Source of the DNA: Mobula hypostoma
Lineage: Eukaryota
Direction: 5' to 3'
DNA: 64,000 nucleotides
NCBI RefSeq assembly: GCF_963921235.1
Contig: NC_086097.1
Span: 139,440,001 to 139,504,000 of the forward strand
Shown here: in pieces, positions 1-64,000 of the stretch
Numbering within the stretch: position 1 is the stretch's first letter
Layout: every line of letters begins with the position of its first letter
The notes under the pieces: model-generated
The model's database searches: none
Told to the model about the DNA's origin: nothing
What the model saw: only the letters and a program-made list of their open reading frames with translations
Made by a program: the position numbers and the translations under genes

Positions 1-236
1 TCACACCGTGGGATGGACGGTGCTGAGGGAGTGTCACACTGTGGGATGTACAGTACTGAGGGAATATCACACTGTGGGATGGACAGTACTGATGGAGTGT
101 CACACTGTGGGATGGACAGTACTAAGGGAGTGTCACACTGTGGGATGGACGGTACTGGGGAAGTGTCACACTGTGGTAGTGCAGGTTAAGGTAGTGTCAG
201 ACTGTGAGAAGGGTAGGACTGTGGGTATGCCACACT
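1..236. repeat. 33-bp minisatellite (tcacactgtgggatggacagtactgagggagtg), about 5-6 copies
   Basis: Visible tandem periodicity; produces the spurious 11-aa repeat ORF 8..271. Confidence 0.9.
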
Positions 237-468
237 GTTCGGCGAGAGAACAGTGTGGCAAGTGGATTTGAGTAGAAGTGTAGAGAAATTCTGTTCCAAT
301 TATACTGGTATCTGGCGAGATGGCATCTAGAATATTACGTGTAGGGCTGGATAGATAACTGCAATGAAATCAAAGTCAAGTCTGCTGTCATATAGACAAA
401 ATGTGTCTGGAGGGATGCAATAAAAAAATCTAACTTGCAGTAACATCACAGGCATATAGCATCATATA

Positions 469-1573
469 CAGTGGCATGCAAAAGTTTGGGCACCCCGGTC
501 AAAATTTCCGTTTCTGTGAATAGCTAAGCGAGTAAAAGATGACCTGATTTCCAAAAGGCATAAAGTTATAGATGACACATTTTTTTAATATTTTAAGCAA
601 GAAAACTTTTTTTTATTTTCACCTTTTACCATTTCAAAATAACAAAATAGGAAAAGGGCCCAAAGCAAATGTTTGGGCACCCTGCATAGCAGTACTTAGT
701 AACACCCCCTTTGGCAAGTATCACAGCTTGTAAACGCTTTTTGTAGCCAGCTAAGAGTCTTTCAATTCTTGTTTGGGGGATTTTCGCCCATTCTTCCTTG
801 CAAAAGGCTTCTAGTGCTGGGAGATTCGTGGGCCCTCTTGCATGCACTGCTATTTTGAGGTCTATCCACAGATTCTCAATGATGTTTAGGTCAGGGGACT
901 GTGAGGGCCATGGCAAAACCTTCAGCTTGCACCTCTTGAGGTAGTCCATTGTGGATTTTGAGGCGTGTTTAGGTTCATTATCCTGTGGTAGAAGCCATCC
1001 TCTTTTCATCTTCGGCTTTTTTACAGATGGTGTGATGTTTGCTTCCAGAATTTGCTGGTATTTAATTGAATTCATTCTTCCCTCTACCAGTAAATGTTCC
1101 CCGTGCCACTGGCTGGAACACAAACCCAAAGCATGATCGATCCACCCCTGTGCTTAGCGGTTGGAGAGGTGTTCTTTTCATGAAATTCTGCACCCTTTTT
1201 TCTCCAAACATACCTTTGCTCATTGCAGCCAAAAAGTTCTATTTTAACTTCATCATTCCACAGGACTTGTTTCCAAAATGCATCAGACTTCTTTCCTTTG
1301 AACCTTTTGAATCGAACTTTTTGGCCAAATGAGCAAAGTTATGTTTAGAGAAATAAGGGTGCAGAATTTCATGAAAAGAACCCCTCTCCAACCTTTTTTG
1401 TTATTTTGAAACTGTAAAAGATGGAAATAAAAATGTTTTCTTGCTTAAAATATTAAAGAAATGTATCATCTTTAACTTTATGCCTTTTGGAAATCAGTTC
1501 ATCTTTTACTCACTTAGCTATTCACAATAACAGAAATTTTGACCAGGGGTGCCCAAACTTTTGCATGCCACCG
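469..1573 (-). mobile_element. Tc1/mariner DNA transposon, internally deleted
   Basis: TA flanks (467-468, 1574-1575); long TIRs of about 180-200 bp starting cagtggcatgcaaaagtttgggcacccc; partial DD34E transposase at 626-1129 (QDNEPKH...SPDLNIIENLW). Confidence 0.95.
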
Positions 1574-3042
1574 TAAGCATCATTCACAGAAACCTCTATT
1601 ACATAGAGCTTTGCAAGGTGATCACAGTGTTGCTAGACTGATATTGTGATTAGCGTTTTCAGATTGGTCCTAGAAATGAAAGGATGAAAAGATGCAGCTG
1701 TTCTTGAACAAATGAAAGTTCACAAGATCCATTGGAGCCACGAGGAGAGATTGCATATGTACATATTAAAATGAGAGATGATCTTACCGAAACTTAGAAA
1801 TTCCTGCCTGGGTGCATAGGACCAGGTGTCACATTGTCAGAATATGAAATTGTCATTCAGGGCAAAGCTGAGGGAAATGACTGCGTAATTCTCTCCCTCA
1901 CAAAGCTGTGAAGTTCAGTCACTGTGTACTCAAGGCTGGTACTGACAGATGTTTGGGATTTGGATGAAGTAATCAATCAGGACAGATGAATAGCAGGGTG
2001 GGCGTGAGGAACTGTTTGTAATGAAATCGTCCCTTCACTGAGTGGAGGTGCCCTTTACCATTTCTCCCAGGAATGCCCATGTATGATTTATGTGTTCTCT
2101 CCAGAGAAATCCTGCATAACTCGTGCATCCTCTCACCTTCTCCAGGTATCAAAGTGTGGGGGAGCCGGAACCGAGTGAGGAGGAATCTGGTGGTCCTCAG
2201 CAAGTCGACAGCAACTCTCTACTCTTGGACAGCAGCTATCGAAGTACGTGGGAGGGGAGGGGTTTCAGTACCTCCCCGAGCTTCCCCATTGTATCGTACT
2301 CTGAATTGCTCCTGACACCAGGCTCTGAACCAATCCAGGACCTCTGGTACAAGAGACAAGACATGTCCCACCTCCACCCCAAACTCTGCTCCAATCTGTA
2401 GACCACCCAACCCCAGACATACCCTCATCCCAGGGTTCATGATGGCAGCACTCTCTGATCAAATCTGTGGAGGGGCAGTGGAGGGAGTTTCTCACTCTCT
2501 ATCTCTCTTGGTCTCTCATTTCACTGCCCTCTGGGGAGTGTCCTCTGTGGGTTCAGGCTGACTAACCAGGAGTACCTACCTCTTATCAACTCGTAGGCAT
2601 TTCCTCATGGTCAAGGGCATGGTAACATCTACCCATCTCTGCTCAGCTCTGAAGCCACTCTGGTTCTCCCTCCCCAACCCTATTCTGTCAAATCTGCGGC
2701 CCACTCTCTCCTGACTCCAAGACCCAGCCTACAGTCTGCACAACCTGCAGGTGATAGCAACAAACAACCTGCTGAACTCAAAGGATCTGGGAGCATCTGT
2801 TGGGGCAAATGAATTACCAATGTTTTCATTCAGAGTCCTGCCTCAATACTGAGAGGAGAGTGCCAAGCCGGGTGTCTGAGTTGAGTGGTGGACTGAGGAG
2901 GGGGGTACGTTGGTGGATGGTGTTTGACTGCTGTAGTTAGTGACACACATTGGGTCTGGAAGGCATTCCCTGCTGGGATTCTTACATTTGACCCCTCCAC
3001 CTTACTCCCCGTGTCAACATGTCGGTGATTCTCATTTTCCAG

Positions 3043-3133
3043 GTGAATAAAGATTCTGAGGTTGTGCTACGGGAGAACGTCATTGTCGGCTTTGAGCAGA
3101 TTGGTTATCACATTAATGGAGAGCCATGTCCCG
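3043..3133 (+). CDS. PKHD1L1: PKHD1L1-like exon (VNKDSEVVLRENVIVGFEQIGYHINGEPCP)
   Basis: ttttccag|...|gtgagt, 91 nt, phase 0 to 1; resembles fibrocystin-L 'NNVVAGF..GYRIDGEPCPG'. Confidence 0.9.
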
Positions 3134-3829
3134 GTGAGTCCCCAGCATCACTGCCTTGGATGTGCACACATTACCGTTGTCATCCAGACCTTCGGAAAGC
3201 AGGCCCACAGGGCTGCACAAAGAACCCAGCGTCTGTGATCTCAACCAGCGGACTGCTCTGAAAATTCCCAAAGCCTCCACTTGGCTCAAAGGGCTGAATT
3301 ACGGCGAGAAGCTGCAGAAACACTGTGAGACCTCAAAGGCTGGGGTATTGGTGTGAAACTGACTCTGGGAATGAATAGAGGGGTATTGTTCCTTGGTTGG
3401 GAGGATTAGGAGCAAAGGAGGAACAGATTTACAGCCTGTCCATTTTCAAGTATGATCAGTGTTTTAAGCCGTGTTGGGAGCTAGCCACTACCTGTGTCTC
3501 TATGATATCTGAAGGAGTCAATTTCACTCGGTGGGCCTACAAGGTACAATGAAGGGAGAGAACTGGTGGATCTGTGGCCTGAAGTCAGCATCTACCCTAA
3601 ACCTGGGACTGGTTGAAGGGGAAGAATAGCCTTCATCTGGGCGAGGGAGAACAAGGAGCTGGTGAATAGTGAGTGGGGTGAGAGTGGGAGCTACAAGTCA
3701 CCAAAAGGAGATGTTTCAGACCCGGAAGAAGCTTCTAGGTTGAAACAAGAGTGGAGTTTTCAGACGAGACCTCTGCTGAATGGGGTTAGGGAACACGTGC
3801 GTGATGTAACCACTGGCCATTGTCTGCAG

Positions 3830-3978
3830 GACAACCAAACCTTGCTGAACCTTGGGCTAATAACGAGGTCCGTGGAGGACGGATTGGTGTTTACATGAAT
3901 GGAGATGGATTCCCCAAATGCTCTCTTATCCAAGGTTTCATCGTCTGGAAATGCCAGGACTTTGGCATCTACTTCCAG
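3830..3978 (+). CDS. PKHD1L1: PKHD1L1-like exon (QPNLAEPWANNEV...CSLIQGFIVWKCQDFGIYFQ)
   Basis: ctgcag|...|gtaagg, 149 nt, phase 1 to 0. Confidence 0.93.
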
Positions 3979-4424
3979 GTAAGGAGTCACCTTTCACTTT
4001 CAGGCCCTTGAGTTCCTCTTACTCAAAGGACGCTTGTTCCCTGTTCCTCAGTCCACTCACCGGTGCCAGGGACTAACCAGGAAGTCACTGCCTTGAGTCA
4101 GTTGAGTGATCACCCAGGTAACGTTTGACTATTTACACTTCACCTCACCTGTAGCTTTGGAAGTGTACGGTGACTGACCTGAGGTAATGGCTGCCTGTAT
4201 GGACCATGCTGCTGGTCTACAGAGACTGATGAATCTCACCTTTGGTCCGCTGTGCTAAATGCAAGAGCCTCCAGTAACAACAGAACTAAATTTCCCAGTT
4301 GAAGTTGGTGCCCCTTTCATCAATTGAGTGATTAGCACAGGCAACTGAGGATGAACTTTTAGTTAATGACAATTCATACATGTCGGTGAGCGACTGTCAC
4401 TGAACGTCCTGCGTGACTTGCTAC

Positions 4425-4760
4425 ACTCTGTAGGTGTTGGGGTAGGATTGTCAGTGAGGGTCCTGGCTGAGAGGGTATTGTTTGTGGGTTTTTAGTGTGG
4501 GACTGTTACTGAGGGTCCTGTCTGAGTTGGTACAGTCTGTAGGTGTTGGAGTAGGCTTGTTAATGAGGGTACTGGCTGAGATGGTACAGTTTGTGGGTCT
4601 CGGGGTGGAACTGTCACTCAGTGCCCTGCCATGATGGTGCAATTTGTAGGTGTTGAGGTAGGATTGACTGAGAGGGTACTGGCCGAGATGGTACAGCATG
4701 TGCATGTCAAGGTAGGAACTTATCAGTGTGTCGGTGAGGGGCCTCACTGAGATAGTACAG
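4425..4760. repeat. degenerate 54-55-bp minisatellite
   Basis: Recurrent tgtaggtgttg...gagggtactggctgagatggtacag units. Confidence 0.7.
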
Positions 4761-5456
4761 GACCTTGGTGCATTTCAGTGGACTTCAACTGTGGTTCTTT
4801 CTGTCTTTCAACCAACTATCCTTGAAACAGGCACCCTGGAATGATTCCTGGGATGAGGGTTTTGTCCTCTTACAAGAGATTTAGAGAGTTCTGGAGTTTG
4901 GAAGAAAGAGGTTTTTGCATTTGAACGATTTTGGAGAGATGGCCAGGCGAGCTGACATCTCTCCCAGCCGGAGGGCTGAGAATCAGGGGACACAGTGTCA
5001 GGATGGTTTGATGAGTTAGGAGTAAAATAAGAAACATTTCTTTAACCAAGAAGGTTATAAATGCACTGAAATTTTCTACATCAAAAGTTGCTAGGCTATC
5101 ACGTGCATGTAAGGCTGATTGTTGATATTTGGGAATACAGAGATCATCTGACAGGGATCGTGCAGTGTTCTTGGCCCTGTCCTCTCCACTGTTTCCTTGC
5201 TTTTATTATAAGATCAAATATGGAGATGTCCCCTAATGATGCACAATGATCATTTCCATTCCCAAGTGAAATAACAAATGTCTGCATTCTGCAAAATTTA
5301 GACAACACTCAGGCATGGCTAATGACAAGTAACATTCAGGCCACATAAGTGCCAAACAGTGTCTAGCTCCAAACACAGACTGTCTAATACCTACCCTTGA
5401 CATTTCATGCCTTGACCAACCAGGGACTAGAAACTCACATGTACCAGCCATGGCTG

Positions 5457-6004
5457 TGTAATGCCCTGGGAAAGGATTCACTGTCAATGTAAAGGTTTCA
5501 CTGTAGCAGCAGTGTTTGGGTTATGACTAGAGATACCAGGGACTTTGGAATGTGCGGCATCCAATGAGGGGAGTGTTTTTTCTTCTTGTGTACCTGAGAA
5601 CGAGGTATTCGTGGTCTTTTGTTCGGTGAGAGATGAAGGGAGAAGACGCGAGAAAGGAGAGGCTGTAGACTGTAGGACGGAGTGGACTTGGAGTGAGGGT
5701 CCAGGAGTCGACGACGCCCAGGGGAAATCGATGGAGGACTGAGGGACGGGAAACCGTAAGCTCCAACGTGCACATTAGACTGTTTCACTAAAATGGGCCC
5801 TTTTTCTTTTTGCTTTTCTTTACTAACCCTCTGGTCAAATTAAGAATTGTAAAGATAAATTGTTTAATTGCATATGGTGTACTGTCTGATATTTCATGGT
5901 ACTGATCTGTAACAGGGTAACACATCACACAGCATCCACACAAACGAGATTTCAGAGACTGTCTTCCCCTCGACTAACACGGCCAGCTGAACCTGAGGGT
6001 GACA
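5457..6004. mobile_element. solo LTR (Gypsy-like)
   Basis: TGTAA...TGACA termini, 548 bp, flanked by a 4-bp TSD GCTG (5453-5456 and 6005-6008). Confidence 0.75.
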
Positions 6005-6098
6005 GCTGCAAGGGCAGGTCAGAGTGAGAAATGTCCTCCAGTTGGAGAGTGTGTATCAGTTTTTGTTCAGTTTGAAAACTAACTTGTCCTTGTTACAG

Positions 6099-6221
6099 GT
6101 AAAAGATTCTGTGCAAGTCTCTAACGTGACTCTGGTGGACAACGGACTGGGTATTTTTCCAATGATTTATGGACCTCCTGCACTCTCACATCAGATATCC
6201 AATAAAACTGTTCATGTTACT
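6099..6221 (+). CDS. PKHD1L1: PKHD1L1-like exon (VKDSVQVSNVTLVDNG...NKTVHVT)
   Basis: ttacag|...|gtaagt, 123 nt, phase 0 to 0. Confidence 0.93.
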
Positions 6222-7069
6222 GTAAGTGCTCTCACTCTGCTGCATTAATCTGTCCAGAGCCATGGCATAGGTTGCCAAAGTGAAGCTTTACTCATTCTTG
6301 CTCAACATACTGAGTGCTAGTTGAGGTGGTTCGCTCTTGTTGAGAGGTTATGAAGCTCCCTGTGTCTGGTTTTATACACACTGTAGAACATGGTTAGTAA
6401 CAAATCAGGTCAAATACATGGAGAGAATAACTCAGTGCAAGGTCAGAACTGGCTCCCCAGTAAGATGGGGGGAAGCAGGTAATGTTGGTTCACTTATAGA
6501 ACATAGAGCACTACAGCACAGCACAGCATAGGCCCTTTGGCCCACTATGTTGTGCTAACCTTATAACCTTCTCTAAGATCAATCTGACCCTTCCCTCCTA
6601 CAGAGACCTCCATTTTCCTATCATCTATGTGCCCATCTAAGAGTTTTTTAAATGTCCCTAATGTATCTGCCTCGACCACCACTCACCAGTCTCTTAGTAA
6701 AGAACTTGCCTCTAACTTCCCCTCTAAAGTTTCCTCCAATCACTTAAAATTATACATCACCCTTTGGGATGCATTGTTTGAAAACTTAAGCCATGGACCT
6801 CCAGTTCCAAAGTTCCCCCAACCAGAGTTTTCATCTGCACCCCTCAATGACCCCTTGCCCCCAAGGCTGTGTCTGCTGGGTGCACTGATCAGTGAGCAGC
6901 CCTTGACAATTTTAGTAGGATGGGATTAGATAGACCTTGGTATTTCTTCAAGAAATGGGAAAATTATCCAGAGGTATTCTATGCAGAATGATGGTCCAGT
7001 GATTTCAGAACATACAGATAATCGCAGTAATTTTTTGTTAATTTCCATGTTGATTTTTTTTCCCGAAAG

Positions 7070-7178
7070 AATGCCCTGATTGTTGGTGTTAGCCCTGGCT
7101 TCAATTGCTCAGATACTCTGCAAAACAATTCTGATTCAACCAATACAGGGAACAAATGGAGTTCCAGACAGCCTTGGG
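7070..7178 (+). CDS. PKHD1L1: PKHD1L1-like exon (NALIVGVSPGFNCSD...SRQPW)
   Basis: T-rich tract then cgaaag|...|gtaaga, 109 nt; LIVGxSPGFNCSD motif. Confidence 0.88.
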
Positions 7179-7267
7179 GTAAGAACAGTCCTTTCAAAGA
7201 ACAATGAAAGTGTGGTTTTTTTTGTGGGAGGCCTGGGTCTAATCAGTGTGCTCTCTCCCTGCCTCAG

Positions 7268-7381
7268 GAAGGAGCGAGATCTGTTGGCCAACATTTGCCT
7301 CGGCGAGCAACTTTGCACCTCGACACCAGCACTCTGTGCTGGTCAGCTACCCAGCCATTAGTGGGCTAATGATGGTGCGGA
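7268..7381 (+). CDS. PKHD1L1: PKHD1L1-like exon (GRSEICWPTFASASNFAPRH...YPAISGLMMVR)
   Basis: cctcag|...|gtaagt, 114 nt, following an 89-nt intron; ICWPTFAS motif. Confidence 0.9.
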
Positions 7382-7424
7382 GTAAGTGAAGGGATCGCGT
7401 CAAAGGCTGCAGGTGTGAGTGACC

Positions 7425-7730
7425 AGTGACACAGTGAAGCAGTGGGTAGAGCCACAGTCTTACAGACCCAGAGACCCGGGTTAAGTCCCAACCTCGGGTA
7501 CTGCCTGTGGAGTTTGCATGTTCTTCCTGTATATGTGTGGGTTTCCTCCCACGTCCCAATGATTGGTAAGTTAATTAGCACCATAACTTGCCCGTGGAGT
7601 TTTGGTGAGTAGTAGAATTGCAGGCAGTGGATGGGTATGCGGGGAGAATAAAATGAGTTTAGTTTATGTGAGGGATGATGATCGCACTTGATGGGTCAAA
7701 GGGCTTGTTTCTGTTTCTGTCATCTCCATA
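7425..7730 (+). mobile_element. V-SINE/HE1-like tRNA-derived SINE
   Basis: tRNA-like head, 'gtggagtttgcatgttct...gtgggtttcctcc' V-domain, CR1-type tail. Similar copies at about 38780-38980 and 39525-39820. Confidence 0.65.
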
Positions 7731-8118
7731 ACCCCATGGGATGTCTTTGAGCTGAGAATGTGGTCTCGGTTCATAGAGCATCCTCAGTTATTCCAGTCTA
7801 AACCGCCAGGAGAGGGGCAACTGCGTCCTGGGTAGATGGTAGGAGGGAATGTGTCATCATGGGTGGTGGCTGGAGAAATGGGGAGGGGTGGGGTGACAAG
7901 GAGAGGTTTGAGTGGGAGAGCTTGTGCCTGAAGGGGTGGAAGGATGGGCGAGGGGTGCTGGGGTGGGAAGGGAGGGAGGGGTTGGGATCAGAAGGAGCAT
8001 TTGTTCTTTGGGTCCCCTGAGGCACCCAGAGAGATATTTTGGACAAGCTGAGATGTTAATGCTGTTTAATTAGACGTTTGTTACTTCAGTGACATTCCTG
8101 CTTTTCCTTTCCCCAAAG

Positions 8119-8284
8119 ACACAATGTTTGTGGGATTCCGGGGTGTGTGTTCCAAGGAGCTGAACACCATGTTTATCAGTAACCCTAACAACGAGGACAT
8201 GCAACACCCTGTGCTGGTGGAGGGGATCACCATCGACCAGAGTGAGGAGCGAGGGAAGGTCTTCATACACAGGCCTGATGTCAC
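8119..8284 (+). CDS. PKHD1L1: PKHD1L1-like exon (TMFVGFRGVCSKE...NPNNEDMQHP...KVFIHRPDV)
   Basis: ccaaag|...|gtgagt, 166 nt, phase 1 to 2. Confidence 0.92.
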
Positions 8285-9123
8285 GTGAGTTAGGGAGTGT
8301 CACTGTGGAGGCTCGAACCTGGGGAGCCTTCCCACTGACTGGTGGGTGGGGCGAGAGGGGGTGTGATGGTGGGTAGTGAACCAGTTCAATTACAAGTCAC
8401 TCATTCTGATGAAGGCCGAGCAGCCTCGGTTTCCTCTCCACAACTGCTGTCTGACCTGCCGAGTGTTCTCTCCACGTCATCTTTCTTTCAGATTTCAGGC
8501 ATTTGCAGGATTTTGCTGTCAGCCCCCTTTCCTCCTCCTCATACATCCAACAGGGACTTGTTCTCAATTAATCTCCCCCTCTGTGGCTCTTGGGACAAAG
8601 ACTCCTTCTTCCCCCAGTGTGACCTCGGCCAGCAAAGCACCCACTCTCAACAACTGACCAAGTAATATTGCCCCTGCTCTTCCCTCACCAAAGGGGCACC
8701 TGTGTGTTGGGGTTACATACCTGTGTGACTATGTACCTGTATGCCCGGCTGTGGCTGTGTCTGAGTTTGTGCACATACTTGGCAGTGTATGTGCATATCT
8801 AACATTCCTCCCTGTCCCTATGGTTCTATTTCCTGTTATTTCATCCAGAGCTAGACATTCCAAAGTGGGACTCCTCCCTCTCCCCTCCAACCCCAAACAA
8901 ACCCTGACTGAGTCTCAGGTTCTCAGGAAAGCTGCAGACGCTGGAAATCTGAAATTAAAAAAAAAACAAAATACTGGAATCACTTAGCAGGACAGGTAGC
9001 ATCTGTGGGGAGAGAAATGGAGACAATGTTCCCGGCTGAAAGTCCTTCTTCAGGAGCCTTCTGTGCTCCTGGGATCTACTGTTGCTGGGAAAGCCTCTCC
9101 TATCACCCCTGTCTCTGTTCCAG

Positions 9124-9351
9124 TAAGGTGAACCCCAGTGACTGTGTGGACATGGATTGTGATGGCAAGAAGAAAGCCCTGCTGAAAGACCTCGATGGCT
9201 CATTCCTGGGGGGAGTGGGAGCTGTCATCCCACAGTCGGAGTATGAGTGGAATGGAGACAAACGCCGTGGGTGATTACCGGATCCCAGAAGTTCTGCTGA
9301 CATATTTGAACGGGAGCCGTATTCCTGTATCCCAAGTGGCGCCACACAAAG
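9124..9351 (+). CDS. PKHD1L1: PKHD1L1-like exon with internal frameshift (KVNPSDCVDMDCDG...GDKRRG* / GDYRIPEVLLTYLNGSRIP...PHK)
   Basis: ttccag|...|gtcaga, 228 nt where 3n+2 is required. The two homologous halves lie in different frames; TGA at 9272-9274. Confidence 0.88.
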
Positions 9352-9389
9352 GTCAGAACCATGTGCTGGGGGAGACAGAGGAGGGGGCA

Positions 9390-9945
9390 GCAGTCTAGGA
9401 AGTCATGATCAGATTGTATAGGGTGCTGCTGAGGCTGCACGCGATGTGTTGTCTTCAGATTTGGTCATCCTGCTATAAAAAACTGTTATTAAACTAGAAC
9501 ACGTTCAAGAAGATTTATAAGGATGTTGCCATGGATTGGGGGACTGAACTGAAGTGAGAGGTTGGACAGGTTAGGACTTTCTTCCTTGGAGCATGGAGAC
9601 TGAGAGGTGATCTTACAGTGTATAAAACCATGAAGAGCACAGGGAGGGTGAATGTACTCAGTCTTCTTCCTCATGGTGGGAGAATCAAGAATTAGAGGGG
9701 ATAAGTTTAAAGTGAAAGGGGAGAGATTTAACAGGAACTTGAGGGGAAACTGGTCTTACACAATGCTTTGCCGGAGGAGGTGGTTGAGGCAGGTACAATA
9801 ATAATTACTAAAAGGCAGACAGACAGGTACATGGATAGTGAAGGTTTACAAGGTTTTGGGCCAAACGATGGCAAGTGGGACTTGCTTGGATGGGACAATG
9901 GGCCGAAGGGCCTGTTTTTCCATAGAGTGATTCTGTGACTCTATC
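9390..9945 (+). mobile_element. CR1 LINE 3' fragment
   Basis: Degenerate 'LVRLH...QIWS...RRLRGDL' coding remnant and CR1 3' UTR (gggccgaagggcctgttt). Confidence 0.75.
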
Positions 9946-10027
9946 CAATTCCACATTCTCTGGCAGCAAGTTCCACATACCAACCACTGAAGCCAGTGAC
10001 ATTTTACCTTGGTACAGATGACAGAAA

Positions 10028-10247
10028 GCCGGCTGGTGGCGTAGTAGCATCAGCGCCGGACTTCGGAGCGAAGGCTCCCGAGTTCGAATCCAGCTGGCCC
10101 CCTTGCACGCTTTCCATCCGTGCTGGGTTGAGCGTTGAGGTAGCAATTCAGCCTCGTAAAAATAAGAAAGCCTGCTAAAAGAAAAACGCCATCATGACGG
10201 CATCCCGATGACTCCACTCGGAGTTAAGGGCTTTCTCCTCCTTCTTC
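10028..10247 (+). mobile_element. young tRNA-derived SINE
   Basis: A box TGGCGTAGTAG, B box GAGTTCGAATC, (CTT)n-like tail, 14-bp TSD tacagRtgacagaa (10013-10026 and 10248-10261), CpG-rich. Confidence 0.85.
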
Positions 10248-10696
10248 TACAGGTGACAGAAGAATCAGGATTCGGGCGTTTCCCCTCCACCCATGACAGG
10301 CGCACAGCATCTGTGGGCAGAAGTCAGGTCACTGACAAAGGAGCCATCTAAATCTGGGCCAGTTCTTCCGTGCCGAGCTGCAAGGAGAGCAGTGCTTCAG
10401 TTACAAACAGTTTTGAGAGAGAATTTATTTCTGGTGACAGAAGAGCAGTCAAGGGGGTTCAGGAAACTGGGGACATACTGACAAGTGCTGGGACCCATGA
10501 GCTGTGGAGGATGAGCATGGGGGGGCCATTTGGATGTGATAAATGGCCTCTATCTATGATGTAATAGATTATAACCCCTGTGTAAAGAGTGGGGGTTGCA
10601 TTTGGAGATGGTATGATGTGGAAGTGTTGAAACAATCAGATTTTGTTCTTTCCCTTTCAGAAACTGCCTTTAATACCTCTGATTTTGTTCCCACAG

Positions 10697-10864
10697 GGAT
10701 TATCAGAGATTCCACCTGCACCTACATACCTGAGTGGCAAAGTTACAAGTGCTTTGGGCTGAACTATGAGTTGCTGGTTATTGAGAGCCTGGACTCCGAT
10801 ACTGAACGCAGGAGACTGTCCCCGGTGGCCCTGCTCTGCGATGGCTACTTGGACCTCATCAATG
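10697..10864 (+). CDS. PKHD1L1: PKHD1L1-like exon (GIIRDSTCTYIPEWQSY...RRLSPVA...DLIN)
   Basis: ccacag|...|gtgcgt, 168 nt. Confidence 0.94.
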
Positions 10865-11349
10865 GTGCGTCTGCTTTCTGCCATCAGTGGTGGAAGCCAA
10901 GAATTCAGTCCTGACATCCGATCCAGTCATCAGCCGGTCATCTTACTCCTTGCCTGTGTCAGGGACTCCTGCATCCAGTCCTCACTGTGTACCTCCAGAG
11001 ATCCCAGCACCTGAACTCACCGCTTCTCCCACCACACACACTATCTGAACTGCAAAGTGTTTCCAATGTTTTCTGTCGGTAATGTAGCTCTGTAAGGGCA
11101 GACCTTGTAGAGGGGCGTGGATAGGGTGAATGCACACAGTCTTTTCCCCATGGAAAGGGAAGCAAAAACTAGAGGGTATAGGTTTAAGGCAGGGATTCCC
11201 AACCTTTTTTTAATGACATGGACCATTTAGCAAAAGGTCTGTGGACCCCAGGTTGGGGAAAGACTTAAAAGGAACCTGAGGTGTAACTTCTTCACCATCG
11301 AGGACCATCTCTATATGGAACAAGCTGCCAGGGGAAGTGATTGAGGCAG

Positions 11350-14188
11350 ACTGAGGGGGATGGGAACCAGAGTGATAGGCTTGAGGATATGGCTCTTGGT
11401 TTACAAGCAGAGGCAGTGTGCAGTGAGACCGTCAGGAAGGACAGGCAAAATTGCAACAAGTGGGATGAGTTGTAGTGTAAAAGGGGAACAAAATCAGAAG
11501 AGGTGATGGTGGCAGGACTGAAGGTGTTATATTCAAATGAACGCAGTATAGAGAATGAAGCAGATGATTTTATAGTTCAGTTAGATTGGTAGGTATGAGG
11601 TTGTAGGCATTACTGAGTCACAGCTGAAAGACGTTTACAGCTGGGAGCTTAATATCCAAGGATACACATCCAAGTTAAGAAACTGAAAGGGTAAAAAGAC
11701 CTTACTGAACAGTAGCGAGGATGTGGGCTACAAATTACAATGGGAGATAGAAAATGCATGTCAAAAGATCAATGTTATAACAGTCATGGGGGATTTCAGT
11801 ATGCAGATAGATTGTGAAAATTAGGTTGGTGCTGGATCCCGAGAGAGAGAATTTGTAAATTGGCAATAAGATGACTTTTCAGAGCAGCTTGTGCTTGAGC
11901 CCATGAGGAGATCAGCTATTCTGGATTGGATGTTGTGTAATGAACTGGATTTGATTATGAAGCTTAAGGTAAAGGAACCCTTAGGAGGCAGTGATCATAA
12001 TATGATAAAATTTACCTTCCAATTTGAAAGGGAGAAGCTAAAGTCAGATGTATCAGTATTACAGTGGAATATAGAGGATTACAGAGGCATGACAGGAGAT
12101 GACCAAAGATGATTGGAAGGGGACAGTAGCAGGAATTACAACAGAGCAGCAATGTCTGCAATTTCTGGGAGTAATTCAGAGGGCACTGGATAGATACATC
12201 CCAAAAAGGTAGTATTCTAAAGACAGGGTGATGCAATCGTGGCTGACAAGGGAAGTCAAAGCCAACGTAAAAGCAAAAGAGAGGGCATATAATGGAGCAA
12301 AAATTAGTGGGAAGTCAGAAGATTGGGAAACTTTTAAAAACCAACAGAAGCAACTAAATAAGATGTTGGGGGGAGATGAGATTAAATCTGAAGGTAAGTT
12401 AGCAAATGATATTAAAGAGGATACCAAAAGTCTTTTCAGGTATATAAAGAGTAAAAGAGAAGTGAGAATAGATATTAGACCACTGGAAAATGATGCTGGA
12501 GAGGTAGTAATGGGGGAACAAGGAAGTGGTGGATGAACTGAATAAGTATTTTGCATCATTATTCACTGTGGAAGACACTAGCAGAATGGCAGAAGTTCAA
12601 GAATGTTGGGGGCAGAAGTGAGTGCAGTTCCTATTACTAGTGAGAAAGTGCTTGGGAAACTGAAAGGTCCGAAGGTAGATAAGTCATCCAGACCAATCGA
12701 CTACACCTGAGGATTCTGAAAGAGGTGGCTAAAGAGATTGTGGAGGCATGAGTAATGATCTGCCAAGGATCAATTGATTCTGGCATGGTTTCAGAGGATT
12801 GGAAAATTGCAAATGTCACTCCATTCTTCAAGGAGGGAGGGAGGCAAAAGAAAGGAAATTATAGGCCAGTTAGCCTGATCTTAGTAGCTGGGAAGATGTT
12901 GGAGTCAATGTTAAGCATGTGGTTTCAGGGTACTTCAAGGCACATGACAAAATAGGCCAAAGTCAGTATTGTTTCCTTAAAGGAAAATCTTGCCTGACAA
13001 GTCTGTTAGAATTCTTTCAGGAAATAACAAGCATGATAATCAAGGGAGAATCAGTGGATATTGTGTGCTTGAATTTCCAGAAAGCTTTTGACAAGGTGCC
13101 ACAGATGAGGCTGCTTAACAAGATAAGAGCCCATGGTATTACAGGAAGGATACTAGCATGGGTAGAAAATTGGCTGACTGGCAGGAAGCGAAGAGTGAGA
13201 ATAAAGGGAGCCTTTTCTGAATGGCTGTTGGTGACTAGTAGTGTTCTGTAGGGGTTGGTGTTGAGACCATTTCTTCTGATAATGTATGTCAATGATTTGG
13301 AGGACAGAATTGATGGTTTTGTGGTCAAGTGTGCGGATGATAAAAAAGAAAGGTGGTGTTGAGAAAGCAGGAAGGATGCAGATGGACTTGAACAGATTAG
13401 GAGAATTGGCAAAGTGGTAAATGGAACACAGTGCTGGGAATTGTATGGTCATGCACTTTAGTAGAAGGAATTAAAGTGTAGACTATTTTCTAAACAGGGA
13501 AAATATTCAAAATTCTGAGGTGGAAAGGAACTTGGGAGTCTTGGTGCAGGATTCCCTAAAGGTTAATTTGCAGGTTGAGTCTGTGGTGAGAAAGGCAAAG
13601 GCAATGTTACCATTTATTTCATAAGGACTAGAATATAAAAACAAGGATGTCATGCTGAGGCTTCATTAGACACTGGTGAGGCTCCCCTTGGAGTATTGAG
13701 AGCAGTTTTGGGCCCCTTACTTAAGAAAGGATGTGCTGATATTGGAGAGGGTTCAGAGAAGGTTCACGAGAATGATTCCGGGTATGAGAACTGATTGATG
13801 GCTCTCGGCCAATATGTCATTGAAACCAATCGAATGTTGTAAGGCCTAGATAGAGTGGATGTGGAGAGGACGTTTCCTATGGTGGGGGAGTCTAGGTTCA
13901 GAGGGCACAGCCTCTGAATAGAGGGACGTCCATTTAGAATGGAGATAAGGAAAATGTCTTTAGTCAGAGGGTGGTGAATCTGTAGAATTCATTGTCACAG
14001 GCGGCTATGGAGGCCAGGTCATTGGGTGTATTTAAGGCCAAAGTTGATAGATTCTTCATTAGTCAGGGTGTGTAAAGTTCCAGGGAGAAGGCAGGAGAAT
14101 GGGGTTGAGAGGGAAAGGTGATAAGGTGGCGTAGCAGACTCAATAGGCCAAATGGCCTGATTCTGCTCCTATATCTTATGGTCTTATG
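11350..14188 (+). mobile_element. CR1 LINE (degraded APE-RT ORF2), nested in an older CR1 3' fragment
   Basis: GSDHN, GNYRPVSL and FQKAFDKVP motifs; (tcttatgg) tail. The host CR1 sequence at about 11090-11350 resumes at about 14189-14345. Confidence 0.9.
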
Positions 14189-15074
14189 CATTAACATCAT
14201 TTAAAAGACACTTGGACAGGTGTAAGGATAGGAAAGGTTTAGAGGAACATGGGCCAAACGCAGGCAAATGGGGCTAGCTCAGGTGGGCATCTCGGCCAGC
14301 ATGGATGAGATGGACTGAAGGGCCTGTTTCCGTACTGTATGACTCTCCAGCAGCTCAGGGTTTTCTTCAGCGTTATTACAGCTCTGTGTGTAAGCTGTGT
14401 CCAGTCAATACTAAGTCATCATCACCCCTGATAAGGTTTAAAGGAGCTGCAAGAATTCCAAGATGGAGGGAAGTCTTGTGTTTGGGGCACATCTTGTCTT
14501 TGCCTTCTCACTGGTGACAATCTAACAACGGTCATCATACAGTTTGTGTTGACCAGTTTTCAGTGTTCATGTAACCATCTCATGTCAAAGGTTCTTTCAA
14601 GAGCTTTGCAATATTTCCCCCAATCATCTTCCTCCCGTACCCTGATGCCCCAGCTGCCATGTTTCCTTTGCATTCAGAGTGATTAGTATATCCAGAAATC
14701 CCTGAAAATAATCAATTAACAGTTTGCTTAAGTGGGAGTTGGAATCTGAATGGTCTTAAAGTTATAGAGTATTACAGCACAGAAACAGGCCCTTCAGCCC
14801 ACCGAGTTCATGCTGAACTCGTATTCTGCTCAGTTTCATCAACCTGCTTCCGGACCATAACCCTCTCATCCGTATACCTGTCCAAATTTCTTCTAACAGT
14901 TGAAATCAAACCCACATCCACCACTACCGCTGGCATCTCAGGCCACACTTTCACCGCCCCCTGAATGAAGGAGTTTTCCATCATGTGCCCCTTAAACATT
15001 CCACTTTTCAATAGGTACATTTAATGTTAGAGAAGTGTATACAATATACGGCCTGAAATTACTTTTCTTCCTTA

Positions 15075-16600
15075 GAACAAAGGACATAGAACAGTGCAGT
15101 ACAGGAACGGGGCCTTAGCCCCACAACGTTGTGCCGAACCAGTTAAACTGGTAATCAAATGGCCAACTAAACTAATCTCTTCTGCCTGCATAAAGCCCAT
15201 ATCTCTCCATTTTCCTCACATTCATTTACCTATCTAAATGTCTCTTAAAAGTCCCTAATGTACCTGCCTCTACCTCCACACCAGCCGATGCATTCCAGGC
15301 ACACTCCACTCTCTGTGTAAAAAAAACTTGCCCCTCACATCTCCTTCGAAATTGCCCTCTCTCAGTTTAAATGCATGCCCTCTGGTATTGTACATTTCAA
15401 CTCTGAAATAAAGATACTGTCTGTCTACTCTATCTATACCTCTGAAGACCTTACAAACCTCTTATCAAATCTCCCCTTCGCCGCTCCAGAGAGAACAATC
15501 CAAGCTTGTCCAACCTCTCATAGCACATGCTGGCAACATCCCGGTAAAACTTTCTGAAACGTCTCCAAAACCTCAACATCCTCCCTATAATGGGGAGACC
15601 AGAACAGTATGCAATACTCCAGATGCACCCTAACTAGAGTTTTATAAAGTTGCAACAAAATTTCCTGACATTTGAACTCAATGCCTCAACTAATAAAGTC
15701 AGCCATGCCATATGCCTTCTTAACCACCTTATCAACCTATCCAGCCACTTTCATGGAGCTATGAACTTGAACGCCAAGCTCATTGACACCATTAAGGATC
15801 TTGCCCTTAACAGTGTACTGTCTCTTTACATTTGACCTACCAACGCAGAACACTTCACTTTTGGCTGGGTTAAACTCCATCTGCCATTTCTCTGCCCACA
15901 TCTGAAACTAATCTATATCTGTTGTTTTCTTTGCCAGTCTTCAACGCAAATCACAACACCACCAACTTTTGTATCATCTGGAAACTTACTAACCCACCCA
16001 TCCACAATTTCATTCGAGTCATTTATATACATTACGAACTGCAGAGATCCCAGTACAGATCCCTGTGGAACACCACTACTCACAGACCTCCAGCTAGAAA
16101 AGTCCCTTCGATCACTACCCTCTGCCTTCTATGGGCAAGCTCATAACTGAATCCAAACAGCCAATTCTGCATCTTAATCTTCCGGATGAGCCTCCCATGA
16201 AGGACCTTGTCAAATGCCTTACTAAAATCCATGTAGACAACATCCACAGCTCTACCTTCATCAATCACCCTCGTCACCTTGTCAAAAAAACTCAATCTAG
16301 TTAGTAAAACACGACTTGCCCTGCACAAAGCTATTCTGGCTCTCCCTAATTAAGCCACGGTTTTCCAAATCTTATAAATCCTTTCCCTAAGAATTCTCTC
16401 CAGTAACATTCCTACTTGAACAATGGAACATGACCCATGACTTCTAGTTCTAGAATCACCCAACCTCAATGGAAAAGGCTGCTTGCATTTTACCCTATCT
16501 ATGCCTCTCGTAATTTTGTTTACCTCTATCAAATCTCCCCTCACTCTGCTAGGGAATAAAGCCCGAACCTATTCGACCACTTTCCTGTAACTTGGGTCTT
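15075..16600 (-). mobile_element. CR1 LINE fragments
   Basis: Minus-strand [14 protein letters not shown] and MRGDLIEV motifs; CR1 tail near 15080. Confidence 0.85.
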
Positions 16601-16737
16601 ATTGCAGGCAAGGCTACCCTTGTCCTTGAACCCACTGCAGCAGCAATTCTGTGACCCCCTTCCTGCACAATCCCACATCCCCCAACTTTATCCTGAGTGT
16701 CCCTGGTTTTCGACTGCCTTGCAGGGGAAACTGTACC

Positions 16738-19535
16738 CAGAATTATGACGTTATAGCAATTAGTGAAACTTGGCTACAGGAGGGGCAGGACTGGCAGCTT
16801 AATATTCCAGGGTTCCAATGTTTCAGATGTGGTCGAGGCAGCGTGGGGGAGTAGCATTGCTTGTTAGGGAAAATATTACAGCAGTGCTCAGGCCGGACAG
16901 ATTAGAGGGCTTGTCTACTGAGTCCTTATGGGTGGAGCTGAGAAACAGGAAAGGTATGGCCACATTAGTGGGATTGTATTACAGACCACCCAATAGTCAA
17001 CGAGACTTGGAAGAGCAAATCTGCAGAGAGATAGCAGGCAACTGCAGGAAACAAAGTTGTGGTGGTAGGGGATTTTAATTTTCCATACATTGATTGGGAC
17101 TCCCATACTGTTAGGGGTCTAGATGGTTTAGAGTTTGTAAAATGTGTTCAGGGAAGTTTTCTAAATCAATATATAGAGGGACCAACTAGAGGGGATGCAA
17201 TATTGGATCTCCTGTTAGGAAACGAGTTAGGGCAAGTGACAGAAGTCTGTGTAGGGGAGCACTTTGGTTCCAGTGATCATAACACCATTAGTTTCAATTT
17301 GATCATGGACAAGGATAGATCTGGTCCTAGGGTTGAGGTTCTGAACTGGAAGAAGGCCAAATTTGAAGAAATGAGAAAGGATCTAAAAAGCGTGGATTGG
17401 GACAGGTTGTTCTCTGGCAAAGATGTGATTGGTAGGTGGGAAGCCTTCAAAGGGGAAATTTTGAGAGTGCAGAGTTTGTATGTTCCTGTCAGGATTAAAG
17501 GCAAATTGAATAGGAATAAGGAACCTTGGTTCTCAAGGGATATTGCAACTCTGATAAAGAAGAAGAGGGAGTTCTATGAAATGTATAGGAAACAGGGAGT
17601 AAATCAGGTGCTTGAGGAGTATAAGAAGTGCAAGAAAATACTTAAGAAAGTAATCAGGAGGGCTAAAAGAAGACATGAGGTTGCCTTGGCAGTCAAAGTG
17701 AAGGATAATCCAAAGAGCTTTTACAGGTATATTAAGAGCAAAAGGATTGTAAGGGATAAAATTGGTCCTCTTGAAGATCAGAGTGGTCGGCTATGTGCGG
17801 AACCAAAGGAAATGGGGGAGATCTTAAATAGGTTTTTTGTGTCTGTATTTACTAAGGAAACTGGCATGAAGTCTATGGAATTGAGGGAATCAAGTAGTGA
17901 GATCATGGAAACTGTACAGATTGAAAAAGAGGAGGTGCTTGCTGTCTTGAGGAAAATTAAAGTGGATAAATCCCCGGGACCTGACAGAGTGTTCCCTGGG
18001 ACCTTGAAGGAGACTAGTGTTGAAATTGCGGGGGCCCTGGCAGAAATAGTTAAAATGTCGCTGTCAACGGGTGAGGTGCCAGAGGATTGGAGAGTGGCTC
18101 ATGTTGTTCCGTTGTTTAAAAAAGGATCGAAAAGTAATCTGGGAAATTATAGGCCAGTGAGTTTAACGTCGCTAGTAGGTAAGTTATTGGAGGGAGTACT
18201 AAGGGACGGAATCTACAAGCATTTTTAGACAGGGACTTATTAGGGAGAGTCAACATGGCTTTGTGCGTGGTAGGTCATGTTTGACCAATCTATTGGAGTT
18301 TTTCAATGAGATTACCAGGAAAGTGGATGAAGGGAAGGCAGTGGATATTGTCTACATGGATTTCAGTAAGGCCTTTGACAAGGTCCTGCATGGGAGGTTA
18401 GTTAGGAAAATTCAGTCGCTAGGTATACATGGAGAGGTGGTAAATTGGATTAGACATTGGCTCGATGGAAGAAGCCAGAGAGTGGTGGTAGAGAATTGCT
18501 TCTCTGAGTGGAGGCCTGTGACTAGTGGTGTGCCACAGGGATCAGTGCTGGGTCCATTGTTATTTGTCATCTATGTCAATGATCTGGTTGATAATGTGGT
18601 AAATTAAATCAGCAAATTTGCTGATGATACAAAGATTGGAGGTGTAGTAGACAGTGAGGAAGGTTTTCAGAGCCTGCAGAGGGACTTGGACCAGCTGGAA
18701 ACATGGGCTGAAAAATGGCAGATGGAGCTTAATACAGACGAGTGTGAGGTATTGCATGTTGTTAGGACAAACCAAGGTAGAACATACAGGGTAAATGGTA
18801 AGGCACTGAGGAGTGCAGTAGAACAGAGGGATCTGGGAATACAGATACAAAATTCCCTAAAAGTGGCGTCACAAGTAGGTAGGGTCGTAAAGAGAGCTTT
18901 TGGTACATTGGCCTTTATTAATCAAAGTATTGAGTATAAGAGCTGGAATGTTATGATGAGATTGTATAAGGCATTGGTGAGGCCGAATCTGGAGTATTGT
19001 GTTCAGTTTTGGTCACCAAATTACAGGAAGGATATAAATAAGGTTGAAAGAGTGCAGAGAAGGTTTACAAGGATGTTGCCAGGACTTGAGAAACTCAGTT
19101 ACAGAGAAAGATTGAATAGGTTAGGACTTTATTCCCTGGAGCGTAGAAGAATGAGGGGAGATTTGATAGAGGTATATAAAATTATGATGGGTATACATAG
19201 AGTGAATGCAAGCAGGCTTTTTCCACTGAGGCAAGGGGAGAAAAAAACCAGAGGACATGGGTTAAGGGTGAGGGGGGAAAAGTTTAAAGGGAACATTGGG
19301 GGGGCTTCTTCACACAGAGAGTGGCGGGAGTATGGAATGAGCTGCCAGACGAGGTGGTAAATGCGGGTTCTTTTTTAACATTTAAGAATGAATTGGACAG
19401 ATACATGGATGGGAGGTGTATGGAGGGATATGGTCCGTGTGCAGGTCAGTGGGACTAGGCAGAAAATGGTTCGGCACAGCCAAGAAGGGCCAAAAGGCCT
19501 GTTTCTGTGCTGTAGTTTCTGTGGTTTCAATGGTT
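16738..19535 (+). mobile_element. young 5'-truncated CR1 LINE, ORF2 with few lesions
   Basis: Long ORFs 17059-18228, 18263-18607 and 18686-19360 ([22 protein letters not shown]); (ttctRtgg)n-like tail. Confidence 0.95.
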
Positions 19536-19832
19536 TATCTGACATCAAGGGCCAGGAACTCCTCTGGACTCTGACAGAAACTGGTTAGTGAGGGAGATGA
19601 GGAAGCTCTGCTCTGTTCAGAATGTCTTGACCCAAAGTGTAGGCATTATTCTCTGTCACTGATAAAGATAAACTGAAAGTGAATGATTCATTCTGGAGAC
19701 ACCAGTTACTGGGAGTTCAAACTACTCTCACCAAAAAAAGCTGCTGCTGTGCCAGTATGGTTAAGTCCACTCTGGGATTTCCTTTGCACCTGTTTCTGAC
19801 TCTATACCTGGCCTTGTGTCTTGCTGTGACAG

Positions 19833-19990
19833 GACCCCAGGACCATGGTTGGTGCACTGGATATACGTGCCATAAGAGGATTTCGCTTTTCTACGGGATC
19901 GTGGCCACCAATAAGTCATGTGACATTTACTTCACTAGCACCAGTCCGCAGAGTCTGCGTCTGCTGATGCCCATCGCTAATGCCAGCAGG
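19833..19990 (+). CDS. PKHD1L1: PKHD1L1-like exon (GPQDHGWCTGYTC...TSPQSLRL)
   Basis: tgacag|...|gtaagg, 158 nt; GPQDHGWCxGYTC motif. Confidence 0.94.
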
Positions 19991-21407
19991 GTAAGGAAGT
20001 GCCCATACCATACCCAGCCGTTCGCAGATCCTCTCTCCACACCGCTCCCCACAATTATCGGTCTATTTGCTGTCTGACTTCACTGGAACAGTAACTGCCC
20101 ATTGAGCTTGTTGGTGGGCAGGCAGAGAGAGGTGGCTAGATGGTGGTGGTGTGTAGGATTCAGAAACAAACCAATGAAACGGTGAGGTATTACTCTAACC
20201 GAATCCACCGCCCGTGAATCGGGCAGTTAAATTACTCCGACTGAAGGGAAAACACACCTTCCCATGGGGTTCTTGCCTGGTGACCAAGCTCCATTTCTCG
20301 CTGGGAGAGAAAGGAATGTGATCAAACAGCTGGTGAGCAGAGTGAGGGAGCAAAGCCGGAGATGGTGTTTGTGCAAAGGTCTAATTTCCCAGTTAGAACA
20401 ATTGTCCCCAAGCTAATGAGCTGCCCGCACCAGACGTGAGCTCCACAAACACAGCAAAACGCTGGCTCCACGAACACAGAGGTAGGGGGTGGATTTTTAA
20501 TTTGTTTTTGTATCTATTACTTGAGACGTCTGGTGAAGGACTGAAGGTCACAGCCTCGTAGGGGACTTTGTGAATGGTAGGATGGAGGAAGTCCAGGTTG
20601 GTCCCCTCTAAAATGAGCAGCATGTGGGAGAAGAGCCTCAGAGCGAGTTCAATGGCCAAAGGGTTTGCCTTACAGACTGGTGGTATCTCTGACGCTAATC
20701 AGGAAACTGCAGCCTTCTTGCTGGTATAACTCTGAAGCAATTGTTGTTAGTCTGCAGGAAGTTTGGTTAACCTGAGCAGCTTGTTCTACTCTGCAGGCAG
20801 CAGCTCAGTGCAAAGACTAAAGTCACAAGATGAGTCTGTTTCTGTGCTGAACTTGGGGGTAGGAGTTCTGCCAAGTTTCTGCCTCTATGCGCCGACAGCG
20901 ATGACATTATGATTCACCTGCTCTACAGCTTTGTCTGTGACACAGCTAGACCGGATATTGAAAGAGGAATAGTCTGATTTGACGAGTTCACAATCAAATT
21001 CACATCTCACCACCGTACTCACTGACCTACACCAGCTCCTAGTCCTAAATTTCCAATCTATCCATGGCCTCAGTGCCTCCAAAATCTCCTCCACACTAGA
21101 ACGCACATGGTTCCCGCTGTTCTCCCTCTCTGCTGGATTCTATACTCTGTGATTCATTCCTGAAAGTTGCCCACATTTCTCCGTTAACTCTTGCTTTGCC
21201 TCAGTGACCAGCTTTGCTCACCTGAACAAATGCTTCCTCACCTGCTCGGATGGTAATATGCCTGCCAAGTAACTGGGGAACGTTTAACTGTATTAGCGGG
21301 GCCAGATAAAAGTAAGTTATCATTGGTGTATGCTTGGCTGACTTGGTTCTCGGCTGAGATCTTGGAGTGAAATTCTGCAGCTAAAATTCTTTATCTTTCC
21401 CATAAAG

Positions 21408-21543
21408 GCCCTCCGCTTGTTGATCTATTACTCATTACCACAACGCCTGGATGTGTACAACAATGGCACCCTTGTTCCTCCAACCAATGCAGAATGGAAC
21501 AGTGCACACACAGACTACACCCTGAGGGCACCCACCTACCCAG
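21408..21543 (+). CDS. PKHD1L1: PKHD1L1-like exon (ALRLLIYYSLPQRLDVYNNGTLVPPTNAEWN...PTYP)
   Basis: ataaag|...|gtaaac, 136 nt; QRLDVY motif. Confidence 0.9.
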
Positions 21544-21889
21544 GTAAACCAGCAGCGGTACCTTTCCATGCCGTTCATCTGCTCAATGTTCAATAATTTC
21601 CACCGTCCCCACCACACACCTCCCCCATTTCAGGGAAAACAGGAATCACCCATGGGAACAAGTCCAATTCTCACTCCACCTCCACTCTCTGGGAGAAGGA
21701 CTTTCTCCTGATTCTTTGGTCTGGTGCCCCACTTGGTCAAGTCTCATTGAGGCCACCCCTCGGTATACTCAAGAGAACTTAAGCCCAGCCTGCTTAGCCT
21801 ATCCGAAGGGTAAAACCTCTCAGGTTAATGAATGTTCTCAATGGCCCAATGCTACTATGTGTGCCTTTTAATAAGGATGATAGAAACAT

Positions 21890-22120
21890 GCGCAGTGCTC
21901 CCAGTCTGGTTTAACCAGGGATATGGGGACTGGACTTGTACACGGTGCCCCTAATGTGATCTAACCCAGGGGTAGGGTGACTGGAATAGTGCACGGTGTT
22001 CCCAGTGTGGTCTTACCTAGGTATATGGGACTGGAACAGTGCACGATGTTCCCAGTATGGTCTTACCTAGGGATATGGAGACTGAAACAGGGCACAGTGC
22101 TCCAGCGCAGTCTAACCCAT
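21890..22120. repeat. about 47-bp minisatellite, about 5 copies
   Basis: Repeated gtgcacggtgttcccagtgtggtcttacctagggatatgggactggaa. Confidence 0.75.
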
Positions 22121-22208
22121 TGATGTAAAGACTGCGACTGTGCACAAACGATGCTTTGCACAAGTTTAACACGCTGTTTTCTTGGCGGTTTTCGTTGTGT
22201 CTTCACAG

Positions 22209-22565
22209 GAGAGTTTGTTCCCAAGTTAAAAGCCCTGGTCCATGGAGCAAACTATTTTGACAGAAAATACCAGATGCTGAATGTTTTACTGAGGGGTTCG
22301 ATTCCAGTTGAGATCCACACAGCCCCCACACTCTTCATTTCCTTTGATTTACCCTCAATGACAGTGGATGAGTTCTACGGCCCAGACCTAGCAAACAACC
22401 TCGCCCTATTCCTGGACGTGCCGGCAAGTAAAATCCGCATCACCAAGATTGTGCGGGAGGATGCGTGGCTCAGGAGGCGGGCTAGGTCGATCACGGTGGA
22501 AGTGGAGATCGGAGACCCTCCATATGGGCAGTTATCATCAAAGAACAGTACAAGCACCTCTGCAG
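22209..22565 (+). CDS. PKHD1L1: PKHD1L1-like exon (EFVPKL...NYFDRKYQML...RRRARS...EIGDPP)
   Basis: tcacag|...|gtaaca, 357 nt; contains a polybasic RRRAR site of the proprotein-convertase type. Confidence 0.93.
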
Positions 22566-22794
22566 GTAACAAAGTCTTTCGTCTTCATATCCCACAGAAC
22601 ATCACCCAGTACCGCTTTGTACTTTCGCCTCTCCCTATCCAAGTGTGATGTTATGTGTTAGTGTCCTGGGCTCGAGCCCCTCCAGTGGAAGTTATGAAAC
22701 TGAATGTCATTTCACAGAAAGGTGGAAGCCCAGTGAAGTCACTGATGCTCCCACGGTGATCACCCATTAACTTTAATATTGGAGAAAGTTTCCT

Positions 22795-23400
22795 GTACTG
22801 GAACAGTTCTGGAAGTTAGTTTTTTTGACAATTTCTGAAGCACTTAAAATTAATTTACATCCTAACAAATTAACTGTGCTTTTTGGAACAATTCCTCAAA
22901 ATATCCTTGGTATCACTGTGTCTGACCAACATGTTATTGCATTTGTTAAAATGGAAGGATACATCAGCTCTCATTTTGTCACAATGGTTCTCTCAAGTGA
23001 TGCTATGTCTTAGTTTGGAGAAAATTAGAAGTCAATCGTTTGGACCTATATTTGATTTTGAGAAAAGATGGGGTTCATTTGCGCGTTATTATCATTTGAG
23101 TTAATTGATAGATTTCCTCCACGATCTAATTGTAAATTTTTGGTACATTATTTTTTCTTGCTGGCGGTTTGATGTTTATCTTTAGAAGCTTTTTGTATGA
23201 CGCATGGCTCTGGGGTTGAACACCTTACGGGATTTTTTTCCCCCACTTTTCCTTGCTTAGTAGGGTTTTTTTATTATCACCAAAAATTTTTCAATCTTTA
23301 AAATAATGTTTTTTTCTTGAGACATTGTAAGTGTTGCTTACTTCAATGTACTCATGTTAATTTTGGATAATAGTAATAAAAAGATTTGAAAAGAAAGAGA
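22795..23400 (+). mobile_element. L1-clade LINE 3' fragment
   Basis: KINLHPNKLTVLFG and WFSQVMLCLSLEKIRS match the element at 36280-38630; ends aataaaaagatttgaaaag. Confidence 0.85.
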
Positions 23401-23499
23401 AAGTTGAGGCAGAGAGCAGGAAACAACAGGCTTGTTAGGTTGACTTTGACACTGGGAACATACTGCAGTACATACTCCTGGCATGGTGCACCCTACCGT

Positions 23500-23940
23500 T
23501 ATTAAGAACATGTATACAGAAAGATGCTGGAAAAGCACCAGTAACATCATGGAGGATCCCACCCATCCTGGACTTCTTGCCCCCCCTCCCCTCTCCCGTC
23601 AGTGAAGAGGCCATGTAGTATCTACACCAGGACCACCAGGCTCAAAATGAGTTACTTTCCCAAAGCAGAAAAGCTGATCAACACCCTCTCTCATTAACAC
23701 GCCCCTCCACAAGTCCCACCACCACTACTTTATCATTTCCTGTCAGAGTCAGCTTATGTACAGACAACCCAGTGCCTAGTGTCACTTTATGGACATACAA
23801 TCAATCGATATATACAAGCTATTTTATGTATTTATATTTATTGTGTTTTTTTTTCGTGCTGCATTAGATTGGAGTAACAATTATTTCATTCTCCTTTACG
23901 TTTGTGTACTGGAAATGACATTAAACAATCTTGAATCCTG
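23500..23940 (+). mobile_element. Rex1/Babar-like LINE 3' fragment
   Basis: 'IMEDPTHPG...PLPS..R...TRTTRLK.SYFP.A' remnant with 3' tail; a similar remnant lies at about 57190-57560. Confidence 0.55.
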
Positions 23941-25079
23941 AGTTGTTAAGGAAGGACAGTTACACTACTATGGATCAGAGTCAACAGGGATATCAAGTTT
24001 GATAAACTTATTGGAGTTTGTTGGGTTGTTACTGGTAGCATAGATCATGCAGATCCAGTGGTAGGGTGGATTTGGATAATCAGAAGGCACTTGATAAGGT
24101 CCCGCTCAGGAGACTGTGAACAGGATGGAAGGACATAGAATTTGGGTGAGACACCAGTGTGGACTCAGAGCTGCTTCACGGAAAGAAACCACAAAGTGGG
24201 AATAAACTGGACTGTACTGGGTCGGTAGGTGGGCTCCTGCAGGGATTGGTGCTTGAACCTCAGCAGTTCGCAAACTGATTCATTGATTTGGCTGAGGGGA
24301 CCGAATATCCTATTCCCTAGTCTACTGAGTGGGAGCATAAGTAATGAAAAGGGTGTACAGAGAGTGAGCAGAGAAGAGCATGACAAATGGAGCATAATAT
24401 GGAAAAGTGACGTAGAGGAAACAAATGAGAGATTGAGAAATGTTCAGAGGAAGCTGGATGCCCTTGCGAAGGTGTCACTGCAAGGACCTGACCTTGTGTC
24501 GAACTGGGTTGAACTGGTCCATGTCTATGTTGACGTGGAGGGAACCTACATGGTCACAGGAAGAGCATGCAAACTCGAAACAGACAGCAGCTGAGGTCGG
24601 AATTGAACCCAAGTCTCTGGACCAGCTGTTTCATCCAAGATTATAATTAAATGGATGAACTTTTACTAGTCGTGTCAAGCCTTTCTTGTTGCAGCTCTGT
24701 TACAAACTCAGGAGCTGTGGCTTTGATCTGTACGTATAAAACATGACAGATTGATGTGAAGACCCATGATCCAGACTGTGATGGATCACTAACCATGCAA
24801 GGCTGGCTACACAATTTGTGTGGTGATTGGTTGGCTGGAGTTGAGGCTTGCAATCCCCCAATATGCCCAGAATGTGGGGACAAACAGCAATCGCTCAAGT
24901 CCTTCCACCAATCTAACTGGCCGCATCTTATCTCGGCCTTTTACCCATCTTTTTTTCATTTCCCATGGTGAAATAGTTGCCAGTATCCAATGTTACTGGA
25001 AGCATTTCCAAAATGCACCCCCCACCACACCCAGTATGAATCTGTCCTTAATGCAGTTTTTAAAAATTCATTTCCAAGT

Positions 25080-25642
25080 AATAGACAATAGGTGCAGGAG
25101 TAGGCCATTCGGCCCTTCGAGCCAGCACCACCATTCACTGTGATCATGGCTGATCATCCACAATCAGTATCCAGTTCCTGCCTTATCCCCATTACCTTTG
25201 ATTCTGCTATCTTTAAGAGCTCTATCCATCTCTTTCTTGAAAGCATCCAGAGACTTGGCCTCCACAGCCTTCTGGGGCAGAGCATTCCACAGATCCACCA
25301 CTCTCTGGGTGAAAAAGTTTTTCCTCAACTCCGTTCTAAATGGCCTACCCCTTATTCTTAAACTGTGGCCTCTGGTTCTGGACTCACCCATCAGCGGGAA
25401 CATGCTTCCTGCCTCCAGCGTGTCCAATCCCTTAATAATCTTATATGTTTCAATAAGATCCCCTCTCAGCCTTCTAAATTCCAGAGTATACAACCCTCAT
25501 TCGCTCCCAATCTTTCGACATATGACAGTCCCACCACCCCGGGAATTAACCTTGTGAACCCACACTGCACTCCCTCAATAGCAAGAATGTCCTTCCTCAA
25601 ATTTGGAGACCAAAACCGCACACAGTACTCCAGGCGTGGTCA
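25080..25642 (-). mobile_element. CR1 LINE 3' fragment
   Basis: ORF 25164-25493 (RRLRGDLIETYKII...FFTQRVVDLWNALP). Confidence 0.9.
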
Positions 25643-25968
25643 TCATTGAAATGTTAGCAGTTATTGCTTGTCCTGAATTCCCATGAGAGGGAGGGGATGA
25701 GCTGCAGACCCCAGTAAAGGTGCACCTGCAGTGCTGGGGTGTAGATTCGATGATGATGGAGTGTGGTGTATGAGGGAACCTGCAGGTGGCGGTGTTGCGG
25801 CTTTGCACCAAAGTTATGGGTGTTGTCACTTCAGTGAAGGGCAAGTATCTTACCATAGACCAGGACACGTGTTGTTCGGATTGCTCTCCAGATGAAGCAA
25901 CACATCAGTGTGTGAAATGGTCAAAGTGTTACTCCTGAACTGACCACTGTTCACTTCACCTCGTATAG

Positions 25969-26105
25969 GTACACTGAAATACTCTGACCTGAAGGAAATT
26001 GCCAGCAGCCTTGGTGATGCCATGTTAACTGGAAACTTGAATGCTTCCTTGGGCTTTGAGATCTCTGGCCCATTTCCAACTCCAGATGATCCAGAGTGGT
26101 CCCAG
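25969..26105 (+). CDS. PKHD1L1: PKHD1L1-like exon (TLKYSDLKEIASSLGDAMLTGNLNASLGFEISGPFPTPDDPEWSQ)
   Basis: gtatag|...|gtaatg, 137 nt, phase 1 to 0. Confidence 0.87.
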
Positions 26106-27005
26106 GTAATGCTCCTGCATTCTGCTCCGAGTATTGCACCCTGCAAACAAACGGTTTGGCTGGCTATATAAATGCAAGTTGTTGTTGACTGGATGTTCCA
26201 CCTTATCTGTGCTGGTGATAATACTCAGAGCCTCTGTACATTCCACCTGCTCTGTCTACCCCCCTTTCTGTCTTTCAGCCGATCTCAAACGCAAGGCAGT
26301 TCCACCTCCAATCTCTGGAGATCCCTCCCCAACCTCTTGATTGAGGTTTTGGTCACCTTCTAAATAGCCTTTTATGTAGATCAGTGTTCATTAACACTGT
26401 GGCAGTGTCTTAACTTGTGTTCCATTTACAGTGCCATATAAACACACCGGGCACACCTTTGCCACACAGTTTTGAGGTGACACTTCTGTCTGTGACTCCC
26501 TGGTTTGTTTGACTGTCCCCACCAGTCGCTGTCTTTCTCACAACTCTCCCATGCACCCTTGAGATGTGCAACACCCCTTCCCTTCATGCAGGGATGTAGA
26601 GAGTCCCTCCAGAAGAGCAGCTTTCACTTGCACCTCTTCCAATCTAGTGTGATGTTCACAATGTGACCTCTTCTGCACCGGAGAAGCAAAACGTATTTTG
26701 GGTGACTTCTTTCCGTGAAGCACCAGTACTTTCCCAAGGGTGACCCTGAGTTTCCTGTTGTTCACCCCTATGATCCCTGTGCTGCTCCAATGAATTCCTT
26801 TGTAAGTTTGAGCAACAATATTTCTTCACAGCCCGCATGCGCAACACTGAATTTAACAATTTAAGATAACTAGCCATTCCAGTTTGTGTAAAACTGTTAA
26901 AATCAGCATATTCTCTCTTTCTCTCTCCGCAGACACTGCTTAACCTGCTGAGTATTTCCAGCATTTGCCAATTTGTGCTTCACTCTGTAATCTCAATTGT
27001 TGTAG

Positions 27006-27152
27006 GTGGCCACACAACCAGTGCAGAGAGAGGAAGCGAGTAAGAACCACGTGGCCACTGTGGCAGGCCTAGTCGTGGTAACTGAACCGATAGCTGGAGA
27101 CCCCGGGCAAGTGCTCAGACAGCAGCCCAGTCTCGTGGCAGTGGACTTCGAT
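27006..27152 (+). CDS. PKHD1L1: PKHD1L1-like exon (VATQPVQR...QQPSLVAVDFD)
   Basis: ttgtag|...|gtaagt, 147 nt. Confidence 0.9.
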
Positions 27153-27950
27153 GTAAGTTTGCAAGCAGATGAAATTGCTCTGTCCAAAAACAATTACTGG
27201 TGTGATTTGTATGTTTTTATTTGTATTTTATTGGGATACAGGAATACCGCTTGGAAAAAAAAATTCAAGAATCTGCAGCCATAGAATTCCAAACCTATCT
27301 AGCAAGGAAAGAGGCTCTTTGGCTCGTCTAGCCCATACCAACTAAGATGGCCCATCCGGCTAGTCCCAGTTGCCCAACTTTGCCTCATACCTAACCCAAC
27401 CATTTCCAATCCATATACTTACCCAACTGTCTTTCTTTAAGTTATAAGCTGCCTCAACTGCTTTCTCTAGTAGTTTATTTCACAGAGGTACCACTCTCCG
27501 TGGGGAAAAAAAAAGTTGCCCTTCAATTTTCTATTAAACCTTACCCTCTCACCTTAAGTTAAGCCCTCTAGTTCTTGATTCTGCAACCCTGGGGGGTGCA
27601 TTCCCCCTACCTATGCCCCTTGTGATGTTGTACACCTCCCAGTCTCCTATGCTCTACATTTGCAAAGGTCATTGAACCTACTAGCTCTTTTGTTCAGTGA
27701 TCCAGCCTGTCAAATTTTCCCACATTCCTGAAGCTGATCCATCATTTATATAACCTCATTCCCTCCTTTCTCCACAATAGCTAGTGCCTGTGGATTGGTG
27801 TGTCCTGTCCCATTGAGTTGGAAGCCTGGTGCAGTGGAGTGCCTGTCTGATCCCTCGTGTAGAGCCGAATCTGCCAGGGGATACGGTGTAAGATGGTCAG
27901 TGGGGTTTGGGCCCAGGATGTTATACTGATTGCCTTGTTTTGTGTCCCAG

Positions 27951-28102
27951 GGGAAATGTGTGTCAGTGGGAGTTACCTCGTGGGAGCTGGTCGCTGTGCT
28001 GGTGAATTCCCAGGGTATGCCAGTCCCATCTCAATGGAACAACCAGGATCTTGTTCGAGGGTTGTTGGGCTAAATTCACTGATCTCTCCATCAGCATCAA
28101 TG
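27951..28102 (+). CDS. PKHD1L1: PKHD1L1-like exon with internal frameshift (GKCVSVGVTSW...MPVP / LNGTTRILFEGCWAKFTDLSISIN)
   Basis: tcccag|...|gtgagt, 152 nt where 3n+1 is required. The frame changes at about 28029; the entry frame reaches TAA at 28071-28073. Confidence 0.85.
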
Positions 28103-28733
28103 GTGAGTGAAATCTACAGCAAAGGCATCCTCCCGCACTGCTGTCTGGAAGTGGTCCAGTCCTTACTTAAATCACTGTCAGAAACAACACAGCATTTCTT
28201 CAGCAGTACCAGTCCGCATTGGGTACTCAAATCTCCAGAGTGAGGCTCGAACCTACCGAATCACAGTTTTAAGCATCATCACTGTTCCATGTCCTCACAC
28301 TAGAGTCGGTGTGCAGTGTGAAACTGACCTGTGACTTAAAGTGAAACAAGTGGAAGAGGGCACTTCTTCCCCTCCACCATCAGATTTCTGAAGGGACATT
28401 GAACCCGTGAACACTATCTCACTACTTCCTCTCCCACTGATGTAAGTCTCATCAGCCTGTAGTTCCCTAGCTCGGCTCTGCTGTCCTTAAATATAGGAAC
28501 AACATTCGCTATCCTCCAGTCATCTTGTACCTCACCTGTTATTAACGCAGATGGAAAATTCCTCCCTGTGATAGAAGTTTGAGATGTGCATGGAAATCAG
28601 TCACTGGATGAGAAACTGATAGATAATGTTATCAGACACGAGGAAATCTGCAGGTGCTGGAAATTCAAGTAACACACACACACAAAATGCTGGTGAACGT
28701 AGCAGGCCAGGCAGCATCTGTAGGAAGAGGTAC

Positions 28734-28769
28734 AGTCGACGTTTCGGGCCGGGACCCTTCGTCAGGACT
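28734..28769 (-). ncRNA. minimal (Penelope-type) hammerhead ribozyme motif
   Basis: Minus strand AGUC-CUGACGA-A-GGGUC-CC-GGCCC-GAAAC-GUC-GACU: stem I AGUC/GACU, stem II, conserved core, GUC triplet. Confidence 0.7.
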
Positions 28770-29050
28770 AACTGAAAGAAGAGATAGTAAGAGATTTGAA
28801 AGTGGGAGGGGGAGGGGGAGATCCGAAATGATGGGAGAAGACAGGAGGGTGAGGGGTGGATCTAAGAGCTGGAGAAGGAAGAGGATCATGGGATGGGAAG
28901 CCTGGGGAGAAAGCTTCCCGTCCCATGATCCTCTCCCTTCTCCAGCCTGGTATCTTTTTTGCCAATCAACTTTCCAGCTCTTAGATCCACTCCTTCGCCT
29001 CCTGTCTTCTCCAATCATTTTGGATCTCCCCCTCCAACTTTCAAATCTTC

Positions 29051-29300
29051 GGCATCGAGGGAGAGAGGAAGAGGAGAGCCATCCGCAGTACCACCGATGC
29101 GGCAGAGAGGGCCTCAAGATGGCTATGGCTCAAAAGAGGGGAGCCATGGAGTCATAAGTAGCTAGCCACCTGGACACAAGCTGGGGTCTGATCAGCCCCG
29201 GCTGGGTCACCTGGAGGAGGTTGTATGATGTTGAAACACCCGATGATTCCAGGAACATCACTGAAGATGTGTCCAGAAGCGTCAATAAATGTATGTACAC
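29051..29300 (+). mobile_element. 3' end of an RLE-type non-LTR retrotransposon (HERO/R2 group)
   Basis: 29051-29161 reads GIEGERKRRAIRSTTDAAERASRWLWLKRGEPWSHK*, followed by a short UTR with AATAAA. Confidence 0.6.
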
Positions 29301-30796
29301 AGCTTTCAGTTACTCCTGGCCCGAAACGTCGACTGTACCTCTTCCTAGAGATGCTGCTTGGCCTGCTGCGTTCACCAGCATTTTTTGTATGTGTCGGTTG
29401 AAATAATGCTATCATTTGTTTTACTGGAGTGGAATCCTTAGATAAACATTAGTGAGACAATGTCTCGAGTTTGCTTGCCCTGGAGATGGGGAATAATACT
29501 AGGAGAAAGAAAAGTGAAGATAGAGATCTTTCAACAGATAGCACACTCCCTAAATGGATCAAAAACGATTCGTCACCTCTGTGGAATCTCAGCCATTTGT
29601 TCCTGAGCCGGTGTGCAGTGCCGGGCAGCCCAGTTGCACATGTTTTCTTCAGGCACACCTTTAGTTGCTGTGTTGTGATGTCACTGAATATTTGGTCATC
29701 TCTCACTTCAAATGTTTTCCACATGGGTTTGAAAATTCACAAAGGGTGGAGTTCACAGCCAGGGTGGCTCTGTGGTTTTTCCAGATGTATTTCTGCTCAA
29801 ATTTAGCTGTGAATGTTAAAGGTGCCTGGAGCTCAGTGATCAGCAAGGACTGACAATATTTCATCACCTGGCCTGGCTGGGCTTTGTCTGCAAGTGAGTG
29901 AATCACTTGTGGATGCTTTTAAACCAAGGTGTTGGGATGTGAAACTGGACCATGACATGAGAAAGAGGTTGGGCCAGAGGAGGTTGTCAGTCTGAGCCAC
30001 TGGGACAGTTGCCATGGTAATTATCCGTGGTGAGACATGATGCCTCCATGGCAGAGCCGGTCAAAGCACAGCTCCACAAAAAACACGAAGTTTCTCAAAA
30101 TGGTGAAATCTCTTGCAGTTAATTTCCCCCAAAGTCCAGCTAGATTGGGACCCCAGGGTCTTTGGGGGCGGGGGTGATGGGTGTTTGGTCCCAAATGATG
30201 ATCAGAAACTTTCCTCCTTGAAATTGTTCTGTGTGACACTCACTCACACACTATCTGCGACACCTCAAGTTTGCCAACTGCCCATGAATTGTGTGTTCTT
30301 CCCATGGCTGTCCTGGGGAGGGTGTGGATGAAGTGAGGGAAAAGGTTGGAGTGAAGTTTAGGTTTGGTGAGTGGCAGGGTGGGGGTTGGTATGGGCAAAG
30401 TTTGGGGCTAGAGCTGGTTCAGGTCAGCATGAGGACAAGTTCAATTTTAGAACTGGTGAGAGTTAAGCTTATGTTTAGTGTTAGGGTTGGCAAGGACGAG
30501 GTTTAGGCTTCGGATTAGTTTAAGTTAGTATTTGAGCTTGTGTGGGTGAGATTTTGGTCTAAGGTTAGTGTTGGCAAGGGTGAGGGAGAAGATAGGAATC
30601 CCTGCTCCTCAGTCATCTGCTCCTCTCACCAGACGAGTGGACAGAATGTGAAGCTTAGGTTCCAGAGACCTGGTAGGGTTGGAGTGTGGACAGAGGGGCT
30701 GGGTGGGGTGGAATACGCAGACAGCACCAGGCTGTGATGATTGGGGAGTGACTGTCATGCATTATCTGAAGCCTCTGCTGTACCGTTGTGTGACAG

Positions 30797-31003
30797 GCAC
30801 CAATTACAGACTGAGGTTCCAGTTGAGGTCGTTGGAGGCCCAGTCCCACGAGTTCTCGGTGGGCTCAGAACACAAATCTCCAGAAGATCCTGATTCCGAC
30901 TCTAGCCCCAGTCTCGACTCACGCAGCGGAATAATTGCTGGCGCCACATTGGGAGGCCTCCTGCTCATCAGCATCGCTGTGGCTGTAACCTGGAAAGTGA
31001 CAG
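30797..31003 (+). CDS. PKHD1L1: PKHD1L1-like exon encoding the juxtamembrane stalk and transmembrane helix (TNYRLRFQL...GIIAGATLGGLLLISIAVAVTWKVT)
   Basis: tgacag|...|gtggga, 207 nt; NYxxxFxL motif, Ser/Asp-rich stalk, hydrophobic helix of about 21 aa. Confidence 0.82.
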
Positions 31004-31601
31004 GTGGGAGCATGGGATTCCCCGGGGCAAATGCTGGCTGCGAGGCACCACCAGCACAGTGTTCGGGGCACTGTTGCCTTCTACTACTCCGGTGCCTGTT
31101 GGGCCGCTGTCTCCCTTCTGGTGAAATTCTCCTATAGAGCTGCTGGGGAGGGAGTTCCAGGGTCTGGACCCACTGACGGTGGAGGAACGACCAGTATATT
31201 CCCGTCATGATGATGTGTTGGGTGGGGAGGGGGCTACATGCAGGTGGTGGTGTCTTTTATGCTGCTACCTTGGGCTGCCTTGGTGGTGGAGGTGCTGTAG
31301 GACTAACCTCTGGGCAAGTCCCCATAGTGGTGGTAGGATTGATGATTAGGACATGAATGGTTTCAGTCAATGTTTACTCCAGTTGTTCTCTTCGATCCTG
31401 CCAGCGTGTACACCTACCGACACCTGCCCCCTCCGTATACAGAGCAGCGTTGGGAAGTGCGTGGGACGGAGACCAGTGGGAGGGGGAGGAACAGGTAGTG
31501 GTGAATCGGGCAGGAGATGAGATTGGGATGGGGGGGGTGGTGGTGGTTATTGAGCACAGCTCCCTCCCTTTTTTTCCTAACCCTGACTATTTTACCTGCA
31601 G

Positions 31602-31708
31602 CCAACAGGTCAAAAGTTGCCTCGCTTTCAGGAAAATGGGCAGAGCAGAGCAGCAGAGTCGCAGCTGTCGCCAGAACAGCCCCCACCCTGGCCCCTGTGC
31701 ACAGCTAA
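31602..31708 (+). CDS. PKHD1L1: probable terminal exon, cytoplasmic tail (ANRSKVASLSGKWAEQ...APVHS*)
   Basis: Strong pyrimidine tract and cctaac/ctgac branch-like motifs before ctgcag; phase-compatible with the previous donor; ends in TAA. No homology support. Confidence 0.5.
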
Positions 31709-34700
31709 CAGCTCACCGATCTCGGAACGGTAATTATTCCCTGTTCTGAGTTACCAACTTTTATTACATTTTCCCCACACACACTGACCAATAACATACC
31801 CAGCGTCAGCAAGGATCTTCCACAGACAGACAGAAGCAGTCTGAGGGTTTACCCAAAGGGTGAGAGAGGTGGGTGGGTGGGTGATGTTCGGCACAGATTC
31901 AGTGGACCAGAGGGTCTGTTTTCATGCCGTCTCTCTCTATGAAGAGAGGTGTGGGCCGGGCTAGGAGAGGTGTAGGGGTGGATGAACCGACAATCTTCAT
32001 GTGGACCATACCTCTCAGTCTGGAGCAGGTGGGTGAATAGTCAGTACTGCATTTGGGTGATCCTGTGCTCCAAACTTCCCACTCAATCCCCAATTAGTTA
32101 CATTCCCTGCACCTTCCAGAGCCTTTTCATCTGGAACCAAGCATTTTCTCAACAACTGAGTCTGTATAGCCTGAGACGAGAATGCCAGAGATTGCCGAGA
32201 CTCTCTCCTCACTGCCCTGTCCACTGGTGACCTCAGTTGTCTGGCACCACCAAACCACTTCACAGAAGTGTGTACGATGAGCTTCCCGCCCTACTCTTCG
32301 TACAACCGCTGGTGAATCCACAATGCATTCATCCCAGAATTAAAAACACTTCCTCAAGTGCAGGGCCAATCGCCCTCAGTATCTGGTTTCACCACAGCCC
32401 CATACGCTTCCTCCCTTTTGTATTCCATCCCTGTCACATCTCATTTACCTTCCTTATTGCTTGTTGTATCTACATTTCAACTCTTGGAGGGTGGCGAGTC
32501 TTCAAAACTCCTTCCTTCAAAGGGCGATGGAAGTAGCAACTAAAACTTTCTTCAGAAACACTAAATCCACCATCTGTCATCTGCCTGCGGTTGTGTGAAC
32601 CTCACGGGACTCATTCAGACCACTTGTGACCAGAAGTTCTCCTCCTACTCGAGTATTTTTGGTGATGTGAATTAATGTTGAGGCAGTTGAAGTGAAATAA
32701 CCAATAGTTTTACAGGTGGAAGTCGCTCCCATTGCTGAAGTAGAGATGATGGGTTTTGAATTTGGATAGAACTCAGGACGAATGAGCAACTGTGCTGAAT
32801 GAAGATGCGGCCTGACAATGATTTTCAATGTGATTTTCCTTGAATGCAAAATCCTAAATGATGATTAAATCTTTCCTCAGTTCTGGATTACATTTCAATT
32901 GGTAATGTTCTATATGTTGAGTACACTGGTCAGATGATGTGAATTTGAGCTATTTCTAGACAATGTGCCACAGTAATATTAATACAGATTTATTGAATGC
33001 TCTGGCAAAGAGGCTACATCCTGATATTTTAGCCTCTGTATTAATTACTCCTCTAATATTTCTCCGTGTTCCATAATATCCACTCTCTTCTCAAAAACTT
33101 TAATATCCTTCCTAGTCTAATCCCATTCTCTTCTCACTCCATACAACTTCACAGAGCTGCTGAGGGTGCTGCCTGATCATATTACTTCGATAAAGTCTGC
33201 TTCATCGGTCTGTGGCATAGACTTCCCACGCTGACCCTTCACACAAACCGCTCTTCTACTTTTAAGCCCCCTCACATTCCTGGTGTCTTGTTCCCTGTAC
33301 CAAGAGCCAGTAATTATTGAGTTCAGTGGAACCAAAGACAATGGAGATATCCACCAGTTTAACCTTACCCCAAGCCTGCTCGTGATCCAGCCCTTTGACT
33401 GATACCTACTAGTTATGGTCTTCCACACTTTTCCAACCTTTTACATCCTGCAAAAGAGCAGCAAGGAAGGCAAAACTGGTTCAAGCTCATGAGATCATGC
33501 AGACCTGTTGAGAGTAAAACACAAACGAAAGGTATTTCCAGAATTCATTGTCAGTTTAAAGTAAACTATCATTAACTATTTGGTACCAGATATGTTGGAC
33601 ATTCTTGGTTTAGATTCAACCTTCACCTAGTGCTCAGAACTTCTGTGGAACACAAATCCAAAACAATCTCATGCATTTTATGGCGCAAGACAAATTAAAA
33701 TACATTCGTTTTAATTTCATCCTGAGTGCAGTCCACAGACCAAGAACTCACTTCCCATACTTCTCACCATTTCAGACCTTCATTACGAGTAATAACTAGC
33801 TATTATGTTAAAATGCATTAATTAAATCAAAATAATTGTAGTGCAATATAATATATATATCAATGTTCAATGTCATAGCAACAGCTCTGATAAATAAATT
33901 TTCTGAAGATTTTGATGCTGTGTTCAAATGGTTGCAAAGATTGGATGGATGGGGATACAGATGTAGAATCAATGTATTCATGAAACCTCTCCCTGGCCTC
34001 ATTCCCCTTCGTCATCACTGTGCAATGACAGATGTTGCAGAGAAGCCAACCCTCCAGAGGCAGGAGGTGGTGTCCTCACCACCTGTGCTGAGCCATCTTC
34101 AACACAAGCAGGCCCAGGCTCTGAACACCCATAGGGGTCCTCAGCATCCAACTGTGCTGCACTCATTCTCAGCCTCACAGTGACTGTAGATTTCAATCCC
34201 ACCCCAGAGAGCGGAGGACAAAGAACAGGTGCCTTGAGCTGAAAAAGGACTCTGCAGTCTGAACAGGTCACATAAGCTGTTGAACAGAAGGGGCAACTGG
34301 ACCAAATTAACTTTTCCCCTGTAAGCAGTGTCTTTATTTGCCTAACCCAGCTCCTCACTTTGGTCACCTCTTTAAAGAAAAGCACCAGTCTACAACAGTG
34401 AACTTGCAGAGTAGAGAGCAGACAAACTTCCTTCACCATTAGTAGTTGTCACCGCAAGCTGAGTTGCCATTAGACAGCTGTGTCCCTGAGGTTAGAAAGC
34501 CGGAACCATAACTGTGTCCCGTCAGTTACCGAGCACGGTTGTCTGAGTTTGCAGACTCTTCATAAACCAACTACTCACTGTGAGACAGTGAGAGTGCTTC
34601 ATCGACAGCAGTTTTGTAACGATGAACTGATGTTTGGAGTCTGCAGAACATTGCACAGACCACAGGATGTTCAGCTGCATTTTGCACCCTAAGCAATTTC

Positions 34701-36279
34701 CTTTTCAACGTTGCTTTAGAACTGGTAATCTTCACGTTTGAGAACAAGCCAACGAGATTAAGACAGAATGTAAAACCTACCTAACCTGTGTGTTTCAGAA
34801 ATATACATTGTTCACAATATCTGCACAGTAACTGCAGCCAGGACAGCAGTCTTCCTCTTTGTTCATTGTAAGAGAATGTATTGAATTATTGGTACGAGTC
34901 TATACCGCATACTTCCTCTTTAAGCAATGCAGCCATGAAGTAAGAGGTGGTTACACAGTCTCGCAGTCTCATGTACAACTGATTGGAATAAATAGAATTG
35001 ACTGTCATGTACACAAGTATGGTGAGGTATAGGTACACGGGAACAATGGAAGATTTGCTGGGAGCTGCATCACAGCACATAGGTACAGACAACACTGAAT
35101 ATAAAATACAGTCAATTCCAGTTAATTGTGCCATCGGGTAATAGGGACGGACACTTATTTGGAGCAATTCTTAAAGAGCAAAAAAACCCCGAGAAAATAG
35201 CTGGAATTCCCTTTGTTTACTTGGGACACAAAGCCACTTAACTGGGGCAGGAGTCTATTGCTGAACAGTTTCTAACTAGTGTCAGTCGTGTGGCTGCTAG
35301 ACACAACACTGTGCTTCAAGGCGAACAGTTTTTAAATAGCATGTGTTTGTGTTCAAAAAGCGGTGATTTTTGTCATTGATATTGGGTGAGAAATAATCAG
35401 TAGGCAACTCAGAGCTGTTTTGCTCGCTGCGATTTCAAGCATTCAGGTTTGGAGATGTCAGAAATGACTGGAAGTGCTAGGAGCTGCCCACACTCTGGGA
35501 GCTGACAAGACTTCATCCCTGGGTCTGGACAGGAGTGACTGGAGAGATAATTAAATTTAATTTTTTAAATTCCCTACCTTCTGGAAATGATCCATTTCAC
35601 TAGAAAGCAGCAAATGTAACTTCCTCATTCAAATAGGGAGAAAGCAAGAAACTGCAGGCCAGCTAGGACAATGACCATCATTGGGAAAGTGTTAGACTCT
35701 GTTTTTAAAGACTTTACTCTCGGAAGAATTCAAGGCACCCGGGCAATATCAATGTGGTTTTGTGAAAGAGGGATGTTTGAAGAAGTAACTGTGCTGTGGA
35801 TAAAAGGAAGTGGCCAGTTTCGGTACTTGGATTCCCAGGTGTGTGATAAGGTGCAGTGTCAAAGGTTATTGGGAATCTAAAAGCTCATAGTGTTGTTGGT
35901 GACATGTGGAGTGGAGACTGGCTGGCTAACAGGAACTGGAGACTGGGCATAAATGTGACTGCTACTGGATGGCAACAGGTAACAAGCAGTGAACCTGAGG
36001 GGTCAGTGTTGGCCCATAACTGACAGAAATGTTTGGATGAGAAACCAAAGGTATGGTTGCTAAATTTCCCACTATACACAGAGAGGTTGGAAAATGCATT
36101 ATGAAGGGAAGGTAAGGAAGCAACAAAGAGATAGCAAAGCAGAAATGCTGTAAACGGTCAGCTCATCTGTGGAGAGAGAAACAGTTAACCTCTCAGGTCA
36201 ACGACCCTTCTCCAGAACAGGGAATTGAACCAACAGCAAATGAATTGCAAATTGTATTAATTGTGGGGGAGTTTCTTGA

Positions 36280-38630
36280 AGCTGAAAAGGCATTTGATAG
36301 AGTTGAATGGAAATACTTATTTAACGTTTTAGAGAAATTCAACTTTGGTACTAATTTTAATGTGGATTAGAATGATATATAAAAGCCCTATTGCTACTGT
36401 TATTACTAATAATTGCAGATCTCCTTTTTTCGACTTTCGCGGGGTACAAGACAAGGATGTCCGTTAAGTCTCCTGTTATTTAATTTTGTGTTGGAACCCT
36501 TGGCCATTGCACTTCATGAAGCTGAAGATATCCATGGAATTTCCATAAATGGGACTATTCATAAGATCTCCCTTTATGCTGATGATATCTTTGTTTATGT
36601 TTCGAATCCTGAAGAATCTATTCCTAGTTTATTGAAATTATTAAGTGAACTTGGAAAGTTTTCAGGATATAAACTAAACCTTTATAAAAGTGAATTATTT
36701 CCTCTAAATGATTCTGCTTCTGTATATGATGACACTCCTTTTAAAGTTACGGACTCTTAAATATTTAGGTATTATCATCACTAAAAATTACAGAGACCTT
36801 TATAGAGCTAATTTGGTTCCTTTAGTGGATTTTATGAAGCAATTATTTTGTAGATGTAATCCACTTACACTTTCGTTAGCTGGCCGAATTCATGCAGTTA
36901 AAATGATGATTTTACCAAAATTTTTTATATGTATTTCAAAATATTCCTATTTTTTTAAACTAAGAAATTTTTTTGATCAGGTTGACACTATTATTTTATC
37001 TTTTGTTTGGAATAATAAAAGACCAAGAATTGGAAAATATCATTTACAAAAATTAAAAAAGGATGGAGGTCTTGCTCTGCCTAATTTAAGAATGTATTAT
37101 TGGGCTGTTAATATACGTTATGTGTGTTCTTGGTTATATTGGACTGATAAAAATGAACGAGCCACCTTGGGTTGATTTGGAATTGAAAGCTGTGAAACAA
37201 TTTTACTTAACTTTGTTATTAGGAGCTTCTTTACCTGTACAACTGGCCAAAATTTCTAATCTAAATTTATATCCTGTGATTAAGCAGTCATTACGAATTT
37301 GGTACCAGTTTTGTAATTTTTTTAATCTCAAAAAATTTAACCTTCTTAGTTTAATTTATTGAAATTATTTATTTAAACCTTCACTTAGTGATCCTACCTT
37401 TTTTCTTTGGAGGAATAAAGGAGTCTATTCCCTTATGGATCTGTTCCAAGAAGGCCAATTGATGTTTTTTGAGAAATTAGTCACTAAATACTCTCTCTCG
37501 TGCTCACATTTCTTGCAATATCTTCAGGTCAGACATTTCTAACAAGAATATTTAAGTAATTTTCCATATATACACAAGATTCTGACCTGTTAGACGTTAT
37601 TTTAAAAATGAATCCTTTCGTGAAAGGTTTTATTGGGAAAATTTATAATTTACTATTACAACAGTACAATTATCCTTTACTTATGATTAAGCAAGATTGG
37701 GAAAGAGAGCTTAACATGACCTTGATAACAGAGGATTGGTTGCGAATTTTGAAGTTGGTTAACTCTGATTTGTGCCAGTCACTCTTTAATACAATTTAAA
37801 ATTGTACATAGTTACTATTTGACAAAGGAGAGACGGTCTGAAATATTTCCTAATGTTGATAGTCAGTGTGATAGATGTAAAACTGAGACAGCTACATTGA
37901 CACATATGTTTTGGTCGTGTTCTGTATTGAAACAGTTTTGGAAATCTATTTTCTCTACTATTTCTAAAGCTTTAAAAATTAATTTACAACCTAATAAATT
38001 GACAGTTTTGTTCAGTATAATACCTCAATATATTCATGGTATTTCTATATCAGACCAACATGTAATTGCATTTGTTACATTATTGGCCAGAAGGGCTATT
38101 TTATTGAAATGGAAAGATGCCTCTGCTCCCACTTTGATACAATGGTTCTCTCAGGTGATGTTATGTCTTAGTTTGGAGAAAATCAGAAGTCGAACTTTTG
38201 ATCCTCGATTTGACTTTGAGAAAAGGTGAGGTTCTTTTGCCCACTACTGTCATTTGATTTGAGTTAATTAAGATGGTTCCCTTCTGATTCTTGTTTAAAT
38301 GGAGTTGAGTTGGTGAATTGATGTTTTTCTTTTATGGAAGTTTGTATGGCATATAGCTCCGGGGTTGTGCTCCCAATGGGTTTTTTTTCCAGTTTTTTTT
38401 TGTTAGTGGGGTTTTTTTTTTGCTTTAGTTAGTAAGGGTTCTTTTTTTCCTTCTTTCTTTTTTCCAAAAAGATAGTTTTAACATTTTATTTTTTCTTATT
38501 ATTATTGATATATTGTTTAGCTTTGTTAATCAGTTATTTGACAATTTAATTTCTCATTATACATATTGACGTTGACTTGATTAATGTATTTTTTGTTGAT
38601 CTTCAACAATAATTAATAAAAAAGATTTTA
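36280..38630 (+). mobile_element. 5'-truncated L1-clade LINE (RT and C-terminal Zn-knuckle), degraded
   Basis: [35 protein letters not shown]...HMFWSC; T-rich 3' UTR and AATAAA. Confidence 0.92.
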
Positions 38631-40322
38631 AAGTGAAATGAATCGTGGGGAAGGGATGGACAGGGGAAAGGGAATCTCTTTTAGGATTCTTGCGTTTTGA
38701 AAGAGGTCTGGTGAAAGAGCTAGCTAGAGAGATACAACAAACGGAGGAGTATGTTAAATCTGTGAACTGACCTGGGCAGCTCTGTGGCACAGCAGGTGGA
38801 GCTGCTACCTCACAGCTCTGGAGATTCTGGTTCAGGCTTGACCTTAGGTTCCACTCAGCATGGAGTTGACATGTACTGCCTGTGATCCCAGGATGTTCTG
38901 GTTTTACTTCCATATTCCAAATACATGCAGGTTTAGGGTAAATCGGTGGTTGATAGTTTCTGTGCTGTATGATCCGGTGACTTACAGAATTCACACTTGT
39001 AAAATTCTCTTTGAACTTCCAATCCATGTTACGCCTCAAGCAGAAATTAAACCTTCTATCTACCTCACGTACTTGAGGGATTTCTCACGCTCTGCAGGTG
39101 CATCAGTTCTTCTCTCCCTTTTCCCCAGCTACTCAGGACCTCTGGAGCTTCTTTTTAGAACACAAGGCTGACTCCAAGAAGGCAAGAAAGATCCCTCTCA
39201 AAAATAAAAAGGGTCCCTGTGGGCTCCCTGATAAATCTTTGCAGAGTTATGGGAGTTTTGATGGTCCAGATATAGGCAGGATCCTCCAACTGCTGCCATA
39301 AGTACACCGCTAGCGAAAGGCAGTCACCCATAAATCCAAAGGGAATTCAAGGGAAACTGCCTCACCCACAGAAGGAGAAAGCGGGGAACAGCCCAGACAA
39401 GCAGCATTAATGTACCCAAGGAAAATAGGAGGGACATATGAGCGGAAGAGACACTCCAGCTTGGGGAAGAGCAGTGAATACCCTGTTCTGTGCTAGGAGT
39501 CTTGTCTTATCATTACATCACAAGGCATGGGTGCCACAGTAGCTGAGCAGTTACGGGCGCCATAGCAGCGTAGCGGTTAGCATGATGCTATTACAGCTCA
39601 GGGCGCCATAGTTTGGAGCTCAAATCCAGTGCCAGCTGTAAAGAGTTTGTACGTTCTCCCCGTGACTGTGTGGGTTTCCTCCAGGTGCTCCGGTCTCCTC
39701 CCACACAGCAAACACTAGGTTAGTTGGTCATTGTAAATTGTCCTGCGACTAGGCTATGGTTAAGTAGGTGGGTCGCTGGGCGGTGTGGGTTGGAAGGGCC
39801 TGTCCACACGTTAGCTCCAAATAAATAAATAAGACTCTTCTGGGTAAATGAACGCGACACTGGCAGCTGTAACAGGTTTGTGACATTTCACAAGATCTAT
39901 ATATACAGTTTTCACAACAGAGCAGCATAATCACAGTGAACCTGTAACCCTGTTCCACATATAACTGAACTGTGGCAAAGCTGAATGTTAAGTCTGTATC
40001 CACAACCCTTTGATATTCTTTACCCAACAATAATTCACCAGTTCCAATTTTTTCCCCAGTTAGTCTTCTGCCATCAACCATTTGAGAAAGACAGATGACA
40101 AATTCAGACCCAAGATCCAGTAAAAGAATACTTCAAATAAATGACCAGATCTGTTGGCAGATTACAGCTGTGTAACTTAATGCAAACGGTAGACCCAGGA
40201 ATGCCAGACTTCAGAAATTCCTCACCAAACCTCAGTGTCTACTGAAGATGAAGTGAGGAACATTTGACTCTGAGTTGCTTTACATCAGAGGAGAAGGCAC
40301 AAACAGGAATAACATGTAAATA

Positions 40323-40844
40323 CAGTACTGTGCAAAAGTCTTAGAAACATATATATAGCTAGGATGCCCAAGATCTTTGCACAGTACTGTATTTGTCAAT
40401 GTGCAGCAGAGAGCAAAACTGCAAATCTGACAGGAGCACAGGATGTTGGGAATGGCGAGGGTGGAGCACCGTGCGAGGGGTGTGGGATAGGTGGTGGAGA
40501 AGGAGTGCCGAGGTGGACAGTGGCGGAGGAGGAATGACAGAGTGGAGGGTGACACAGGTGCATACAGACCCAGCCCTGAGACACCAGGCAATGTCATTTG
40601 ATTCCAAACAATTAGCTGATTGATCATTACAGAATGTCTCTCTGGTGCTTCCTGCTCCTTCCCCTCTCCCTTCCCTTATCCCAACCATGATTCCCCTTTC
40701 ACAGCCCCCTTCTCACCCTCAGTCCACGATAGAGTCCCATATCAGAATCAGCTTTAGTATCACTCTCATGTCATGAATTATTTTGTGCAAAAGTCTTAGG
40801 CACCCTAGCTATATACATGTGCCCATGACTTTTGCATAGTACTG
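40323..40844. mobile_element. Tc1-type non-autonomous element (MITE)
   Basis: TA flanks; termini cagtactgtgcaaaagtc / gacttttgcatagtactg. Confidence 0.75.
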
Positions 40845-42369
40845 TACATCAGATTTTGGGACAATATGCCAACAAAATTACCTGATACAGAACATCTGAA
40901 ATTTCTCAGAACTTTAACAATCATGGACAATCAGAGGACATCACAGTAATTGTGACTTTTTTTTAAACGGGTTAAATATTTTGAAGCTCATTGTCATATC
41001 TGTATTCACCAATAACCGCAACTGTTCCCCCATGACCATAGAATACCTTGTGCAGAGTATGAAACTTTGCTCCTTTCAGCGTTTAGCAAAGCAGCCTTGT
41101 TTTCCTGGTATCTCAGTCATCTGGTCTCTCCACATCTGGACACTGGGGAGGGAGGCTATCTGCCGAGACAGGAAATACTGAATTAAGACAGGATCCAGAC
41201 ATGAAGTCTGCCTGTTCCTCCCATTCTCATCCTCCAGTAAAATTCCTCACATTTTATCTTTTCTGTTTTTTTAAAAACTTAAAGAACTTGCTTCTAAGTG
41301 AAGAGTTCAATTAAAGTGTCAAGTAAAATATTTAGAGTTGTTTTCAAATTTAACCAATTTGTTAGTTTGCTGACAGAACAACAGGCGCAGGGAATTATTA
41401 ATGCTAATTGTAATGGGTTAGTAATTAGCTAAACTTCCCAAAAATACTTGACAGTTTATTGGATCCTCCCAACAGCAGAAAATAATTCATCAAATAAGCT
41501 TATGATAGAGTTAAGCGATGGGCAGCAACTTCGAACTAAAATATCTCACAGAACTGCCAAGAGGAAGGAAGTACTTGTGGTAAGCTGCCAGCAGCAGTTC
41601 CAAATATCCTGCAGTGAACTACACTGATAAACGTCTTATCTAATGAGTGTAAGGAATACTTGGGAGAGAACAGTACAAACATTATCAATAACCCATCACC
41701 CTCTACCAGTCTACAGTATAAGAGCAGAATTAGGCCATTCAGCCCATCGAGTTTGCTCTGCCCTTCCATCGTGGCTGATTTATTGTCCCTCTCATTATTT
41801 TCCTGCCTTCTCCCAGTAGTCTTTACCCATCAAGAACTTCTCAATCTCCACTTTAAATACACCCAATGATTTGGCCTCTACAACTGTCTGTAGCAATGAA
41901 TTTCATTGATTCACTGCCCTCTGGATAAAGAATTTCCTCATCATCCCTGGTCCTGCCAAAGAGTTTCAGCCGGAAATGTCAACTGTAATTATTTTTCCAT
42001 ATATGCTGCCTGGCCTGCTGAGTTCCTTTGTGTGTGTTGCTTTTATTTTAGACCAATGGTGCTGGACCAACAATACATAAACCAAGAAGATACCAGTAGA
42101 GGGTAGTCAGGGAAGTGGGTTTGAAGGAGAGATCAAGCAGCTTCCAAAGCTCAGAGCCCACATAACTGGAGCCAGAACAGTTTGGGAGATAGTTTGTAGG
42201 ATGTCACAAGCGAAGAAAGGGGGAAAACCAGAAATGGATTGCAAGGTAAAAGATGATTTGAAAAATGATTCATTCAGGGATTGAGATCCGGCACAGCAGG
42301 ATATTTGGTGGACTGAAGGAGTGAGTTCAGGATTGCTAGTAGGGAAAAAGTACTCTGGAAATATAATAA

Positions 42370-42570
42370 ACAAGAGAAAGTCTGCAGATGCTGGAAATCC
42401 GAGTAACACACACAAACTGCTGGAGGAACTCAGCAAGCCAGGCAGCGTTTATGGAAAAAAGTAATTGATGTTTCAAGCCAAAAGCCTTCGTCAGGACTGG
42501 AGAAAAACAATCTACTGTTCAGATGCTGCCTGGCCTGCTGAGTTCCTCCAGCATTTTGTGTGTGTTGCTG
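42370..42570. mobile_element. Penelope-like terminal repeat, short fold-back remnant
   Basis: acacacacaaactgctggaggaactcagc...gcagc and its reverse complement at about 42522-42568; degenerate hammerhead core at about 42465-42497 on minus. Confidence 0.65.
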
Positions 42571-43029
42571 GAGAAATAATAGTTTGTCCAGGGTGGTGGA
42601 GACAACAGGGGTAGGATAAGAGATAACAGAAATGGAAGGGGTTGGTTTGTGATCAATTTGATCAGTAGGTGTGTGTAGGTGAGGAATCTGCAGAAGGCTC
42701 TGCTGTGAACATTATGCAAACAGTTTGCTTCACCTCAAATATTATGGCTGAGGGAAGTGAATGGGGATGAAATACTCGAGAAACTAGCACAGCTTCCAGG
42801 GAGGAAGCTAGAATGGCAGGTGAGCAGCTTGCTAAACAAGTAGTGACCACTTCACACACTGAAATTTTACCTGGCTTTAGAGAACTTCCCAAGGAGCAAG
42901 AAGAGGGCGATGATCTTAAGGAGTCCCACGATGGGGCAACATTGTTGTAGACAGTTGTTGTTCCTCTGAAACAAACCAGGTAAATTATAGGTGGATATGT
43001 CCTATAGTGGTAACGGAATTCATTAAGAT

Positions 43030-45210
43030 TAAGGCTGCGATAGTCACATCTGGAAGAGCATGGCTTTGTGCAGGGATGGCCACATCCTATAAATGTTTTT
43101 TGAGGAATTGATGAAGATGATGAGGGTTGGGCTGTGGATGTTGTTGACAAGGACTTCAGTACTGTAATGCTGTTATTTATTGACATACAGCATGGAATAG
43201 GCCCTTCAAACCACTCAGCCCAGCAATCACCTAGCCTAATCAAGGGATAATTTACAATGAGCAATTAATCTACCAACCGGTACATCTGTGAGAGGAAACT
43301 ACAACACCTGGAGAATACCCACAGTCATAAGGAGAATGTACAAACTCCTTACAGGCAATAGCAGAATGACCAAGTCTCGCATGGTAAATTAAGCTAGAAG
43401 ATTAAGGTGCAATAGTTCCATGGAGATTTGGTAATTGGATTCAACATTGGAATGGGATAGAAAACGGGGGTAGTAGTGGAAGAGTGATATTCTGAATGGA
43501 GGTCTGACCAATGGTGTTCCACAGGGATCAACACTGGGACCTCTTGTCTCTGAGGTACATATATGAATTAAACATATTAAACAATTTCCCCCAGGATCGA
43601 TAAAGTATGACTATAATGGTAGGCTGATACGTAAGTTTACAGATGACAGAACATCTGAGGAAGTTGTGGATAATGAGGAAGATTGTCAAAGGATTTAATG
43701 GGATACTGACCCATTGGAATTGCGCCAAATATGGTTTAATCTAGATGTGTGTGAAGTGCTTTTCCACTTCCAGAGGACAGAGGAAGGCATACAGTAAATG
43801 ACAGGACCATTGAGATCATTGATGTATAGAAGGATCTTGAACTGAAAAACTATATTTCCATGAAAATGGCAACAGAAATAGATAGTGTAGTTCAAAGTAC
43901 ATTTATTATCACGTATACATTATACCTTGAGATTAGTCTCCTTACAGGAAGCTACAAGAAACCCAGAAGAACCCATAAAAAAAATACCCAACAGCCAATG
44001 TGTAATAAAAGCAAGCAAACAGCATTTAGAACAAAAATGAGTCCTCAGACACAAAGCCTGGAGCAGTCCCAGAGCCTCATCCTCAGTGCAACGAAGAGCA
44101 GAATAAACGTCAGCGAGCAGAACTGGCCCAACCCTTACCTTGGGTCCTGATACCCTCCCTTTTCAACACATCCGGACCAGCGTTTAAATCTTCCAAATGT
44201 CAGGTCCTTCCTCGCTCTCAGATCTGGCCCTGTTGCATCAATACCTGGACTCCACTGCTACGCTCCAGCACATACACGACCTTTCCAAATCGGTCCAGCT
44301 TAAATCAATCAAACCTCGCTCTCAGTTTAGATGGATGGGCTCCAAATTTGCCTCTCCTCCACTCCGACTCCTCCTCGAATGTGCTTCGACTTTGCCGGCT
44401 CTCCCTCGAACGTGCCTCGACTTTGCTGGCTCTCCCTCGAACGTGCCTCAACTTTGCCGGCTCTCCCTCGAACATGCCTCGACTTCGCCAGCTCTCCCTC
44501 GAACGTGCCTCGACTCGCACCCCAATGCTTTGACCCATAACTCAGCCTCCCCTTCCCTCTCTTCTTGTAAGTTATCATATACCACAATTTTTCCAGAGAA
44601 AGTGCTATTAATAAAGTATGGTAAAGTAAAAACAGAATACAATATGCTTACCTGCATGGGTCTGGGGGTTCAGTAATAGAGTTGGAAAGTCATGCTGCAG
44701 CTTTATAAAACTTTGGTCTGGCCTCATTCGGAGTGTTGTGTGTGTTCTGGTAGACCCATTACAGGATGGATGAGGAGGCTTTGGATAAAGAAGTTGTTCA
44801 CCAGGCTGATGCTGCGAGGAGAAGCTGCACAAACTTGGATTGTTTTCTGTGGAACATGAGAGGATGAGGGGCAATCTGACAGAAGTTTATAAAATAATGA
44901 AAAGCATGAATATGGTAGATAGTCAGAGCCTTATTCCCAGGGTGGAAACATTAATACTTGAGGTTTAAGCTCAGAAGGACAAAGTTTTAAAAAATTGCAA
45001 GACAAGTTTTTTTTTGAAAACACTATGCACTGCCAGGGGTGGTGGTGGAAGTACATGCAACAGCAATATTTAGGAGGCATTTGGACAAACATGAACAGAC
45101 TGGGAATGGAGTAATAAGGATCATGTACCGACAGATGGGGTTTGTTTAAATTGGGATTATGGTCAGCACATACAGTGGGTTGAAGAGCCTGTTCCTGCAC
45201 TGCATTCTAT
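43030..45210 (+). mobile_element. old fragmented CR1 LINE interrupted by younger insertions
   Basis: RT remnants (HGFVQG, GVPQGS.LGPL, LYKTLV.PH.E.CV.FW, MRGNLTEVYKIM) and CR1 tail. Confidence 0.6.
44374..44515. repeat. 31-bp CpG-rich minisatellite (ctcgaacgtgcctcgactttgccggctctcc), about 4.5 copies
   Basis: Unit starts at 44374, 44405, 44436, 44467 and 44498. Confidence 0.92.
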
Positions 45211-46199
45211 GTTCAGTACTGGAGGAGCCTCTGATGCCTGCGTCGCTGAGGAGCTGAAAAGGAGAGAAGGAACCAACTGGACAAAGGAAGGAGGAACTGC
45301 AGGAGAGGAGAACAGGAAGAGAAAGCTGGGTTTTGAGGTGAAGGGCTGTAAAATAATCAGGAATGAAGGGAATACTTCCTGGGTCATGGGATGTGGGCGA
45401 AGGGAGATATGTTAAAGAAAGAATGTAAATAAACACAGTAACTGAGCTCTCTGAAGCAGAATCGGGTCCTTTCAAATCCCTGAACCCCACGGTGGCCCAC
45501 AGGATGAAGAGGGGAGGATATGGAGAGTGTGACCAGAATCAGGGTGCATCGGTGACCCAAAAAAGGTTTGGGAATTCTGTGTCTGCTAAGGGATTCAGAT
45601 GCCACAGATGTGTTCATCTGCAAGAAACAAGACAAATCTGGTAACTAAAGAAATGCCTGTGCTGTGAGAGACAGGGAACATTATCATCAGGGTCTCCACT
45701 ACTACTTCATCCTATGGTCAGAGCTACTGACCAAATCTGCCCGGATTCCATCCCCTCAGAGGCACTTCAGGACATGACCTTCACACTCCAGCTCCCAGAG
45801 GAGTGCAGGGAGTAGCAGAAACACCACACGTGGGTCTATTCTGACCTCATTAAAGGCTTGGAGTCCATCAGTAACCTCAAGACCCACAGAAATCTGTTTG
45901 CCGGGTGTTTGGTCCAGGATTGCAAGTAATCTGTGATCATAGCCACAAATTCACAGCTGAGATTGGGGAGAGGGGTCAGCAGACAAGAGGATAGGTGGTA
46001 AGTGGGCTGCACAGAGGAAGAAAGGTCTATCGATGGAAGTTGGGGGGGGGGGGATTGGAGCCAGTGGATTGATCAGAGACAGGCATGGTAAATATGGAGA
46101 GTTCATGTAGACACTTATCAGGAAGGTGGAGACCCCTGCCCCAGGTTAAGTGCCTTTCTGTTAGCACCAACGTTCTCAGTTACTAACCCCCTGTGTTCA

Positions 46200-47584
46200 C
46201 GTGCAGTCAAACTTTATTGCAACAGTAAATGAATTCTGTGGCCTCTTGGTGGTCTTGTTCCCTCTTCTCTGACCCAAGAATGGTCCTCTGAGGCCAAGGA
46301 ACTCCCCACATTATTACCAGTCAGTGCCATGGCCAGAGGTTAGAACAACTCCTGGAAGCACTAAGTGAGAATACACCACAGAAGTTGCTCTCGACGACAT
46401 AGGAAATTCCCAACACCACTTCACAGAGGTGGAAGCTCCCTGTATCCCAAATGAAGTTTATTGCTTTTATATCATCCCGAGCTCTATATAAATAAGGAAT
46501 CAATGTTATGTCAAATGCAAACTCATCCTTCTGTTTACATTACTCAAAAACATCACATTGCAGCAGGAAGCACTGACGTCATCACAACATCATTTTATTA
46601 TGTGACTCTGTACAATACAAACAGAAATACAGAGATGGGTAACATGTATACAGCTAGATGTGACTCCCTCCCTCCCCTCCCACCCCCTCCTCTAACACCC
46701 AGAGGCCATGAATCCACTGAGCATGGAGAAGCAAGCTTGACTGCCCTTATAACTGGAGAAGGTGCTTTAATAGCTCCAGAGCATACAGGAAATGCAGCAC
46801 TTTAGTCAATTACAATAAAATGCAAGAGAATGCAAGTTCTTCACTCTTCCTCCACTTCCTAACATACAAAAGCTATGCTTTTTTTGAAAGTTTTTCCAAC
46901 GTTTCTGGGCAATAACTGAAATATCTAAATTAATTGTTACAGTAAATGAAGCAATTACAAAAAGTTAATGTTTTACTAGAGACATTAATTATTGAATAAA
47001 AACAGAAAAAATCTAAGACAACACATTACATAAGTGGCTGAGCCTGTTAGTTTAAATATTTCTGGATGTTTTGGGGAAGGAACAGTGAAAGGTGGAAGAA
47101 AAGATGTTGGCCATGAACCAGAATGAGTTGGACAATCTCTGCTCTATTCACATCAGATACACTGGTGTTGGTTCTTAAAGCAGAGTATAACTACAACAAA
47201 TTATAAGACTGTTTCTTCTAACCATCTTTCAAAGTTCTTACATCTGTGGAAGAACAGACAATATTCTGTAAACAAACCACCAGAACATGATTGCATAACA
47301 GGAATACATTAATTGGCATAAAAAGGGAGGCATCAGGTTCTTTAAAAAAAATTCAGATGTTGTGTCTCTACATACAATACACCCCAGGTAACGTGAGACT
47401 TGTCTAAGTTCCTATACCAGAGACTACAAATAGAAATTAATGTACATAGTATTAAGTTGGCCATTTCACATGCTAATACATTAACATTATAGAGATAATG
47501 GGTGCAAAGTTGAATCCTTTCAACAAAAAAATTATGTCCAGGGCTGGCAAATTGGCAAGTACATAATTGGTGGCCTTCAAATGT
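46200..47584 (-). other. SEPT7: SEPT7 3' UTR with candidate polyadenylation signals
   Basis: AT-rich stretch with no recognisable repeats after the stop; minus-strand AATAAA at 46457-46462 and 46213-46218. The true 3' end is unknown. Confidence 0.55.
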
Positions 47585-47624
47585 TTAAAAGATCTTCCCT
47601 TTCTTCTTGTTCTTTTCCAAGGTC
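47585..47624 (-). CDS. SEPT7: septin-7 last coding exon (RTLEKNKKKGKIF*)
   Basis: tttctttcaaag|G ACC TTG GAA AAG AAC AAG AAG AAA GGG AAG ATC TTT TAA; diagnostic SEPT7 C-terminus. Confidence 0.96.
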
Positions 47625-47989
47625 CTTTGAAAGAAAAAACACAAAGATCAGCATGCTATGATGGCACAAGCAAACAAACCAAGGACAATGTCAGAGGACG
47701 GCCTTGTTGAAGTCCAAGAACAAAGTACCTGACCTGGTTTCAGACTGCTGCATACCTGAACACATTCAATTACAATGTGCAGGCAAGGAAACACCTCCTC
47801 CTATATATGGAGGTGGCAGAGCAGCCAGCCAGCACATAAGGTTGTTTGTTGGTGACACAGCCTGAGGTTTGGGTGCTTTTCGGCTCCTTTTCAGTGGGCT
47901 GCAGTGTGAGGCCAATAAAAAAGGAAGGTGAAAGCTGAGCAGCTATTGTGCAAATGGGGCAGTGGTCCAGCTTTGGCTCAACAGGCTTT

Positions 47990-50900
47990 GATGAGAACAG
48001 ACATGAACAAGCACAGGCTGAGGTTCCAAGCAAATCTTTTTTTTGTTCTGTTAGTACATAGCTAGTGTGCTGACCCTGGGCCCAGAGGTAGTGGTATGTC
48101 ATTTGGGTGAGATGTGGGAACTCTGGAAGACCACCAGTCTGCCTGATAACTACATCTGTACAAAATGCCTGGCGCTGCAGCTCAAGGAACCGCAGCTGCA
48201 GCTCAAGGAACCGCAGCTGCAGCTCAATGACCTTCGGCTCATATGGGAAAATGAGGAGGGGACAGATAGGAGCTACAGGGAGGCAGCTACTCCTCAGTTG
48301 CAGGAGTCAAGTACCTGGGTGACTATTAAGAGAGGGAAATTAAACAGACAACAAGAGAAGAATACCCCTGTAGCCGTTCAGTGTACCGCTTTGGATACTG
48401 TTGGGGAAGGGTGTGGGGGGAACCTATCGGGTGGAGAAAGCCACAGTGACCGGGGGTCTCTGAAACTGGCACTGTAGTTCAGAAAGGAATATGGGAAAAG
48501 AGAAGTACTGTAGTGATAGGGGATGACATAATTAGTGGAGCAGAAAGCAGATAGTATGCTGCCTCCCAGGTGCTAGGGTCAGGGATGTCTCAGAAAGGGT
48601 CCACAACATTCTAAAGGAGGAGGGTGAACAGCTGGAAGTCGTGGTACATAATGGTGCCAACAACATAGGTAGAAAAAGGCAGGAGTTACTGAAGATAGAA
48701 TATAGAGCGTTAGGTATGAGACCTACAGAGCAGTGATCTCTTGATTGCTCCCTGTGCCACATGCCAGTGAAAGCAAGAATAGGATGATTTGGCAGATGAC
48801 TACTTGGCTGAAGAATTGGGGCAAGGGGCAGGGTTTCAGATTTCAGGATCATTGGGATCTCATCTAGGGAAGATGTGATCTGTAGAAAAAGGACAGATTA
48901 CACCTCAACCCAAGGGAAACCAATATCCTTGCAAGCAGGTTTGCTAGAGCTGTTGGAGAGGGTTTAAACTAATTTGGCAAGGGGGTGGGAACGAGGGTGA
49001 TAAGGCTGAGGATGGGACATTTGGTATACAACTAAATGCAGTGTGTAGTGAGACTGAGGAAGGAGAAGCAAATGATAGGGCAAAATTGCAGTCAGTGAGA
49101 TGAGCTGGTGTAACTTGGGGGCCCAAATCTAAAAGGATAATGAACACAGGTCTGAAGGTATTATATTTAAAAACATGCAGTATATGGAATAAGGTGAATA
49201 ATCCTGAGGCGCAGTTAGAGATTGGCAGGTATAATGTTGTTGGCATCTCTGAGTCATGGCTGAAAGAAGAACATAGTTGGGAGCTTAACATCCAAGGATG
49301 CACATTGTATCGAAAGGACAGGAAGAGAGGCAGAGGGGGTGGGGTGGCTCTTCTGGTAAAAATGAAATCAAATCTTTAGAAAGAGGTGACATGGGATCAG
49401 AAGATGTAGAATCCTTGTGGGTAGAGTTAAGAAACTGCAAGAGTAAAAAGACCCTGTTGGGAGTTATATGCAGGCCTCTGAACAGCAGCCAGGATGAAAG
49501 GGCAATGTTGCAATATCATGGGGGATTTCAATATTCAGGTAGATTTATGAGATTACTTTTTAGAGCAGCTCATGGTTGAGTCCACTAGGGGAACGGCAAT
49601 TCTGGGTTTTGTGTTATGCAATGCCCCAGGTTACATTAGGGAGTTTACGGCAAATTAACCCTTTGGAGGCAATGATCAAAAAATGACAGAATTCACCCTG
49701 CAGCTTGAAAGCAAGAAGCTAAAATCAGATATATCAGTATTAGAGCAGAAGAAAGGGAATTACAGAGGCATGAAGGAGGAGCTGACCAATGTCGATTAGA
49801 AGAGGACACCAGAAGGGATGATGACAGAACAACAATGGCTGGTGTTTCTGAGGGAAATTTGGAAGGCACAGGAAAAGTACATCCCAAAGAAGAAGTATTC
49901 TAAACAGAGGATGAGGCAACTGAGGCTAAGTGAAGTCAAAGACAATATAAAAGCTAAAGAGAGGGCCTAAATTATAGCAAAAATTTGTGGAAAGGTAGAG
50001 GATTGGGAAGCTTTTTAAAAAACAACAGAAGGCAACTAAAAAAGCCATACAGGGAGAAAAGATGAAACATGAAGGTAAGAGAGCCAATAGTATAAAAGAG
50101 AATACAAAAAGCTTTTTTCAGATATAGAGTAAAAGAGAAACAAGAATGGAGATAGTAATGTGGCACAAAGAAATGGTGGAGGAACTAAGTATCTTGCGTC
50201 AGTCTTCATTATGGAAGACAACTAGAAAAATACCAGAAATGTGAGAGAGTCAGGGACATAAGTGAGTGTTGTTATTACTAGGGAGAAGATGCTTGGGGAG
50301 ATGAAAGGTCTGAAGGTAGATAAATCATCTGGACCAGATGGACTACACCCCAGAGTTCTGAATGAGGTAGCTGAAGAGATTGTTGAGGCTTTAGTAATGA
50401 TCTTTCAAGAACCACTAGAATCTGGAATAGTTCCTGGGGACTGAAAGTTGCAAATGTCACTCCACTCTTTAAGAAGGGAGGAAGGTAGAAGAAAGGAAAT
50501 TATAGGCCAGTTAGCTTGACTTCAGTGGTTGAAAAGATGTTGAAGTCTATTATTAAGGATGAGGTTTCAGAGTACTTAGAAGCACATGATAAACTAGGCT
50601 AAAGTCAACATTGTTTTGTAAAGGGGAACCTTGCCTGACAAATCTGTTGGAATTCTTCGAGGAAATAATAAGTAAGATAGACAAACGAGAGTCAGCAGAT
50701 ATTGTTTATTTGGATTTTCTGAAGGCCTTTGACAAGGTGCCACACGAGGCGCTTACCAAGATAAGACCCCATAGTATTACAGGAAAGGTACCAGCATGGC
50801 TTGAGCATTAGCTGACTGGCAGGAGGCAAAAAAATGGGAATAAAGGGGGACTTTTCTGGGTTGGCTGTCGCGGAGACTAGTGGTGTTCTGCAGGTTCAAT

Positions 50901-51845
50901 GTTGGGACAGGTTCTTTTCACTTTTTATGTCAATGATTTGCATGAAGGAATTGATGGCCAAGTTTGTGGACAACACACAAAAAAGTGGAGAGATATATAA
51001 TATTGAAGAAGGGTGTCTGCGAAAGGACTTAGATTGGGGAATGGGCAAAGTGACAGATGGAATATGCTGTAGAGAAGTGCATGGTTACGCACCTTGGCAG
51101 AAGGAATAAACGTGTGGGCATGTGTTTTCTAAGCGGGAAAAAAATTCAAAAATCAGAGGAGCAAAGGGACTTGGGAGACCTCATGCAGAATTCCCTAAAT
51201 GTTAATTCGCAGATTGAGCTGGTGGTAAGGAAGACAAATGCAATGTTAGGATTTATTTTGAGAGGATTACAATACAAAAGCAAGAATGTAATGCTGAGGC
51301 TTTAAAAGGCATTGGTCAGACCACACACAATACTGTGAGCAGTTTTAATTTCCTGATTTAAGAATGGGCATGCTGGCATTGGAGAAGGTCCAGAGGAGAT
51401 ACACGAGAATGATCCTAGGAATGGAAAGGTTAACATATGAGGAGCATTTGATTGTTCTGGACTTGCACTTGCTAAAGTTTATAAGAATGGAGGGGAGGGA
51501 ATCTCATTGAAACCGATCTAATATTGAAAGGCCTAGAAAGAGTGGATGTGGAGAGGATTTTTCCTATAGTGAGGGAGTCTAGGACCAGAATGCACATCCT
51601 CAGGATTAAGGGATGTCCATTTAGAGCAGAGATGAGGAAAAATTTATTTCGCCAGAATGTGGTGAATCTGTAGAATTCATTTCCACAGACTGTGTAGGCC
51701 AATTCATTGGATATATTTAAAACAGAGGTTGATAGGTTCTTGATTATTTAGGTTGTCAAAGGTTATGGGGAAGAAGGCAGTAGAATGAGGTTGATAGGGA
51801 TAATAAATTAGCTGTGATGGAAAGGCACAGACTCAATAGGCCATG
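47990..51845 (+). mobile_element. near full-length degraded CR1 LINE (ORF1 Zn-finger/esterase and ORF2)
   Basis: ORF1 'C...MWE...PDNYICTKC' and CCLPGARV.DV; ORF2 APE/RT motifs with many stops; lies in the last SEPT7 intron, antisense to the gene. Confidence 0.9.
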
Positions 51846-53548
51846 CATCAGGACAGAGAGTCTAGAGTGGACATACTGTAGTCAGTCAAAAGAGGTGAGG
51901 GGACGGATGAGGTAGGAGCTGGCAACTGATAGTTGGTTCTAGGTGGGGCGGGGGTTGACAGGCAGATGGAATCAGATGAGGAGGAAGGTGACTGAGGCTG
52001 GAGACTACAAAGGGCTGCACATGATATCTGATAAGGAAGGAAGGTCAGTCAAGCTAAGAGAGGGATGGGGAGTGCAGTGGACGACAGAGAAATGGAACCA
52101 AGTGGGAAAGAAACTGGGAAATGTGTCTGGGCTGACTGGAAAGAAGGGAATGTGAGAGATAATCTGAGGCAATCAGAAGGAGTGAGAAAAGAATACCTGA
52201 TTACCTGAAATTGGAGAATTCAATCTTCATTGTCATTGGGTTACAGGTATCTAGGTGGATTGAAAGTGCTGTTCCTCTAGTTTACACTTGTGGAGAATGA
52301 TATGGGAATTAAAATTGTTAACAACCAGGAGCTGAAGGTGACCAAGAAGTCATCCAGTGTAAGCCTGCTCTCAGCAATGTAAAGCTGGTCACATTGAGAG
52401 CACCAAATTAAGTAGACTAGACTGGAGGAGGGGTACGTAAATCTTTGTTTCAACTGTAATGGTTACGAGGCAAGGGGGATGATGTAGGGACTGAGTTTAC
52501 ACCTCATAAAGCAGGGTAAAATTTGTTGCTGCTCCAAGGTGACATGGTTTCAATGAGAGATTATACAGCAATCTCATCTTTTCACTCAGATAGATGTAGA
52601 GGATCCCCAAGACATGCCTGGCTAGTAATTTCCTGCAGCCAACACTTCTTCCCCATTATTTTCAGACTGTTGTGCGTGGGGAATTTACTATGCACAAATT
52701 TGGTAGTAGTCTACGCTCCACAAATAATTCTCCAGACTTAATGGGCTGAAAACCACAATCAGCTCAAGGCCTCTTCTTCCTTTCAGTCATGGCCATTGGA
52801 GATGTGTGCAACAAACTTGATGGAAGACTATTAGCACAAAGGGCAAAAATACAAAGGATACAAAAGTACTTCTGGCAAATCCTTTTTTCCTGTTATGTCA
52901 ATAACCCCAATGTAGATATGACAATAAACCCAACATGACATGTTAATAGGAGCATCAAGATTATAATCACAAAATGGTCAGACATGCTATTCTTTGACGG
53001 TTCTGATGACCACCTGAACAATCAAACCGAGTGGATTTACTGAGCCTGGACCGGGGACGATGATGATCAAGGTCAGTGTCATATTAAAGAAAATGGTCCA
53101 GGCATTTGTTAATGGAAATCTAGATCAGAGAATCTGACTGAGTTTGTCCAACAAGTATGGCTTCTCTAATTTTGACTGAGGCACTGGCATTTTGTGGTTG
53201 GGACACAAAACACAACAGCTGGGGTGCTATCTAGTCTCTGTACCTATCTAGAAAAATGATATTCCAGGAAAGGCTCATAGCATTCATAGCAGTAGAGGGA
53301 GCAAACTAGTTACTGAAGAGGTTTCAGTTACCGAGGCCATGTCCTTTGCAACTAAATCCAGGATATGATTATTCTTCTTAAATTACTGAATCATCCAACA
53401 GACAAGAGTACCTATGTGGGAGCTATACGTTCAGATTCCTAGAGACCCAGTTGTTTAGTGGGAGACAAAGAAAAGCTCTGACTAGCCCTCCTGAAATGGT
53501 TGAAGCAAGTAGTGACATGCTCCAGCATAAGTAGAGCTATTTTCTTCA

Positions 53549-56500
53549 TTGGCTGAAGTCGTGATGCATGTTGGCACCAACGACATAGGCAGGAAGAGGG
53601 ATGAGGTCCTGCAGTGTGAGTTTCGGGAACAAGGCAGAAGGCTGAAGAACAGGACCTCAAGGGTGGAGTTCTCAGGATTGCTTCCAGCACTACATGATAG
53701 TGATGGTAAGAATTGGGGGAGATGGCAGTTTAATGCGTGGCTGAGGAGTTGGTGCAGGGAGCAGGGTTTTAGATTTTTGGATCATTGGGATCTCTTCTGG
53801 GGAAGGTGGGACCTGTACAGATTGGATGGGTTGCACCTGAACTCGAGGGGGAGCAATACCCTTGCAGGTAGGTTTGCTAGCATGGTTCAGGATGGGATCT
53901 GGAGCGATAGAGCAGTGAAAGAAGTGCATGGCATAAAGCCAGATCTAACATATAGAGAGGCTTTGAGGAAAGAGAAGCAGAATAAACAGTGTAAAGGTAG
54001 GAAGGTAGAAGGGCTAAAGTGCATGTACTTCAATGCAAGAAGCATCAGGAACAAAGGTGATGAACTGAGAGCTTGGATACATACGTGGAATTATGATGCA
54101 TTGGCCATTACAGAGATTTGGCTGGCACCAGGGCAGGAATGGATTCTCAATATTCCTGGATTTCAGTGCTTTAAAAGGGATAGAGAGGGGGGAAAAGGGG
54201 AGGAGGGGTGGCATTACTGGTCAGGGATACTACTACAGCTGCAGAAAGGGTGGGTAATGTAGCAGGATCCTCTTTTGAGTCAGTATGGGTGGAAGTCAGA
54301 AACAGGAAGGGAGCAGTTACTCTATTGGGAGTATTCTATAGGCCCCCTGGTAGCAGCAGAGTTACCAAGGAGCAGATTGGGAGGCAGATTTTGGAAAGGT
54401 GCAAAAATAACAGGGTTGTTATCATGAGTGACTTTAACCTCCCTAATATTGATTGGCACCTGATTAGTTCCAAGGGTTTGGACGGGGCAGAGTTTATTAA
54501 GTGTGTCCAGGATGGATTCCTGTCACAGTATGTGGACAGGCCGACGAGGGGGAATGCCATACTAGATCTAGTACTAGATAATGAACCGGGTCAGGTCACA
54601 GATCTCTCAGTGGGTGAGCAACTGGGGGCAGTGACCACCGCACCCTGGCCTTTAGCATTATCATGGAAAAGGATAGAATCAGAGAGGACAGGAAATTTTT
54701 AATTGGGGAAGGGCAAATTATGAGGCTATAAGGCTAGAACTTGCAGGTGTGAATTGGGATGATGTTTTTGCAGGGAAATGTACTATGGATATGTGGTCGA
54801 TGTTTAGAGATCTCTTGCAGGATGCCAGGGATAAATTTGTCCGGGTGAGGAAGATAAAGAATGGTAGGGTGAAGGAACCATGGGTGACAAGTGAGGTGGA
54901 AAATCTAGTCAGGTGGATGAAGGCAGCATACATGAGGTTTAGGAAACAAGGATCAGATGGGTCTATTGAGGAATATAGGGAAGCAAGAAAGAGCTTAAGA
55001 AGGGGCTGAGAAGAGCAAGAAGGGGGCATGAGAAGGCCTTGGTGAGTAGGGCAAAGGAAAACCCTAAGGCATTCTTCAATTACGTGAAGAACAGAAGGAT
55101 GACAGGAGCGATGGTAGGACCGATTAGAGATAAAGGTGGGAAGACGTGCCTGGGGGCTGTGGAAGTGAGCGAGGTCCTCAATGAATACTTCTCTTCGGTA
55201 TTCACCAATGAGAGGGAACTTGATAACAGTGAGGACAATATGAGTCAGGTTGATGTTCTGTAGCATGTTGATATTAAGGGAGAGGAGGTGTTGGAGTTAG
55301 GGATAGTCCAGGAATTATAGACCAGTGAGCCTTACGTCTGTGGTGGGAAAGCTGTTGGAAAAGATTCTTAGAGATAGGATCTATGGGCATTTAGAGAATC
55401 ATAGTCTGATCAGGGACAGTCAGCATGGCTTTGTGAAGGGCAGATCGTGTCTAACAAGCCTGATAGAGTTCTTTGAGGAGGTGACCAGGCATATAGATGA
55501 GAGTAGTGCAGTGGATGTGATCTATATGGATTTTAGTAAGGCATTTGACAAGGTTCCACATGGTAGGCTTATTCAGAAAGTCAGAAGGCATGGGATCCAG
55601 GGATGTTTGGCCAGGTGGATTCAGAATTGGCTTGCCTGCAGAAGGCAAAAGGTTGTGGTGGAGGGAGTACATTCGGATTGGAGGGTTGTGACTAGTGGTG
55701 TCCCACAAGGATCGGTTCTGGGACCTCTACTTTTCGTCATTTTTATTAGCGACCTGGATGAGGGGGTAGAAGAGTGGGTTGGCAAGTTTGCAGACGACAC
55801 AAAGGTTGGTGGTGTTGTGGATAGTGTAGAGGATTGTCAAAGATTGCAGAGGGACATTGATAGGATGCAGAAGTGGCAGATGGAGTTCAACCCAGAAGTG
55901 TGAGGTGGTACACTTCGGAAGGACAAACTCCAAGGCAGAGTACAAAGTAAATAGCAGGATACTTGGCAGTGTGGAGGAGCAGAGGGATCTGGGGGTACAT
56001 GCCCACAGATCCCTGAAAGTTGCCTCACAGGTAGATAAGGTAGTTAAGAAAGCTTATGGGGTGTTAGCTTTCATAAGTCCAGGGATAGGGTTTAAGAGTT
56101 GCGAGGTAATGATGCAGCTCTATAAAACTCTGGTTAGGCCACACTTGGGAGTACTGTGTCCAGTTCTGGTCGCCTCACTATAGGAAGGACATGGAAGCAC
56201 TGGAAAGGGTACAGAGGAGTTTTACCAGGATGCTGCCTGGTTTAGAGAGTATGCATTATGATTAGAGATTAAGGGAGCTAGGGATTTACTCTTTGGAGAG
56301 AAGGAGGATGAGAGGTGATATGATAGAGGTATACAAGATATTAAGATGAATAGATAGAGTGGACAGCCAGCCCCTCTTTCCCAAGGCACCACTGCTCAAT
56401 ACAAGAGGACATGGCTTTAAGGTAAGGTGTGGGAAGTTCAAGGGGGGTATTGGAGGAAGGTTTTTCACTCAGAGAGTGGTTGGTGCGTGGAATGCACTGC

Positions 56501-56664
56501 CTGAGTCGGTGGTGGAGGCAGATACACTAGTGAAATTTAAGAGACCACGAGACAGGTATATGGAGGATTTTAAGGTGGGGGCTTATATGGGAGGGTTTGA
56601 GGGTCAGCACAACAATGTGGGCCTAAGGGCCTGTACTGTGCTGTACTATTCTATGTTCTATGTT
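53549..56664 (+). mobile_element. CR1 LINE (ORF1 SGNH-esterase part and ORF2)
   Basis: HVGTNDIG...[30 protein letters not shown]; (ttctatg)n tail ending about 110 bp from a SEPT7 exon. Confidence 0.95.
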
Positions 56665-56773
56665 GAATTTAGTGCCCTGAAATGCCGCGCTGCAAACGCT
56701 GGTGGACTGAGCACAGAGGGAGGAGTTGGTGCCCAAGGAGCTAACTCAGGTGGGCCTTGGAATGGGAGCGTAC

Positions 56774-56919
56774 CTTGTGGAATCCAGCTTTTGCTGCTCC
56801 AAGATGCGCTGCTGAGCCTCCCAGTTCTGCTTCTCATCTTCAAATTGGCGGCGCTTCTCCTCAAGCTCTTTGTGTTGTGCTTCTAAATTTTTCTTCATTT
56901 GTTCATGGCGTCGCTGGAG
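56774..56919 (-). CDS. SEPT7: septin-7 exon ([48 protein letters not shown])
   Basis: tcgtag|...|gtacgc on minus, 146 nt. Confidence 0.96.
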
Positions 56920-58366
56920 CTACGAGGCAAGGCACACAAATTAGCGCTCCCTCGCCCCACCTGATAGTCAGTGGCAGTTCATTGTTTACTGGAAACCAAG
57001 CCTTCATCTCCCAGACCGAAGCAAGGCACAAGGCTCTTTGAAGTCTCAGGCACAGCTGATGGGGAAGATGAGGACACCCTACAACCCTTTCCCACCTGCA
57101 ACAATTACAATGTTATGTTAAACACACTAACAAGTTGTTACCAGCTCTATAAACTGCAACCTGGTATGAAGGCTGCAATGCATGCTATCGCAAGGAACTG
57201 CAAAGGGTTACAAATTCAGCCAGCTCCCTCATGGGAGCAACCTTCCCAATGAACATCAAGGGGCCATGCCTGAAGAAGGTGGCATCCATCACTGAGAGCC
57301 CTCATCATCTGGGACATGCCCTCTTGTAGTACCATCAGGGAGGAGGTACAGATCCTGAAGACTCAACACTCAACGATCCTGAAACAGCTTCTTCCCCTCC
57401 GCCATCAGACTCCTGAATGTTCCATGAACACTACCTCATTATTGTTGCACTATTTATGTATGTGGTCCAGAGCAATTTTATAGCTTTGTACTAACTGTTG
57501 CTACAAAGCAACAAACTTTTCATCATACCAATAAGAGGTAATAAATGTGATTCTGACACACAAGTCGCTGGTTGGCTACACTAATAACTGTAACTGATAC
57601 TGATAAATGCAACTACTTATTCATAATAAAGGTCACAGAACAAGTAAACCTAACAAAAGCTGTAGCTTTGCTAATCCATTATCTTTTAAACTGTTGCCAT
57701 CAATCCAACATGTGACTTGAATAAAAAACTTGCCTAAAAGATCACTTCTCTGGTTATTGACATGCTTAAGAAATTCATTTCAGATACTAAGATGTTCTCA
57801 ACTCAAACAGCAGTATGTACAGAGATTATTTTTTATACTCTGAGGACAATAACTAGAAGGCCCTGCAAGCTTGCCACATATTTATATCATAGCTTCTGAC
57901 ATTTTACTGAAATCACATAGCCTTCCAAACTCAAACTAAAATGTCACCTAAAAACCTGGAATTTAGACCAAGATTGGTAAAAGTCCCATTCACTACTTCA
58001 CCAAGTTTAAGATTCACAGCAACATTCTGTTTGCTGCATTAACTGCCCTCCAAAGAGGCTAAGCAAATATTCCATTATATCCAGCAACTACAGATGACTG
58101 TACTGACTGTAGTGTTTCAAGGAAGCAAAGGGCACTTTTCTAGGGCGGTAGCAGTGATCAATAAACACTGGTCTAACAGCAGCCACAAAGAATTACGTTT
58201 TAAATATATGCCAACAAGCTCACAGTTTTAGTACATATTCCATCGGGCAAAATAATTCAATGGTAAAGAAACCTTACATGTTCATTCCTTGGCAAATCAA
58301 TACAAAAACATCATCATTCTGAAATCCAGACACATTGCTAATCACAGTATTCTTAAGTGCTGTTAC

Positions 58367-58502
58367 CTCTGCCTCAGAATCTTTCAGCTTCTGTATCTTC
58401 TCTTTGACTTTCATTTCAAAGACTTGTTCCATTTCCATTTCCATCTTCTTCATCTTTGCCACGTGTTCTCTCCGCTCTTCCTCCATCTGGGCTAGAGGGC
58501 TT
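58367..58502 (-). CDS. SEPT7: septin-7 exon ([45 protein letters not shown])
   Basis: ttacag|...|gtaaca on minus, 136 nt; C-terminal coiled coil. Confidence 0.97.
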
Positions 58503-59064
58503 CTGTAACCAGTAACCAGAATCTGTTAGCTTCACAATGTAAACACAATCTGAAAGCCAAATGAGTTTCAGGAGATGCGATTTCATAGTTTCAGAAGAAA
58601 CCAAAATCAGAAAAACGTTTGGTGCCTCAGGCCACCCCTTCAATGGAGACAACTGTCCTCAGAATTCACACCAAACTCACAGGGATTGCAAACCTCTGGA
58701 GAAAACACACTTCTCCCTTCTACGTCAGAATGAAAAGTGGGAAAACCTTGTCCATAGTGAACAAATAAATAGGCACACAAGTTTCTAGGGCTTATTTAAT
58801 ACATGAAGTAGCTTTTCTTCATAGGACTGACACAACTTCTAGTTATTACAAACTTTTAACAAGCACTTAGAGACAGAGGAAGGGAGGTGGAATCAACCTG
58901 GTACAGGCTTGTAGTTAAACTGTCCCCAAAATGCAGAAAGGGAAAAAAAGAGCAGTTAATAGGTGGAAGATCAGACCAGTTCTTAATTTCAATCAGCATT
59001 CCCATTGAAATTTATTAGAGTACAACACAAAATATTACACTAATTGCATAACTGGTATGAAGAC

Positions 59065-60065
59065 ACATGAGACTGCAGAAATTGGAGTCAAGAACACAGA
59101 AATGCTGGAAGACTCGGCGGGTCGAGCAGCATCTGCGAAGGCTGAAAGGTGCAAGTCGACATTTCAGATTGAGATTCTACATCAGGGTTGATCTCACAAT
59201 CAAGACTACCAGGATACATCAGTGGAACAGGCGGCCAGGAATTTGGTGGGGGGGGTGGTTGTTATGGTATAGAGGTTGATACACAAAACGTGCACACAGA
59301 TGGAGGAGATTTTGTGCAGATGGAACCAGGTGGGGGGGTAGGCAGGTGGGAAAAGTGAACAAAAGATGAAAAAGATAACCCAACTCCTGTGCTCTCCACT
59401 CACCAGTCCACCTGGTTCTCTTATTCATCCCTCCCAGACCCTCCCCATCTCGTTCAACCTAACACACAGCCCCCTTTACACTCCTACTGTATATCCCAGT
59501 GATCTTTCCTGTTCCCCCTCAGTCTGATGCAGGCTCTCAACCTAAAAGGCTGACTTAACATCTTCTGCCTCCACAGATGCTACTTGATGCACTAAGTCCT
59601 AGCATTTTTTTTTGCACATAACTGCTATCTATTTTGATTCGGTAAGAATGGGAGGAGGAAGGAAATGTTTTGCATAACAATGAGCTCTCAATTTGGCTAG
59701 ACACAAAACACCATATTCCGTCTGGGTAGCCTCCAACCTAATAGCATGAACATTGATTTTTCTAACTTCCAGTAACTTCCTCATCCTTACTCCTTCTTTT
59801 TCCATTGCCCATTCTGGTTACCCTCTCATCCCATCACCTCCCTCTGGTTCCCTTCCTCCTTCCCAGCTTCTTATTTCATTCCCCCCCACTCACCCTAACC
59901 CTATCACCTGCTAACGTACTCCACCCCACCCCCTCCACATTCTTATTCTGGCTTCTGCCCCCTTCTTTTCCATTTCAGATGAAGGGTCTCCACCTGAAAC
60001 ATCTCCACTGTTTATTTCCCTCCTTGACTTGCTGAATTCCTCCAGCATTTTGTGTGTTGCTCAAG
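59065..60065. mobile_element. degraded Penelope-like terminal repeats in both orientations
   Basis: atgctggaagactc...gcagcatctg motifs and decayed 'c.gatgaagggtct....gaaac' cores near 59520 and 59975. Confidence 0.55.
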
Positions 60066-61047
60066 AAAACCTCTTAATCTGTTTATGAAGATCGAGGTCA
60101 AAGTAACTTCACCTTAAAACTCAGTCATGAGGTTTTCCCCTCAGAGTTTTCAAAGTTAACAACCAGAAAACCAAAATCATATCACCCCCAGCAGCCCATC
60201 CATCAGACCTGATGAAGACAGAGGAAAAAGGGAATGCAACACCAGTCAGCGGTATCCTCAATACAAAGTCCCAAACACATCCTGATGGAAGGACATGGGT
60301 ACAAAAGTAGAACAGAGGTGACAGGAATAAACAAATTAAGTTGTTTTGGTTAGTATTACTGTTGACCAATACTGGGGTTACACTATCTTGTGTCCTTTGA
60401 CTAAAGTCATGAGGTTTTCTCTCTCCTAGATGACCATTGGAAGAATACAATCACAGCTTGGTCATTTCCATTCCACGTGCAGAAACTGCAGAATCATTTG
60501 CATCTCACTGGATCCATTCCACAAAAGGGAAATAAAAGTAAAATTTTCAGAGTAGGGTGGTACAGCAAAAGCAAGACTGTTGGTTTGGCCACCATTCCCA
60601 AAAAGGACTTGTCGAACTGTAAGAAGCAACAGGAAAGCAAAAAAGCAGTTCAAGAGCTCAGTAACACACGGGTGTTCAGTGGAACTTCCTCATCCTTCCT
60701 ACCATGGGTTTGTCTGGAAGTACAGTTCACCAGCAGAGAGATTGCACAACTGATTGCTCCAAAAATGTTTAATCTCCTCTTGGTAATTCAATATTTCAGC
60801 CTTAAATTAAATATTGCATTTTTGTATTTTCATAATATTTGAATAATTCAGTAACTTCCCCTGCTAATTAGATAAGATTTGACAGAGGAAATTTTTGGAA
60901 CAAGCAGTTTCCACCTTATTAGGAGATAACACCAAGTCCCACCCAATGCTTGAAAATTTATATGTTCTTGTCCAATGGTACTGAAATTCAAATTGTTGCT
61001 GACAAATGTTAAAAATGTTGTTTCAAGTAATTTAAACAACCACTTAC

Positions 61048-61068
61048 ATGCCTTCAACTGTGTCAAAT
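61048..61068 (-). CDS. SEPT7: septin-7 21-nt in-frame microexon (FDTVEGI)
   Basis: Minus strand tctgtttttctttttag|ATTTGACACAGTTGAAGGCAT|gtaagt; phase 2 to 2, no stop. Confidence 0.8.
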
Positions 61069-62984
61069 CTAAAAAGAAAAACAGATACACAGACTCTTAG
61101 GATAAGGAAAACACAGCAAAATATTACATGGAGAGGTTATAAAGATGAAATAAAACATTTAAAATCTGACCTTATGCAATTTTATTCGATGTTGCAAATA
61201 AGTAAATGGAGAATATAACTCATATCTGTAACATTCTCAGATTTTCCATGTGACGTGCAAGGTACCTGTCATTAACCTATTCTGTCCTGCACAACGTAAT
61301 TCAAAATGCAATTTTCAACTCTAAAACTACTGGGACAGTAAATGATGGGCAAATACTACACCACTAAAAAATTACCTTAATTGTCTGCTGCATGAAGCTT
61401 CATAGAAAAAATATTACACCTTATGATGTTGACAAGAGTTAAGAGCTGTGAAGTTTAATTGTAGCATACTACCTTGTACATCAAGGAATCTGAGAAGGTT
61501 GCGGCTTGGTTATTTTATTCACACTTTTCATTCCAAATTATTACAAGTTTTGGTTACTTATCAGTTTGAAAAATTATTTCAGCTTTAAAAGGACAGTATT
61601 TCTTCTGAGTGTGCCACTCAATTTGAAGTTTAAAGCCACAACAACCTCCAAATTGAAAACATTAAGAGTACTTGAATTATTGTATCCGTTAATAGTTTTA
61701 CAAGGTCATGGAAATTTAGAAATACTGTCTTCAAACTCCATGTTTTTAAAAATGTGTATTTCCTTTACAGCATTCATAAACAAGAAAATGGTTAAGAAAA
61801 TAGTTACGATTGTGGACCAGTCACAAAATACTAGTTCAGCACTTGTCCAAGAACTCAAACACAAAATGTAAACCTTCTTCAAACCACATGAAATTTGGGG
61901 TGTTTCAAGCATCAGAGACATCATAATGCTGATCATGGGGGCCTTTGCTCCCCATTTAAAATTCTTAGCAAGATTAAATTAATTTCAATTACAACAACTT
62001 TAGAATGGTGTGATACAAATGGTACTCTGTAAACAAATCTGATATTGATAGAAAATTGAGTTTTAACTTCCCTTTGCTGAAGTGTAGGGAGGAATTTAGA
62101 ACCACAAGGTGGAAAATTAGTTTATCCCAGTGTAGGCATCTTCTCTGACCAGGAAAAGCAGTGTTGGATTTCACAGAAGTATGACTTTTGTGCCAGGATA
62201 AAAATTTGTAGGAAGAGCAGTTAATAAGAATGTGGGGAGGATAGAAAATAGGATTACTATAAGGTTTAGGACAAGGGCTTGACAGCCAATGTAGACTCAG
62301 GAGAGGGCCATAGGGCCTATTCCCATGCTGCATCACTCTATGACAATCATAGGAGCTTTTGTCCACTGACTCATCGGCTGAGAGGGCAGTACCCACTGCA
62401 AGAATTTGCCTGTCTAGCTAATTGCTCACATTTAAATAGCAGAGATGACTATGCAGTGAAATGGATAAACATTTGTGACACAAATAGCAATGTTTTCCTC
62501 AGATTATGAATCTGTGCATTAATCCTGCAGCAATGCATCTGTTCAGAGTGCTGTATTTCATTTAAAAGTAACTTCACATCTTGAATACATGCAGATGGAC
62601 AACACAATCTGAATTGCAAGCCCCTCCTTACAGGCAGGGCAGAAGTACAAGAAACTTATATTGGTACTCATACGTAAAAAAATAAGCCAACAATTATTAT
62701 TGAGGAAACTATTTCTCAGTAATTGACGAGAAGGGCCAAACTTTTGGGAAGCCATACGCTGGGTTAGAAAATGTTACTTAGGGGAATGGAACAAAGACAA
62801 AGTATTTTAAGCCAGGAGTTGCATAAGGTTGCCAGATGTCTGCTTACTAAAGACACCATTTTGTACACCAATGAACAGAAAGAATTTCCTTGAGATGTGT
62901 AAGACAAATCCAGCAACAGTTTCTGTAAAGAAGTTAACAAGTTCAGTGAAGGAACAACTGTAAAGAGAATAAAAGGTGTCTTAC

Positions 62985-63110
62985 TTGGTTAACTGTCCTT
63001 TGTTTTTATTGTTATCAACGCCATTGTATGTAACTGCAGCCAACTTTCTGCTCCTGTAGTTTTCATAATGAACATTGTTGGTTACATCCTTCAGGTCCTG
63101 CATGTGGGTT
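62985..63110 (-). CDS. SEPT7: septin-7 exon ([42 protein letters not shown])
   Basis: AG/GT-bounded, 126 nt; essentially identical to recalled vertebrate SEPT7 (septin unique element region). Confidence 0.97.
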
Positions 63111-63234
63111 CTGTGTAAAGCAGGGAACAAGGTTATGGCTAATGGATAATTAATAATCTTGGAATATCTTTGCAAATTAAGTTCCATAAGTACCACTAAT
63201 ATGTAACCAAGGTGATTAAAACAGCTTTCTTTTC

Positions 63235-63720
63235 ATAAGACATGGAAGCAGGAGTAAGCCCATCAAGTCTGTGCCGCCATGTCATCATGGTTGATTAATT
63301 ATCCCTCTCAACTCCTGCCTTCTCCCTGTAACCTTTGATGCCTTGACTAATCAAGAACCTATCACCCCCCGTTTTAAGTATACTCAACAACTTGGCCTCC
63401 GCAGCCACCTGTCACAATGAATTCCACAGATTCATTGCCTTCTGGCTAAAGAAATTCCTCCTCATCTCTGTTCTAAATGGACATCCCTCTAGTCTGGGGT
63501 TGTACCTTCTGGTCCTAGACTCACCCACTACAGGAACTGTCGTCCCTAAAACCACTCTATCCAGACCTCTCAATATTTGATTGGTTTCAATTAAATCCCA
63601 CCCCCCACCCCCAAACTCCAGTGACTATAGGCCCAGAGTCATCAAATGCTCATCTGTTATCCCTTTCATTCCCGGGATCATTCTCGCAAACAACTTCTTT
63701 CTGGACCCTTTCTAATGCCA
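63235..63720 (-). mobile_element. CR1 LINE 3' fragment
   Basis: Antisense 'MRRNFFSQKAMNLWNSL' remnant and CR1 3' UTR. Confidence 0.75.
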
Positions 63721-64000
63721 GCACTTTTCATCATTATGTGCTGTGTCATATGACGTGGGTGATCATGGTCTTATGACCATGATTGTTCTTGGCAAAATTT
63801 TCTACAGAAGTCATTTGCCATTGCCTTCTTCTGGGCAGTGTCTTTAAAGGATGGGAGTTGCGGTACATGGTTGCCTGTTAGGAGATGAATCTCAACATTG
63901 TATAATGTATACAAAAATTGATAATAAATGTACTTTGAACCAGTTGCTCACACAACCATCCACTACTTGCTCCCATGGCTGCATGTAAGCCTGACTGGGG

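Follow-up and report, generated by a model that had tools for sequence, protein, structure and literature searches.

The window, a stretch of 64,000 nt, holds on its forward strand the 3' part of PKHD1L1, the gene for fibrocystin-L. The last 17 exons of the gene (2647 coding nt) lie within 2146..31708 and were delimited through tblastn, splice ends and phases. Numbered within the window, these are exons 1-6 (2146-2243, 3043-3133, 3830-3978, 6099-6221, 7070-7178 and 7268-7381), exons 7-12 (8119-8284, 9124-9351, 10697-10864, 19833-19990, 21408-21543 and 22209-22565) and exons 13-17 (25969-26105, 27006-27152, 27951-28102, 30797-31003 and 31602-31708). AG/GT ends are kept in all 17. Among the first 16 exons, 13 fit the phases expected and two do not, while for the sixteenth no following exon was mapped in this check. 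IPT/TIG repeats, two G8 domains and beta-helix regions were detected with Pfam in the gar protein; none of nine single window exons gave a match, and most of these domains fall upstream of the window by position.

With X placed at the breaks so that translation continues, the product shares 850 of 880 residues (96.6%) with Mobula birostris XP_072104046.1 and is 92.5% and 92.4% identical to Hypanus sabinus XP_059842241.1 and Hemitrygon akajei XP_072925977.1, respectively (877 aligned residues each). Identity to other PKHD1L1 proteins falls in taxonomic order, being 85% in Pristis, 66-69% in sharks and 57% in gar; in a 13-row tree, the window sequence groups with Scyliorhinus at 84/80. An earlier note on this DNA had named the gene as fibrocystin-L, and the 92-97% identity to three myliobatiform models bears this out. 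The gene is the PKHD1L1 orthologue, and the alignments point to a devil ray that is near M. birostris yet distinct from it at this locus. A single transmembrane helix, coded approximately by 30931..30999 (+), was located by inspection of a hydrophobic run aligned with batoid and shark orthologues. The helix and the short tail that follows (31602-31708) match the batoid models and are out of frame in the native reading. A single membrane helix is also part of the domain plan published for fibrocystin-L (PMC6707252).

Several other features of the window were noted. In cartilaginous fishes, the loop coded by exon 2146-2243 is eight residues shorter than in bony vertebrates. This shortening relative to gar and teleosts was considered as a lesion and rejected, as 11 of 12 chondrichthyan models have the same length and one is shorter still. 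A basic stretch at 22466-22490 reads RRRAR here and RRKRA in most relatives, and lies in a domain that looks SEA-like by eye in the lungfish fold; the stretch resembles a furin-type site. In human, PKHD1L1 has ENY2/NUDCD1 upstream and EBAG9 downstream. No neighbour gene was recognized by eye among 60 long open reading frames (at least 90 codons) of 30500-64000, nor was any other host gene among the frames of this length in the 32 kb after the stop codon (31709-64000), a search that short exons would escape. Reverse-transcriptase frames of decayed LINEs occur at 36400-38230 and 53500-56900 and look L1-like and CR1-like by eye, and a tRNA-like SINE head was seen by eye at 10020-10200; ARAGORN found no tRNA in the window. 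Minisatellite arrays with periods of 33, 54/109, 51 and 31 lie at 1-176, 4392-4696, 21895-22103 and 44373-44515, respectively.

Exon 8 of the window (9124-9351) is 228 nt long and is flanked by a pyrimidine-rich AG (...ttccag) and by GTCAGA. Translation carried over from exon 7 gives KVNPSDC...EWNGDKRRG and ends at a TGA (9272-9274), and GDYRIP...APHK lies in another frame. The length, the good splice ends, the premature stop and the switch of frame at GDYRIP had all been described before and are confirmed by the sequence. By comparison with homologues, exon 8 begins in phase 2 and should end in phase 1, and its 228 nt lead to phase 2; skipping the exon does not restore the frame, as the earlier note had also argued. 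The gap from the Trp to the Asp codon is 22 nt in the window vs the 27 nt required by homologues. The motif is present in 158 of 172 homologues, with standard spacing in 153 and two more residues in five, and absent from the other 14. Full spacing is seen in all 13 chondrichthyan models that reach the site, the fourteenth being a fragment that ends short of it. The proposal that about 5 nt are missing agrees with these counts: alignment to ray and shark PKHD1L1 makes the exon 5 nt short at about 9271, and an intact exon 8 would measure 233 nt, not 230. Homologue spacing and a read contig both support the feature at 9268..9274 (+), a 5-nt deletion between two Gly codons together with the resulting TGA. 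In M. birostris numbering (4200 residues), the last residue before this stop corresponds to 3644. The slippage tggg[ctggg]t once suggested for the deletion is plausible, given that the Gly codons on either side have at least a GG in common, and the letters 'ctggg' are a reconstruction. The frameshift had been called the first in the gene, which holds by position in the window and not in time; about four-fifths of the coding sequence lies upstream of the window.

Two further deletions were found downstream. Anchor spacing in the assembly places a second frameshift at 28026..28032 (+), where 2 nt appear to be missing from a Gly codon at 28028/9, in exon 15 (27951-28102; 152 vs 154 nt). The anchors are 91 nt apart, vs 93 nt in 120 of the 120 homologues (out of 172) that match them; 13 of 14 chondrichthyan models have the full length and one is without the stretch. 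An in-frame deletion of 15 nt, identified from the assembly and alignment at 26058..26070 (+) in exon 13 (25969-26105), lies between two I-S-G repeats of M. birostris, and the five residues missing here are present in all 14 chondrichthyan models. The deletions may have arisen by slippage or microhomology repair between short repeats, namely the GG of the two Gly codons and the twofold I-S-G. A repeat search at the three deletion sites found no remaining direct repeats, as expected where one copy has been lost.

The window product also carries changes at four otherwise invariant residues on the forward strand: G>E (7276-7278), T>M (8124-8126), K>E (9288-9290) and S>A (22232-22234). Organisms B, C and E have a C at 8125 (Thr codon), so the T of the window is derived. 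Over 829 columns, the window and M. birostris have nine private residue changes each; two apparent window changes in columns 754-755 (N padding), five M. birostris changes in columns 184-189 (an odd junction) and the columns at break 1 had been dropped before counting. Columns were considered invariant when the residue is the same in ten reference rows (287 of 829, 35%). Four of the nine window changes fall in such columns, about the neutral share (35%), vs none of the nine in M. birostris; this difference is not significant (Fisher p=0.082), and the corresponding counts are 3/8 in Hypanus and 0/7 in Hemitrygon. Since the split from M. birostris, three coding deletions are seen vs 0.5-1 expected at a rough neutral rate, and the nine residue changes compare with 13-24 expected had the whole branch been neutral; the branch lengths behind these expectations are borrowed from organisms B and C, and the indel rate comes from a single event. 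As the nine changes are fewer than neutrality throughout would give, the loss probably came part-way along the window branch. The substitution pattern is compatible with recent relaxation but no proof of it. A relative-rate test against Scyliorhinus was discarded, since the Scyliorhinus model is without some exons and has junk ends.

In its native reading, the TGA removes 556 residues, including the single membrane helix, and 87% of the protein precedes it. By an established rule, a stop far upstream of the last exon junction exposes a message to nonsense-mediated decay. Nine exon junctions follow this TGA, and decay of the mRNA is therefore predicted; the loss of the membrane anchor that the earlier note forecast holds.

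Read-derived contigs from four of the 24 listed runs were aligned to 8050-9440. In X1, the probable source sample, a single contig of 3402 nt spans this interval with 0 substitutions and 0 gaps over 1391 nt. X5 (organism B) has 1396 letters over the same 1391 places, with five gap letters and 35 substitutions, and X10 (organism C) has 217 letters for the 212 places of 9073-9284; the place of the five extra letters in B and C was derived from piece coordinates, and those of B could sit in a poly-A at about 8957. Organism E (X14), which is about 7% diverged, has a contig whose alignment starts only at 9273, with 16 unaligned letters before it. The 5-nt deletion is younger than the separation of the window lineage from M. 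birostris and from organisms B and C. In sample S1, possibly the source of the assembly, all four runs contain all 71 sampled words of 8900-9600, and the chance that no sampled word spans the deletion junction is about 0.05. The 8900-9600 stretch was found in one sample of organism A only, and all read support comes from that sample. No RNA run was listed as containing 8900-9600, and three possible RNA runs with the same species label contain next to none of the 8900-9600 words and are no evidence either way.

Considering this read evidence, an artefact of assembly or base calling is a highly improbable source of the lesions. An assembly error had been named as what could undo the first frameshift, and this failed: the contig assembled independently from this sample shows no difference there, the word shares of the four runs agree, and the 5-nt deletion lies outside any homopolymer. 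At break 1 the artefact is already largely refuted. In its favour, RefSeq marks some orthologues as LOW QUALITY (Hemitrygon and the older Callorhinchus model), and read contigs cover break 1 only, the 2-nt and 15-nt deletions being supported by the assembly sequence alone. It is very unlikely that cryptic splice sites bypass the two frameshifts so that the gene still yields a membrane-anchored product, or that it yields a secreted ectodomain of any use. The claim that splicing does not rescue the frame stands for the skipping of exon 8 but not beyond it. Around exon 8, 120 stop-free in-frame AG/GT-or-GC pairs were listed, nine of which use one true site; the GT/AG candidates were scored with a small matrix trained on the window's own splice sites. 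Two of these candidates matter. One is a putative cryptic acceptor (9221..9236, +; exon start 9236), with a score of 5.5 vs 5.3 for the true one, which restores the frame on paper and removes or garbles the first 49 residues of exon 8, 31 of them invariant in 13 rows. The other, donor 9266, also restores the frame at the cost of 30 residues (19 invariant), but it is weak (1.6 vs 5.5 for the true donor), and exons 7 and 8 can be skipped together in frame at the cost of 133 residues (69 invariant). For scale, 276 of 889 residues are invariant over the whole part (13 rows). An AG at 9128, giving a 224-nt exon of the right phase, was rejected since it reads straight into the TGA. Exon 15 offers three frame-restoring options as well, and for a secreted form the large share of the protein upstream of the stop is an argument. 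Against this, each option at exon 8 costs 30-133 highly conserved residues, two independent rescues would be required, in exon 8 and in exon 15, and the position of the stop nine junctions upstream predicts decay. For judging the splice-rescue forms, the C-terminal part of the lungfish protein as modelled with AlphaFold (18 rows; pLDDT 50.7, and <50 over the exon-8 stretch) was of no use.

Alternatively, the window copy could be a redundant one in decay, with a second PKHD1L1-like gene elsewhere in the genome keeping the function, which we consider unlikely. Extra contig depth was seen over about 9135-9181 (DCVDMDCD, the most conserved motif of the family) in organism A (21.7 vs 14.3) and in organism B (5.16 vs 2.71); the bin ratio is 0.094 in each, and the motif has no other match in the window. 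This hints at a second match of about 47 nt (at least 85%) elsewhere in the A and B genomes, possibly from another PKHD1L1-like locus, and teleosts and frogs do have several copies. However, the extra match covers only these 47 nt and is deduced from depth, while exon 7 and the rest of exon 8 lack extra depth at 85% likeness, which argues against a recent duplicate. One full-length model per species was found in ten chondrichthyan species (among the 120 listed of 534 matches), tblastn detected no further copy in the 32 kb downstream of the gene, and the window copy is itself the orthologue of the named batoid genes. It is also rather improbable that a null haplotype is still segregating, with one or two copies in this individual and intact alleles in the species. 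That a single sample holds the stretch favours this, as does the way Logan contigs merge alleles into one path (10.1101/2024.07.30.605881), a collapse that limits what can be said of zygosity and polymorphism. Human biallelic nulls are viable with hearing loss (PMC10593026), so selection on carriers may be weak. On the other side are the presence of all sampled words in 4/4 runs and the contig without differences, and homozygosity of break 1 is likely. Moreover, a null haplotype would have to be long-lived to collect three deletions and four changes at invariant sites on a single sequence.

A wider loss is a minor possibility, in which devil rays at large, and perhaps further pelagic elasmobranchs, would no longer need PKHD1L1 and would be losing it in parallel. 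The M. birostris model is missing 72 residues and has one exon replaced by unrelated sequence; it also leaves exon 5 six codons early, which the three other batoid models do not, and this early exit may hide a lesion. At the exon 5/6 junction (7160-7268), the Hemitrygon and M. birostris models take an AG that lies some 21 nt upstream of the 7268 acceptor. White shark (Carcharodon) XP_041046151.1 is a fragment of 345 residues without exon 14 and the membrane helix. Such oddities could be annotation workarounds for separate lesions, but given similar model noise in Hypanus, Hemitrygon and Pristis, parallel loss is a lead only. If true, it would provide natural knockouts for the role of the stereocilia coat in fish ears and lateral lines.

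We consider a recent loss, with the window gene a young unitary pseudogene of PKHD1L1 in one devil-ray lineage, the best explanation, at a probability of roughly two in three. The evidence is the sequence of one individual. As in a unitary pseudogene, more than one lesion is absent from relatives (the 5-nt, 2-nt and 15-nt deletions) and a real inactivating mutation is present, in a read contig at break 1 and in the assembly at break 2. Points against recent loss are the excess at invariant sites of p=0.082, the 3/8 of Hypanus, the equal branch changes (9 vs 9), which also stay below the 13-24 of full neutrality, and the splice ends, all intact. In the sequence of events that we propose, the 5-nt deletion in exon 8 shifts the frame straight into the TGA, and the mRNA should undergo nonsense-mediated decay. 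Any protein that escaped would be short of 556 residues and its membrane anchor and presumably unable to coat stereocilia. Selection on PKHD1L1 appears to have lapsed in the window lineage, because several lesions have gathered in a single sequence, at a pace close to the neutral indel rate. The reason for this lapse is the weakest step, and the likeliest would be that the effect of the gene on hearing is small in a fish. Fish replace hair cells, and loss of PKHD1L1 in mice is late in onset and affects high frequencies. Drift could then fix a null allele.

PKHD1L1 forms a coat on stereocilia (PMC6707252), and humans, mice and zebrafish that lose it have impaired hearing (PMC6707252, PMC10593026, PMC11527881); it is the human deafness gene DFNB124 (PMC11527881). 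Loss of mouse Pkhd1l1 has late, progressive, high-frequency effects, and zebrafish double mutants show weaker startle responses (PMC11527881). In human, p.(Arg3381Ter) was homozygous in a proband with hearing loss (PMC10593026). Across placental mammals the gene is rarely lost (GISMO median 0.0125, decile 3) and loosely constrained for missense changes (0.80, decile 7; PMC13754592), the GISMO value being that of the Ensembl id taken for PKHD1L1. No report of PKHD1L1 loss in any fish was found in the open-licence literature, searched by titles and the starts of abstracts; in the main text of PMC11979771, 'pkhd1' and 'fibrocystin' have 0 occurrences. The kind of event is well known, and loss of PKHD1L1 in a ray appears to be unreported. 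Although the mechanism (small deletions and decay of the message) is ordinary, a ray lineage without PKHD1L1 beside congeners intact at the same sites would be a datable natural knockout and would bear on how far elasmobranch hearing depends on the stereocilia coat. There is also a consequence for annotation, as pipelines may silently repair the frame.

The window gene shares the membrane helix and cytoplasmic tail with the batoid orthologues of M. birostris, Hypanus and Hemitrygon, whose three models differ from it in being in frame at both breaks and in keeping the five residues of exon 13. Human DFNB124 nulls such as p.(Arg3381Ter) likewise have a stop in the last fifth of the gene, with the transmembrane segment lost and decay predicted (PMC10593026). 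However, DFNB124 alleles and Pkhd1l1 knockout mice are rare disease alleles or engineered nulls (PMC10593026, PMC11527881), whereas the ray lesions look lineage-level. There is also a likeness in kind to known unitary pseudogenes and lineage-specific losses (e.g. PMC5865188, PMC2864566), which combine several independent inactivating mutations with intact relatives and a retained exon structure that marks the loss as recent. Compared with these, both the gene and the clade would be new for such a loss within the literature searched.
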